This document shows, piece by piece, positions 1 to 64,000 of a DNA stretch of 64,000 nucleotides. The translations under genes and the position numbers were made by a program. Position 1 is the first letter of the stretch. Each line of letters begins with the position of its first letter. Location: the NCBI GenBank assembly GCA_043228905.1, contig JBHGNT010000014.1, forward strand, positions 12,276,001-12,340,000, in the 5' to 3' direction. Below the pieces are notes generated by a model. It was not told the origin of the DNA and searched no databases. It worked only from the letters and a program-made list of their open reading frames with translations. The stretch is from Azolla caroliniana. Taxonomy: Eukaryota > Plantae > Polypodiophyta.

Positions 1-1619
1 CCGGTGGTAGCACCCCATCCGGATCCGCCAACAAGTCTAAGTCCAATTCCGTGGGCACCGTCGTGGGCGCCATCGTCGGCGTGGCGGCCCTCTTCCTCCT
101 CGCCGGCCTCGTCGCCCTCTTCCTCTTCAAGCGCAAGAAGAGGCAGCGCCTCCTTAGAGTGCAAAGCCCCAATACCGTCATCGTCCACCACCCGTCCGAG
201 AATGGCGATGGCGGAGGAGATCTCATGAAGATCACCGTTGCCCCCAACAGCACTGCCAATGGCCGCGTCCACAGCTCTCACAGCGGCCCTAGCGAACACG
301 TGCAAGTGCTCGAGGCCGGGAATTTGGTCATATCCATACAGCTCCTACGGAATGTGACCAACAACTTTAGCGAGGAGAACGTGCTCGGGAAAGGCGGGTT
401 CGGGGTCGTGTACAAAGGCGAGCTCGATGATGGCACCAAGATAGCCGTGAAAAGAATGATATCTTCTGTCGTAAGTAACAAAGGGTTGGATGAATTCCAA
501 GCCGAGATTGCGGTTCTTACCAAGGTTAGGCATCGGCATTTGGTCGCCCTTCTCGGGTATTGCATAGAAGGGAACGAGCGGCTTCTTGTGTATGAATACA
601 TGCCACAAGGAACTTTGAGCCAACATTTGTTCGATTGGAAAGCGTTAGGTTTACAGCCCTTTAGCTGGGACCGACGCCTCAGCATTGCGTTGGACATGGC
701 TAGAGGCGTGGAATATCTACATGGCTTGGCTCAGCAAAGCTTCATTCATCGAGATTTGAAGCCGTCTAATGTGTTGTTAGGAGATGATTTTAGAGCTAAA
801 GTCTCAGATTTCGGGCTGGTTAAGCTTGCTCCTGAAGGGAAAAGTTCGGTGGAAACTAGACTTGCAGGGACCTTTGGATACCTCGCTCCCGAGTATGCTG
901 GTAAGATCCTATGTATATTCTATTCATGTGTGTGGTCTACATATGTTTATATTGATCAGTTCAATGTCTGAATTGCAAAGACTGGGTGCTGTTTTAGCGC
1001 GTAATGTCTTGTTTTGCTCGATCTACGAATATGTATGTATGTATGTATCCGATGATGGTTCTTATTTTATCTTCATCGATCGATCTTTGCAGTTACGGGG
1101 CGAGTTACGACCAAATCTGATGTGTACAGCTTTGGAGTGATGCTAATGGAGCTGTTAACGGGCCGGAAAGCACTGGATGAGACGAGGCCCGAAGAGAGCA
1201 TGCACTTGGTGACATGGTTCGGAAGGTTGATTCGGAACAAGGAGGCAATACTCAACGCGCTGGACCCCGTGATCGAGGTTACCGAGGAGACCACCCGAAG
1301 CATCCTCACCGTGGCCGAGCTGTCAGGACATTGCACCGTGAGGGAGCCACATAAGCGTCCGGACATGAGCCATGCCGTGAATGTATTGTCTCCTCTTGTC
1401 GAGCATTGGAAACCGAATGATGTCCCCGAAGAAGATACAGGTATTGATTTGGGTGAACCTCTCTCCGAGGCTCTTAAGAGATGGCAAGGTATAGAGGATT
1501 CATCATCGTCGGCCAATCTTTCTCAATATCTGGATGGGAACACGAGGGACTCGATTGCGAGCATACCCCCGTGCCCGTTGGAGCTCGCCCACACTTTCGC
1601 ATCGACTGATGGACGGTAG
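1..1619 (+). CDS. TMK1: TMK-family (LRR-IX) receptor-like kinase, 3' part (TM helix + kinase domain); join(<3..900,1093..1619); 5' end lies outside the window
   Basis: TM helix [23 protein letters not shown] then KRKKR; motifs [40 protein letters not shown] intron 901-1092 joins ..[19 protein letters not shown]-terminus FASTDGR matches the TMK-type FTSxDGR end. Confidence 0.95.
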
Positions 1620-2309
1620 ATATTCGGACCAACGGTATTCACATGATTAGGAAAACACTATTTTCTTTCACATAATTTCAATACCGGGGTCCAGCCGGTA
1701 TTTACAGATGTTTATCTTGTAGGTAATGTGAAATTGACTGTTGCTACTTCTTCCTTCCCCCTTTGAAACCATGGATTCATTCATATCTCACAAGGAACTA
1801 CTTACTACTACTACTGCTACTTGGGGGGATTGATTGCTCTTTTTTGATTTATTTATTTTTCCCTGTTATTTCCCATTGAAATCCAAAGATTGATCACTGT
1901 CTAACTCATTCTTTTTCCTCCATTAATTCATAAGCCTCCGTTTGTCTTAGATAGAAAAAAAAAAAACTGACAATTGTTTTGGAAAAGTGTATGCAACAAC
2001 TAAGAAAGTGGTTTTGCTCTGCTTTTTTCTTTATACATACCGTATTAAGTTCCCAAGTTCCAGATTACATATGTGCCATTTCTACTCACTTTTTAGTGCT
2101 GTCTTTTCTGTTCTTTCATTTTTATTTATATTGTTGCTTGACAATGAGAATTTCAAATGTACAACATAATTGTGTTTGTTCTATCAGCATTATGAACAGA
2201 TTTTGATATGGATCTAGTAGAAGATTTGAGAATGCACACTTGTGAACCATGTGATTGAAGGGTGTAGACAAAAATGGTTCCTTATTCCTCTTCCTAGGGT
2301 GATTTCCTC

Positions 2310-2595
2310 AATGGTATTGTGTTATTTTAGGAATGATTGTATGAACTCTTCGCCTCCCCTATGGATGTAGCTTTAACTTTGATGGAGCTTCCAGATCAAC
2401 TTACCTAGATGGTATTGTGCTATTTTGAGGTTGTTTGCATCACCTCTTCTTTAACATTGATGGATATGGACTTTACCAATGTGGAGCTTTTGGATTAACT
2501 TAGAGAATTACCTAGATGGTATAGTGTTATTTTGGGAGGTAATGCATAACTTCCTAGATGGCATTGTGCTATTTTGGGGTTGATTGCATCACCCC
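2310..2595. repeat. Degenerate direct repeats (4 copies of an atggtattgtgctatttt core)
   Basis: Core (cctag)atggtattgtg(c/t)tatttt recurs at ~2311, ~2409, ~2516 and ~2557, twice followed by ggttg..tgcatcacc. Confidence 0.6.
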
Positions 2596-4014
2596 TTTGT
2601 TGCCTTAGATGTATATAAATAACCTCATCAAATCGACCTTTTGGATTCTCTTTGATTTTATTTCAAACATGCCACACTGTTATCCTAGTGCTCTATTGTT
2701 GTTTTCAACATCTAGCTTGTGTGTTTTCAAAGGACGAAATACATCAGCTACAGCTTCCTGAATCCATTGGCTACTTTTGAATATGATCAAATACTTGACT
2801 AAGGCTTTCGATGTCTATCACTTCTACACATCCATCATGTCCTAGACTAAGGTTGGTGCTTGGTACATCGACATTAAAACAATAGATTTGCAACCAACTA
2901 AATGACAGTGGTTGATGTGATAGTGTAAACAAAATAGGTCCATTTCTTCTGTTTGGGTTACAGTCAAGTTTTGTATGTCAAACTTGTATCAATATGCCAG
3001 TGCAACACATGCACAATGAACTAATGCGTCAACGAGAGACCTCACATCACTAGTTGTGTCAATGAACATGTGTGCAACATAAAGGAAGGGACAAGCATTT
3101 CATGCTCTATGTTAATTTTGGCACAAAACATCTCTCAAGCTTGCATGATCTCATGCTTCTATTAAAATGTGTACAAAAGATCGAGACAAAGATATAAAGA
3201 GAGACACATCACATGCTTTTGGTTGTGTGTTTGTTTGCAAGTCAAATGTCATACACCAAAATTGTACAGAAGACTATAAGGGATATATTTTTTAGATTGT
3301 AAAATAGCATGTGTGTCTCGACATAACCAATCATTTATTCTATCCTTGATTACTCTTGCTAAATTGATCAATGTTGCATCGCTTTTCATATTGTTGAGAT
3401 TAACATATATTATATAAATATTGCCTAGCATATTGATGTGTAGCCTGTAGGTAGAAACCTAGATTTTCGTTGTAAAAAAAATCCTTAGTTAAAAAGGACC
3501 AAGACAAATGTTGTATGGCAAAATCGAAAGATTACATGAATTATATGAAAAGAAAAGTGTCTCCAAGCTTCACTATCCATACATTATTAGTTTGTTTGTC
3601 TTACAACATGGTACAATTTCTCTCACATTCGTCCAATGTTAATTGGTATTTTAGTAATGTTCGTTGGTGTATTCCCCACTCTTAGTTATAGAAGACAAAC
3701 CACTCTTTTTTTATCAAATATGTTGCTTTTTATTGCCTTAGGTGAGCTTACATTGGTTCTAATCAAGAGATGGGCAACTAGTTCTAAAGTTATGCACTCG
3801 GATAAGAAAAGGGAAACTATCACAAATATTGACTTTTTGTGTGATATTTTTTATGTTCATATTCCTTTTTTAAATTTTCACATGGTGTTTGAGCTGGTAG
3901 AATATTACAACACAAGAACATTTACAACAATACTTGAGAGAGTTGCATGCCAGTTCTTGAATTGGGATAAACCAATCATAGCATATGTTCACTATTGATC
4001 CTTGCTTCCTTTGT

Positions 4015-4321
4015 TTATTGTCAATCGAGAGTTCTCACATTTAGAGTTGCAACATTTCTTACTAATCCTTACAAAACAAAGGAGATTGAATTTTGTATAA
4101 AGGCCAATCTACGTACATTCATGCATACCCAATAGAGGGTAACAACAACTCGCTCCTCATTAAATCCTTATTGTCAATCGAGAGTTCTCACATTTAGAGT
4201 TGCAACATTTCTTACTAATCCTTACAAAACAAAGGAGATTGAATTTTGTATAAAGGCCAATCTACGTACATTCATGCATACCCAATAGAGGGTAACAACA
4301 ACTCGCTCCTCATTAAATCCT
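4015..4321. repeat. Perfect 153-bp tandem duplication
   Basis: ttattgtcaatcgagagttctc...ctcattaaatcc at 4015-4167 and again at 4168-4320. Confidence 0.95.
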
Positions 4322-7300
4322 ACTTCATTGATTTGAGCCAATTTTGTAATGGCTTAAAGATATATCAAGAAATGTCGACAAATACACATATCTGAAATCT
4401 AAAGTACATGTTTTTTCACCATTACTTAGGGATTAAGTTGATATCTAAAAACAATGATAAGTCATTATAGAACATTGCAATCGATACACAAAGTTCTCGG
4501 AAAATAAATGATGATGTTCATATTTGGTAAGTGTGGGCCTAGCATCAGAACTTGTACTTTAGATGTGGATGCCTCGTGTAGGATAAGTTGGAGCCCACAT
4601 CTTCAATTTATGTGTGAGGCGAGACTATAGAGTTTCACATGTACATAGATCCCCAAAATGGTTTTTTAGGTTTGCCCAACTAAGTATCGTGTTAAAGTGT
4701 CATGCAAGCTTGTTGTATTTGTGTTATTTGTTGGTGTCATAGTCTATTTTGATCCAATTGTTGTGTTTTTGCATAATAGTGAGCGCATACACAATTGTAT
4801 GTGGTTGTTTATGATTTGTTGGCCTATCCAACGGCTTGAGGCTGTTGTATAATGCACCTTCTTTGGTTGCTTATTAAAGCGTGTAACCATTTCTAAATGT
4901 TAAAGCACAATGTATTTATTGTCAATTGAATGTGAGCATGAGAGGTTTTTTATTCTTCTTAATAGCTTTTGGTTGGCCTTTGAAACATAGAAAGCATTCC
5001 CCCAAAGATAAGTATAGACATTGTTTCCATCCAAAACATTTTTTTGAGAAAGTTAAGAGGTTTTGTTGAAATTGAGGAAATATTATTTGGATTCCTTGGG
5101 GTTGTTGATTTTGTGAGTGCAAATTGCGAGAAGGATCTATTCATAACATTTTCACAATCTAAGTACATATTTTCATAAAATTTCCCAATATAATCCAATG
5201 CATTAAAGACATAAACATATAGTTGGACAAGCAACAAATTGTGGCCAAAGAAAAGAGATTTTATAATGTTTGACATAAATATATCTAAGCAAATATGCTA
5301 ACAAACATCTTGCAATCTCAATCTCAATTTATCTTGGAAGTTGTGTGCAATCCATGCAAATAGATCAAAGAAGTGATCAACATGGTAAGTCTAGTTTATA
5401 ATTGAAATATGGCGTAGTATATGTGACATCTCGATGGGAGGTAAATGGATATGCTCAATAACTCTACTTATCCATGAGTAACTCTACTAATTGGAGTAAT
5501 CAATGTGCATGCTTTTCTTGTAAATTCATGTGTGATTTAAAATGTGTAGTTTTGAGTACCAAGTATGTTGTCTAGCTAAAGGGCACCCTAATAGTCCCAA
5601 TTCTTTTCTAACATCCTACATATGTATGTATCTTCAATCCATGATTTCACAAAGTAGATTGCATGACGTTGAAGTGTAGGTGTAGTCAATATTTAAGTAA
5701 TGGGAATTCAAATTCACCTAGCATGGTAAAGCGTCTATATGCAAATTCCACAAAAGAAAGATCACAATAACCACCACCAAGGGTATTGGGTAGTCGTAGC
5801 AATACAATGTTCGTAACATGGGTAACAACCGCACGTGGCCACACAACACTAAACTAAACACAATACGAAACAACCCAATCAACCACCTTTTTCTTTGTGG
5901 CAAAGTAGATTCTTGTTTTCGAATAATGAGAAATCAAGGCACACCTAGGAAATTAAAAAAACAAATTAAACAACATCCACTAAGAAAGAATATTAAGACA
6001 ATTGCATGAAAAGAGCATAGGAATGCACAACTAACGTAATATTTCATAGTTCCTTTCTAAAAACAAGATATGGAAAGTAAACTCACTCGACCAATGTATG
6101 AATTGTATACACCATAGTCCGTTACAAGAATAACAAACATCTGTACATTGGCATCAACAAGAAAAGGCTTGTCCATATTCACAATATACTTTTTAGTAGA
6201 TCAATGGTCTACAAGTGGCAACACAAGCACTATGATGAAAATGTATTTACACGATTTCAGATTTCCAAAACTCCGTAAATGGCATCAACACAAAAGAATC
6301 ACACCAGAGCAATGATGTATATCTATGACACGAGTTCGCATTTCCCAAAGTAGCATCAATTTTACAAAGGCTAAAATCCCATCCTACTACTTTGAAACTC
6401 TTCAATGTGAGCTTATCCTTGAATATTGGAAAACGTTTTCTATTACTTTGGGATTACCCTCCCACGTAAAACATTTGTACGATGAATACTTCCTTTCGAA
6501 CTGAGAACGCCAGAAATGAAGCATGTGGACAACATTATTAGACCATCACATGTTCCCAAAAAGGTGCATTCACATACTAGATTCACCATCCCTTATGTCG
6601 GGCCTCTTCACATGCTACAAGCACCCATTCAGATACAATCTCGAATATAAATATTGTTGGCAACGTAACAAAACTAAACATCATGCATAGCTCCTTGTTC
6701 CACATAGAACAAAGAACAGACGCTGTTTTATTATGAATTAAGCTGATCTGAATTAAAATGGGTCCAACAGATTGAAACACTTTGAATCTGAAAATCGCTT
6801 GCCATTTTCAAATGCATTAAACAAGTTATTAACTTAAAATCATGCTCCAACAATCATATCAACATTAACTATCACTGACATGAAGACAATCCCTCTTCTT
6901 GGTAAAAATTTAGTGAAAGGTAAACAATAATAAGATGAAAGCACATTCGTGCATAATCGCTATAGTACTCTTTATGCTTATTTGCACATATCTATGAATC
7001 ACGATCTACTAAATTATGAACAAAATGGTTAGAACCAAACATTTAGGCATTATTTTATGAAGTCAATGTGTTAGGATTTCCCAGTTAACAATGATAATGA
7101 AAAATAGGGTTTAGCTCTAAACCCATTTCTTGTTATAATACCAAAAGAATCACCAGATGATAACGGGAAATACCAAAACAATGGTAATGTACATTTACGA
7201 GCATAGTATTTACAAAAAAATTGCTTATCAAGCAACATTTAACTCTTCCTAAATTTAAATGCCTCGAGTGGTGTTGAAATAAAAAAATACCAAAAAGGCA

Positions 7301-7425
7301 TATGCTAGCACTGAGGGCACACAAGACAATTTAAATTAACACTTGCCATCATCATGTAAGAGAAAGAAAAGGCTATACTTCTAGCATATCCCATGTACCA
7401 ATTTTTTGTAGGAAAATTATATGGT

Positions 7426-7550
7426 AAAAAAGTCATGCTAAATACAGTAACAGAAGCAATTGAAAGACCATTCCTTGACTTTCCTAACACATTGGCATTG
7501 CTACTTGCAATGGTTTCATATTTCTCTGTAGTAGAAGAGCTATTCAACAT
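7426..7550 (-). repeat. Diverged copy of the kinase's last ~38 codons and stop region, in its 3' flank
   Basis: 7426-7550 aligns to 7582-7706; it translates [27 protein letters not shown] versus [27 protein letters not shown]. Confidence 0.85.
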
Positions 7551-7592
7551 ATACCCTTTTTTTAAAGAAAATCACAAGGTGAAAAAGTCATG

Positions 7593-10357
7593 CTAAATAC
7601 AGTAACGAAAGCAATCGAAGAGACCATTTCTCGACTTTCCTAACACATCAGGATTGCTACTTGTAATGGTTTCTTCTTTGTCTATAGTAGAAGAGCTATT
7701 CGACATCTCTTTTGGGATTGGAAAGCTCTTGGAGACAATCTGTATTTGTGGGGCGACTTTTTCAGATGTGGATACCGTGGACAAAAAGGAGGTTAGCATA
7801 CGTACCACCTGAGCAAAGTTGGGCCGGACATTGGGATCTTCGGCCCAGCATGATTGCATTATGAACACTAACTCATCAGGTAGATTTAAATTATCTGAAA
7901 GTGTTGGTCTTGTTCCCTATGGAAGATAAAATAAAATTTAAATAAATTAACTCATAAATTGTTTAGCTGAATTAACACATACGCTTAAATTACCCAAAAT
8001 GGTTGGTTTTCTTCAATGTGAAATTGTTTAGCTGAATTAACACATACGCTTAAATTACCCAAAATGGTTGGTTTTGTTCAATGTGAAAGATAAACACATA
8101 ATTTTAAGTGGAAGTACATCAAACTATCCCTCATTATTTTCACAGAGATTCCCCAAAATACTTAAACCAGGAAAAGAGTTGGGGGGGGGGGAGGGGGGCA
8201 TTTTGGTGAGTTTCCAAAAACTTAAACCAGGAAAAAAAACAAGAAAAAGCATTAACATAGAAGCAATGAAAAATCTTTCTTAGTGTTTCAATGGGATTCC
8301 TTACTTTAAAAGCTGCTGCATATGCTGCTTGCAAGTTGGACATGCCCTCGAAAGGCATATGATTCGTTAGAAGCTCCCACAAAACAATCGCAAAGCTATA
8401 TACATCAACTTTATTATTGTAATGTTTCTTCTCCCCATTACGCAATGTAACTGTACTGTACAACTGTATTCATGAAGCAAAAAAGCACCAAAAAAAAATC
8501 AAGAGACACTCTTGCAGTATAAAAACAAAAAACACTTTCACGTTAATTGTAGTTTATGGTGTTTAGGGGGGAAAACTCTGACATTTTTCCCCCAAAATAC
8601 CCATCAGCTTTTTGTTTATTTCCCAAGACGCCCCTTAGTCAGCCCCCAAAGCACAATTACAGCAGTCAAATATCATCCCATGAAAGTGAGCATTTATAAT
8701 GACTGTTTATGCCCTTCTCTCTAAGGTTTGACATAGGGCGTTTAGAAAAAACAAAAACCTCATGGAATTTGTCGATATAAAGAAAAATGCAGGGGATATT
8801 TCAAAGTTTTATTTTCTTATTATTAGTATGGAAGCGAAAAGATCAATGCAAACAAAACCTCAGGTGCCATCCATCTATAAGTTCCTGTCTCAGCTGTCAT
8901 CATCTCTGTTAATGTTTCTTCCCTCGCTAACCCAAAATCCACAAGCTTTACAGTCTTTTGATCAGCCGTCAATAGAAGATTATCTATATTGCCAAGCCCA
9001 CAAAGAAAAAAAATTATGATCTCTTTATGTAGTGATAAGTGTCACTGTCTCATCAAAACTCCCACACTTGTAATGATGACAAAAAATCGTGTCAAATCTA
9101 AAAATTTATCTTACATTGTTTTCTGATATTACATTGTTTGTCTTCATGTGGGAAGCCAGATGGCTGTACTTACATACATAGGATTACATGAATATACCAT
9201 GTGTCTATGAGCATAAATATACATGACTACATGTTTGCATAATGATGATAGGTGTATGACTCCACAAACACAACAAACAAGTAGAGAGATCTCCATATGT
9301 ATATAGATGCACATAAATTATGCATTACTCTAGAATATGCATTGGATGAGAAGGCAAAAAAATTATAAAACTATTAGTTATGCCATTTGCAAAGAGATTG
9401 TTAAAAGAGCTTTACAACACTGAAATTGATTATTGATATTGACAGCGATTGTAATGATTAAAAAACTATGGTCTTAAGTCAGCATTACCAGGTTTGAGAT
9501 CACGATGGATAATGCCATGTTTGTGAAGGCAATCCATGGCCTCAGCGATATCCAATGCGAATTTCACCGCAAGATTTTGGTCCAACCTTTTTGGCCTCAT
9601 GCTCAATAATAATTTCTTTAATGATCCTCCTTGTAATAGTTCTGTTACTACAACCATTACCGTTGGTTCCTTGCATGCTCCAATGAACTGATAATACATA
9701 ATAAAACAATCTCATTTGAGTAGTAAATCATCGCAACCAATCACCTAATAATATGTTAGCTATATATACACACACAGAAAAAATATATATAACTAACAGA
9801 ATCCCAATATATAGAAGTATAGAACTAGCATAAATATACCACTCTTCATTGTAATATGTAAACCATTTCTTTATTAAATTGTTTCTTACCTTCACAAGGT
9901 TCTTATGCTGTACTCTGCATAGAAATGTGACTTCCCGTGCAAATCTGCTCCCTCGTTTTGCCACTTCTTCAGGTGTTCCATTCATTTGAACCAACTTCAA
10001 TGCTACACTCTGTTCCTTGTACCTGTCAAAGATGAAACAAGGAAAACCAACAACATAAAAAAGATGCAATAACTTATAATACAAGTGTTTGCTTGGGTAT
10101 TTTTTTGCAAAGATATATATGGCAAAAACTTACTTGCCCTCATAAACTTTTCCATGGGCACCTTCTCCAATCCTTGGTCCGACAAATAGAAGCTTTGGAT
10201 CGATCCGCCATCTTTCATCGATTATAAACTCGTCTGTTCCAAAATCTGAGCTATGGATAGAAACAGGACTATCTCTTCCTCCTCCATCTGGCAAAACCCT
10301 AGCACCACTTCTCATTACATCTTTCCTATCCAGTTGGGTTCCTTCCATTGAACTCAT
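7593..10357 (-). CDS. Raf-like (group C) Ser/Thr/Tyr protein kinase, ATN1/STY13-like, 387 aa; complement(join(7593..7916,8305..8463,8859..8983,9489..9687,9890..10022,10134..10357))
   Basis: Six exons with GT-AG borders sum to 1164 nt in frame. Motifs [85 protein letters not shown]; Cys-containing tail FDCFRYCI. Confidence 0.95.
7956..8088. repeat. 65-bp tandem duplication in the last kinase intron
   Basis: aaattgtttagctgaattaacacatacgcttaaattacccaaaatggttggtttt(c/g)ttcaatgtg at 7956 and 8021. Confidence 0.9.
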
Positions 10358-11019
10358 TTGTATTTTCTTTTTAACTAACTCTGCGATTCAACCTAGAACC
10401 AGTGTAATCTTGACTAGTATCTCTTTCTACATATCTGACTCTACAACAATTTTCCAGGGTAATCTTATAATCTAGGCTCTCCTTGATATGCGTAAAGAAT
10501 CTAGCTTTTTTTCCAGAATAATCTCATCATAAGGGTCACTTTTACATTTGCATTTTTAGACTCTCTTTAACATAATTCTGCATTTCCCAGTGTAATTGCA
10601 GCATATTGATCCTTATACCTGTGAACCTAGCATTCTCCAATGCAAGCTCATCGTGCGAGTCACTTTACGAATGTGAAATTTTCTTTCACGCCAGAATTAA
10701 GGCCATCACCAAGGCTTTTGTACAAATGAGAATTTTAGTTTGCTTTGCCAGTGTTAAGACCGTCATCAAGGTTCTTTTACATATGTGAAATCTTAACATT
10801 TTTCCAGCGCCAAGATCATCATGTAGGTCTTTTTTGTTAAAATGAAGGTTCTAGGTTCTCTTCATCCACACTTCTGAGGGGTATTAAACCAAATAATTCT
10901 GATAATATTCTTATGCCAACCCACTCTTCTTAGATAGACACATTTTTTGACGCTTTCACCTATGTGTGAGAAAATGGAAAATCTTGAGTTAGACTCAATA
11001 ATCAGATTCTTTTTTTGAA

Positions 11020-11490
11020 TCTTTGTTTAGTTTCAATGGTCTGAGAATTTCTGAGATTATCTCCTGAGTCAGAGAATTTCTGCTTACCTTCAGTACTCCG
11101 AAATTTTCGGAAAACCTCCCAAAAATAGAGGTATCTCTGTTTAGCTTCGGTACTCAGAAATTTTGGGATTTTCTCCCAACGCAGACAAACTCTGTTTAGC
11201 TTCAAGCTTAGAATTTTTTAGATTCCCTCCCAAAACAGAGAATCCTGGTTAGCTTCAGTACTCTGAATTTTTGGAATTCCCTCGCAAACAGAGAACTTTT
11301 GGGATTTCCTCCCCAAATTAGAGAACCCCTGTTTAGCTTCAATACTCGGAATTTTGAGATTCTACACCAACTGAAGAATCTTACGATAGATTCAAAACCC
11401 AGATTTTCTTGAGGTTCCCCTCTAAGCAGAGGAAATTGACTTTAGATTCAAAAACTCAGATTGTTTTGAGATACTCTTCCAAGCAGGGAG
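11020..11490. repeat. Degenerate minisatellite (~50-55-bp units, ~8 copies) upstream of the kinase ATG
   Basis: Recurrent ctgtttagcttca.tactc.gaatttt.ggattccctccca..acagagaa. Confidence 0.75.
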
Positions 11491-11724
11491 TACACAAATA
11501 AATGAAGGTCCTTCAAACTATAGGACGAAATCCTGGGAGGTATTAAAACTCTCTTAGCACCATTATCAAGCTCCAATTTCAAAAAATGAGAATTTGAATC
11601 TAGAAATTGAGATGCAGATCTAAAACAATAAAATACAGAGAATTTCTGAGAGCTTGAAACGCCCACATTATGTTACCATTTTCAGAGACCTAATCTAGAG
11701 ACCAGAAAAATATTAAGAGCCCAA

Positions 11725-11860
11725 AACGAAGAAGAAGAAGAAGACGATGATGATGATGGTGATGATGATGATGAGGAAGAAGAAGAAGAAGAAGACGACA
11801 GAAACCCTAGCTGAAATCTCTTCTTTCTTTCTTTCTCTTTCTCTCTCTTTCTCCCTCAGA
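11725..11860 (-). promoter_or_regulatory. Probable 5' UTR/core promoter of the Raf-like kinase
   Basis: (GAA)n/(GAT)n tracts at 11728-11795, telo-box AAACCCTA at 11802 and a pyrimidine tract at 11820-11857; all are typical of plant 5' ends. The position is inferred. Confidence 0.45.
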
Positions 11861-11920
11861 GTCTCTTATTCAATAGCCATTGTTCAACATTGAAGATCAA
11901 TAATGATAAATTTTACCACA

Positions 11921-12245
<325 letters not shown>

Positions 12246-12639
12246 TGCATGTGCATGTACATGTGTATGGGATGTGATTTCCCACCACTATTATAATTTA
12301 TATTGATAAAATTTACCACATACATATGTGTATGCATGCAGACACATTGTGGTTTCTCACCAGTAATATAATTAAAGGAAAAGCTCTCCAACAATCTTTG
12401 ATTTTCTTTATTTTCGAGACTTCTGTTGAGGTTTTTGTTATTTCCCGGTACGTCTTTGGGTTCAAAAGACAAAAAAAAGATGGGGTGCACAGGGATGAGA
12501 CCGTATAATTGCTCTAAGTAGATTGCTTAAGAAGGGTTGAATCGAGGGCATTTAGGGAAAAGGTAAAAACTGCAAGGGTAATTTCAGACTCTTTATTGGT
12601 ATGGCAAGTCTCGAGATGTATGTCATCATATATGTGGAT

Positions 12640-13080
12640 AGATAGTTAGGCTTCAAACATTCATACACTTGTATATATGTACATATACACATCATACATG
12701 CATCAGTTCATGTACTAGTAGATATATTTCACAATTTAGTCCTAGTCAAAAGCAATTTTGATCGCAACTATATAAGGCTATATATGTACGTGTCCATATG
12801 TATACAAAGATAGATAGCCCACACATTGAACATTCATTCACTCATTCATATACATGTAGACACCTACGTACAATCATGTATCAGATTTAACGAATCGGAA
12901 GCGTGGTCAAAACAATTTTTTATTGTGCTTATACGAGACTATGTGTATGTGTAGATGTATGCATGGATCGATATTAAAATGTTGAACATTCATTCATACA
13001 TGTGCATACATAGATGTATACATATGCTCTTGTATTTAGATTTCCCAATTCAAATGCCTAGTCAAAACAAATTGGTAAAT
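12640..13080. repeat. Degenerate ~160-170-bp AT-rich tandem repeat (3 units)
   Basis: aacattcat.cat(a)cat at ~12655, ~12829 and ~12985; gtcaaaa(g)caa(a)tt at ~12745, ~12906 and ~13062. Confidence 0.55.
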
Positions 13081-16000
13081 TGGTTTGCATGTATATGGGG
13101 CTGTTTTGAACATTGAGGAGCAATACCTTTTGAGTGAGAGATAAAGGGAGGAGGAGAAAAAGAGCATTAAGTTGTTTTTAAAAACTCGTCTATGCTACCA
13201 ACAATCCCATTTTGGGGTCTTATGCTATGGAGCATTGCTTTTGAGATGGAGAAAGATAGAGACATGGAGAAGAAGCAGAAGATGAAAGAATATACGGAAA
13301 AAGTTTCCCTTACTTTTGGAAACCCCATTTTTTCAAGGGCCCATGAGGCAATGTCAACACCAAAGGATTGTCTCTTTGTAGAGGAATAAGGCACAAGGCG
13401 GGAATGCCATCCAAAGAAAACATGGAGATATCTAGCAAGCTAGAAAGTTTCCCGGAAAGCAATTTATGTTTCACTTGCACATAACAAAAAATAATGATTA
13501 TGCCTTTACACACTTAAGATTGCAATGTCGTTTATGCATTGGGTGGGTTTACCAAGCTAACCACATGCAACTTGGCTTGGAGCAATTGCCAAATTGGTGT
13601 TATATTTTTTTGATGATTGGCACAATTTGTAATACAAGGTCAATACCATGATAACACTTAGTCTAGTTGCTTGGAAAGTTTGAATGTAGCCTTTGTATGC
13701 TTTGCTCTATCTTGCTTTCGATCACATGCTCGCATGTAAATTTATTATTTAAAAAAATTAACTATAGAAGTCCACCTAGCTTGTGAGCATTCCATCAATC
13801 CTCATCAGCAAGACATTGTCAAACTTACAACCTATAGCATGCATGGTCATGTCCCAAGGTTCAAGTGAGATCAACTTATCTTCGATCAATAAAGAATGAT
13901 GTTAAAGTAAACGACCTCTTATATGACAAGCATGACCATCCATACCCTAAAGTACCATAAATATGAACACACTTCGAAGCTTCAATATATGTGAAGTGCA
14001 TATCCACCTACAAAAACCAAATAGGATGATGCAATCTTCTCCTTGCAACTCATTTGATATCTAAATCAAATGTGAGATCTCTAATTTGTACAATAGTATA
14101 TGATATGAATATTACATATCTTAGATTAAATTATTCAAACCATCTATATGTCTCTCTCAAGCAAGCCATCAAAAGTACAACCAAATAACATTTGACCAAT
14201 GTTCAAATATCAATTCATTGACAAGGTGTCAATGTTTGTGCAATATAAGAACTACAACCTCTTGCATTTGCTTACACCTGATACATTTTCTTAATTATAA
14301 GCATTGTCTTTCAAATAGAAATTATTATCGTTTTCATTCCTCATCTTGTGGGAACATGTCAATATCAATTTTGAAAGCTATTTTTTGGAGCAATTCGTTG
14401 TTGTGCATGATCTCAAACTAAAAGAATGAAGACTTGTCGTGTTGAAGGGAACATCAAATCCATTGCTTGAGACGTGTACCCACAATGTTCACAACATTAA
14501 GCTTTACCATCATGTGTTATGCAATAGAACTTTAAAATTTTCAATAAGGTAACATTGTGTATCTATAAGCAATAATTTATGGGGAGGTTCAAACTCTCTT
14601 ATATTCTTAGTGCATTCATGTCGTGCTTTAGCATGACATAGCGTCTTGTCTTTGTCAAATATTATGTACATGCAATTAGCATGAAGTAACCTTCTCATCC
14701 TCATATTCTCATAAGCCTTTCCCCCATTGAGGCAATGCACATGGGCCATAATCAAAAGCATAATTGACATTGAAGTTCTTCCTCTTGTCACTTGTGAAAT
14801 CGCTCGTCTAAATTCAAAGTAAATTGTTTGACATATTTGTTTATACTTGAAATATGCATTTATTGGTGCTGTAGAAAAGATAACACAATCATTTTGATGG
14901 TTAGAAAGACCAAAATGTATGTAGGAACATGATCAAGTTAATATTTAACCATTGACACACAAACATGTAATTAACACACAATTAAATACTAATTTATTTC
15001 ATTTTTTGTGTGCTTATATTGAGCCAATAAAAAAAACTGGTGTCCAAACAAACAACCTTTGCCAAGGTTTTAGATAGTTTGAAATGATGATGCATGGATT
15101 GCTCCTTTTCTAAGTACCATTGTGGCCAACATCACATCCATTTATATGCTACAAATGTTGCTTTTGAAACTTGGTATTTTCTATTATTTTATGACATTAT
15201 TATAAGCTCTTTGCTCCTAGTTTTGTCACAGAAGCTTTTAGCAAAGCTTTTGTGAGCCCTTCATAGATGACATAAAATGAGGATTATCCCCACTTAATTA
15301 CAAGTTTACAAAAGATTTGAGAACAATCTTCACGAGAATGGGTCTGAAGAATGAAAACTATCAAGGTGTGCTCAAACCTCTAATTGACAATTTTAGGTAT
15401 AATGGTGTTACTTCTATGAATAGTTCAATGTACTTCCTTAAACATGATTGGTGAAATGATTACACATTTGAATTTGGAATCATGGATCCAAATGCTTATA
15501 AGGAATAGAAAATAGATAAAGATGCCTAATGTCTTAGAACGAGGCATTCTACATAAAACAAGAAATGGATTGTAATGAGGCCTACAATCAAACAAGGTAT
15601 GCATTACAAACAACTTGGAATTGTAACTCCTCTCAAGGAGAGTAGGTATTATTAAACCATGTCAAAATATTACATATATATCCTTGAAATACGCAAAGTT
15701 AATGCAACGAAGAAAGCTTCATTTATGAAATTAACGATGGTGAACGTGTATAATAAATAGTAGTCATGCACAAAAAAGCAACAAACATAGGGTTCCATAT
15801 GAATATGTGTCCTATGGTCAAGGTCATTATCCTCTTCCAATGACCAATCATGTATGGAGATATTTTTATACATATGATCAATGTCAAGGGTCAATTGTAA
15901 ATGCATTTTGTCATCAATAAACAAGAACAACGTACTACCTTCATACCAAAATGACTAACACGGTATAACATATGCCTCATCTACTATTCAAAGCCTGATT

Positions 16001-17052
16001 TCTTTTCTTCAATTTCTTGTGAAGTATTCATGGATAATGTGTGCATAAGGAAAACACATTTATAACGTAAGAAATTCCTTGATATATGCAACCATTACAA
16101 TATTATTGAGGTTAGCATGAAGATTCACAGATTTTTTGTGCATAAGTAAAATCACGTATGTAACATACATTTCTTTGATAGGTGTGTCTATCACGAAATC
16201 TCCTTGAATCCAATAGACACAATACATGGTGAGGCAAGAAAACTTGATTACATCATGCCAATAAGTGTGACTAGTTGTTGGAGTGAAGAGGCAATGTGGT
16301 CTAAACCAACTTCATTAATCGTCTTGTTTGTATTTTCATGTGTGCATGTTTACAAGTTTCCATTGGTTTGTATTGGAAATTTGAAAGTTGTAAGGTTCAT
16401 GGAATTTCTAAAATAGCCCTACAAGTAGAAGCCTAAAGCAAGGGCACTATGCATGAGCACTATATGACTATTTATGTTCCACAATCACATGCCAAAGAAC
16501 AAATTTATTCATCTCTAGAAATAGATACATGTCGATTATAATATTAATTAAGGGTTTGATTAATTGTTAAAAGATTATGTGCATAGATAAGGTTAGCTCA
16601 TGGATTCCCAATGAAGCATAGATAAAAAGACAAAATGTTCCTCAAAAGCATAGTTTTTTATTAATTAAATTGATCATGCAAGTAACTATTGTCGTCAACT
16701 AAATGTATTTTATTACTCTAAGATGGAATGCCACATGTCACTCATATAATTATGCCTTATGTCACTCAATGAGAGGTTACATACATCAAGATAAAACAAA
16801 AGAGGACATCTCAATACAATTCTTTGATTGTGTGATTACATGAGATGATGCATACTCATCAAACCATTATTATGATAATTATGCCAAAAATAGTGATTAA
16901 AATTCAAGGAATTGGAGAAAGCATATCTAGACATTTAGGTCATGATAGGAGAAGTCATGATTATGCATTAAAGTCTTGATAGAAGAAATAATATATAAAC
17001 ATTAAGTAATAAACTATTAAAGATCGTTCTTATTTGCATTGGTGCCCAAACA

Positions 17053-18273
17053 TGTTGGTACAAAGGATTTGAGGTTCACATTTGAATCTCTTGAGTCATG
17101 GCCTGTTTTGAGTGTTTACCCTGGACTAGAACTTAGTCACGAACACATTGAACGTACTCCTTACTGGAATACAATCCAAAGGTGTGGTCAAAGGGATGGT
17201 AATAATCCACGTATTCAATCCATCAATTTGGATAACAATTAACAATCAATAACAAACACTAATACACGCATAAGATTAGGCATTCAAGTACACGAGACAA
17301 CAAGCACACAAATCTTCCAAATATAATATATTACTTGCGCATTAGAAAACAATACAATCCAGATTCCTTATATAGGTATCCGGTTCTGAAACAAAACAGT
17401 GTTCATCTGAATCAATACATCTTTCCTGATCCGGCACCCATTAACATAATATCTCTTCGTATATACTAATATCCCGAATTATCCTAACTATATGGTTTCA
17501 CATTCTTTTTGGACTCTTGTCTTCCAGATCTGATCATCCTCGAACTCTTCCAAGATTTTTCGTATTTCATCCATTTGAACTTGAGCCATAACTTGAAAGT
17601 CTTCAGATAGCTCCTCCTAGATTGTGATGATGCTTTCTTCATCTATCTTATAAAAATGATATTCGGTTTTTGTCCTGTTCTCCGCATCCGCATTGAATAC
17701 TTGTAGTTTTGCTGCTTGCCCCGACCATTCCTTCCATATTGTAGTCGAACTTTCCTCAAGTTTTTCTTTCATCCATTTCCACTGGTTGTCTACAATTATC
17801 CGTATTCTTTTTATCCCCATCTCCGTTTTTTCTTCCATAGCCTACTTTTCCCGTTTTAGCTGCTTAATCTGTTGTGTCGTTGTTGTTGCTTGGACCTCAT
17901 ATGCCGCTAGTTGAGTTTGATACGTGGTCTATACCTTGTCAACACATCTTTGGATTGCTCAATCATCCGGTTCCGGTCTTCCAGCAGCTTCACCTTCTCC
18001 ATGTGGGATGATAATGATGATGTGCAACAGATGATGATGAATAGGACCCGCAGTAAGATGTACAACAAACAATACATATATGAAACAAGAGAGACAGAAG
18101 ATGAACACAACTTCAAAGCTTCAATGGAAGTTCTTATTCTCTCATTCTGCACCTCTTACACTCAGAGACACACTTTACAATGTTAGGTTAGAGCTTATAT
18201 ACTCAAGCCCTAGATAGAGGACGTGTCCACGCTATGGATACAAAGTGGAAGGAGTCGAGCTTTTATGGAAACA
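17053..18273 (-). mobile_element. Possible 3' LTR/terminal region of the decayed copia; left boundary uncertain
   Basis: On the minus strand a PPT (gggggagtt, 18274-18282) abuts TGTTTCC at 18273, with tatataag at ~18193-18200. A candidate terminus (plus-strand tgttgg) lies at 17053. No partner LTR to confirm. Confidence 0.4.
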
Positions 18274-21200
18274 AACTCCCCCGTAAAAGGGCTACTCTTT
18301 CCTATGTATACAAATGATTTGGCGTTATCTCCCCCGTGAACCTAGATTACAAATCTAATCTATAGTTTGTACAAGTATACATACGAGACTGTTGGCATTT
18401 AGCCTAATCTACAAAGGTAAAGTTTGGCTCTAGCCTTATTCGGCTAGTTATCCGGATCGGCTTGTCTGAGTCGGTTGGATTGACTAGTCTGAGTCGGTTT
18501 GTTCTCCCGCTTCTTGCTCTCTCTTGCTCCTGCGCTCCTCGTTGGAACCTCGATTTGTCTCCCGATTCGTTCGCCCTTCGATTGTCTCCTCTCCAATTGG
18601 CATCCTTGCTCGATGCTGCATCTTCAGCCTCTTGGCGTTCTGATTCTGTAGACTTTACCCTTTCATCTCGTTTGATTGGGCCAGTCTTCGACTTATAGTC
18701 TGCTCCTCGTTCGGCTCTCTTCTGCTCAGTCGCTTGTGGTAGTCCCATCATTGTCCGTGGTGCTCCGAAGCATTGTTCTAGGAGTGGCTTCGTCAGGCAA
18801 TCGACGATGTTCACCTCAATGTCGATCTTCCGGACTTGGAGCTTCTTCTCTATTATGAACTCCCGGATATGATGAAACCGCACCTCAATTTGTTTCTTCT
18901 TCGTGTGATATACTAGATTTTGAATGAGGTGCATTGCGATTTGAGAGTTGCAATGATGGTCGACGCTGGATGGTCGATTCAACTTGTAGTTGAAAAATCG
19001 ACAGACAATTGGTGCAACCTAATTGCTTTCTTCGTTGCCTCCGATGTTGTTATATACGCGGCCTCTGTGGTAGACAGGGCCGTGTACTCTTGAAGTTTAG
19101 ACTTCCATGATATGGTGCCTCCGCCATAGGTGAAGAGATAGTCTGATGTCGACTTTCGATTATCCGTATTTCTAGCATAGTTGGAGTCAGTATAACCTTC
19201 GACTTCGGTCCGCTTTGCCGATCCAAAAGTCAGATGTATGTCTTTGGTTCCTCTTAGATACCCGAAGATGTGCTTGATGGCCTCCCAATGCTTCCGTCCT
19301 GGGTTTGACATGTACCGGTTGACAACCCCTATGACATATGCAAGGTCGGGTTGGGTCGCCACCATAGCATACATGATACTTCCTATGGCTGATGCGTAGG
19401 GTATCTTTCCATTGAGCTCTCTCTCCTTATCCGTTGAAGGAGAGTCTCTGTCCGATAGTCGGATTGACGTCGAAAGCGGAGTCGATACTGGCTTCACATT
19501 CTCCAAATTGAAGCACCTCAACACCTTTCAAATGGAGTCAGATTGGAAATCCGAAGAGTCTTTGTCTTCCAATTACGCTCGATCCTCATGCCTAGTATGT
19601 GTCGGGCTTGTCCATGTTCCTTCAACGAACTTGTCATGAAGGCTTCTCTTTAGCTTTCCAATTTCGGCTTGATTGCTTCCTGCAATCAGCATGTCGTTGA
19701 CATATAGGATCAGATAGATTCGGGACTCGTCGGCCAATTGCTGAGTGTACATACAGGGTTCAGAGTCGGACCGGTGGTAGTCAAGTTGTTGAATGTAGGA
19801 GTCAAACTTCTAGTACCACATCCTCAGGGATTGTTTTAAGCCGTAAAGCCTTTTCTTTAGTCGACATACGAGGTGACTTTCATCCCCCGTCGCCGTGAAG
19901 CCTGTCGGTTGAGACATATAGATGTCTTCTTCCAAGTCTCCATGTAGGAATGTTGTCTTGACGTCCAATTGCTCAAGCTTTAGGTCTTCAGTCGTCACGA
20001 CCCCAAGGAGGAGCCAAAGGGTGGTCATCTTGACTATTGATGAGAATATCTTGTCATAGTCGACCACATGTTCTTGTCTGAATCCCTTTGTGATGAGCCG
20101 AGATTTGTATTTGGGTTTCTCCAAATCGGATACATATTTATGTCTGAAGACCCATTTGTAGGGCAACGACTTCCTTCCAACTGGTAGTTCAACCAGCTCC
20201 CATGTTTAATTCTGATGAATTGAGTTCATCTCGGATTTCATGGCTTGTAACCATGTCTTGGCGTCAGGTGTGGCAATTCCTTCCTCGTGGGAGCTTGGTT
20301 CATTTGCATCCGTGTAATTGACGTGGTTGAGGCCCGGTTGATAGAACTTTGTCAGCCTTCTGACTCGTTTGGATCTCCTGGGTGCCAAGTTGATTGGTAC
20401 AGATCCTTTTATTGGCTCTGTTGGCTGATTGGTATTAGTTGAACCTTCCTCAGGAGTCCTTCTAGATAACTCGTCCCTGCAATCAGATTTCGGTGATGTC
20501 GAGTCACCCTTTTTTGTCCCAAAAAGATTTCTTTCATTAGTATTAAGAAAAGCGCCGGAGGGCTACAAAAATGTAAAATCAGAGAGTATTATATCCTTAG
20601 CGAAATCATCAGAGTGAAGTCATTGCCGAATAGTATCCACAAGGCTTGATTCAAGCAGTGTGGGAAAAGAAATGGTCATGGAAAGGACCAGGGGTGATGA
20701 TATTTCCATAATGGTCCTTGAGAGGAGATTGTGAACAAAGGCAAATTCCTCCATAATTACAATATTTTTTTCAATTTCTTTAGAACAACCTCCGAAGAGC
20801 TTGGCATATTGTCATATTGCCCCCACACAACCGCCAATAACCTTCCCCATAATTTTGGCAATATATCCAAGAGGAGAGGAATTATGGAATCATATCATCA
20901 TTTACAACGATATTTCCATAATGTCCATAATGTAACTGTAGATACAACTTTTCATACATGTGCTGCACACATTTGCTTGCGAGGTTGTTGAAAAGGGGAG
21001 ACAATAATTAGATGTATGATGATGTCGAGTCATCCTCCCATTCTTCAGGATTGATTGACGGATTGGCCGGTGCCTTGGTCGGTTCAGTGCGACCTTTCGG
21101 TACCTTGGCCTGTTTGGGTGATTCGGTCATTTCGACTCTATCTCTTTCACCTATTGTCAATCTCTTAGTCGAATCTATTTTGACTAGTGGACCTCTTGCT

Positions 21201-21755
21201 AGTTCAGATTTGGTAGAGCAATCGTTGGCTTGGATTTCTTCAACTCTTTGTTGAATCGCTAGTTCGGCTTGGTGGGTCGGTCCTTCTACAACATCTATGT
21301 CGATTTCAAAGGAAACCTTTCTGTTGACTATGTTCAGTTGGTTCCACATAGAGAGAATTGAGTCTTCATTGAAGACTATGTCACTACTCCGTATCAGTTT
21401 CTGGTTCTTTGGGTCCCACAACCTGTAGCCGAATTCCTCATCAGTTCCATAACCGAGAAATATGCATTTTTTTGTATGGGGTGCCAACTTGGTCCTCTTC
21501 TCCCTGGGGATGAATGCATAGGCTTCACATCTGAATATACAAAGTCTGTCATAGGTCGGCTATTTGCCTTTACCATAGTGCTTGTGGCACTTCGAGTCCG
21601 ATTGCTTTCGATGATGATAGATTTATCAAGTATACTGTTGTCTGCAGTGCCTCGGCCCAAAATTCTAGCTTTAGTTTGGAGTGCTGGAGCATTGTTGTCA
21701 CCCTCTCTTGGATCATTTGGTTTATCCGTTCCACCACGCCATTCTGCATGGGTGT
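18274..21755 (-). mobile_element. Decayed Ty1/copia pol (integrase, RT, RNase H); interrupted by a LINE and cut at its 5' side by another LTR
   Basis: PMQNGVVER..FWAEA and KCIFLGY (IN); KWVF..YKSRL..QLDVKTTFLHG..LYGLKQ (RT); PYASAIGSIMYAM..STTEA..HHIRE (RH). Contains stops and frameshifts. Confidence 0.92.
20511..21019 (-). mobile_element. 5'-truncated L1-type LINE fragment with 17-bp TSD
   Basis: TSD tgatgtcgagtca(c/t)cct at 20494-20510 and 21020-21036; T-run at 20511-20515 (poly-A remnant). The minus strand reads TVTLWTLWKYRCK..YD..LWGRL..LWRNLPLF, like an L1 ORF2 C-terminus. Excising it restores the copia frame. Confidence 0.8.
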
Positions 21756-22226
21756 TGTTATGGGCATGACCATATAATATCCCGTGGTGAGAATGTACCG
21801 TAGTATTCTATACACGTGGATAAAGTGTGAGGGTTAAACGAGAGTGTAAAGAAGGGGAGGATTACTTTTAATCCTCGGGATTGATACAACCCATTAGGAC
21901 AAGTGTGAACTTGCTTGTGGGCCTTAGGTCTGGCTATAAATATGAGGCCTAGCTACCCTCTTTTCATCATCTATTGACTATGTCGAGACTCTGTTCTTGT
22001 GGTGGGTCAACTCTTGTAGCGAGCTCGCCAACACTAGGTACGACTCGGCGCCATGACGGTGGTATGGGACGCCGATCGAGGCTCGAGTCCGTCTTGATCC
22101 CTTCGGCTCGGGGGTGGTTGGGTGGATCGACACCCTTCTTTCTCTCTCTCCTTTCTTATAATCTATCTATGTTATCCTTATCATATGCTTACATTAAATC
22201 ATAGCTTTAATAGTTGGTATCAGAGC
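21756..22226 (+). mobile_element. 5' LTR (21756-22212) plus tRNA-iMet PBS of another element inserted in the copia integrase
   Basis: TGTTA..TAATA (decayed TAACA) ends, tataaat at ~21935, PBS tggtatcagagc at 22215-22226. Confidence 0.75.
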
Positions 22227-22567
22227 CATGTTTCTAATGTTTCGTTTGTTGATTGTTTTCTTTTGATGGATGGTGATGTGCGGTTAACTATGATTCATAA
22301 AGGCATTAACAAGCAAACTTTGGTAACTCTTTTTTTTTTTTTCTATTCTTTCTTCTCCCAATCTAATAATGTATAGTCAATATGTGTTTTCTTTCAATGA
22401 TTCAATGATGTTGTAGTGGTAATTAATTGGTTGTATAAAATGTTTACATATGTGTATGAGGTCAATACCTCATTTGATATATATTTGATATGTTATTCGT
22501 GTTGTATGCGTACGAGGTTAATAGCTCAATTGCGTATTACGTTCACATACATATGTTACGTATGCGT

Positions 22568-25500
22568 TGTCGTGGAGAAAACCGTCACTAGGCGGAAACG
22601 GGGTATAACATGCGTAAACCGGCCCTTACACGTGGGCACAAGTTTTGTTGTATAGTATGTAGGTAGGTGCAAGTCGCATGAGGCAAAATCCTAGGTAGTA
22701 TGCGCTCGGTAGGGAGGAAATCGAGGCGTATCCCTGTCCGAAAGGACAGGGAATAAAACATGATGTAACGAGTAGTAACGGCCTCCCTCCTTGGGTTATA
22801 AAAGAGAGGGAGAAGTGAGAGAAAGCTATCGTGTTTTTGGGAGCGAGGAGGAAGGGCTGTCGGATCGGGACCGAGCTCTCTCCTCCATCGTTTGACTTTC
22901 TCTGCAGGATTTCGGACTGTGTTGCCTCTACTTCGTGGACAACCCGTGTGCTTCCGACAGAGGCTCCACTGTGCAGTTGGGCTGAGTGTGTGCGTGAGCA
23001 TCGTGTGTATGTGGGTGTGTCCGCCTGGGTTGGTTCTGTCGCCGGCTTGCCAGTTGTAATCGTTGTCGATTGTAATTAAGACTTTGTTCTCTGTCTCTTT
23101 CCTCTGTGTTTCTGCAAGCTGCTCTCTCTCTCTCTCCCCTCTTTCTCACGCCCCTTGGTTCAAGGCCCCCGCGGTCCCGCCTCTTTCCGAACACGAAGAG
23201 CGTAACAACATGACATATTTGGTGAACCCGATGTGAACAGGCGGCAAAGGAGTGAAGGATGAGGGGATCCAAGCTTGCTGAAGCTATGGCCGTAGCCGTC
23301 GACCGGCTAGTGAGTGCTCGCAAGGGAACGGGTGCCCTCGACAGGGCCATTGAGTCGATCGTCAACACCATAGGTCGATTCGGTGGGAAGAATGCCACAA
23401 GCTAACTTGGAGGCCTACCGGGCTGAGAAATGATCATGAGGGATATCTCGGTGGATAGGCGGTTGTCCGGATTCCCTCGGGTAGTGACGCCGAGCATCCA
23501 CGCAGAGGTGCTCGAGGTGTTGGCCGGATGCCGGACTTGGGAGGAGTTTGAGCTGCAGCTCCTCAAGATGTATGGGTTCGATGACTCGCTTCGGCTGTCG
23601 AAGCGAGACTTCATGGCGTGGGTTGAGAGCCCAGGAAAGGGGAGAAACGCATCGGCGCTCCTCCAGGAGTTCGAGAAACGGTTCGCATGGCTGTCAACGC
23701 TGGACCGGACCGTGCTCGACACAAGCCGGGTACTACTGTTCGTCAAGGCGGTGGACGCCATGGACCGGGAGAAGGTGGGTCTCCTGTTGGAAACGGACGA
23801 AGGGCTCACGGTAGACTGGGCCATGGTAAGGAGGGTCTACGGTCGTTTCGACAAGCGGCGCGAGTGGAGCGATGAGGGCTCGTCGGCGGCAAGGCCGGTC
23901 TCGGCGAGGGAGCTCGAGGAGCCGGTCTCGGTACCGGCTAGGAAGGAAGAAACTCGGAGTTGGCTTGAGACGGGCTCAGCCCCGAGCGGAGTGGTCAAAG
24001 GTCCCTCCGGAGGCGCGGCTCTAGAAGAGCTGTCGCAGATGGTGCGAGATCTCCAAATCGCATAGGCCCGGAGGAACATCGGCGAACAGTCTCGTGACTG
24101 AAGGCCGTTGCCGGGGCAACGGTGCATGTGGTGCGATGCGGTCGGCCACATACGGAAAGAATGCGCGGATTTCGCAGAGGCACTCAGGACCAATGTGGTT
24201 TACCTCTGGAATGGGCGGGTGCAAGCGAGCGAGACCCGAAAAGCGCTAGAGTTGAATTCGGGGCGTGGCGGAATGAAGCGGTTGATGGAAGAGGCCGCGA
24301 CTTGACATGCAGAGGCTGTTAACTACTCGGCGTCAGAGGGAATCTGGGTTGGGGATGATGAGGCCCGGAAAGCAAAGGACTCTGGATTCTGGCCGCTGGT
24401 GCTAGAGGGTCTCCCTAGAGTACGGTTGAAGAAGGAAGAGGTAGACCACGCGGAACAACGGATCTGGGAGGTCACCGGATGGGACGACCCGGTGGAAGAA
24501 AAGACTGGCTTCGTGGCAACCGCATGCCAGAACTACGAGGTTCTGGTAGAAGACAAGCGCGCGGGAAAGGCCGGAGGGGCAGGCCCCTTGTAGCGGTACG
24601 AGACCCGGTTCGGGCCGAAGCCGAATGAGACCGTCAACGCCGGCGCACCGGAGAAGAAGAAGCAGGCCGGTTTCCGGCTGAGCACCGAAATCGAACGAAC
24701 GACGGACCTGCGGAAGGTCCTGGAAGAGAGAATTCTCGACAGCAAGGTTGAGTTGTCGTTACGGGAGGTGCTGAGAATCGCCAAGAAGGAGTTCCACGAC
24801 TCCATCGTGGACTTGGTTAAGCGGAAGAGGCTCTCGACGGAACCGGAACCTGAGAGGTCGGTGGAAGTGCGGACGACGCACTTAGAAGACACGGCCCTAG
24901 AGGATGAGTTGGCGGAAAGCCACTACGCGAAGCCACATTGGGCAAGGGCCACTACGGAAACCCCTGTTCGGATCAGCGACATCCAGGAGCTGGTGGTGGC
25001 ATTGGTAGACCACGGTTCGGAGATCAACCTGATGTCCATGGACTTCTATAAAAAGGGGAAATGGCCGATCAACACCAAGCACGGGTGGAAGATACGCACG
25101 ACGACGCGTGCTATAGAGGAGCTGCATGGTGCGTGCCCAAATGTACGTGTGAAGATCGGCGACGTCGAGATAGATCAACATTTCTTCGTGTAGGAGACTT
25201 CCTCGCACCCGGTAATTCTTGGCGAACCGTACATTACGGCAATGCACATGGAGACGAAAGTAATGGACAACGGTTCGGCGTATGTGCGCGTCAAGAGCCA
25301 AGACGGTCGACATTCCGTCCAATTCATGACAGTGCGACCCAACCACGAGCGAAACCGCGAGACCCTTGGCGGCGACAACAGAGGGGATTTTTAGAGAGGG
25401 CTATCAAGGTGTGGGGCCGCGATAGTCCGAACACCCTGGAAAAACCCCACAGATGTACTATAGGCAAAAACACATGTACCATGGGTAGAAAATTTTGGTT

Positions 25501-28389
25501 CTCTGATAGCGGTGGTTGTACGATAGCCGGCGTAGTTGGCCGGGAAAAGAAGCGGGCGGAGGAGTGGCTTCGGGCATGCGGAGTCCTCGGACCTGAAGAG
25601 GAAATCAACAGAGCTGTGGAGGCGGTCTCTTTCGATGACACCTTGGGGAAGTTACGAGAGGTGTTCTGAGAAGGCCTTAATGAGGACCGGACGATTCCGG
25701 TATGTTCGGAAAAGATGTACGAAGTCATCGCCGACTTCGGTAGTGGACTCGAGTCGGATCAGACGGCCTGATTGGATACGAAGTACAAAACTGTGGACCA
25801 GAAGGTGAGGCCAGTCACGACACCCTTGCCGGAGGGCAGCGAGTTATGGATAAAGGGGGTTGCGTCGGACCCAAGTTTACGAGATCCAGCCAACATAGGA
25901 CACACGTTCACCGACGTAACGCTATGGGAGCTCAAGATCGGTGGGGGTGGCTTTCTACTGCCGGTGGAAGAGGAACGGTTTCGAAGAATGCTCGGGAGGC
26001 ACGGGAAGGCTTTCGCATTCTCATCGGAGGAGATTGGGTGCGTAGACCCGAAGGTTGTGGAACCAATGGTGATCTTCACGGTACCGCATGTGCCGTGGAG
26101 TCTCAAACCGATTCCGGTACCCAGAGCTCACATCTCGAAGCTGATGGAGCTACTGAAACAGAAGGTGGAGATGGGCATCCTCGAACCGTCGAGTGCCCCA
26201 TATTCGAATCGGTGGTTTACCGTGCCGAAGAAGAACGGCACACTGCGATTCATACAGGACCTACAACCGGTCAACAAGGTGACCATTGGAAACGCAGGTA
26301 TCGGATCGACCATCGATGAGTTTGCGGAGGCTTTCGCAGGGCGATCGATCTACTCGGTCGGGGACCTGTACTCAGGCTACGATCAGTTCTAGCTAGCCGT
26401 AGAGAGCAGGGATGTCACGACGATGCAGACTCCTCTCGGCCTAGTTTGGTTGTGTACCCTACCGCAAGGAGGAACGAACTCGGTGGCACACATGGTGAAT
26501 GTGATGAACAAGGTGTTGAGGGACTGCATCCCGGACATCACCATGCCATTTCTGGACAACATCCTGATCAATGGATGTCCGGTGGAGGACAGGGATGAGT
26601 CGGCCGGGCCCAACGGTTGCCGGAGGTTCGTGACGGATCACATTCGTGACTGCGAGAAGGTGCTACAAAGACTCGAGAGCGCGCGGCTCACCTTCTCCGG
26701 AGAAAAATCAGCATTCAGACAGCCGGAGATCTTGGTAGTCGGACACCTGTGCGGGCCCTATGGCCGGAAACCGTCCCCGGCAAAGGTAGAAGCCATCTCC
26801 GTGATGAAGGACGATTGCAGGTCAGTTACGGAGGTCCGCAGATTCTTTGGTGCGTGCGCGTTCTACCACATCTGGATTCCACACTACGCACATGTCGCGG
26901 AACCGCTCTACGGGCTATTGAAGGAAGGGCGTAGGTTCGAGTGGAGGACGGAGCACACGGAGTTGGTCCGGAGGCTGAAGGAGGCGCTTGCTGCGGCACT
27001 GGCTCTCCGGAAAGTGGTTTATGGCAAGGAAGTCCCCATCTACATGACGGTGAACACGAGCCCGACCGGGATCGGGTGGGTGATCAGTCAGGAGGACAAG
27101 GACGGCGTACGGTTCCCGATCCGATTCGGGGCGAAGGTATTGAGCGAGCGGCAACGAGGATACGCCCAAGTTAAGCACGAGCTGTGGGGTATCGTTTTGG
27201 CAGTCAAGGCCGACAAGGACTATTTGATCGGGACGGAAGTGATCATCGAGACAGACTGCCTACCGATTCTAGGTATGGTCTCCGGATGCGCGACTCCAGA
27301 CCTGGCGATGCTCAGGTGGATCGTGTACATCAAGTCCCTGAACCCGGAGATACGACACATCTCCGAGAAAGATAATGCCATGGACGATATACTTTCAAGG
27401 GCGCGGTTCAGTGACAAGGACGACATGGTTTCGGATAACGAGGAAGTCGGCGAGGATTTCTTCGGGTCAGCCAACGTAACAACAAGAAAGGGGAGCACTC
27501 CGGCGCTTAACGAATTCTACGAGAGCAAGTACGACGGGGAGTGGCTCCAGATCGGCGGGTTCCTGAAGGCAATGCAACCGGACGCAACATGGATGAAGGA
27601 AGAGGCCAACCGAGTTCAGAAGAAAGTGTACCGATTCTTTCTACGGGACGAAGGATAAGTGTGGGCCGGTCTTCTCCGGTAAGAGCTTAGTTTTGGCGTA
27701 TACCGGTGGATGCGCGGTTAGGTGGGGGCGGATGTCGTGGAGAAAACCGTCCCTAGGCGGAAACAGGGTATAACGTGCGTAAACTGGCCCTTACACGTGG
27801 GCACAAGTTTTGTTGTATAGTACGTAGGTAGGTACAAGTCGCCTAAGGCGAAATCCTAGGTAGTACGCGCTCGGTAGGGAGGAAATCGAGGAGTATCGGG
27901 CTATCCGAAAGGACAGGGAATAAAACATGATGTAACGAGTGGTAACGGCCTCCCTCCTTGGGTTATAAAAGAGAGGGAGAAGTGAGAGAAAGCTATCGCG
28001 TTTTTGGGAGCAAGGAGGAAGGGATGTCAGACCGGGACCGAGCTCTCTCCTCCATCGTTCGACTTTCTGTGCAAGATTTCGGACTGTGTTGCCTCTGCTT
28101 CGTGGATAGCCCGTGTGCTTCCGGTAGAGGCGCCACTGTGCAATTGGGCTGAGTGCGTGCGTGAGCATCGTGTGTATGTGGGTGTGTCCGCCTGGGTTGG
28201 GTCTGTCGCCGGCTTGCTGGTTGTAATCGTTGTCGATTGTAATTAAGACTTTGTTCTCTGTCTCTTTCCTCCTCTGTGTTTCTGCAAGCTGCTCTCTCTC
28301 TCTCTCTCTCCCCTCTTTCTCACGCCCCTTGGTTCAAGGCCCCCGCGGTCCTGCCTCTTTCCGAACGCGAAGAGCGTAACAACACGATT
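22568..28389 (+). mobile_element. tRNA-Trp-primed Ty3/gypsy element (family G1), integrase deleted; LTRs 22568-23215 and 27733-28389
   Basis: Two related ~650-bp LTRs starting TGTCGTG; PBS tggtgaacccgatgtga at ~23220; PPT ggtgggggcgga; TSD GCGT (22564-22567 / 28390-28393). Confidence 0.93.
23430..27658 (+). pseudogene. Disrupted gag-protease / RT-RNase H of G1
   Basis: Zn knuckle CMWCDAVGHIRKEC; protease LVDHGSEIN; RT WFTVPKKNG..FLDN; RH ETDCLP. Several in-frame stops; no integrase before the PPT. Confidence 0.88.
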
Positions 28390-28650
28390 GCGTATGAGGT
28401 CAATACGTCGATTTCTATGTAAATGATATGCGATTGGTGTCATATGCATAAGAGGTCGACAATACCTCAATTGCGTATTACGATCACCCTTATTTTTGGA
28501 TGTTTCGTGTGCGTAGAGGCTATATGCCTTGAATACATCATTCGTTGGCTATGTTATGTTACGATTTTTTTTTAATAGACGCATGTGTGGTCATGTGTAT
28601 ACGTATTTGATCGTATACATGTGATAAACATACATATGTGTATATTAGTT

Positions 28651-28925
28651 ATGTTAGGATCTCGGTCCCTTCGGATGGGATACGAAGGCCCGACATCGGA
28701 AGACCCGGTGAGAATCGGATATGGAGTACCCGGCAACGGAAGACCCGGTGAGAACCGGATGTGGAGTACCCGGCATCTAAAGACCCGGTGAGAACCGGAT
28801 GACGAGTACCCGGCAAGGAAGACCTGGTGAGAACTAGATGTTGCAGGCCCGGTGAGAACCTCTCACCGGATGAAGGGACATATATGTAGATATGTTTCTG
28901 AGAGCCCATTGGGGCTATATCTGTT
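28651..28925 (+). mobile_element. Truncated copia LTR related to the 49595 element, with ~40-bp tandem repeats
   Basis: tgttaggatctcggtcccttcggatggga versus tgttgggatttcggtccctccggatggga; agacccggtgagaa(c/t)cggat repeated ~4 times. Confidence 0.75.
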
Positions 28926-29117
28926 ACCAACATACAAGAGTTTCTTAAAGAATAGTAATATGTCATGACATTCAAATTGTTGATAGTCTGTACCTGGTTG
29001 TTGCGACTGTGAACAAGATGCTTGAGAGGGATCAATTTGTGCTCGAATGGCTTGAAAATATTGCTTGCACCCCTCTATATGCACTCGAATGCCACTAGGC
29101 CCTAGGATAATTTTCAT
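28926..29117 (-). mobile_element. Fragment of a Tcn1-like chromovirus pol
   Basis: QAIRAQIDPSQASCSQSQQPGTDYQQF..LLFFKKLLYV matches QAILAQIDPSRASCSQSQSPGTDYRQF..LLFFKELLYV at ~43850-43975. Confidence 0.85.
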
Positions 29118-29757
29118 ATTTATAATTGTTTGTGTAATGTGTGTGGAACTATACTATTTCACAATTTCTCCCATTGGACACACAACATCACGACAACGGC
29201 AATAACTTCTACAAACTGAACGCGGAAAGCGTTGTGACTTTATGGGAGGAGTTATCAGATGACTTCCTATTTTTGGCCGGAGCACAACTGGTGGCGGTGG
29301 GCCGGCTGGTGGAACAACTGGATGACGACCAACTGGATACCAACTCCAATTCGAGCGATACGAACGAGAGCGGAGACAGCAAATGGAGACTAGAAGAACG
29401 GCATCAATTAACATTAGTGACGAAGAGAAATATCCGGAGCAAACGCCAAATGCAGTCAGAACCGGAGGAAGCCAGCCAAAAGTAGCTCAAGAGGAGCAGC
29501 CGAAGGAAGCCGACCCGAAAGAGCCAGTGCAAGCCGGTGTCAGGAGCAGGAGGAGCCCAGGTCAGATGAGCCGGAGACGGAAGCCCTGAAGGGACAGGAG
29601 CCGGAAGGGACTGAAGCCGGAAAGGAGGAGTAGACCGGATAGTAACAACAACAACAACCACCACAACAAACGGAGCAACTACCCGAAGAACCTCTAGAAC
29701 CCTTGGACCAAAGCATTCTGGACATTTTGACAAACGATTGATAAAGGGCTAACCGTG

Positions 29758-30099
29758 TGTTGGACGGCAAGGACAATGGGCCGATTAGAGTCTAGAATGA
29801 GAAAGGGGCATTTAATTAGGAATAGGGAGTTCAAATTAATAAGGATTTAATTATGTGATTTTGAGAAGCAGAGTATTATGTGATTTTGAGAAGCGGACGG
29901 ACGGACCTAGAATCGGTATGTTGATTCGGATCTGGACCAGATCGTTGACGGTTGGCGGTTGGCACCGGTTTGTAACTCAGTCAGAGAACTATAAAAGGAC
30001 CCGACAAGAATGTAATCAAGGACGGATAATTAATAGAAGTGTTGCTATTTTACGTAGTGTTTAGTATCTATTTGGTTACCGTCCTGTGCTTAATCTAAT
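29758..30099 (+). mobile_element. LTR-like sequence split by the copia at 30100; it continues at 49272-49302
   Basis: Starts TGTTG, tataaaag at ~29990, ends ..attaaCA at 49302. No clean TSD found. Confidence 0.5.
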
Positions 30100-30763
30100 T
30101 GTAAAAATCAAGAGATGGATTCTTGTGAAGCGGAAGAGATATAAGTTATGTGTGTGTATGAGAGAGAGAGAGAGAGAGAGAAAGACAAGGAATAAGACAC
30201 AGAGAATATGCAAGGTAAGAGTATATTAACAAAGGAGAAAGACTCAACATTTTACAAGGTGGGAGGAGGGTGCTTTATATAGTCACCCTCTCTCTCTACA
30301 TTAACTACAAGACTCATGGAGCATGGGGAATGTGAAAGCTCATAAGTTATGTGTCATAGAATATGATTCTATGACTCATACTAAATGCTAGAATACAAAG
30401 TGGTGACATAATGGTGACTCTTGACCGTTGGAGTGTCTATTCACTCTCAAGGTGAGTTCACATGCTAGACCAAGTTGAGCTTGATTCTCAACACACCCCC
30501 TCAAGCTCAAGTCGGGTCAGTTTCAGACGGTATCCGAAATCCGCTTCGACTCGCATTCCGGAGTCCGCGTCAACTCGTGTCGACTAGCATTTATGCGGAG
30601 TTACAGAATACATGCTCCAGCTTGCATTGTGTGTAGTTGCAAAGTCTGTGCTTCGGCTTGCGTCTTTCTTCGCGGATTTGCGTGGTAGATCAGCTCTTCA
30701 CGGCTTCGTTGCGTGGATTCTGTAATCCACGCGTTATTGCGTAGTGTGCGTGGAATCCACGCG

Positions 30764-33700
30764 TTATTGTGTAATGTCTTCAGTACTCCCCCTCAAGCTT
30801 GGCAGGTCAGGGATCGTCAATCCGAGATCGGTCATGAATTGCCATAGCTTGTCGGCTCCTAAGGCTTTAGTGAAGATGTCAGCCGTTTGAAGATTGGTGC
30901 TAATGTGTTGTAGTTCGACATCGCCAGCTAGAACGCGCTCTCGGATGAAGTGATAGTGCACTTCTATGTGCTTTGTCCGTGCGTGGAACATCGGGTTCCG
31001 AGCCAGATAGATACTGCTCATGTTGTCGCAGTAAAGGGGAGTCGGATCCTTGATGGGAACGCCCAGATCCTTCAAAATCCTCTTGAGCCATACGACTTCA
31101 CATGCAGCTACGACTGCACCCCTGTATTCCGCCTCCGTACTCGAAAGAGCGACAATAGGCTGCTTCTTGCTACTCCAGGATATTGCTCCGCTGCCGAGGG
31201 AGAAAACAAATCTGGAGGTTGATCTTCTATCAACTTTGTAGTTGGTCCAATCGGCGTTTGTGTACCCCTCGAGTCGTATTGGCATCACGGTCTTGTAGAG
31301 GATGCCGCAATCCATTGTACCGCTCACATATCGTAGAATTCACTTAGCGCAATCCAGGTGAGTATCACGCGGTGTTTGCATGAATTGGCTAAGGAGACCG
31401 ACCGGATAACTGAGATCGGGTCGAGTGATCGTGAGGTAGATGAGACTCCCGATGTGTTTTCGATACTGAGTCAACTCACACGCTTTGGTGCCGGAGTTCG
31501 CATCTATTTTGAGATTGCGATCGAGCGGGGTTGCCGCGGATTTGCACTTAGCCATTCCAAACTTGTATAACAAGTTGAGGATGTAGTGCCGTTGAGAGAT
31601 CATGATTTTGGCCGGAGTCCAAATTACCTCGATGCCGAGGAAGTAGTGGAGCTCCTTCATGTCCGTCATCTCGAACTTGTCGGAAAGGAGGGATTTGACC
31701 TTATTGATTTCGACGAGGTGCTCACCTCCAATGACTAGGTCATCCACATATAAGATGATGATGATCAGACTTGCGGAATCGCTTTGTATATAGAGGGAGT
31801 TGTCCGATTTTGACATATGGAAGTTGATTTCAGGAAGATATTGCGTTATCTTCGAATGCCAAGCACGCAGTGCTTGCTTGAGGCCATAGAGGAGCTTCTT
31901 GAGTCGGCATACAATTTTCGGATGGGTGCTTGAGTTGAAGCCGGATGGTTGTATCATGTACACCTCCTCTTCTAATTCGCCTTGTAGAAAGGCGTTCTTG
32001 ATGTCCATTTGATGGAGGTGCCACCCTTTTGCCATGGCAAGCACAATTATGGTCCGCACCGTCGTCATCTTTGCCACTGGGGCAAAGGTCTCCTCGTAGT
32101 CAACTCGGTGAGTTTGGGCGTAACCTTTCGCTACGAGGTGCACTTTGTAGCGGTTGACGGAACCGTCGGCGTTATACTTCACTTTGTAAATCCATCTGCA
32201 TCCGATCGCCTTTTTGTCTGGTGAGGTGGGAATGAGATCCCACGTCTCGTTCTTGCGTAGTGCCTGCATCTTCTCGTTCATTGCGTCGATCCATCGCGGA
32301 TCCTTGGCTGCTTCGGAAAATGTTTCTGGCTCCCATACTGTTGCTACCTTCATCATAAAGGCGTAATGGTACGCCATATAATCGTTGCAGCTGAATCGGC
32401 TTACGGGGTTCCTTTCACGGGTGGATTGGCGGAGCTTTTCATTTGCAGAGATGAGGGCTTTCTTAGCTCCGATTGGTGCATCGAAGCTGCCGAACTCACT
32501 ATCGAGTGAGTGAGTCGATTTATCGTTGTCGAAGCGATCGTCTTCGTATTCCGACATTTTCGCCTTGCCTTTGTCCATCTTCGGGCTAGGCTGTGATGTG
32601 CTTTGATCGCTCAAAGGCTCTTGTGGTCCGCTCAGTCGGGTCGTGATCGGACTTTCTTCGAACATGCGCGTAAGGCGATCTTCATCCTCTATCACTTGTT
32701 GGGCGGATTCCGGGTCGAGTGGAGTCGGAGTCGGCGTTGTCTCTGGTGCGTACCAGGATGCGGACTCGTCAAAAATGACGTCTCGACTTACTCAAGATTT
32801 TCGAGTTGAGGGGTTGTAGCACTTGTATCCCTTTTGCTCTAGTGAGTATCCTACGAGGATACATTTCTCCAACTTTGGATCAAGCTTTTGACACTTCTCA
32901 TCGGGGATGTGCACGTATGCTATCGCGCCGAATATCCGGATGTGAGATAAGTCCAGCTTCTTTCCGAAGTATTTTTCATGCGGAGTGACCTCGTGTACGC
33001 CGGATATTGTGCACTGGTTCATTAGGTAGACGGCCATATTTGCAGCTTCGGCCCAATATGACTTGGGCATATGCTTCTCGTTCATCATGGCCCGCACTAC
33101 TTCGAGGATGTGCCGATTTTTGCGCTCGGCTACTCCGTTTTGTTGCGGAGTGTGTCGGCAAGTGAATTCTCGTCGAATTCCTTCCTTTCGGAGATACGCC
33201 GTGAAATCGTCTGAGAAGTACTCCTTGTTGCCATCAGATTGAAGACATCGTACATGTTGGCTCGTGGCTTTCTCGACTTCATTCTTGAATTTTTGGAAGT
33301 GTCCGAACACTTCGCTCTTTTGCCGCATCGGGTAGATCCAAGTGTGCCTAGATAAGCCGTCGATGAAGAGCACGTAATATCGGCATCCGCTGAATGTAGC
33401 CGTCTGCGCCGGTCCCCATACGTCGGAATGGACTACGTCGAGTAGACCTTTGTTCACGTTCCGCTGTTTCGGGAATGGGTGTTGGTGTTGCTTGCCGAAT
33501 TGGCATGCTTCACATACACCTTCAATCTCCTTCTCTTTGAATGTTGGGAGTCCGATGACGACTCCTTTCGATTTCATTGCTTTGAGCTTTTGGAGATTTA
33601 TATGGCCAATCCACTTGTGCCATAACTCTATGTCGGAGTTGGCTTTCATGCCCTTTGCGAACATGGCCGATTTTATCTCGTGTGAGTCGAGAATGAACAT

Positions 33701-34903
33701 TCGGCCCTCTCTTCGTCCGCGTGCGATGAGTCGGCCCTCTTTTTCGATGAAGCAACCGCCTTGATTAAATCGAACTTGCATCCCTTGCTCTACAATTTGG
33801 CCGACGGAGACCAAATTCTTCGTAATGGTCGGTATATGCAAGACATTTTTAATGTAATTTTCCTTATCTTCTTTTCTGAACGGAACATTGCCGATGTGCC
33901 GAATAGGGTGCGTAGTGTCGTCTCCGGTTTCGACATAGCCGGGCCGGTCCAGCTCTCAAAGTTCTCGGAACCATTCTTGATGCGATGTCATATGGTTCGA
34001 GGCACCGGAATCGACGAACCATACGTCTTCCAGACCGGAGGCACTAGTTGAGGTAGAGGCCGACATAGAGTTTGCTCTATGTTTCATCATGAACATTCCG
34101 CCACGGTCGGAGTTGTGTGCATACATTCTGCCACGATCTTCGTAGTCGGAGTTGTGCCCGTACATTCTGCCACGGTTGGAGTTGTGTGCATACATTCCGC
34201 CACGATCTTCGTAGTCGGAGTTGTGCGCGTAGTTCGTGAGTTGTCGGCTTGTGGAAGCCGTTTCACACATCTTCTTTCGGCACTCTTCTTTGTGGTGGCC
34301 GAGCTTTCCACAATATCTGCATTCGGTTGCGTTTTGACGGATCGGGCCGGAGTGGAAGCTCCCCCTTCTTGTGAAGGTTCCTTGTTGGCTTCCATTTTGC
34401 GGCCGAAATTGGGAGTTGTTGTCGCAGGTCGAACCTTGTCCGCCTTGTCCTTGGCCGAATCGGCCTCTCGCTCGTCCGTGTCCTCTTCCTCCGTTCGAGT
34501 GCGTGTAGAGCATGTGGCCTTCTAACTCATTCCTCATTGTACGCACGTGGTTTTCTTCGACCAATAGCATTGATTGGAGCTCGAAGAAGGAGGGAGATTT
34601 CTCCCTTGCTAGGCCGTGGTTCGAGGCCGTCGAGGCATATTTGCACCATCTCATCATCATCGATACTTACGCTTATTGAGTAGAGTGAGTCACAAAGTTC
34701 CTTGATCTTCAAGGTGTATGTCGTGATGGACATGTCCCTTTGTTGAATGTTGTTCAACTCTTGGCGGAGTTGAAGCTTCCTCACGGTCGTGTTGGCAGCG
34801 AAAATCTTTCGTAGATTTTCCCACGCTTCCTTCGGCGTCTTGGCTTCTCGAATGTAACCGAGCATGTGGTCGTGAACACATGTCGCCAAACAATACATCA
34901 CGT
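30764..34903 (-). pseudogene. Copia C gag-pol (frameshifted); the gag N-terminus continues at 35608-35800 and 48520-48712
   Basis: CRYCGKLGHHKEEC; WFVDSGASNHM; GAG-pre-integrase WHKWIGH..CEAC; TPQQNGVAER; YVDD; RTKHIEVHYHF. Confidence 0.92.
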
Positions 34904-36485
34904 TGTCGTGCCTTTCGGCTCCGTATCGTTGCGTGAGGCGGGTGGGAACCGCCGAGGTTTTGGACTAGGAGGAAGAGGAATACAACTTAAGGCTAGTTAT
35001 GAATAGTGGAAAGAGAAGTAAGATAGCAATCTCGTGAATCCCACGAGTTTAGTGTATTTAAAACAATATTTAGATTATAAGAGTAATTTAGATGGCAAAA
35101 TTTGTGAATCCCACGAATATATTAGATTGATCAATCCTTGTATATTAATCAACAACCTTATACATATTTCTCTCCTCCTTATATAAAGATGGAAGAGGCT
35201 AAGCATGGCTTCATGCTTTTTCACCAAAAGTGTCCATGCACACTAAATGTGCATGTGATGCTTTGTCATTTCCTAAGTATAGGGCTCATGCACGCTAGAT
35301 GTGCATGAGTCACTTTTAATGTCACGTGTAAATAAAATATTCACACCCTAAGGAATACATGATTTTTACCTTTTTATAAAGGTATGTGTAAATAAAGGTC
35401 TTATACGTATTAAATCTATATGTATAACACTAAAGATAAGTTATTATAATGGTAAGGTTGAAGTTTATCTACGTGGAGGTGTAGGGTTCAAATCTTGCCC
35501 TATGCATGTGATAAATATTTTGATATATTATTTATTTATTTATATGTATCTAAAATCGGATATATTATTTTATGGTTTTCATGTAGTGTGTGGAATACAC
35601 TACGACAACGTGGCTTGCGGCTTGCTCCCATGTCGCGTATCCGGGAGCCGTGTCGATGGGTCGGTCTTCATGCGCTCCTTTGATGTAGCTCCAATAGCCT
35701 TGTCCGACAAGGTATTGGTGCATCTTGTACTCCCAAGATGCGAAGTTGTTTCAATCCAACTTCTCAGTAGGGAGAGTGCTCCCCATTTGAGTATTCATTA
35801 TGTCAATTTTTCTTCTTCTTCTTCTCTCTTCGAATGCGAGCTATGTAGCGAAGCTACGATAGTGATGAGTTGGTTCTTGGTCGTCATCGTGGAGCACAAC
35901 ACACGATGACGATGAGGCAAATGGGCTAGATCGAACTACCAAATTGCTCTGATACCATGTGAAGAATCAAGATATGGATTCTTGTGAAGCGGAAGAGATA
36001 TAAGTTATGTGTGTGTATGAGAGAGAGAGAGAGTGAGAGAGAGAGACAAGGAATAAGACACAGAGAATACGCAAGGTAAGAGTATATTAACAAAGGAGAA
36101 AGACTCAACATTTTACAAGGTGGGAGGAGGGTGCTTTATATAGTCATCCTCTCTCTCTACATTAACTACAAGACTCATGGAGCATGGGGAATGTGAAAGC
36201 TCATAAGTTATGTGTCATAGAATATGATTCTATGACTCATACTAAATGCTAGAATACAAAGTGGTGACATAATGGTGACTCTTGACCATTGGAGTGTCTA
36301 TTCACTCTCAAGGTGAGTTCACACACTAGACCAAGTTGAGCTTGATTCTACGTGGAGGTGTAGGGTTCGAATCTTGCCCTATGCACGTGATAAATATTTT
36401 GATATATTATTTATTTATTAATATGTATTTAAAATCGGATATATTATTTTATGGTTTTCACGTAGTGTGTGGAATACACTACGAC

Positions 36486-39400
36486 ACTCGCCCCCTCCGA
36501 ACCCGCACATCCTCCGGTATGTGCTGAAGTTCTCGATTCCTCATATCTGTCTTCACCCAAAGCTTCCTCCGATTCTCCCCTTATGTCGACTATGAGTTGT
36601 AATTCACTTTCTTCGCTTCCCGCATCACCGTGGTCTTCGTCCGATTGCTCCTCGTTGTCGGCCTTGGCTTGGATCACATAGGGTTCGTCGTCGGTCTGCT
36701 TCTTGAAAATCTTCACCCGCTTCCCGACTATAGGCACTCGTAGTATTGTTCCATCCAACTCGGACAGTCGGTACGTTCCGTTGTCGAAGACTTTCCGAAC
36801 CTCGTATGGCCCGAACCACCTTTTCGCGAATTTCCGCATCATTGTATGTTGATGGTCCAAACTACTATCATAGACGATCACCCAATCTCCTTCTTCAATC
36901 CTCCTCGGTCGTAGTCGGTGCTTTGTGTCGAACCGGCTTTTGTTCCGGAATCGTGCTTCTTGTTGTCGGCGTATTGCTTCTCCTATGTCTGCCGGTCTTC
37001 CCTCTAGTTGTCGTATCCGGATTGCTAGTAGTTCTTCCCGGCTCATCTCTTCCTTCCATGGTAGCACTGTCCATGTTACGATCGCGGTTTCTGTCGGCAT
37101 TATCGGTGCTTGTCCGGTCATGAGTTCTGCCGGCATGTAACCGGTCGTCCGATCCGCCCATAGTGCATACAGAAGCATCTGCGGCCAGTCCTTCACCTTT
37201 CCATCGCATGCCTTCGCAAGTGCTTTCACGATCGGACTATGTCCTCGTTCGATTTTCCCGTTGGCCTTCGGATTGTATGCCGTTGTCAGCGTTAACCGAA
37301 CTCCGTGTTTGGCGAAGAATCCCCTAGCTTTGTCCGAGTCGAGTTCTCCCCGGTCCGCAATCACTTGTCCTACGCACCCGTACCTGCAAAATACTTCCTC
37401 CAAAAGAAATTGCCATACCGCAGAACACGTTTTCCTCTGAAGCGCTCAACCTTCTACTTGATTCGTGAGATCTTCCCGAGCTAATACCAAGTATTTCTTC
37501 TGTCCGATCCCGGTCGGCATGGCCACTATGTCGACCATCCACTTGAAGTTGATTGTCAGTGAGAATGTCGGATGTAACTCATCTCGATGTCGAACCCCGG
37601 AGTAGACTTGACATTTCTCGCAGCTTTCCGTGAACTCCGCGACATCTTTGTACATTTTCTTCCACCAATATTTTTGCTTGATCTTCACAAATGTTGCCCA
37701 TGTTCCTCGGTGTCCAGCCCAATCGGATTCGTGAAACTCGGACATTATCCGGTTTTGTTGCTCTTTTGTCCCGACTACTCGAAGTGGTATACCATCCGGT
37801 CTGTTCGGCGCCCTCCATATTAATCCGTTTTCCAAGAAGAACTTTTGGACTTGCCTCTTCTTCCTTCGGATCTCGGCTCTTCTTCCTTCATCGTTTGTTG
37901 AATCCTCGGCCTCTTGTAACATTTTCCGATCATCAAGCTTTCTCCCTCGTATTCTTCTTCCCGGAATTCTCGGATTACGTTCACTCGGCATATGTGCTCC
38001 GACGCGAAGTAGTCTTCAGAAACTTCTCCATTATCCGATTCGGTTATGTCGTCTCCGAACCGAGCCCTTGATAACATATCCGCTACCGCGTTGTCCTTCC
38101 CCGAGATGTGTCGAACCTCCGGATTAAGCGACTTGACATATGCAACCCACCTTAGCATAGGTACATCCGGTATCGTACAACACTGCATCAACCCGAGTAT
38201 CGGAAGACAATCCGTCTCGATCACCACTTCGGCTCCGATCAAATAATCCCGATCCGATTTTATCGCCGACACGACTCCCCACAGTTCTCTTTTTACTTGT
38301 GCATATCCACGTTGCCTTTCGTTGAGAACCTTTGCTCCGAATCGGATCGGATACCGCGAACCATCCGAGTCGGCTTGATTGATGACCCACCCGATACCGG
38401 TTGGACTTGTATCAACCGTTACTATGATCGGTCAGTCGTAGCTCGGCTTCTTAAGTGTTTCCGCCCTCCGAAGTGTCTTCTTCAATTTCTTCATGGCTTT
38501 GGTGTGTTCCGGTTTCCATTCGAATTTCTTACCTTTCCGCAACAAGTGGTAGAGCGGGTCCGCTATATGTGCATAGTGCGGAATCCATCTGTGATAGAAT
38601 GCACATGCACCGAGAAACCTTCGGACTTCGGATGTTGACTCGCATACTTCCTCCATAGCTTGAATCGCATCGATCTTTGTTGGTGACGGTCTTCAGCCGT
38701 AGGGCCCACATAGATGTCCGACCACCAATATTTCTTCTTGCCCGAATGCCGATTTCTCCCCGGAAAGTGTTAGGTGCACATCTTCTAGCTTTCACAACAC
38801 TTTCTCGCAATCATGAATATGGTCGACCACGAACTTTCGGCATCCCCGATCATCCATAGTCTCATCTTTTTCTTCTACCGCGCATCCTTTCATGGGAATG
38901 TCATCGAGGAACGGCATCGTTATCTCCGGAATGCAGTCTCGAAGCACCTTGTTCATCGCGTTCATCATATGAGCAACCGAGTTTGTCGCTCCTTGTGGTA
39001 GTGTGCACATTCGGAGTAATCCTATCGGTGTTCGCATGGTTGTGATGTCTCGGCTCTCCACGGCTAGTTGGAATTGTTCATACCCCGAGTATAGGTCTCC
39101 GATGGAGTATATCGCACGACCGGCAAAAGCTTCCGCAAATTCGTCCACTATCGGACCGACTCCCGAGTTCCGGATTGTGACCTTATTCACCGGTTGCAAG
39201 TCTTGGATAAATCGGAATGACCCATTCTTCTTCGGAACCGTAAACCATCGATTTGAGTATGGAGCAGTTGATGGCTCTAGAATCCCCATTGCCACCTTCT
39301 CCTTGAGCAAGTCAATGACTTTCGGAATATGCGCTCGTGGCACTGGAATCGGTTTCAGGTTCCACAATACATGGTCAATCGTGAAGATCACCATCGGTTC

Positions 39401-40012
39401 CACTATTCTCGGATCGACGCACCCTATCTCCCTTGATGTAAATGCAAACGCTTTGCCGTGTTGCTCCAACATCTCGCGAAACCGTTCTTTTTCTTTTTGT
39501 AATAGGAACCCACCTCCACCGATCCGAAGTTTCTTCCGGGTCTCATCCATGAAGGCCTGTCTGATATCCACGAACTTCCGAAGTGTCGGATCTCCCGAGA
39601 CTTCTTTCCTCTTTTGTTCGCTATCGGCGGGTAGTGGTCCCGCGGCCGGTTTCACCTTCTTCTCCACGGTCCTGTATTTCGTACTTACCATTGCTTCTTC
39701 TTTGCGGAGCGTATCCGGCTCCATTTTCGCAATGATCTCGTACATCTCGACCGATTCCACCGGGACTACCCGGTTCCTTGGCTTTTATCTTCCGCAAGCT
39801 CTTCAAGTCGTTGTAGCGTGCTCCCATAGAACACTTCTTCGACTATCCCCATGATTTCTTCATCTTCTTTTATTATTGATGCCGACCGCAACTTATCCTC
39901 CACTTGTCGGTATCCTTTCTTCAATCCTCCGGTTACGGTCGTGTACGTAGATGCCCCATCCGGACCGATTCGTACATGTTTTGCTCCGAGAGTTTTCTTC
40001 CTGTGTGGGGTA
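36486..40012 (-). pseudogene. Family A RT-RNase H-integrase (frameshifted)
   Basis: FLDD RT motif; ETDCLP; HESDWAGH..CEKC Zn finger; AYNPKANGKIERGH; WFGPY. Confidence 0.9.
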
Positions 40013-40306
40013 TCAGGTGTCATAACTAGACTCGAACCCATAACCTTTTGTTATACGGGTCGAGACTTTACCATTAGGTTATGAATTGTAATTTGAAGGA
40101 TATTATTTTCATTTAGGTTTTATTGGGAAATTGATGTATATTCCAGATTTCTCTGGAACATTCTAGAAACTTCAGGAGTATTCCTGAAGACACTATAAAA
40201 GAGGTGCAAGGCATTAGTTCGAACCAAATCGGTTCAACGCCAGTCTTAAGCCTTCTAACTACTGTTGTATATCTTCCTTCATATAATACATATATCTTTC
40301 GCATCA

Positions 40307-40350
<44 letters not shown>

Positions 40351-40567
40351 ACTTATTCCTTCTCTCAAAGTTCGACACCTCTCATAGTACTAATCCTTCT
40401 CTGTCTTAGTACTATTCCCCAACAATAGTACTAATCCTTCTTTTAGTACTAATTCCTTCTCTGCCTTAATAGAGTTCCTGACAGTTTGAACCGATTTTTG
40501 GGTGCCTGTCTGGTCTTTTCTCTCCCTCCTTTCCTACTAGTCTCTTATTTCCCTTTTCCTTCATCTC

Positions 40568-41737
40568 ATGGCCACCGTTAGCGCTGAAGAGTATCAATCC
40601 GTTTTCTCGGAATTTCAATGCTTGAAAGAGAAGTTTCATGCTTTGGAACAAGAAAATCAACGCTTGTTGGGGGATCTTCAGCAAATTTCCTTAGAAAAGC
40701 AGCAAACGCAACAACAGCATGGGGAACTTGCGTTACGCGTGCAACAACTCGAAGCAACCATCGTAGCAATGCAACAACAAGGGCACGGAGCACAAGGGAT
40801 TCATAAAGAACCCAAGATTGGCCTTCCCACGAAGTTCGATGGAACGCGATCGCAGTTTAGAGGGTTTCTTAACCAGGTACGGTTAGTTATTCAAATGCAT
40901 CCGTCCCGATATCCCACCGATGCATCACGAGTGGGTTTAGTAGGCACGTTGTTAAATGGCTCAGCATTAGCATGGTTCGCTCCGCTACTAGAAAAGGAAT
41001 CTCCAGTACTAAATAATTTTGAAGAATTCATAAGTGAGTTTAAAGCATGTTTTGGAGATACTGACAGCATAAGGACTGCAATCAACAAAATCCGGCGATT
41101 ACGCCAAGGTGACCGTCCAGCCTCCGCATATGCTGCAGATTTCCGCCTACTCGCCGCCGATATCCCCTGGGATGATCAAGCATTGATGGAGCAGTTCCGC
41201 TATGGTCTACGCAACGATGTCAAGGATTTACTCTTGACTTTCCCTGAAGAGCCAAAATCATTAACAGAAGCAATCAGTCGAGCGGTCAGATGTGACAACC
41301 GCCTCTTCGAGCGACGTTCGGAACGACAATTTCAGATGCCGAGGGCAAGATCCGAGCCTACCTATGCCTCAGTGGTAGCAAAACCTTTTCAAAGGGAGTC
41401 ACATAATGCGCCTCCAGTAAGTACTCCAACTCCAATGGAAATTGACACTACACGTCGTCGTGGGCCGCTATCGGAGGAGGAAAAGCAACGACGCCGAACA
41501 AACCGATTATGCCTTTATTGCGGTGGACCAGGGCATATCGCGATAAACTGTCCCCATAGACCAAGAAGGCAGGTAAACCAAGTCGTTGTTAGTTCTGACT
41601 ATACTAAACCTGAGTCTATTTCAGTAGGAATCTCTGATAGTCCTCATAGTCATAATAGTCCTAATAGTACTAATAGTCCGAATCTCGCAAACAAATTTGA
41701 TGTCCTTAGCCAATTAGAAGAAGAGTTAAACGACTAA
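40568..41737 (+). CDS. gag: Chromovirus Gag (coiled coil, capsid, Zn knuckle), 389 aa
   Basis: PTKFDGTR; LRQG..ASAYAADF; PTPMEID; CLYCGGPGHIAINC. Confidence 0.93.
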   Translation: MATVSAEEYQSVFSEFQCLKEKFHALEQENQRLLGDLQQISLEKQQTQQQHGELALRVQQLEATIVAMQQQGHGAQGIHKEPKIGLPTKFDGTRSQFRGFLNQVRLVIQMHPSRYPTDASRVGLVGTLLNGSALAWFAPLLEKESPVLNNFEEFISEFKACFGDTDSIRTAINKIRRLRQGDRPASAYAADFRLLAADIPWDDQALMEQFRYGLRNDVKDLLLTFPEEPKSLTEAISRAVRCDNRLFERRSERQFQMPRARSEPTYASVVAKPFQRESHNAPPVSTPTPMEIDTTRRRGPLSEEEKQRRRTNRLCLYCGGPGHIAINCPHRPRRQVNQVVVSSDYTKPESISVGISDSPHSHNSPNSTNSPNLANKFDVLSQLEEELND

Positions 41738-41763
41738 GTCCAGCCAAAATAGGAGCCGTTTGG

Positions 41764-44700
41764 TTGGACAGCCCTCGATCTGTGCAGCCCATTAGTGGTT
41801 CCATTCCCTCTAAGCAAGTTAGTGATGTGTTCATAGCCCAAGTAGCAGTTAGAACTAAAAGTACCCCTCCAGTACATACCTTAGCCCTTCTAGATTCCGG
41901 AGCTAATTCTTGCTTCATGGATAGGAATTTTGCCCGAGCTCATCAGATATCTCTCAGAAAGCTCCCATGTCCAGCCTCAGTAGTAGTCATTGATGGTCGT
42001 CCCATTGCTTCTGGTAATATCATAGAAGAGTCGGAACCCGTTAATATTGTCCTAGATAACTTAACATGTGTAGTATCATTTAATATTATTAGTATTCCAG
42101 AACATCCCATAGTTTTAGGATTACCATGGTTCGAGTTACATAACCCAGACATAGATTGGAGGACAAGGGAAATCCGGTTGCGACAAACCCAAGGATCTAC
42201 CCAGAAGGTTGCAACCATTTCGCTACGTCAGTTGCGTGAGGAAGGGCGCAAGGAGGAAATGTTTCTCTTCGCAATATCAATACAACCCTCCAGCACCACC
42301 AAAGAGGAGTCCACCGTTCAACTTCCCGAGAAGTATCGTCAGTATGCTGATGTGTTCGATAAAGTACAAGCCAACACACTTCCTCATCATCGGCCGTACG
42401 ATTGCGCCATCGACTTACAACCGGGAAAAGAGCCGCCATGGGGGCCGATCTACAATTTGTCACCAACCGAGCTAGAAGTCCTTCGAGCCTATATAGAGGA
42501 GAATTTGGAGAACGGTTTCATTCGGCATTCGAAATCTCCAGCCGGCGCACCCATTTTCTTCGTCAAGAAAAAAGATGGCTCGCTTCGACTCGTTGTAGAT
42601 TACCGTGGCTTGAATAAGGTCACAGTAAGAAATAGGTATGCTCTTCCCCTTATCTCAAGTCTTTTAGAACGGATCAACGGTGCCAGGTTCTTCACGAAGA
42701 TCGACTTACGAGGAGCCTATAACCTCGTACGGATCCGACCAGGAGATGAATGGAAGACCGCGTTTCGCACCAGATATGGGCACTTCGAGTATACGGTCAT
42801 GCCGTTCGGACTCACTAATGCGCCGGCAGTCTTCCAGCACATGGCGAATGATATATTTCGAGATCTCTTGGATGATTTTTTGATCATCTATTTGGATGAT
42901 CTACTGGTTTATTCAAAGACCCAAGAAGAACATGATTCTCATGTACTATTAGTACTAAAACGACTTCGAGAACATGGTCTGTATGCAAAGTTAGAGAAAT
43001 GTAGTTTCGGGTGCAACCAAGTGGAATTTCTCGGCTATGTCATCTCCTCAGAAGGCATATCTATGGACCCAGCCAAGGTCAAAACGGTGATAGAATGGCA
43101 CACTCCGCATTCGGTGCGGGATGTGCAATGCTTCCTAGGCTTTGCAAATTTTTACCGGAAGTTCATACAAAATTACTCAAAAATTGTGCTGCCTCTCACA
43201 CAGCTCACCAGGAAGGGACAATCATTCATTTCGTCTAAAGAGAAGGACATGGCTTTCGAGAGTCTTAAGAAGGCGTTTACATCAGCTCCAATTTTAGGTC
43301 ATGTGGATCCGGAAAAACCATTCATTATCGAAGCCGACGCATCGGATTTCGCATTGGGGAGCATTCTGTCACAACAGGGTAACGATGAGAAGCTACATCC
43401 TGTGGCTTTCCACTCCCGTAAGTTTGACGCCGCCGAAATCAACTACGAAATTCATGATAAAGAGCTATTAGCAATAGTTGATTCTTTTATGCAATGGAGG
43501 CATTTCCTGGAGGGATCTCCTCATCAGGTCACTATATTCAGTGACCACAAGAACCTTGCCTACTTTCAAGATGCTCGTGTACTGAATCGACGTCAAGCTC
43601 GGTGGGCCCACTTCCTCACACGCTTCGACTTCAAAATTACATATCGTCCGGGGAAGCACCAAGGGAAGGCAGATGCATTATCACGGCGTTCGTATCTAAC
43701 ACCACGTCCCGGTGAGCCAGCTTTCGATAACCAGAAGCAAGTAATCTTGGGTCCAGCACGACTGCAAGCAGCACAGGTCTTTGACATGCCCGTGGATTCC
43801 GACATTACCAATACTATACGTGAGGACTTGAAGACTGACGCTTTCGCCCAAGCTATACTAGCACAAATTGACCCCTCTCGAGCGTCATGTTCACAATCAC
43901 AATCACCAGGTACGGATTATCGGCAATTCAAATACTGTGATGGATTACTCTTCTTTAAAGAACTTTTGTATGTTCCTAATGGTTCTTGCCGCCTTCGAGT
44001 AGTACAAAATTGCCATGACACATATACAGCAGGACATTTTGGTAGTACTAAAACATTAGATTTAGTACAACGATCATTCTGGTGGCCCCGTATGCGACAA
44101 TTTGTCGAAGATTTTGTTCGGACTTGCGATACATGCTGCAGAGCGAAAATGCCAAGACATCATCCATATGGTTTATTAGAACCATTACCAATTCCAAGCA
44201 AGCCATGGCAATCCATTGCTCTTGACTTCATTACAGATCTTCCAGTCTCTAAGGGATTCAGTGCGATTCTCACAGTGGTGGATCGATATACGAAGATGGC
44301 TCATTTCTTACCATGTACTAAAGAAATATCTAGTGAAGACACCGCCGAAGTTGTCATGCGGGAAGTATGTCGGCATCATGGACTCCCTGATAATATCATC
44401 AGCGATCGTGGACCCCAGTTTGTGTCAAAATTCTGGAAGCACCTTTTTAAAATGCTGAAGGTCACTTGTAACCTCTCCTCCGGCTACTACCCACAAACCG
44501 ACGGTCAAGCCGAACGAACAAATCAAACACTGGAGCAGTATCTGCGGTGCTTTCTCAACTATCATCAGAATGACTGGGCAGATATTCTTCAGTTCGCCGA
44601 ATTTGCCTATAATAACGCTATCCACGCATCGACTAAAGTCACGCCATTCTACGCTTATACGGGATATCATCCCCGGTGGTGTGTCCTTGAAACCCCAGAA

Positions 44701-45321
44701 GTGTCCACAAATCCTTGCGCGGAGGATCGTTTGGAGCGGTTACGCAAGATACAAGCGGATTTATCTACTCAACTCCAGCAAGCTCAACAATCACACAAGG
44801 ACTACGCAGATCGTCATCGACTTCCATCCAGTTTTAACATTGGAGATCGGGTGTGGCTGCTACGACGACACATCAAGACTACTCGCCCATGTGAGAAGTT
44901 GGATTATCGGCGATTAGGTCCTTTCCGTATTATCGGGAAGATTAATGATGTCGCTTTTCATCTCGAGCTACCTCCGCAACTTCGGATACATCCGGTGTTT
45001 CATAGTTCTCTCCTCGAACCCTATCACGAGAGCACTATCCCAGGACGTACTATACAACCACCACCTCCTATCGAGCTCGAAGATGGACCTGAGTATGAGG
45101 TCGCTGCCATCCTCGATTCCAAGATTGTTCGCAACAAGCTCTACTATCTAGTCGATTGGCTAGGATATAGTCCCAGCGAGCGTACTTGGGAACCGATCGA
45201 GAATGTGACCAATGCTCGTGCTCTTCTAGAAGACTTCCATCGACGATATCCCGAGAAACCGGGTCCTCAATCCAAAACGACTCGTGGAACTCGTTGTTTT
45301 AAAGGGGGGATAGTGTCATAA
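41764..45321 (+). CDS. pol: Chromovirus Pol (PR-RT-RH-IN-chromodomain), in the -1 frame relative to gag
   Basis: LLDSGA; YLDD; DASDF; HHCC Zn finger; YPQTDGQAER; GPF; chromodomain EYEVAAILDSK..YLVDWLGY..TWEP. Uninterrupted 1185-codon ORF. Confidence 0.96.
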   Translation: MDSPRSVQPISGSIPSKQVSDVFIAQVAVRTKSTPPVHTLALLDSGANSCFMDRNFARAHQISLRKLPCPASVVVIDGRPIASGNIIEESEPVNIVLDNLTCVVSFNIISIPEHPIVLGLPWFELHNPDIDWRTREIRLRQTQGSTQKVATISLRQLREEGRKEEMFLFAISIQPSSTTKEESTVQLPEKYRQYADVFDKVQANTLPHHRPYDCAIDLQPGKEPPWGPIYNLSPTELEVLRAYIEENLENGFIRHSKSPAGAPIFFVKKKDGSLRLVVDYRGLNKVTVRNRYALPLISSLLERINGARFFTKIDLRGAYNLVRIRPGDEWKTAFRTRYGHFEYTVMPFGLTNAPAVFQHMANDIFRDLLDDFLIIYLDDLLVYSKTQEEHDSHVLLVLKRLREHGLYAKLEKCSFGCNQVEFLGYVISSEGISMDPAKVKTVIEWHTPHSVRDVQCFLGFANFYRKFIQNYSKIVLPLTQLTRKGQSFISSKEKDMAFESLKKAFTSAPILGHVDPEKPFIIEADASDFALGSILSQQGNDEKLHPVAFHSRKFDAAEINYEIHDKELLAIVDSFMQWRHFLEGSPHQVTIFSDHKNLAYFQDARVLNRRQARWAHFLTRFDFKITYRPGKHQGKADALSRRSYLTPRPGEPAFDNQKQVILGPARLQAAQVFDMPVDSDITNTIREDLKTDAFAQAILAQIDPSRASCSQSQSPGTDYRQFKYCDGLLFFKELLYVPNGSCRLRVVQNCHDTYTAGHFGSTKTLDLVQRSFWWPRMRQFVEDFVRTCDTCCRAKMPRHHPYGLLEPLPIPSKPWQSIALDFITDLPVSKGFSAILTVVDRYTKMAHFLPCTKEISSEDTAEVVMREVCRHHGLPDNIISDRGPQFVSKFWKHLFKMLKVTCNLSSGYYPQTDGQAERTNQTLEQYLRCFLNYHQNDWADILQFAEFAYNNAIHASTKVTPFYAYTGYHPRWCVLETPEVSTNPCAEDRLERLRKIQADLSTQLQQAQQSHKDYADRHRLPSSFNIGDRVWLLRRHIKTTRPCEKLDYRRLGPFRIIGKINDVAFHLELPPQLRIHPVFHSSLLEPYHESTIPGRTIQPPPPIELEDGPEYEVAAILDSKIVRNKLYYLVDWLGYSPSERTWEPIENVTNARALLEDFHRRYPEKPGPQSKTTRGTRCFKGGIVS

Positions 45322-45602
45322 CTAGACTCGAACCCATAACCTTTTGTTATACGGGTCGAGACTTTACCATTAGGTTATGAATTGTAATTTGAAGGATATT
45401 ATTTTCATTTAGGTTTTATTGGGAAATTGATGTATATTCCAGATTTCTCTGGAACATTCTAGAAACTTCAGGAGTATTCCTGAAGACACTATAAAAGAGG
45501 CGCAAGGCATTAGTTCGAACCAAATCGGTTCAACGCCAGTCTTAAGCCTTCTAACTACTGTTGTATATCTTCCTTCATATAATACATATATCTTTCGCAT
45601 CA

Positions 45603-45648
<46 letters not shown>

Positions 45649-45786
45649 ACTTATTCCTTCTCTCAAAGTTCGGCACCTCTCATAGTACTAATCCTTCTCT
45701 GTCTTAGTACTATTCCCCAACAATAGTACTAATCCTTCTTTTAGTACTAATTCCTTCTCTGCCTTAATAGAGTTCCTGACATCAGG

Positions 45787-47775
45787 GCTTCTTGGACTAT
45801 CACTTCCCCACTCCGCAATAGTCCGCTTTAAAAATCCATTCTCACTTGGGACAAGAGTTCCCTCTTGTTCCTTTCGTGATTTGCCGGCACCGTTAGGAAT
45901 TGGACGGATTTCCCACCGTTTTGGCTCCGAATCCGCGCAAAAGCCGCACCGCTATCGAGCACCTTCGTCTCTATCCGTGATGCCGTGATAAAGGGTTGGC
46001 CGAGGATGACGGATTGTGAAACCTCATCTTGCACAAAGAAATTTTGGTCGATCTCGACATCCCTGATCTTCACCGTCACATCCGGACAAGGCGCAAATAG
46101 ATCTTCCGTTGCTTTGGTGGCCGCCCGAATGTTCCATCCATGGTTGGTGTTAATAGGCCACTTCCCCTTCCGGTAGAACTCCTTGGACATCAAGTTGATC
46201 TCTGATCCATGATCAATCAATGCTAGCACGGGTTCTTTGATGTTGCCAATTCGGACCGGAGTCTCTGTAGTCGCGCGTGCCCAATGTGGCCTTGTATAAT
46301 GGGAGTTTGGAATTTCGTCCTCCACTTCGGTGTCCTCCACTTTTTCGCTTCACGAGATCCACGAGAAGATCGTGGAACTCCTTCTTTGCTATTCCGAGTA
46401 GCTCCCGAAGCGAGAAATCTACCCGGCTATCCAAGATCCTTTCCTCGAACACTCTTTTCAAGTCGGTTTGTTGTTCTATGTCCGAGGCGAGCTTGAATGC
46501 CGGAGTCGCCTTTTCTTTTCCCTTACCTCCGGAGTTCCAACTTTCCGGTATCTTCGATGGCCCGCCCGCATCCTCCGTGCGTCGTCGTTTCTTGTCCACA
46601 TACACCTTATGCAATTGACACAGGGCGTATACGCTATTCTTGTCGACAGGGCACTCCCATCCAGTAGCTTCCCGGACGCCTTCCGCGGTGCTTCGGATCT
46701 CGTTGGAGTCGGTTTTCTCGGTGTTTTCTAGAACTTCCGGCCAAAAAGACGTCTTTGCTCACGATGACTCCCCGACACATATTCCCGCGGTTGTCGCATA
46801 GTTGCTTCTTGCTGCCAATTCCTCCTCGAGCACCTTCTTCATGCCGCCTTTCCGGAAGTTCGGTCAGAGTGGCTTCCGAGAGTCCATCGAATGAATCCGG
46901 TTTCCCTCGTAGTAGATGAGATCCCGCCGTAGCGCCTCCTTATGCTCGTCGCAATCCCTCCGATCGTGTTCGGCGCTATCGCACCATATGCACCGTCGGT
47001 CCATATACTTGGAGCTTGTGGGGCGGTCATCCGACTTCTTCACCATCGCGATCTTCAGATTCTCCATCTCCTTCAATAGTTGCTCCACCGTAGATGCATC
47101 AATCCCCTTCTCGGTTGTAGTCTCCCGAGCCCTCGGTTGATGGTCTTCCAATCCGGTTCTCGGTTTCGGAATCGGTTCTGAAACCCTCTTTTCCTCGTTG
47201 GCAAGCCATTGCCCCCTCTTCGTGTATCGCGCGACGATATCCCACATGCTTTCCCATGTTTCGGTGAGGCCACTCTCCGTGGTCGTGTCCTCCAAGAGCA
47301 CTCCGAGATCTTTCCGGTTCCGGATACCGTGATGTCTCGCGGACAACCTCCCGAACCGGCTTTCGAATGCCGAAAACACATCAACGACCTTCAATCCCTT
47401 GTCCGGCGTCTCCACCCAATCTTTGAATCCCCTTCGCGTCGCCTTGGAGGAATCCTCGATGGCAAACGTCCTCTTTAGCTCTTCTTCAAATGCCTCCCAT
47501 GTCGGATTTTGTTGTCATATCCCATGGATGCTTGCTTGAAGCGCGTTGGTCGCCACCCGGTTGAAGGACGTCACTTGCAGTCCTTCCGATATTCCGCACC
47601 GTAGCATCTTTGCATTGTAGTCCCGAAGATACTGCGACACGTCTTTCCCGTTGAATTGCCCATTTCGTTGCACGAGACGCTCCACTGATGCCGCTATCTC
47701 CGACATCGCGCGTTGTTCTTGTAGCATGCGCTCGAACATCATCATCATGTTGCTAGCCTCCGGTTGATTTTCCAT
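45787..47775 (-). pseudogene. Family A gag-protease (frameshifted)
   Basis: MENQPEAS..FNGKDVS; CIWCDSAEHDRRDC; LIDHGSEIN; ends MDF-stop. Confidence 0.88.
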
Positions 47776-49594
47776 CTCCTTGCCACCCGGTTTTTCATGT
47801 CGGGTTCACCAACTGTGTCGTGCCTTTCGGCTCCGTATCGTTGCGTGAGTCGGGTGGGAACCGTCAAGGTTTTGGACTAGGAGGAAGAGGAATACAACTT
47901 AAGGCTAGTTATGAATAGTGGAAAGAGAAGTAAGATAGCAATCTCGTGAATCCCACGAGTTTAGTGTATTTAAAACAATATTTAGATTATAAGAGTAATT
48001 TAGATGGCAAAATTTGTGAATCCCACGAATATATTAGATTGATCAATCCTTGTATATTAATCAACAACCTTATACATATTTCTCTCCTCCTTATATAAAG
48101 ATGGAAGAGGCTAAGCATGGCTTCATGCTTTTTCACCAAAAGTGTCCATGCACACTAAATGTGCATGTGATGCTTTGTCATTTCCTAAGTATAGGGCTCA
48201 TGCACGCTAGATGTGCATGAGTCACTTTTAATGTCACGTGTAAATAAAATATTCACACCCTAAGGAATACATGATTTTTACCTTTTTATAAAGGTATGTG
48301 TAAATAAAGGTCTTATACGTATTAAATCTATATGTATAACACTAAAGATAAGTTATTATAATGGTAAGGTTGAAGTTTATCTACGTGGAGGTGTAGGGTT
48401 CAAATCTTGCCCTATGCATGTGATAAATATTTTGATATATTATTTATTTATTTATATGTATCTAAAATCGGATATATTATTTTATGGTTTTCATGTAGTG
48501 TGTGGAATACACTACGACAACGTGGCTTGCGGCTTGCTCCCATGTCGCGTATCCGGGAGCCGTGTCGATGGGTCGGTCTTCATGCGCTCCTTTGATGTAG
48601 CTCCAATAGCCTTGTCCGACAAGGTATTGGTGCATCTTGTACTCCCAAGATGCGAAGTTGTTTCAATCCAACTTCTCAGTAGGGAGAGTGCTCCCCATTT
48701 GAGTATTCATTATGTCAATTTTTCTTCTTCTTCTTCTCTCTTCGAATGCGAGCTATGTAGCGAAGCTACGATAGTGATGAGTTGGTTCTTGGTCATCATC
48801 GTGGAGCACAACACACGATGACGATGAGGCAAATGGGCTAGATCGAACTACCAAATTGCTCTGATACCATGTGAAGAATCAAGAGATGGATTCTTGTGAA
48901 GCGGAAGAGATATAAGTTATGTGTGTGTATGAGAGAGAGAGAGAGTGAGAGAGAGAGACAAGGAATAAGACACAGAGAATACGCAAGGTAAGAGTATATT
49001 AACAAAGGAGAAAGACTCAACATTTTACAAGGTGGGAGGAGGGTGCTTTATATAGTCATCCTCTCTCTCTACATTAACTACAAGACTCATGGAGCATGGG
49101 GAATGTGAAAGCTCATAAGTTATGTGTCATAGAATATGATTCTATGACTCATGCTAAATGCTAGAATACAAAGTGGTGACATAATGGTGACTCTTGACCG
49201 TTGGAGTGTCTATTCACTCTCAAGGTGAGTTCACACACTAGACCAAGTTGAGCTTGATTCTCAACACTAATTAATCTTACACGTGTATTACGATCATTAA
49301 CAGTGCCGGTTAGTAACCGGTTAAGACCCATTCGATACCACGATTTATCCATATCTCCCCGTACCACCCTTTGGTGAAGTGTTCCATAGGGACATCCTAT
49401 GTTAGGGCTTGTCTAGCCTAATGGATAAAATGTACAGAGTGTTATTATTTTGAATTGAGTTTATGCTTTCTGCTCTCTTTGCCTCTCTCGTGTATTCTCT
49501 ATTCTTAAGCATCCATTAAACCTTCATTCTCAGTTTTATTGCAGCAATCCCGATGGGCCGGTTTATCTACAACCTTCTGCACGCTATTCTTAAC

Positions 49595-52500
49595 TGTTGG
49601 GATTTCGGTCCCTCCGGATGGGATGTCCGGAGATGAATGACGGCAAGCCCGGTTGCGGTTACGGAGCCGGATGATGAAGACCCCGGTTACGGAACCGGAT
49701 GATGAAGACCCCGGTTACGGAACCGGATGATGAAGACCCCGGTTACGGAACCGGATGATGAATGTACCCGGAGAGAGATCCGGATGCGGAGACATATTTG
49801 TGAATATGTTTGCCAAGAGCCCTTGTGGCTATATTTGTAAATAGCCCGAAAGTCATATATGTATAAATATGACTTAGGGCAAACAGTTTTATGTTGTTGC
49901 TCATTTTTCATGAGAAGTGAGAGCAGCCGAGAGAGAGAGTGAGAGACGAAGAGGTCGTTGCCTCTGTGTATTACCGCCGCCTGTGGCGAAGACAGTGAGC
50001 TCAAGGTTGTTGCCTTGTTGCTTCACCAGTGCACATCCCTGTTCATAGTGATAGTTGGAGTTTGAGGACTCCCGTGGTTTTTTCCCATTTAGGGTTTTCC
50101 ACGTAAAACATACAGTGTACCTTTCTCTCTATTGTTTTGTGCATTTTCTATTTCCTGTTTTCTGTGAGTTGATCCCATTCCTCGGTTGTGGCCGAGCACT
50201 GTTTTTCAACAAAGTGGTATCAGAGCGACGGTAACACAGAAAATGGAAGGCGGCGGTAGTGGGCCTCCGGGCATGATGGTGCTGAACGCGCAGAACTACG
50301 CCGACTGGAAGATAAAGATGGAGGATCTGCTCATTGTTCGGGACCTGTATGAACCGATCGACAGGTCGGAAATACCCAAGGGGGTACTTGAGTCGGAGTG
50401 GAAGCTCCTGAACCGGAAAGCCGTAGCGACGATCCGACAATATGTCGATGTAAGCGTCCTACAACATGTGGCGAACGACACCAACGCATATGAGATGTGG
50501 AAGAAGCTGTCGGGCCTCTACGAGAGGAAGAATGCGTTGAACCGGACCTCCCTGATGAGGAAGATAGTGAACCTCAAGTACCGGGACGGCGAGAGTATGG
50601 TGGAACACGTAAGCACGTTCATGGGATTCGTGAACCAGCTTGCGGCGATCAAGTTCCCGTTGGAGGATGCAATGCAAGCCATCATCCTGATGTGTACATT
50701 GCCGGAAAGCTGGGAGAACTTGGTGGTGACTCTCAGCACCTCCTGCACGGAAGATAACTTGTCCCTACAAACGGTAAAGACAAGTATTTTGAACGAAGAA
50801 GCGCGTCGGAGAGATAAAGAACCGGTCTCCGACTCGAAGGCGCTGCTTACCGAATCGGATCGGGGAAGACAATGGCACCGGAGTCCGCAAAGACGAGAGA
50901 AGTCGGGGACCCGGTCGCAGTCAAGAGGAAGGCCCACATGCTTCCACTGTGGGAAGCCGGGGCACTTCCGGAAGAATTGTCGGCATTACCGAAAGGACAA
51001 CGGAGCCGACGACACCGATTCGAAGAAGTCACCGGAGAGAAACGGTGCATACCGGGGAGCGACGGACCGGAGAGGTTCGGATCGGCGAGGGCAGGACCGG
51101 AAAGGAACGACGGCACTCGCGGCAAGTGAAGAAGAGATAATGCTCATTACCGAAGAGAGGGAGCTGAACCTTGCCGGCGTAGAGATGACCTGGGTGGTCG
51201 ATTCCGGAGCGTCGTTCCACCTGACCCCGGAGAAGAAATACTTCTCATCCTACACAGCCGGTGAGCACGGCTTCGTCCGGATGGGAAATGAAGGTACATG
51301 CCGGATTGCCGGCATAGGAGACGTGTGGCTGATGACATCAACCGGATGCAAGATGCTGCTGAAGGATGTTCGACACGTTCCGGAGGTTCGATTGAACCTG
51401 ATTTCGGCCGGGAGGCTAGACGATGAAGGCTACACGGGTAGCATCCGGAACGGTGTCATGAAGTTCAGCAAAGGGAGCCTGATAGTGGCTCGGGCTCGGA
51501 AGGTCAACACCCTGTACCTGATGAATTCCCGGCTCTGTCCGGAGGAGCTGAACGTGGCAGCCGACACTGCCGGTGAGCTGTGGCACAAGAGACTGTGCCA
51601 CATGAGTGAGAAGGGGATGAAGAGGCTTGCAGAAGACAACCTTATTCCAGTGAAGCATGTGCACCTGGAGAAGTGCACCGACTGCCTGGCCGGTAAGCAA
51701 AACCGGACCTCCTTCCACTCAAGGCCACAGACGAGACGTAGCGCACCATTGGAGCTGGTGCACACTGATGTGTGTCAGGTAGAAACGAAGTCACATGGCG
51801 GAGCCCAGTACTTCGTGACATTCATTGATGACCACAGCCGGAAGCTGTGGACGGCACCGTTGAAGACAAAGGACCAAGTGTTGTCCGTCTTCAAAGAACT
51901 CCACGCGAGAGTGGAAAGGGAATCCGGCAAGAAGCTGAAAGCGATACGAGCGGATAACGGAGGGGAATACCGGGGGCAGTTCCAGGAGTACTGTCGCTCG
52001 AAGGGAATCCGGCTCGAGTTTACTGTGCCGAAGACGCCGGAACTGAACGGGCTGGCCGAGAGGATGAACCGGACCATAATGGAGAGGGTCCGGAGTATGC
52101 TGGCGCATGCGAAATTACCCAAGGGGTTTTGGGCTGAGGCGATGTCGACGGCGACATACGTGATAAACAGATCACCCTCAGTACCTTTGGACGGAGACAC
52201 GCCGCAGAGAGTGTGGACCGGTAGGGAAGTATCCTACCGGCATCTGAAGGTGTTCGGGTGTCTCGCATACGTGCATGTGGCAAAGGACCGGAGAGGAAAG
52301 CTAGATCCAAAGACCCGGCCATGCATATTCCTCGGTTACGGTGACGACGAGTTCGGCTACCGAGTATGGGACCCGGTCGACAAGAAGATATTCAGGAGTC
52401 GAGACATCATCTTCATGGAGGACAAGACACTCGCCGACTGGGAGTCGGAGAAGAAGATGAAGAGCTCAAAGTCGACCGGTGAGGATCAACTCTACGAGGA

Positions 52501-54947
52501 GCAGTCCCGACCGGCAAGGGACCGGTTAGCACTCGAGGATCCGGCCGAAGACGGTGAAGAAACAGAACCGGCCGAAGAAGATGAAAATGATACCGGAACC
52601 GGCCCCGATCCCGAAATGGATTCGGATGAAGAAGAAGAATCGGAAGAACCGGTTACCGAAGCTCCCGAACGGAGATATCCTCTAAGAGAGAGAAGGGCCC
52701 CTCGGAGATTTCCGGAACCAGAGCACGTGCTGCTAACCGACGAGGGGGAGCCGGAGAGCTTTGAAGAAGCAAAGCACGACACCCAGAGCCGCAAGTGGTT
52801 GAGTGCCATGCAGGACGAGATGGATTCCCTGCATGAGAACCACACATATGAACTTATGGAGTTGCCGAAAGGAAAGCGGGCACTTCGAAACAAGTGGGTG
52901 TTCAAGCTGAAACCGGGAGATGCCGGAAACCCCCCGAGATACAAAGCCAGGATCGTGGTGAAGGGGTTTCAGCAGAAGAAGGGCGTCGACTTCGACGAGA
53001 TATTTGCCCCGGTAGTGAAGATGACCTCCATCCGGACGGTGCTGAGCATAGCGGCAAGTATGGACCTCGAGGTAGAACAGATGGACGTGAAGACGGCATT
53101 CCTTCACGGTGACCTCGAAGAAGAGATCTACATGCAGCAACCGGAAGGATTCGAGAAGAAAGGGAAGGAGCACCTGGTATGCCGGTTGAAGAAGAGCCTT
53201 TACGGACTGAAGCAGGCTCCCCGGCAATGGTACCGGAAGTTCGACTCCTTCATGACCGACGAAGGGTACCACAAAACGCAGTCTGATCACTGCGTGTTTG
53301 TGAAGAAGTTCGAAGGAGGAGACTCTCTAATACTCCTCCTGTACGTGGACGACATGTTGATCGTCGGACGGGACCAGGTCAAGATACGGATGCTGAAGAA
53401 GGCTCTTCACCGAACCTTCTCAATGAAGGACTTGGGTCCGGCGAGACAAATACTAGGGATGCACATCATCCGGGACCGGAGCAAGAAGCAGTTGTGGCTG
53501 TCGCAGGAGAAGTACGTGACAAAGGTGCTTCAACGGTTCAACATGTCGGAAGCAAGACCGGTCGGATCAACCCTCCCGGCAAACTGCAAGCTGTCCAGCA
53601 AGCAAAGCCCCAGGACAAAGGCTGAGAAAGAGGACATGATGAAAGTACCATATGCCTCTGCTGTCGGAAGCCTGATGTATGCAATGGTGTGTACAAGACC
53701 AGACATTGGATACGCAGTCGGAGTGGTGAGCCGGTACATGACCAATCCCGGCAAAGAGCATTGGAACGCGGTCAAGTGGATACTCCGATACCTGAAGGGC
53801 ACGGCAAACGTGTGCCTCCGATTCGGCTCCGGTAAGCCCGAACTCGACGGCTTCACCGATTCGGATATGTCGGCTGATGCAGATACCAGCCGGTCGACAT
53901 CAGGGTATGTGATGACCTATGCAGGGGGAGCCGTTTCGTGGCAGTCGAGGCTGCAGAAGACGGTTGCGTTGTCAACCACGGAGGCGGAGTACATGGCAGC
54001 TGTTGAAGCCGGCAAGGAAATAATATGGATGAAGGACTTCATTAGAGAGCTCGGTATCCAGCAGGAGGAGTACCGACTCTACTGCGACAGTCAGAGTGCC
54101 ATCCACCTTGTGAAGAACGCGGCTTATCACTCCCGGACGAAGCACATCCAGCGAAGATATCACTGGATCCGGGAAAGGATAGAAGACAAGGAGTTCGAGC
54201 TGACGAAGGTCCACACGGACGAGAACGGGTCGGATATGCTGACCAAGGTGCTCACACCCGACAAACTGGAAGCATGCCGGAAGAGGATCGGACTGGAGAG
54301 ACATCCCATGCCGAAGTGAAGGGGGAGTTTGTTGGGATTTCGGTCCCTCCGGATGGGATGTCCGGAGATGAATGACGGCAAGCCCGGTTGCGGTTACGGA
54401 GCCGGATGATGAAGACCCCCGATTACGGAACCGGATGATGAAGACCCCGGTTACGGAACCGGATGATGAAGACCCCGGTTACGGAACCGGATGATGAATG
54501 TACCCGGAGAGAGATCCGGATGCGGAGACATATTTGTGAATATGTTTGCCAAGAGCCCTTGTGGCTATATTTGTAAATAGCCCGAAAGTCATATATGTAT
54601 AAATATGACTTAGGGCAAACAATTTTATGTTGTTGCTCATTTTTCATGAGAAGTGAGAGCAGCCGAGAGAGAGAGTGAGAGACGAAGAGGTCGTTGCCTC
54701 TGTGTATTACCGCCGCCTGTGGCGAAGACAGTGAGCTCAAGGTTGTTGCCTTGTTGCTTCACCAGTGCACATCCCTGTTCATAGTGATAGTTGGAGTTTG
54801 AGGACTCCCGTGGTTTTTTCCCATTTAGGGTTTTCCACGTAAAACATACAGTGTACCTTTCTCTCTATTGTTTTGTGCATTTTCTATTTCCTGTTTTCTG
54901 TGAGTTGATCCCATTCCTCGGTTGTGGCCGAGCACTGTTTTTCAACA
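49595..54947 (+). mobile_element. Intact young Ty1/copia (family D); LTRs 49595-50211 and 54330-54947
   Basis: LTRs differ at only ~3 sites seen; TSD TTAAC; PBS tggtatcagagc at 50215; PPT agggggagtt. Confidence 0.97.
50243..54319 (+). CDS. Copia Gag-Pol polyprotein (Tnt1-like), uninterrupted
   Basis: ATG at 50243; CFHCGKPGHFRKNC; WVVDSGAS; WHKRLCH..CTDC; TPELNGLAER; YVDD; RTKHIQRRYH. Confidence 0.96.
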   Translation: MEGGGSGPPGMMVLNAQNYADWKIKMEDLLIVRDLYEPIDRSEIPKGVLESEWKLLNRKAVATIRQYVDVSVLQHVANDTNAYEMWKKLSGLYERKNALNRTSLMRKIVNLKYRDGESMVEHVSTFMGFVNQLAAIKFPLEDAMQAIILMCTLPESWENLVVTLSTSCTEDNLSLQTVKTSILNEEARRRDKEPVSDSKALLTESDRGRQWHRSPQRREKSGTRSQSRGRPTCFHCGKPGHFRKNCRHYRKDNGADDTDSKKSPERNGAYRGATDRRGSDRRGQDRKGTTALAASEEEIMLITEERELNLAGVEMTWVVDSGASFHLTPEKKYFSSYTAGEHGFVRMGNEGTCRIAGIGDVWLMTSTGCKMLLKDVRHVPEVRLNLISAGRLDDEGYTGSIRNGVMKFSKGSLIVARARKVNTLYLMNSRLCPEELNVAADTAGELWHKRLCHMSEKGMKRLAEDNLIPVKHVHLEKCTDCLAGKQNRTSFHSRPQTRRSAPLELVHTDVCQVETKSHGGAQYFVTFIDDHSRKLWTAPLKTKDQVLSVFKELHARVERESGKKLKAIRADNGGEYRGQFQEYCRSKGIRLEFTVPKTPELNGLAERMNRTIMERVRSMLAHAKLPKGFWAEAMSTATYVINRSPSVPLDGDTPQRVWTGREVSYRHLKVFGCLAYVHVAKDRRGKLDPKTRPCIFLGYGDDEFGYRVWDPVDKKIFRSRDIIFMEDKTLADWESEKKMKSSKSTGEDQLYEEQSRPARDRLALEDPAEDGEETEPAEEDENDTGTGPDPEMDSDEEEESEEPVTEAPERRYPLRERRAPRRFPEPEHVLLTDEGEPESFEEAKHDTQSRKWLSAMQDEMDSLHENHTYELMELPKGKRALRNKWVFKLKPGDAGNPPRYKARIVVKGFQQKKGVDFDEIFAPVVKMTSIRTVLSIAASMDLEVEQMDVKTAFLHGDLEEEIYMQQPEGFEKKGKEHLVCRLKKSLYGLKQAPRQWYRKFDSFMTDEGYHKTQSDHCVFVKKFEGGDSLILLLYVDDMLIVGRDQVKIRMLKKALHRTFSMKDLGPARQILGMHIIRDRSKKQLWLSQEKYVTKVLQRFNMSEARPVGSTLPANCKLSSKQSPRTKAEKEDMMKVPYASAVGSLMYAMVCTRPDIGYAVGVVSRYMTNPGKEHWNAVKWILRYLKGTANVCLRFGSGKPELDGFTDSDMSADADTSRSTSGYVMTYAGGAVSWQSRLQKTVALSTTEAEYMAAVEAGKEIIWMKDFIRELGIQQEEYRLYCDSQSAIHLVKNAAYHSRTKHIQRRYHWIRERIEDKEFELTKVHTDENGSDMLTKVLTPDKLEACRKRIGLERHPMPK

Positions 54948-55701
54948 TTAACATGGTATAGGAGCGCGAGGGTTGAGGACCTCTGCTGCCGACAAACGAT
55001 TTCCAAAGACAAACCCTAACTTTCGAAAAAGCGCAGCCCGAAAAGAAGGAAGATATGGACAGAAGTATAGCAAACTCGCTTCCAACCAAAAAGCTCGACT
55101 GGATGAATTATGCATCCTGGTCGTATAAACTGCACCAGTACCTATTGGGGCACGAATACTGGAGCTACGTTGTCGTGAAGATTTTCGGCAATAGTGTGAA
55201 AATCCCATAAAACGTACGAAATCGAGTATGAATCACATAATACAATAATTGTGAAGATAACATTTTAAATAAATTTAATATCTAAGTGAAAAATGATGGA
55301 GGTTTCGAATGCACTTTATTACACAAGAAACAGACAACTAAATATCAAGATATGAGGGTATAAAGTTTGTGAAAGGAAAAGAGAAAATTGTGAGATATCC
55401 CACATAAGCACGACAAATACGGCTCTCATCATATATAAGGTAGAGCAAAAGATATTATCTTTGTGTCTATGTGTGGAGCATAGAGAGTTCAAGGTAACTT
55501 GAACTAAGAGTGGAGGTGGGCTAGCTACTCGTAAAGGGTTTTGGCCAACCAAAACCGGACCGGTGATGGAGCCGGTGAGACGACGACATCGGGCGGCGGC
55601 AACCGGCGAGGCACCGGTAACCGACGGCATCCGACGAACCGACGTCTGGCGACTAGATAAATAAATATATAAATATATATACATATATACAGATACAAGG
55701 A

Positions 55702-55772
55702 GGGCAAGGAAGGATTCGAACCTTGCACCTCCAAGTTAGGAATCAATTGGCTTACCATTAAGCCATGCTATT
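55702..55772 (-). ncRNA. tRNA-like Pol III module in LTR B (second copy 63854-63924)
   Basis: A box TGGCTTAATGG, B box GGTTCGAATCC 43 nt later; D-stem GCTT/AAGC, T-stem AAGG/CCTT. Acceptor and anticodon stems are non-canonical. Confidence 0.7.
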
Positions 55773-57550
55773 TAGTTGAAATTATATTTCTATCATTGTA
55801 CTTTTACATGCAAATTCTCATACATGAGAGCTAAAATGAGTGACATGGTTATCATGCACCACATGTAATACATAAGCGCCAAATGGCAAACATGCAATTT
55901 ATGTATGTCTTGTACCCTCACATGCATCATATGCATGAGAGCATCTATAAAAGAAGGAAGGGGGAGGAGAAAAAACACGTTTTTTTTTATTATGAAATTA
56001 AGAAGAAATTCATTATCAAATTGATGGTGTAACTTGTTTCTTAAATCTAAAGTTAAAAGTTCAATCAATCTCTCTCAATCGTTTCATCTCAACTTCTCTC
56101 TTTCCCAATCTATCTTAAGTACTTTCTCGCCAAAGCTTGTATCGACTTTGAATCCTTCCGGTCCAAAACCCCGGCGGTTCCGCCTCACGATACGCGCGTA
56201 GTGACGGATCTTCACGACATAATTAAGTGGTGAACCCGACGTGAAAGAGGCGGTAGGAAGGATCAAGTCGAGATTAATACTTGGATATGGCGTCCTCAAG
56301 CAACCAAGCGGGAGAGCTCAAAAGGATGATGCTAATCGTCGAGCAAATGATGAGATCTCGGGACAACGATGCGAGCGTGGAGAAGGCTGTTGATCATGTC
56401 GTAGAGCTCAAGGGCCAACTCGATGGAAGGAACGTTACGAAGTTCCTTGATGCATATAGAAGGGAGATGAATCAGAGGGACGTGTCCGAGGCACGTCAAA
56501 TCACAAGCTTCAAGAGAGTTGTCGCCAACAACATCCAAAGACGCGTCATCGAGCTTCAAGAAGGTAAGACAACATGGTCCGAGTTCAAGAAAACGATACT
56601 AGCGGAGTTCGTGACTGAAGACTCAACGAGGATGACTCGACATGCCCTGATGAAGTGGATAGAGAAGAAGAATAAGAAGATGAGCGTCTCGAGGGTGTAC
56701 GACGAATTTGACCAGATGTTTAGTCGTCTCCCCAATACGGACCAAGTGTTGCTTGAAGAGGACAAGACTTTGTACTTCTTGAAGGCCGTGGACAAAAAGG
56801 ATAGACGGGAGTTGGGGACTCTTCTCGAAGATGATACCCAAGCAAATGGGCTTGTAGCGGACTGGATCGCAGTGAAGCGGGCATGCAATAGGCTCGACAA
56901 GCGTCGCCAATGGGTTGATGACACCGACTTGACGGTGTCGTGCCTTTCGGCTCCGGATCGTTTGCGTGAGTCGGGTGGGAACCACCGGGGTTTTGGACTA
57001 GGAGGAAGAAGAATATGAGATGAGGCTAGTAATGAATAGATTATTAGAAAGAGAGATAGAAATTTCGTGAATCCCACGAGTGTATTGTATTCGATTAATC
57101 AATATTTAGATAAGAATATGTATTTAGATTGAAAGAAAGATATAAGAAACTTGTGAATCCCACAAGTATAGATTATATTATTTTCGTGAATCCCACGATT
57201 ATATTAATCGGTTGGTGTTTTCGGAAATATATCCAATTTCCAAATATTTCACACACTATTACATTGTGCTCCCCATCCTTATGTAGTGATGGGAGAGACT
57301 AAGCATAGCTACATGCTTTTTTTCTAATATGTTCATGCACACTAAATATGCATGTGATGCTTTTCTAATCCTTGCTTTTATTTGCTAAATATAGTGCTCA
57401 TGCACGCTAGATGTGCATGAGTCACTTTTTAGTCGCTTGCGTTTTTCTATAAAATATTCACGCACTCTAAAAATACATGATTTACCTTTTAATAAAGGTA
57501 GGCGCAAATAAAGCACTTATAGTTATTAAATCTATTTATAGAACACTAAA

Positions 57551-57622
57551 GATAAGGTAGCATAATGGTAAAGTTGAGGTTTGGCTACGTGGAGGTACAA
57601 GGTTCAAATCTTGCCCTATGCA
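57551..57622 (+). ncRNA. tRNA-like Pol III module in LTR A2 (also 60357-60428; family A copies 35435-35505, 48347-48417, partial 36350-36385)
   Basis: A box TAGCATAATGG at 57558 and B box GGTTCAAATC at 57601, with the same 43-nt spacing. Confidence 0.65.
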
Positions 57623-57675
57623 CGTGATAAATATCTTGATATATTATTTTATTTATTTATATGTAATTAAATCGG

Positions 57676-59703
57676 TTATATTATTTTTACTTTTTCACGT
57701 AGTGTACGAAATACACTACGACACTCGCCCCCTCCGAACCCGCACATCCTCTGGTATGTGCCGAAGTTGCCGATGCTCGTTGTCTCCCCTTCATCCTCCG
57801 TTTGTCCCGCTATGTCAACTTTGTCTCTCCATTTTGAGTAGACCCATTCTTTCCACCCGAACCATTGTCGCCATCCGATCCACCATATTCTTTGTTCTCT
57901 CTCGTCATATTCTTGGCCCTTGTCATTCGTGGTAGTGTCTTTTACTGGCCTCTTTCTTGTCTTCATCAACCTTGACTTTTTTCCGGATCGCTCTCGTCCG
58001 ATCGACTTTCGGTTTGATCGGCTTCCGATCGGATTCGTATTCGGCCGAATCGGAATCGGTTGTTCGGTTTTGATTGAGTCGGTCTCCTTCCGCCCCGGTT
58101 TCGATCTATCGGTTTCGGTTTCGGTTGGCTTTCTTTTCCTCGTTTTCACCAGCCTCGACCGGTCCAACCTCCGATTGAGTCGGATTAGCTTCTTTCCGTA
58201 TCGGTCTCGTCTGATCGGCTTTCGGCTAGGTCGGCTTCCATCCATATTCGCGTTCGGCCAAGTCAGACTCAGTCGATCGGTTTTGACCGAGTCTACCCCT
58301 TTTCGGGTCGGCTTTCTTTTGGGTTGTCTTTCGGCCGAATCCTCATTCGCCTGGTTCGGCTTTCTTTCGGTTCGTCTTTTGGCCGAATCGTCTTTTACCC
58401 GGTTCGGCTTTCTTTCGGATCGGAATCCCATCCGGATCACCTTCCATCCGAACCGGCTTCCGACTTTACCTTTCTTGCTGCCACCTCCCGTCTCTCCGGT
58501 CTCACGTTGGTTCTCGGACACAACCGCCAAAGTCTCTAGAATTAGTGGGTAGGAATCCTCGGTATTATCATCCTCCGTTGTTTCACCCATAGCCATATTC
58601 TCGGCTATCTCTCCGTCGTATGCATCGACTTCGACCTTTGTTTTCTCTCCGCCACCTTCCGTCTCTTCGGTCTCACGTTGCCTTTCGAACGCAACCACCG
58701 GAGTCTCTAGAATCAGTGGTGGGGAAGTCTCGATATGGCCATCCGTCGTTGATTCGTCCATAGCCACCTTCGATTCGATTTCGTCTTTTGTGGCTACCTC
58801 CTTAATCACATCCGCTTCACACTCTTTATCTGCATCAATTATGCAAACATCTATTATGCTTACCCCTTTTTGACCCGATGTTTCGGACACTTGTATTCCG
58901 AAATCTTCTTCTACACTTGGGTTATCGGCCTTATCCTTCGTCGTTGCTCTTTCGCAAGACAAGAGGGTAGCTTGTTTTACACCCTCTTCCGTCGCACCAT
59001 CATGTTGTATTTCGGCCTTCATATCGGCTCCATCATTTGTCTTCAATCGACCATCCTTCATCGGCCATGTCATTGACAAGATTCTCATCTTCCTCTCATC
59101 ATGTCTCCGGCATACCCTTTGGACTTCGGCCCAATCTTCGGTAAGGCCGTTCGCATCGTCATCATCTTCAAGTTCGATCCCAATGTCCATCCTTTCTTTC
59201 CGATCGATCGATCTTACGAACATTAAGACTTTATCTTCTCCCACCAATCTTCGTTCCCGCTCCGAGAGTCGAGCAAAACGATGCTCGAACTCTAGGAATG
59301 CTTGTGTTGCACTTCGGTGGGTCTTCTCCGATGCCACCCATTCGTCGAATTCTCGCCGATCTTTTCCCTTCGATCTCTTGTAATCATATGCCTCTCGTAA
59401 AGCTTCTTCGAATGATCCCCATGTCGAGTTTTGTTGCCGTATCTTGTGGATTCTCTCTTGTAGCTCATCCGTGGCCACCCGATTGAAGGATGTCACTTGC
59501 AATCCTTCCGGTATCCCACATCGTATCATCTCCGCCTTGTAGTCATGTAGATAGCGTGACAGATCGTTTCCGTTGAATTGTCCGTTTCGTTGTACGAGCC
59601 GCTTTACTACCGCCGTGATCTCCGACATCGCTCGTTGTTCTTGTAGCATCCGTTCGAACATCATCATCATCGTTATGCTCATCGCCTCTTGTTGATTCTC
59701 CAT
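57676..59703 (-). CDS. Gag-derived protein (~675 aa) with acidic and K/R-rich repetitive extensions
   Basis: Open frame from MENQQEAMS (homologous to family A gag) to a stop inside the 3' LTR. Confidence 0.75.
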   Translation of the reverse strand: MENQQEAMSITMMMMFERMLQEQRAMSEITAVVKRLVQRNGQFNGNDLSRYLHDYKAEMIRCGIPEGLQVTSFNRVATDELQERIHKIRQQNSTWGSFEEALREAYDYKRSKGKDRREFDEWVASEKTHRSATQAFLEFEHRFARLSERERRLVGEDKVLMFVRSIDRKERMDIGIELEDDDDANGLTEDWAEVQRVCRRHDERKMRILSMTWPMKDGRLKTNDGADMKAEIQHDGATEEGVKQATLLSCERATTKDKADNPSVEEDFGIQVSETSGQKGVSIIDVCIIDADKECEADVIKEVATKDEIESKVAMDESTTDGHIETSPPLILETPVVAFERQRETEETEGGGEKTKVEVDAYDGEIAENMAMGETTEDDNTEDSYPLILETLAVVSENQRETGETGGGSKKGKVGSRFGWKVIRMGFRSERKPNRVKDDSAKRRTERKPNQANEDSAERQPKRKPTRKGVDSVKTDRLSLTWPNANMDGSRPSRKPIRRDRYGKKLIRLNRRLDRSRLVKTRKRKPTETETDRSKPGRKETDSIKTEQPIPIRPNTNPIGSRSNRKSIGRERSGKKSRLMKTRKRPVKDTTTNDKGQEYDEREQRIWWIGWRQWFGWKEWVYSKWRDKVDIAGQTEDEGETTSIGNFGTYQRMCGFGGGECRSVFRTLREKVKII

Positions 59704-62070
59704 CTCCTTGCCACCCGCCTTCACGTCGGGTTCACCAACTGTGTCGTGCCTTTCGGCTCCGGATCGTTTGCGTGAGTCGGGTGGGAACCACCGGGGTTTT
59801 GGACTAGGAGGAAGAAGAATATGAGATGAGGCTAGTAATGAATAGATTATTAGAAAGAGAGATAGAAATTTCGTGAATCCCACGAGTGTATTGTATTCGA
59901 TTAATCAATATTTAGATAAGAATATGTATTTAGATTGAAAGAAAGATATAAGAAACTTGTGAATCCCACAAGTATAGATTATATTATTTTCGTGAATCCC
60001 ACGATTATATTAATCGGTTGGTGTTTTCGGAAATATATCCAATTTCCAAATATTTCACACACTATTACATTGTGCTCCCCATCCTTATGTAGTGATGGGA
60101 GAGACTAAGCATAGCTACATGCTTTTTTTCTAATATGTTCATGCACACTAAATATGCATGTGATGCTTTTCTAATCCTTGCTTTTATTTGCTAAATATAG
60201 TGCTCATGCACGCTAGATGTGCATGAGTCACTTTTTAGTCGCTTGCGTTTTTCTATAAAATATTCACGCACTCTAAAAATACATGATTTACCTTTTAATA
60301 AAGGTAGGCGCAAATAAAGCACTTATAGTTATTAAATCTATTTATAGAACACTAAAGATAAGGTAGCATAATGGTAAAGTTGAGGTTTGGCTACGTGGAG
60401 GTACAAGGTTCAAATCTTGCCCTATGCACGTGATAAATATCTTGATATATTATTTTATTTATTTATATGTAATTAAATCGGTTATATTATTTTTACTTTT
60501 TCACGTAGTGTACGAAATACACTACGACAACGGGACCGACTACCACGGAGAAAGCAAGACCGCCGAAAGTAGCTGAGCCGCCAAGACAAAGTAACGTGGA
60601 AGAAAAGAAGATTGATGACGACATCATTGAAGAGCTAGCAAAGAAGTTTGAGAAGGTCACGCTAGCCAACATGAATCGTCGGGGCCCTAAGGGAAAAGAA
60701 CCCTTTAGATGCGTGTGGTGCGATAGCATGGACCACATGAGAAGGGATTGTGCGAGCCTTTGAGAGGCGATTCGACAAAATATCGTATACATAGAGGACA
60801 ACATGATCTGCTCAAGCGAGACTATAAGACCCCTACGGGTGAATTTCGGAAGAGGAGGAATGAAGAAATCTATGGAGGATGCCGATGCGACTCATGTGGA
60901 TGCGATGCACTATGCTGCGTCGGCCGGAATAAGAGTCGGGAAAGACAAGACTGAAGCTGCTAGAGCGGGAGCAAAGTTTTGGACTTCCGTTCTCGAATAT
61001 GAGAAGAAGGGAAAAGTCACATCGAACGAGGTAGAGCTTGCGGACCGAAGCGTGCAAAGCATAACCGGGTGGTCGGATCCGGTGGACGAGAACACCATAC
61101 TCGCAGAGGTGATGTGTGACAACCACGAGGTGTTCGTCGAAGAAAAGAGAAAGAGAATAGAAGAGCAAGGCCCATCAAAAAGACATGAAACAAGGAACGC
61201 GAAAAAGAAGGACGATGCGGAGACGAGTCGACCTTTACAAACAGAGGAACGAGAATCAAGCCGAAAAGGGGAGCCGAGCATACGAGTTGAAGAAATGGTT
61301 CGGCCCGTGAAGGTTGGTGTCGAAGACCCCGCTTGGAGGACAAGGACTATACCTACCTATAAGCTAAGGTCGGACATAGAGCAGACGACGGACCTAAAGA
61401 AGATTCTCGAAGAACGAGTTCTTGATAGCCACGTAACTTTGTCCTTGAGGGAATTGCTTGGCATTACGAAGGAGTTCCATGACACGATTGTGGACCTTGT
61501 AAAGAGAAAGAGACAACAATCGGACGAGGAAGAAGAGAAGCCGCAAAAAGCAAAAACGAATGCCATAACGATGGCAAGAGACGAAATCGATGAAGATATG
61601 GTGGACAGCCACTACACTCGACCTCATTGGGCACGAGCGACAACGGAGACGCCGGTGAAGATCGGGGAGAAGAAAGAGACCGTGGTAGCCTTGATCGACC
61701 ACGGCTCAGAGATTAACCTCATGTCAACCGACTTCTACAAAAAAGGAAGGTGGCCAATTAATACAAACCACGGATAGAAGATTCGCGCGGCAACAAAGTC
61801 TACGGAGGACTTGTATGGAGGTTGTCCCAATTTCAAAGTCACGATCGGGGATGTGGAGATGGATCAACACTTCTTCATACAAGAATCGGCGTCGCATCCT
61901 GTCATCCTAGGGCAACCTTATATCACATCATCTCGGATGGAGACCAAAGTGTTCGATAATGGAGCAGCCTTCGCACGAATAAAGAGTCTTGACAACCAAA
62001 GATTGGTCAAATTCCTAACGGTGCGAGCCAATCATGAAAGGAATCGAGATAGTCTCGGAGGCGAATCCTC

Positions 62071-63687
62071 GGATTTTTAGAGCGGACTATTGAAGCATGG
62101 GGCACAAATAGTCCGAGCAATCACAAGACCCCACAAGAAAGAAGAGTGCGTGGATTGCAAGGAGAAGCAACATGTGTCACACCTAGTGGCGCATGTAAAC
62201 TAGTACTACCCGACAAGAAGCACAAGCACCGGATACAAGAATTCGAGAAGATGCTGAAAGAAGAGAACATAATAGAAGAAGGAGAGTTCGTGACTCATAT
62301 TATGGAAGAAGCCTCATTTCACGACACCATCGGCGAAATCGAGGATGTCGTGGACTTGAGCTATCTTCACAACCAACGCGTGATTTCGGTTAACTCCGTC
62401 AACATGTACGCTATCATCGATGAATACCGTCGTGGCATCTCGATGAAGGAAGCTGACATCAACACGAAATATAAAACGATGGATAAGAAGATCAAGCCAG
62501 TTGCGGTTCCGCTACCGGAAGATAGCTGGCAAAAGATGAAGGAAGTCGCTAATGATCCAAGCTTAAGAGATCCGAAGAAGATAGGTCATGTCTTCACCAA
62601 AGAGACGAAGGGGAAGCTACGAGTTGGAAAGGAGGATTTCCTTCTCCCTGAAGAGGAGCGAATGTTTCGCGATATGCTTGAGAGACATGGGAAGGCTTTC
62701 ACATTCTTCCCACGAGAAATTGGATGCGCCGACCCAAAGGTAATAGAGCCGATGGTGATCTTCACGGTGCCTCATGTGCCTTGGAATTTGAAACCGATAC
62801 CGGTTTCGAGAACACACCTTCCGAAGCAGATCGAGCTCTTAAAGGAGAAGGTGAGTATGGGAATTCTGGAACCGTCGAATGCTCCTTATTCCAATAGGTG
62901 GTTCACGGTGCCGAAGAAGAATGGATCATTGCGATTCATCCAAGATCTTCAACCCGTCAACAAGGTGACAATTCGAAATGCCGGAATCGGTCCGAGCGTG
63001 GACGAATTTGCCGAAGCGTTTGCGGGCCGGTCCATCTACTCCATTGGCGATCTCTACTCCGGATATGACCAATTCCAATTGGCGATCGATAGTCAGGACA
63101 TTACAACCATGAGGACTCCGATCGGGCTTGTGCGGATGTGTACCTTACCCCAAGGCGCAACGAACTCTGTGGCTCATATGGGGAATGCCATGAATAAAGT
63201 CTTGAAGGATTGCATCCCGAACATCACGATGCCATTCTTGGATGATATTCCGATAAAAGGATGTTCGGATGAGGAGAAAAATGAATCGAAAGATAAGGAA
63301 GGTTGTAGAAAGTTCATTGCGGATCATATGAAAGATTGCGAGAAGGTGCTTCAAAGGCTCGAAGATGCGAATTTGACATTTTCGGGAGAAAAATCCGCAT
63401 TCGGGCAACCGGAGATCTTGGTGGTACATCACTTGTGTGGAGCATACGGCTGGAAGCCCTCGCCATCCAAAGTGAACGCAATCCAAGACATGAAAGAAGA
63501 ATGCGTGCGAAGACCTGAAGAAGAAGCGCGAAAGATGATGGAGGCAGCCCGAGTAAAGAGCAAAGTTCGGTTCGACAACACGCATCGACTTCGTCCCGAG
63601 AAGATTGAAGAAGGGGATTGGGTTTTGGTTTACGACAACACTCTTGACAATCAACACAGTACAACAAGGAAGTTCGCAAGAAGATGA
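62071..63687 (+). pseudogene. Family B RT fused to the integrase C-terminus by deletion
   Basis: RT up to KPSPSKVNAIQDMKEEC, then directly ..RFDNTHRLRPEKIEEGDWVLVYD. Confidence 0.85.
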
Positions 63688-64000
63688 AGCTGGTGAGACG
63701 ACGGCATCCGGCGGCAACCGGCGACGGATGCCGTCGCCGGTGAGACGACGGCATCCAGCGAGGCACCGGTAACCGACGACATCCGACGAACCGGCGTCCG
63801 GAGACTAGATAAATAAATATATAAATATATATACATATATACATATACAAGAAGGGCAAGGAAGGATTCGAACCTTGCACCTCCAAGTTAAGAATCAATT
63901 GGCTTACCATTAAGCCATGCTATTTAGTTGAAATTATATTTCTATCATTGGCTTAAGTTGTATTCCTCTTCCTCCTAGTCAAAAACCTCGGCAGTTCCCA

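Follow-up and report, generated by a model that had tools for sequence, protein, structure and literature searches.

A backward tRNA-derived A/B-box unit in the LTRs of coding Gypsy retrotransposons of two distant lineages in Azolla caroliniana

The DNA analysed here (the window) is a stretch of 64,000 nucleotides from Azolla caroliniana, contig JBHGNT010000014.1, and holds a nest of LTR retrotransposons adjoining a plant receptor-kinase gene (Table 1). Both strands of the whole window were scanned for A-box/B-box pairs with at most one mismatch, using a consensus for the two boxes. Eight such near-perfect sites were detected. All eight lie inside Gypsy LTRs and run antisense to the element, as judged from the strands of the primer-binding sites (PBS) and open reading frames, and the distance from A-box start to B-box start is 43 nt in every one of them. 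Thirty block-wise dinucleotide shuffles of the window gave a mean of 0.07 sites and a maximum of one. Six of the sites belong to three families of Phygy-type elements and the remaining two to a chromovirus.

Table 1. Retrotransposon features of the window and the A/B-box modules that they carry (positions within the 64-kb stretch).
Feature	Position	Strand	Remarks
Phygy element D (internal control)	22568..28389	+	shares the Phygy PBS and NCGN TSD; module in neither LTR
Family A LTR	34904..35607	-	TSD ACGT; type I module on + strand, A box 35442 (one mismatch), B box 35485
Truncated 3' LTR of element A	36347..36486	-	only the B-box half of the module left (B box from 36364, + strand)
5' LTR, Tcn1-like chromovirus	40017..40483	+	antisense module at extreme 5' end of U3: A box 40071-40081, B box 40028-40038; TATA 40193
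Chromovirus pol	41710..45318	+	open, 1203 aa: protease, RT, RNase H, integrase, chromodomain
3' LTR, chromovirus	45313..45781	+	antisense module as in 5' LTR (B box 45334, minus); 5-bp TSD TCAGG
5' LTR of element A	47816..48519	-	type I module, A box 48354 (one mismatch), B box 48397; PBS 47796-47811
5' LTR, Phygy element B	55171..56219	+	11-bp terminal inverted repeat, ACGT 5' flank, TATA ~180 nt from A box
Type II module, LTR B	55702..55772	-	A box 55755-55765, B box 55712-55722, 43-nt spacing; predicted hairpin around B box
PBS of element B	56228..56245	+	
gag-pol of element B	56278..63684	+	split by element A2; truncated after RT
3' LTR of element A2	56936..57723	-	type I module on + strand: A box 57558-57568, B box from 57601; 4-bp TSD ACGG
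5' LTR of element A2	59742..60529	-	module A box 60364-60374, B box from 60407 (+ strand)
Type II module, second copy	63854..63924	-	A box 63907-63917, B box 63864-63874; in remnant of B's 3' LTR

The elements A, A2, B and D have one common PBS, of which four copies were found; in element B we take it to be of the tRNA-Trp type. A tRNA-Trp gene search returned 31 loci with no tRNA among them. The target-site duplications ACGT, ACGG and GCGT all have the 4-bp NCGN form, and, among named sequences, the RT homologs belong to liverworts and a fern (Riccia, Calypogeia and Adiantum, ~43-80% identity). The two LTRs of A2, an element with a long gag-type ORF and no pol, are identical over 788/788 positions, and the family A LTRs agree at 701/704. 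The 3' LTR of B survives as a remnant of ~260 nt (about 63690-63950), fused to an A-type U5 at 63952. Element D served as an internal control, and the best module score in its LTRs was 5-6 mismatches; the two Copia families of the window also lack the module. A 4-bp NCGN duplication and, in 81%, a tRNA-Trp PBS are given as marks of Phygy in the available text of PMC6317226. The elements A, A2, B and D resemble Phygy in the duplications and putatively in the Trp type of the PBS, and no chromodomain was seen. In the same portion of PMC6317226 an LTR module is not mentioned and the clade is described from Physcomitrella patens only.

The chromovirus (40017-45781) is a complete element whose LTRs are identical at 465/467 positions, and its module lies 22 nt from the LTR 5' end in both of them. 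Its RT shares only 26% identity with the RT of element B. As in Tcn1, a chromodomain follows the integrase, a tRNA PBS is absent and a self-priming signature is found; the sequence after the 5' LTR has a 12-nt match to the LTR just past the TATA box, and the element appears to be self-priming. A second LTR of this kind, in L026, is 78% alike over 152 nt and holds perfect boxes at 44 nt. The module is absent from 10/10 distant chromoviruses (40-52% identity). According to the accessible parts of PMC2864245 and PMC6317226, Tcn1 chromoviruses have a chromodomain with aromatic cage residues, no tRNA PBS, predicted self-priming, LTRs of ~440-470 bp and a 5-bp TSD, as does the element here, but a tRNA-like unit in their LTRs was not found described in those parts.

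Common to all module types are both boxes, the distance between them, the backward direction and a location 110-260 nt upstream of the TATA box. The distance from A box to TATA is 180 nt in B, 256 nt in A and 112 nt in the chromovirus; in A2 the TATA is degenerate at the aligned position. The LTRs that bear modules are 467-1150 bp long and belong to elements of at least 3.6 kb with gag or gag-pol ORFs and a TATA box. The first-pass annotation had placed six modules in the Phygy-type LTRs, all in U3, antisense and with 43-nt spacing, and the sequences and positions that it gave for B, A2 and A were confirmed, together with the decayed A box of family A (a single mismatch in each of the two LTRs concerned). 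All six copies are present. However, they represent three families rather than six independent cases, since the LTR pairs are identical or nearly so and the copy at 63.9 kb is a remnant of B's own 3' LTR. The annotation had also passed over the chromovirus modules and the fourth Phygy family, which has no module.

Over 13 modules, pairing was found at 31/91 positions of the acceptor stem (37 by chance), 27/52 of the D stem (21) and 32/65 of the anticodon stem (26). Only the T stem was clearly above chance (46/65 against 27), which is in part forced by the B box. ARAGORN predicted 0 tRNA genes. Rfam gave no tRNA match in the window, where permissive E-values added only AT-repeat noise, and no 5S rRNA match; the best Rfam tRNA score, 19.1 bits for one L074 copy, is below the cut-off of 29. 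The module was thus rejected as a functional tRNA gene. An origin from the primer tRNA was likewise unsupported, as the 3' parts of the modules match the 3' part of the primer, read from the PBS, at just 3-8/15 positions.

No terminator is common to the modules; the first T4 comes 6-211 nt past the B box, where the LTR contains one at all. It is found at 6-36 nt in A, A2, L015, L026A, L044, L066, L069 and L074. B, L033 and L002 have no T4 for 118-211 nt, and the chromovirus LTR, which ends 22 nt from the B box, has none. The idea of a defined antisense RNA, which had been put forward from the first reading, is weakened by this lack of a common terminator. No fold is common to all module types either. 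In types I and II a hairpin is predicted around the B box, with two-sided changes at 5/14 predicted pairs, a sign that the module may act as RNA or as a single strand.

The unit appears to be an integral part of the LTR. Free SINE-like copies outside LTRs were found neither in the 64-kb window nor in 203 kb of LTR-enriched loci, in line with the earlier view of a tRNA-derived A/B unit within the LTR rather than a separate SINE. In organism A, the summed read depth of the module bin equalled that of the LTR flanks without excess; although depth is no copy number, this speaks against free SINE copies in large numbers. The B-module bin had a lower summed depth than the neighbouring LTR bins in two related organisms. 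In a run guessed to be RNA, two low-depth contigs covered module B and one of them continued into the LTR on both sides, which is uninformative on a short transcript.

Relatives were sampled from metagenome contigs by LTR end and PBS, blind to the module. This PBS-anchored scan yielded 122 loci from 24/64 parts of the collection, 80 of them with long flanks. Twenty-seven LTRs with an NCGN or polypurine-tract (PPT) start were accepted as full, which together with the four window families made 31 LTRs in 14 clusters. The antisense module was present in 7/31 full Phygy LTRs and 4/14 clusters; the 24 LTRs without it include young families and the closest gag relatives of B. It was also present in the partial LTRs L033, L066 and L026, and in a decayed state in L015, which fails the TSD/PPT start filter and stands outside the 31. 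The PBS-anchored loci, 203,505 bases altogether, contained 10 sites with no more than one mismatch; all 10 lie in LTRs and 9 are antisense, and the spacing is 43 nt in 8 and 44 nt in 2. Three types of module, at minimum, can be told apart: I/II (A, A2, B, L002 and L066), III (L069 and L074, each with two tandem copies) and the chromovirus type. Types I and II share 17-19 of the 32 inter-box letters, and the chromovirus type shares 8-15/32 with the others.

On a gag tree of 30 rows, each with at least 110 aligned residues, the presence and absence of the module require at least two changes. A2 and B share 31% gag identity, and the sisters of B, at 56-57%, have no module. The U3 segments are mosaic between families. 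The gag tree and the U3 mosaicism together suggest one of two histories: repeated gain of the module with exchange between lines, or an old origin followed by frequent loss.

We also compared the divergence of the boxes with that of their surroundings. In six within-family pairs, changed sites amounted to 10/126 (0.079) in the boxes, 28/192 (0.146) between the boxes and 422/2896 (0.146) in the rest of the LTR, so that divergence in the boxes runs at roughly half the rate of the remaining LTR. The statistics are weak (Fisher p 0.04 against the rest of the LTR and 0.08 against the inter-box region). The six pairs lack independence, and it was by the boxes that modules were identified in the first place. 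For the strictly constrained box positions alone, 5/66 were changed (p 0.15 against the LTR). Three further pairs that reuse sequences pointed in the same direction and were left out of the pool.

In four public runs, the variants listed for module B occupied 14/19 inter-box, 14/33 upstream-flank and 3/11 A-box positions, in a table of high-copy variants that appears to omit ~31 nt at each end, the B box included (the strong variant at 55811 is absent). Among these listed variants, all 3 in the A box fall at degenerate positions, and 0/7 constrained A-box positions vary against 14/19 between the boxes (p 0.001). Compared with the upstream flank, the A-box core gave p 0.07. Between types, the 32-nt inter-box region shares just 8-19 letters, and the boxes and their spacing persist.

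The boxes are perfect in A2, B, L033, L074 and one L026 copy. At the B-box CpG, a change to the consensus-compatible CA is seen in A, A2, L002, L066, L015 and both copies of L069 and L074, whereas a box-breaking TG has arisen only in L044 and one L026 copy. Damaged boxes occur in A (both LTRs), L015, L044, L069 and one L026 copy, and family A has transposed while carrying its damaged A box in both LTRs. These results favour a constraint on the boxes, short of proof. The earlier observation that the boxes are kept better than the stems holds and extends to the flanks, with acceptor pairing at chance level and the boxes changing less than the rest of the LTR.

The unit had been called a tRNA-type analogue of Cassandra that was undescribed. 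Such an analogue has in fact been published as Helenus (TRIMp3; Kojima 2024, PMC10886601). According to the accessible part of that paper, Helenus has tRNA-derived sequence in its LTRs with conserved A and B boxes and a non-functional cloverleaf, as here; an origin by SINE or tRNA insertion is proposed, and its function is a proposal only. Helenus elements are non-coding and 311-1263 bp long, unlike the elements here of at least 3.6 kb with gag or gag-pol. The unit is in sense in the Helenus LTR consensus entries examined but antisense in 8/8 window sites and 9/10 locus sites here. The sole plant entry given there, from Selaginella, has a 120-bp LTR, a 5-bp TSD and a sense unit. Helenus is thought to make its own RNA from the tRNA promoter, whereas the elements here keep a Pol II TATA box (PMC10886601). 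Because the unit there is in sense in the entries examined and would transcribe the element, and here lies antisense beside the TATA box, Helenus is a poor model for the present case. What is new relative to Helenus is a backward tRNA-derived unit in coding, full-size Gypsy elements of two distant lineages.

The Cassandra and Ajax TRIMs also carry a Pol III internal promoter in both LTRs, but it is 5S-derived and the elements are non-autonomous; transcription of Cassandra starts within the 5S part and copies the element (PMC10886601 and PMC10946416, available portions). Antisense A/B-box units in Phygy or Tcn1 LTRs were not found described in the accessible literature, PMC7466625, PMC2864245 and PMC10946416 among it; subscription papers, Repbase entries and bioRxiv supplements may contain such a description. 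"Not a few" Repbase LTRs are said to resemble part of a tRNA, with only TRIMs studied (PMC10886601, in part), and similar cases may sit undescribed in Repbase.

For the function of the unit, the barrier idea is our best guess, and overall the first-pass interpretation is partly supported. We tentatively propose that the antisense A/B unit in U3 serves as a docking site for TFIIIC on the DNA and so helps to protect the adjoining Pol II promoter of the LTR from silencing, a reading to which we give somewhat less than even odds. A tRNA or SINE-head sequence would have been captured more than once, and would then have spread between Phygy families by U3 recombination or been lost in many lines. 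TFIIIC would bind the A/B-box unit and the element would gain a benefit from it. In the antisense orientation, the established Pol III geometry would place TFIIIB on that flank of the A box which faces the TATA, and a transcribing Pol III would head away from the LTR promoter and not cross it. The unit is not obligatory, and in some lines it is decaying. The absence of a shared fold and of a shared terminator suggests that a DNA site for TFIIIC fits better than an RNA product. In yeast, TFIIIB and TFIIIC limit the spreading of Sir, and for yeast and animal tDNA/TFIIIC barriers A/B-box DNA is likewise proposed to act by factor binding and not by an RNA product (PMC9540200, available text). Those barriers are host loci, whereas the putative barrier here is LTR-borne. 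No plant example of a TFIIIC barrier was found in the accessible part of the same review (PMC9540200).

The modules may instead be neutral relics: fragments of tRNAs or SINE heads would have entered U3 a few times and been carried passively, and backward ones would survive because forward ones would disturb the LTR promoter. The patchy distribution (7/31 full LTRs), the damaged boxes in A, L015, L044 and L069, the modest conservation statistics and the mosaic U3 all agree with this. Primer-tRNA read-through is moreover a documented source of plus-strand tRNA inserts in HIV-1 proviruses (PMC12657518, in part), and since it inserts the tRNA in the plus strand, antisense capture would need no selection. 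This process could explain antisense capture in the tRNA-primed lines, but not in the self-priming chromovirus, where the same arrangement is found at an RT identity of 26%. The boxes and their 43-44-nt spacing have also persisted where the inter-box sequence is near-random between types and the LTRs are full of indels, and a tandem duplication has kept both copies. We consider passive carriage somewhat unlikely.

Two further alternatives place the function in RNA, and the predicted type I/II hairpin with its two-sided changes keeps both alive. In the first, the module would be a Pol III unit that is transcribed outward, and its short antisense RNA or the transcription itself would regulate the element, or would feed or decoy small-RNA silencing; we regard this as improbable. 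The perfect boxes, the T4 that follows the B box at 6-36 nt in eight modules and the conserved hairpin speak for it; the long T4-free stretches in B, L033 and L002, the chromovirus LTR without any T4 and the lack of a fold common to the types speak against it. Alternatively, the 3' U3 of the genomic RNA, complementary in tRNA register to the D and T loops of a tRNA, would anneal the primer or a packaged tRNA for strand transfer or packaging, for which HIV-1 U3 and the split primer site of Ty3 are precedents. Such annealing would account directly for the antisense orientation and the fixed tRNA-like spacing, the tolerated box changes would presumably also permit G-U pairs, and the hairpin conservation agrees with it. 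But the chromovirus appears self-priming yet has the module, one primer tRNA cannot match all three types, and the match to the primer 3' part is poor. We hold it to be quite improbable.

The recurrence of the unit in two Gypsy lineages with a fixed geometry is surprising. It is possible, though doubtful, that autonomous Gypsy elements of two deep lineages in seed-free plants convergently and repeatedly captured tRNA promoters and fixed them outward in U3 as portable TFIIIC insulators of their own Pol II promoters. The further suggestion that these would be natural plant tDNA-type barriers, in very many copies per genome and built from host Pol III cis-elements, we put forward with the same doubt. 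If TFIIIC binds, Pol III promoters that face outward are being scattered over the genome by a high-copy Gypsy family, and tDNA-type barriers could be tested directly in plants with controls built in, namely the sister families and decayed copies without boxes. The capture of Pol III promoters would then extend from non-coding mini-elements, where it drives the element RNA, to coding elements, where it cannot. Even as a mere relic, the unit would still be a record of repeated tRNA capture into LTRs.

Several minor sites were found besides. A two-mismatch match that coincides with the PBS, at 56260 and in several loci, is artefactual, the PBS being tRNA-related. L003 was dropped as an A-type LTR without module, as its 5' end has neither TSD nor PPT. 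Scans of viral contigs gave one locus for the PBS and 0 for the module, and 26 loci from a scan of prokaryote genomes were taken as chance or contaminant matches. L062 has a two-mismatch site at 45 nt, which may be chance.

The 3' half of the module, the tRNA-like A-box/B-box unit, in the LTRs of the Tcn1-like chromovirus closely resembles a B-box-like motif carried in sense orientation by a Phygy-type relative, L046, one of the loci fetched from metagenome contigs by LTR end and PBS. This likeness hints that the L046 motif and the chromovirus module may have a common dispersed source. The L046 LTR contains such sense motifs 359 and 208 nt from its 3' end, downstream of the TATA. Sense B-box-like motifs downstream of the TATA were also observed in L036, L069 and L074, about 300 nt from the LTR 3' end, and a good A box was mostly absent beside the motifs of all four loci.

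In the window, an A-type LTR together with a Copia leader and LTR forms a 1446-bp block present twice at 99.5%, and the 3' LTR of element A is truncated within its module; this arrangement is probably a recombination product. In element B, a pol deletion runs into the 3' LTR, which is chimeric and changes to an A-type U5. Element A2, in which the two LTRs do not differ and a long ORF of gag type stands without pol, is a non-autonomous derivative that moved very recently.

Coordinates of the features (window unless stated)
Feature	Position
Duplicated block, two copies	34904-36349; 47816-49261
Truncation point, element A 3' LTR	36347
Chimeric 3' LTR region of element B	63690-64000
Change to A-type U5	63952
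Element A2	56936-60529
Perfect 154-bp inverted repeat (hairpin), beyond annotated elements	4015-4321
tRNA-Arg gene	L047 1150-1224

At eight metagenome loci (L006, L019, L020, L021, L041, L044, L053 and L058), a polypurine tract precedes the LTR and a PBS follows it, an order that reflects either tandem elements with a common LTR or collapsed assemblies. The final 500 nt of the L058 Phygy LTR contain repeated telomere-like AAACCCTAA motifs. In a single case, L047, the start of a Phygy LTR without the module has a genuine tRNA-Arg gene ~200 nt away, which is directed away from the LTR.
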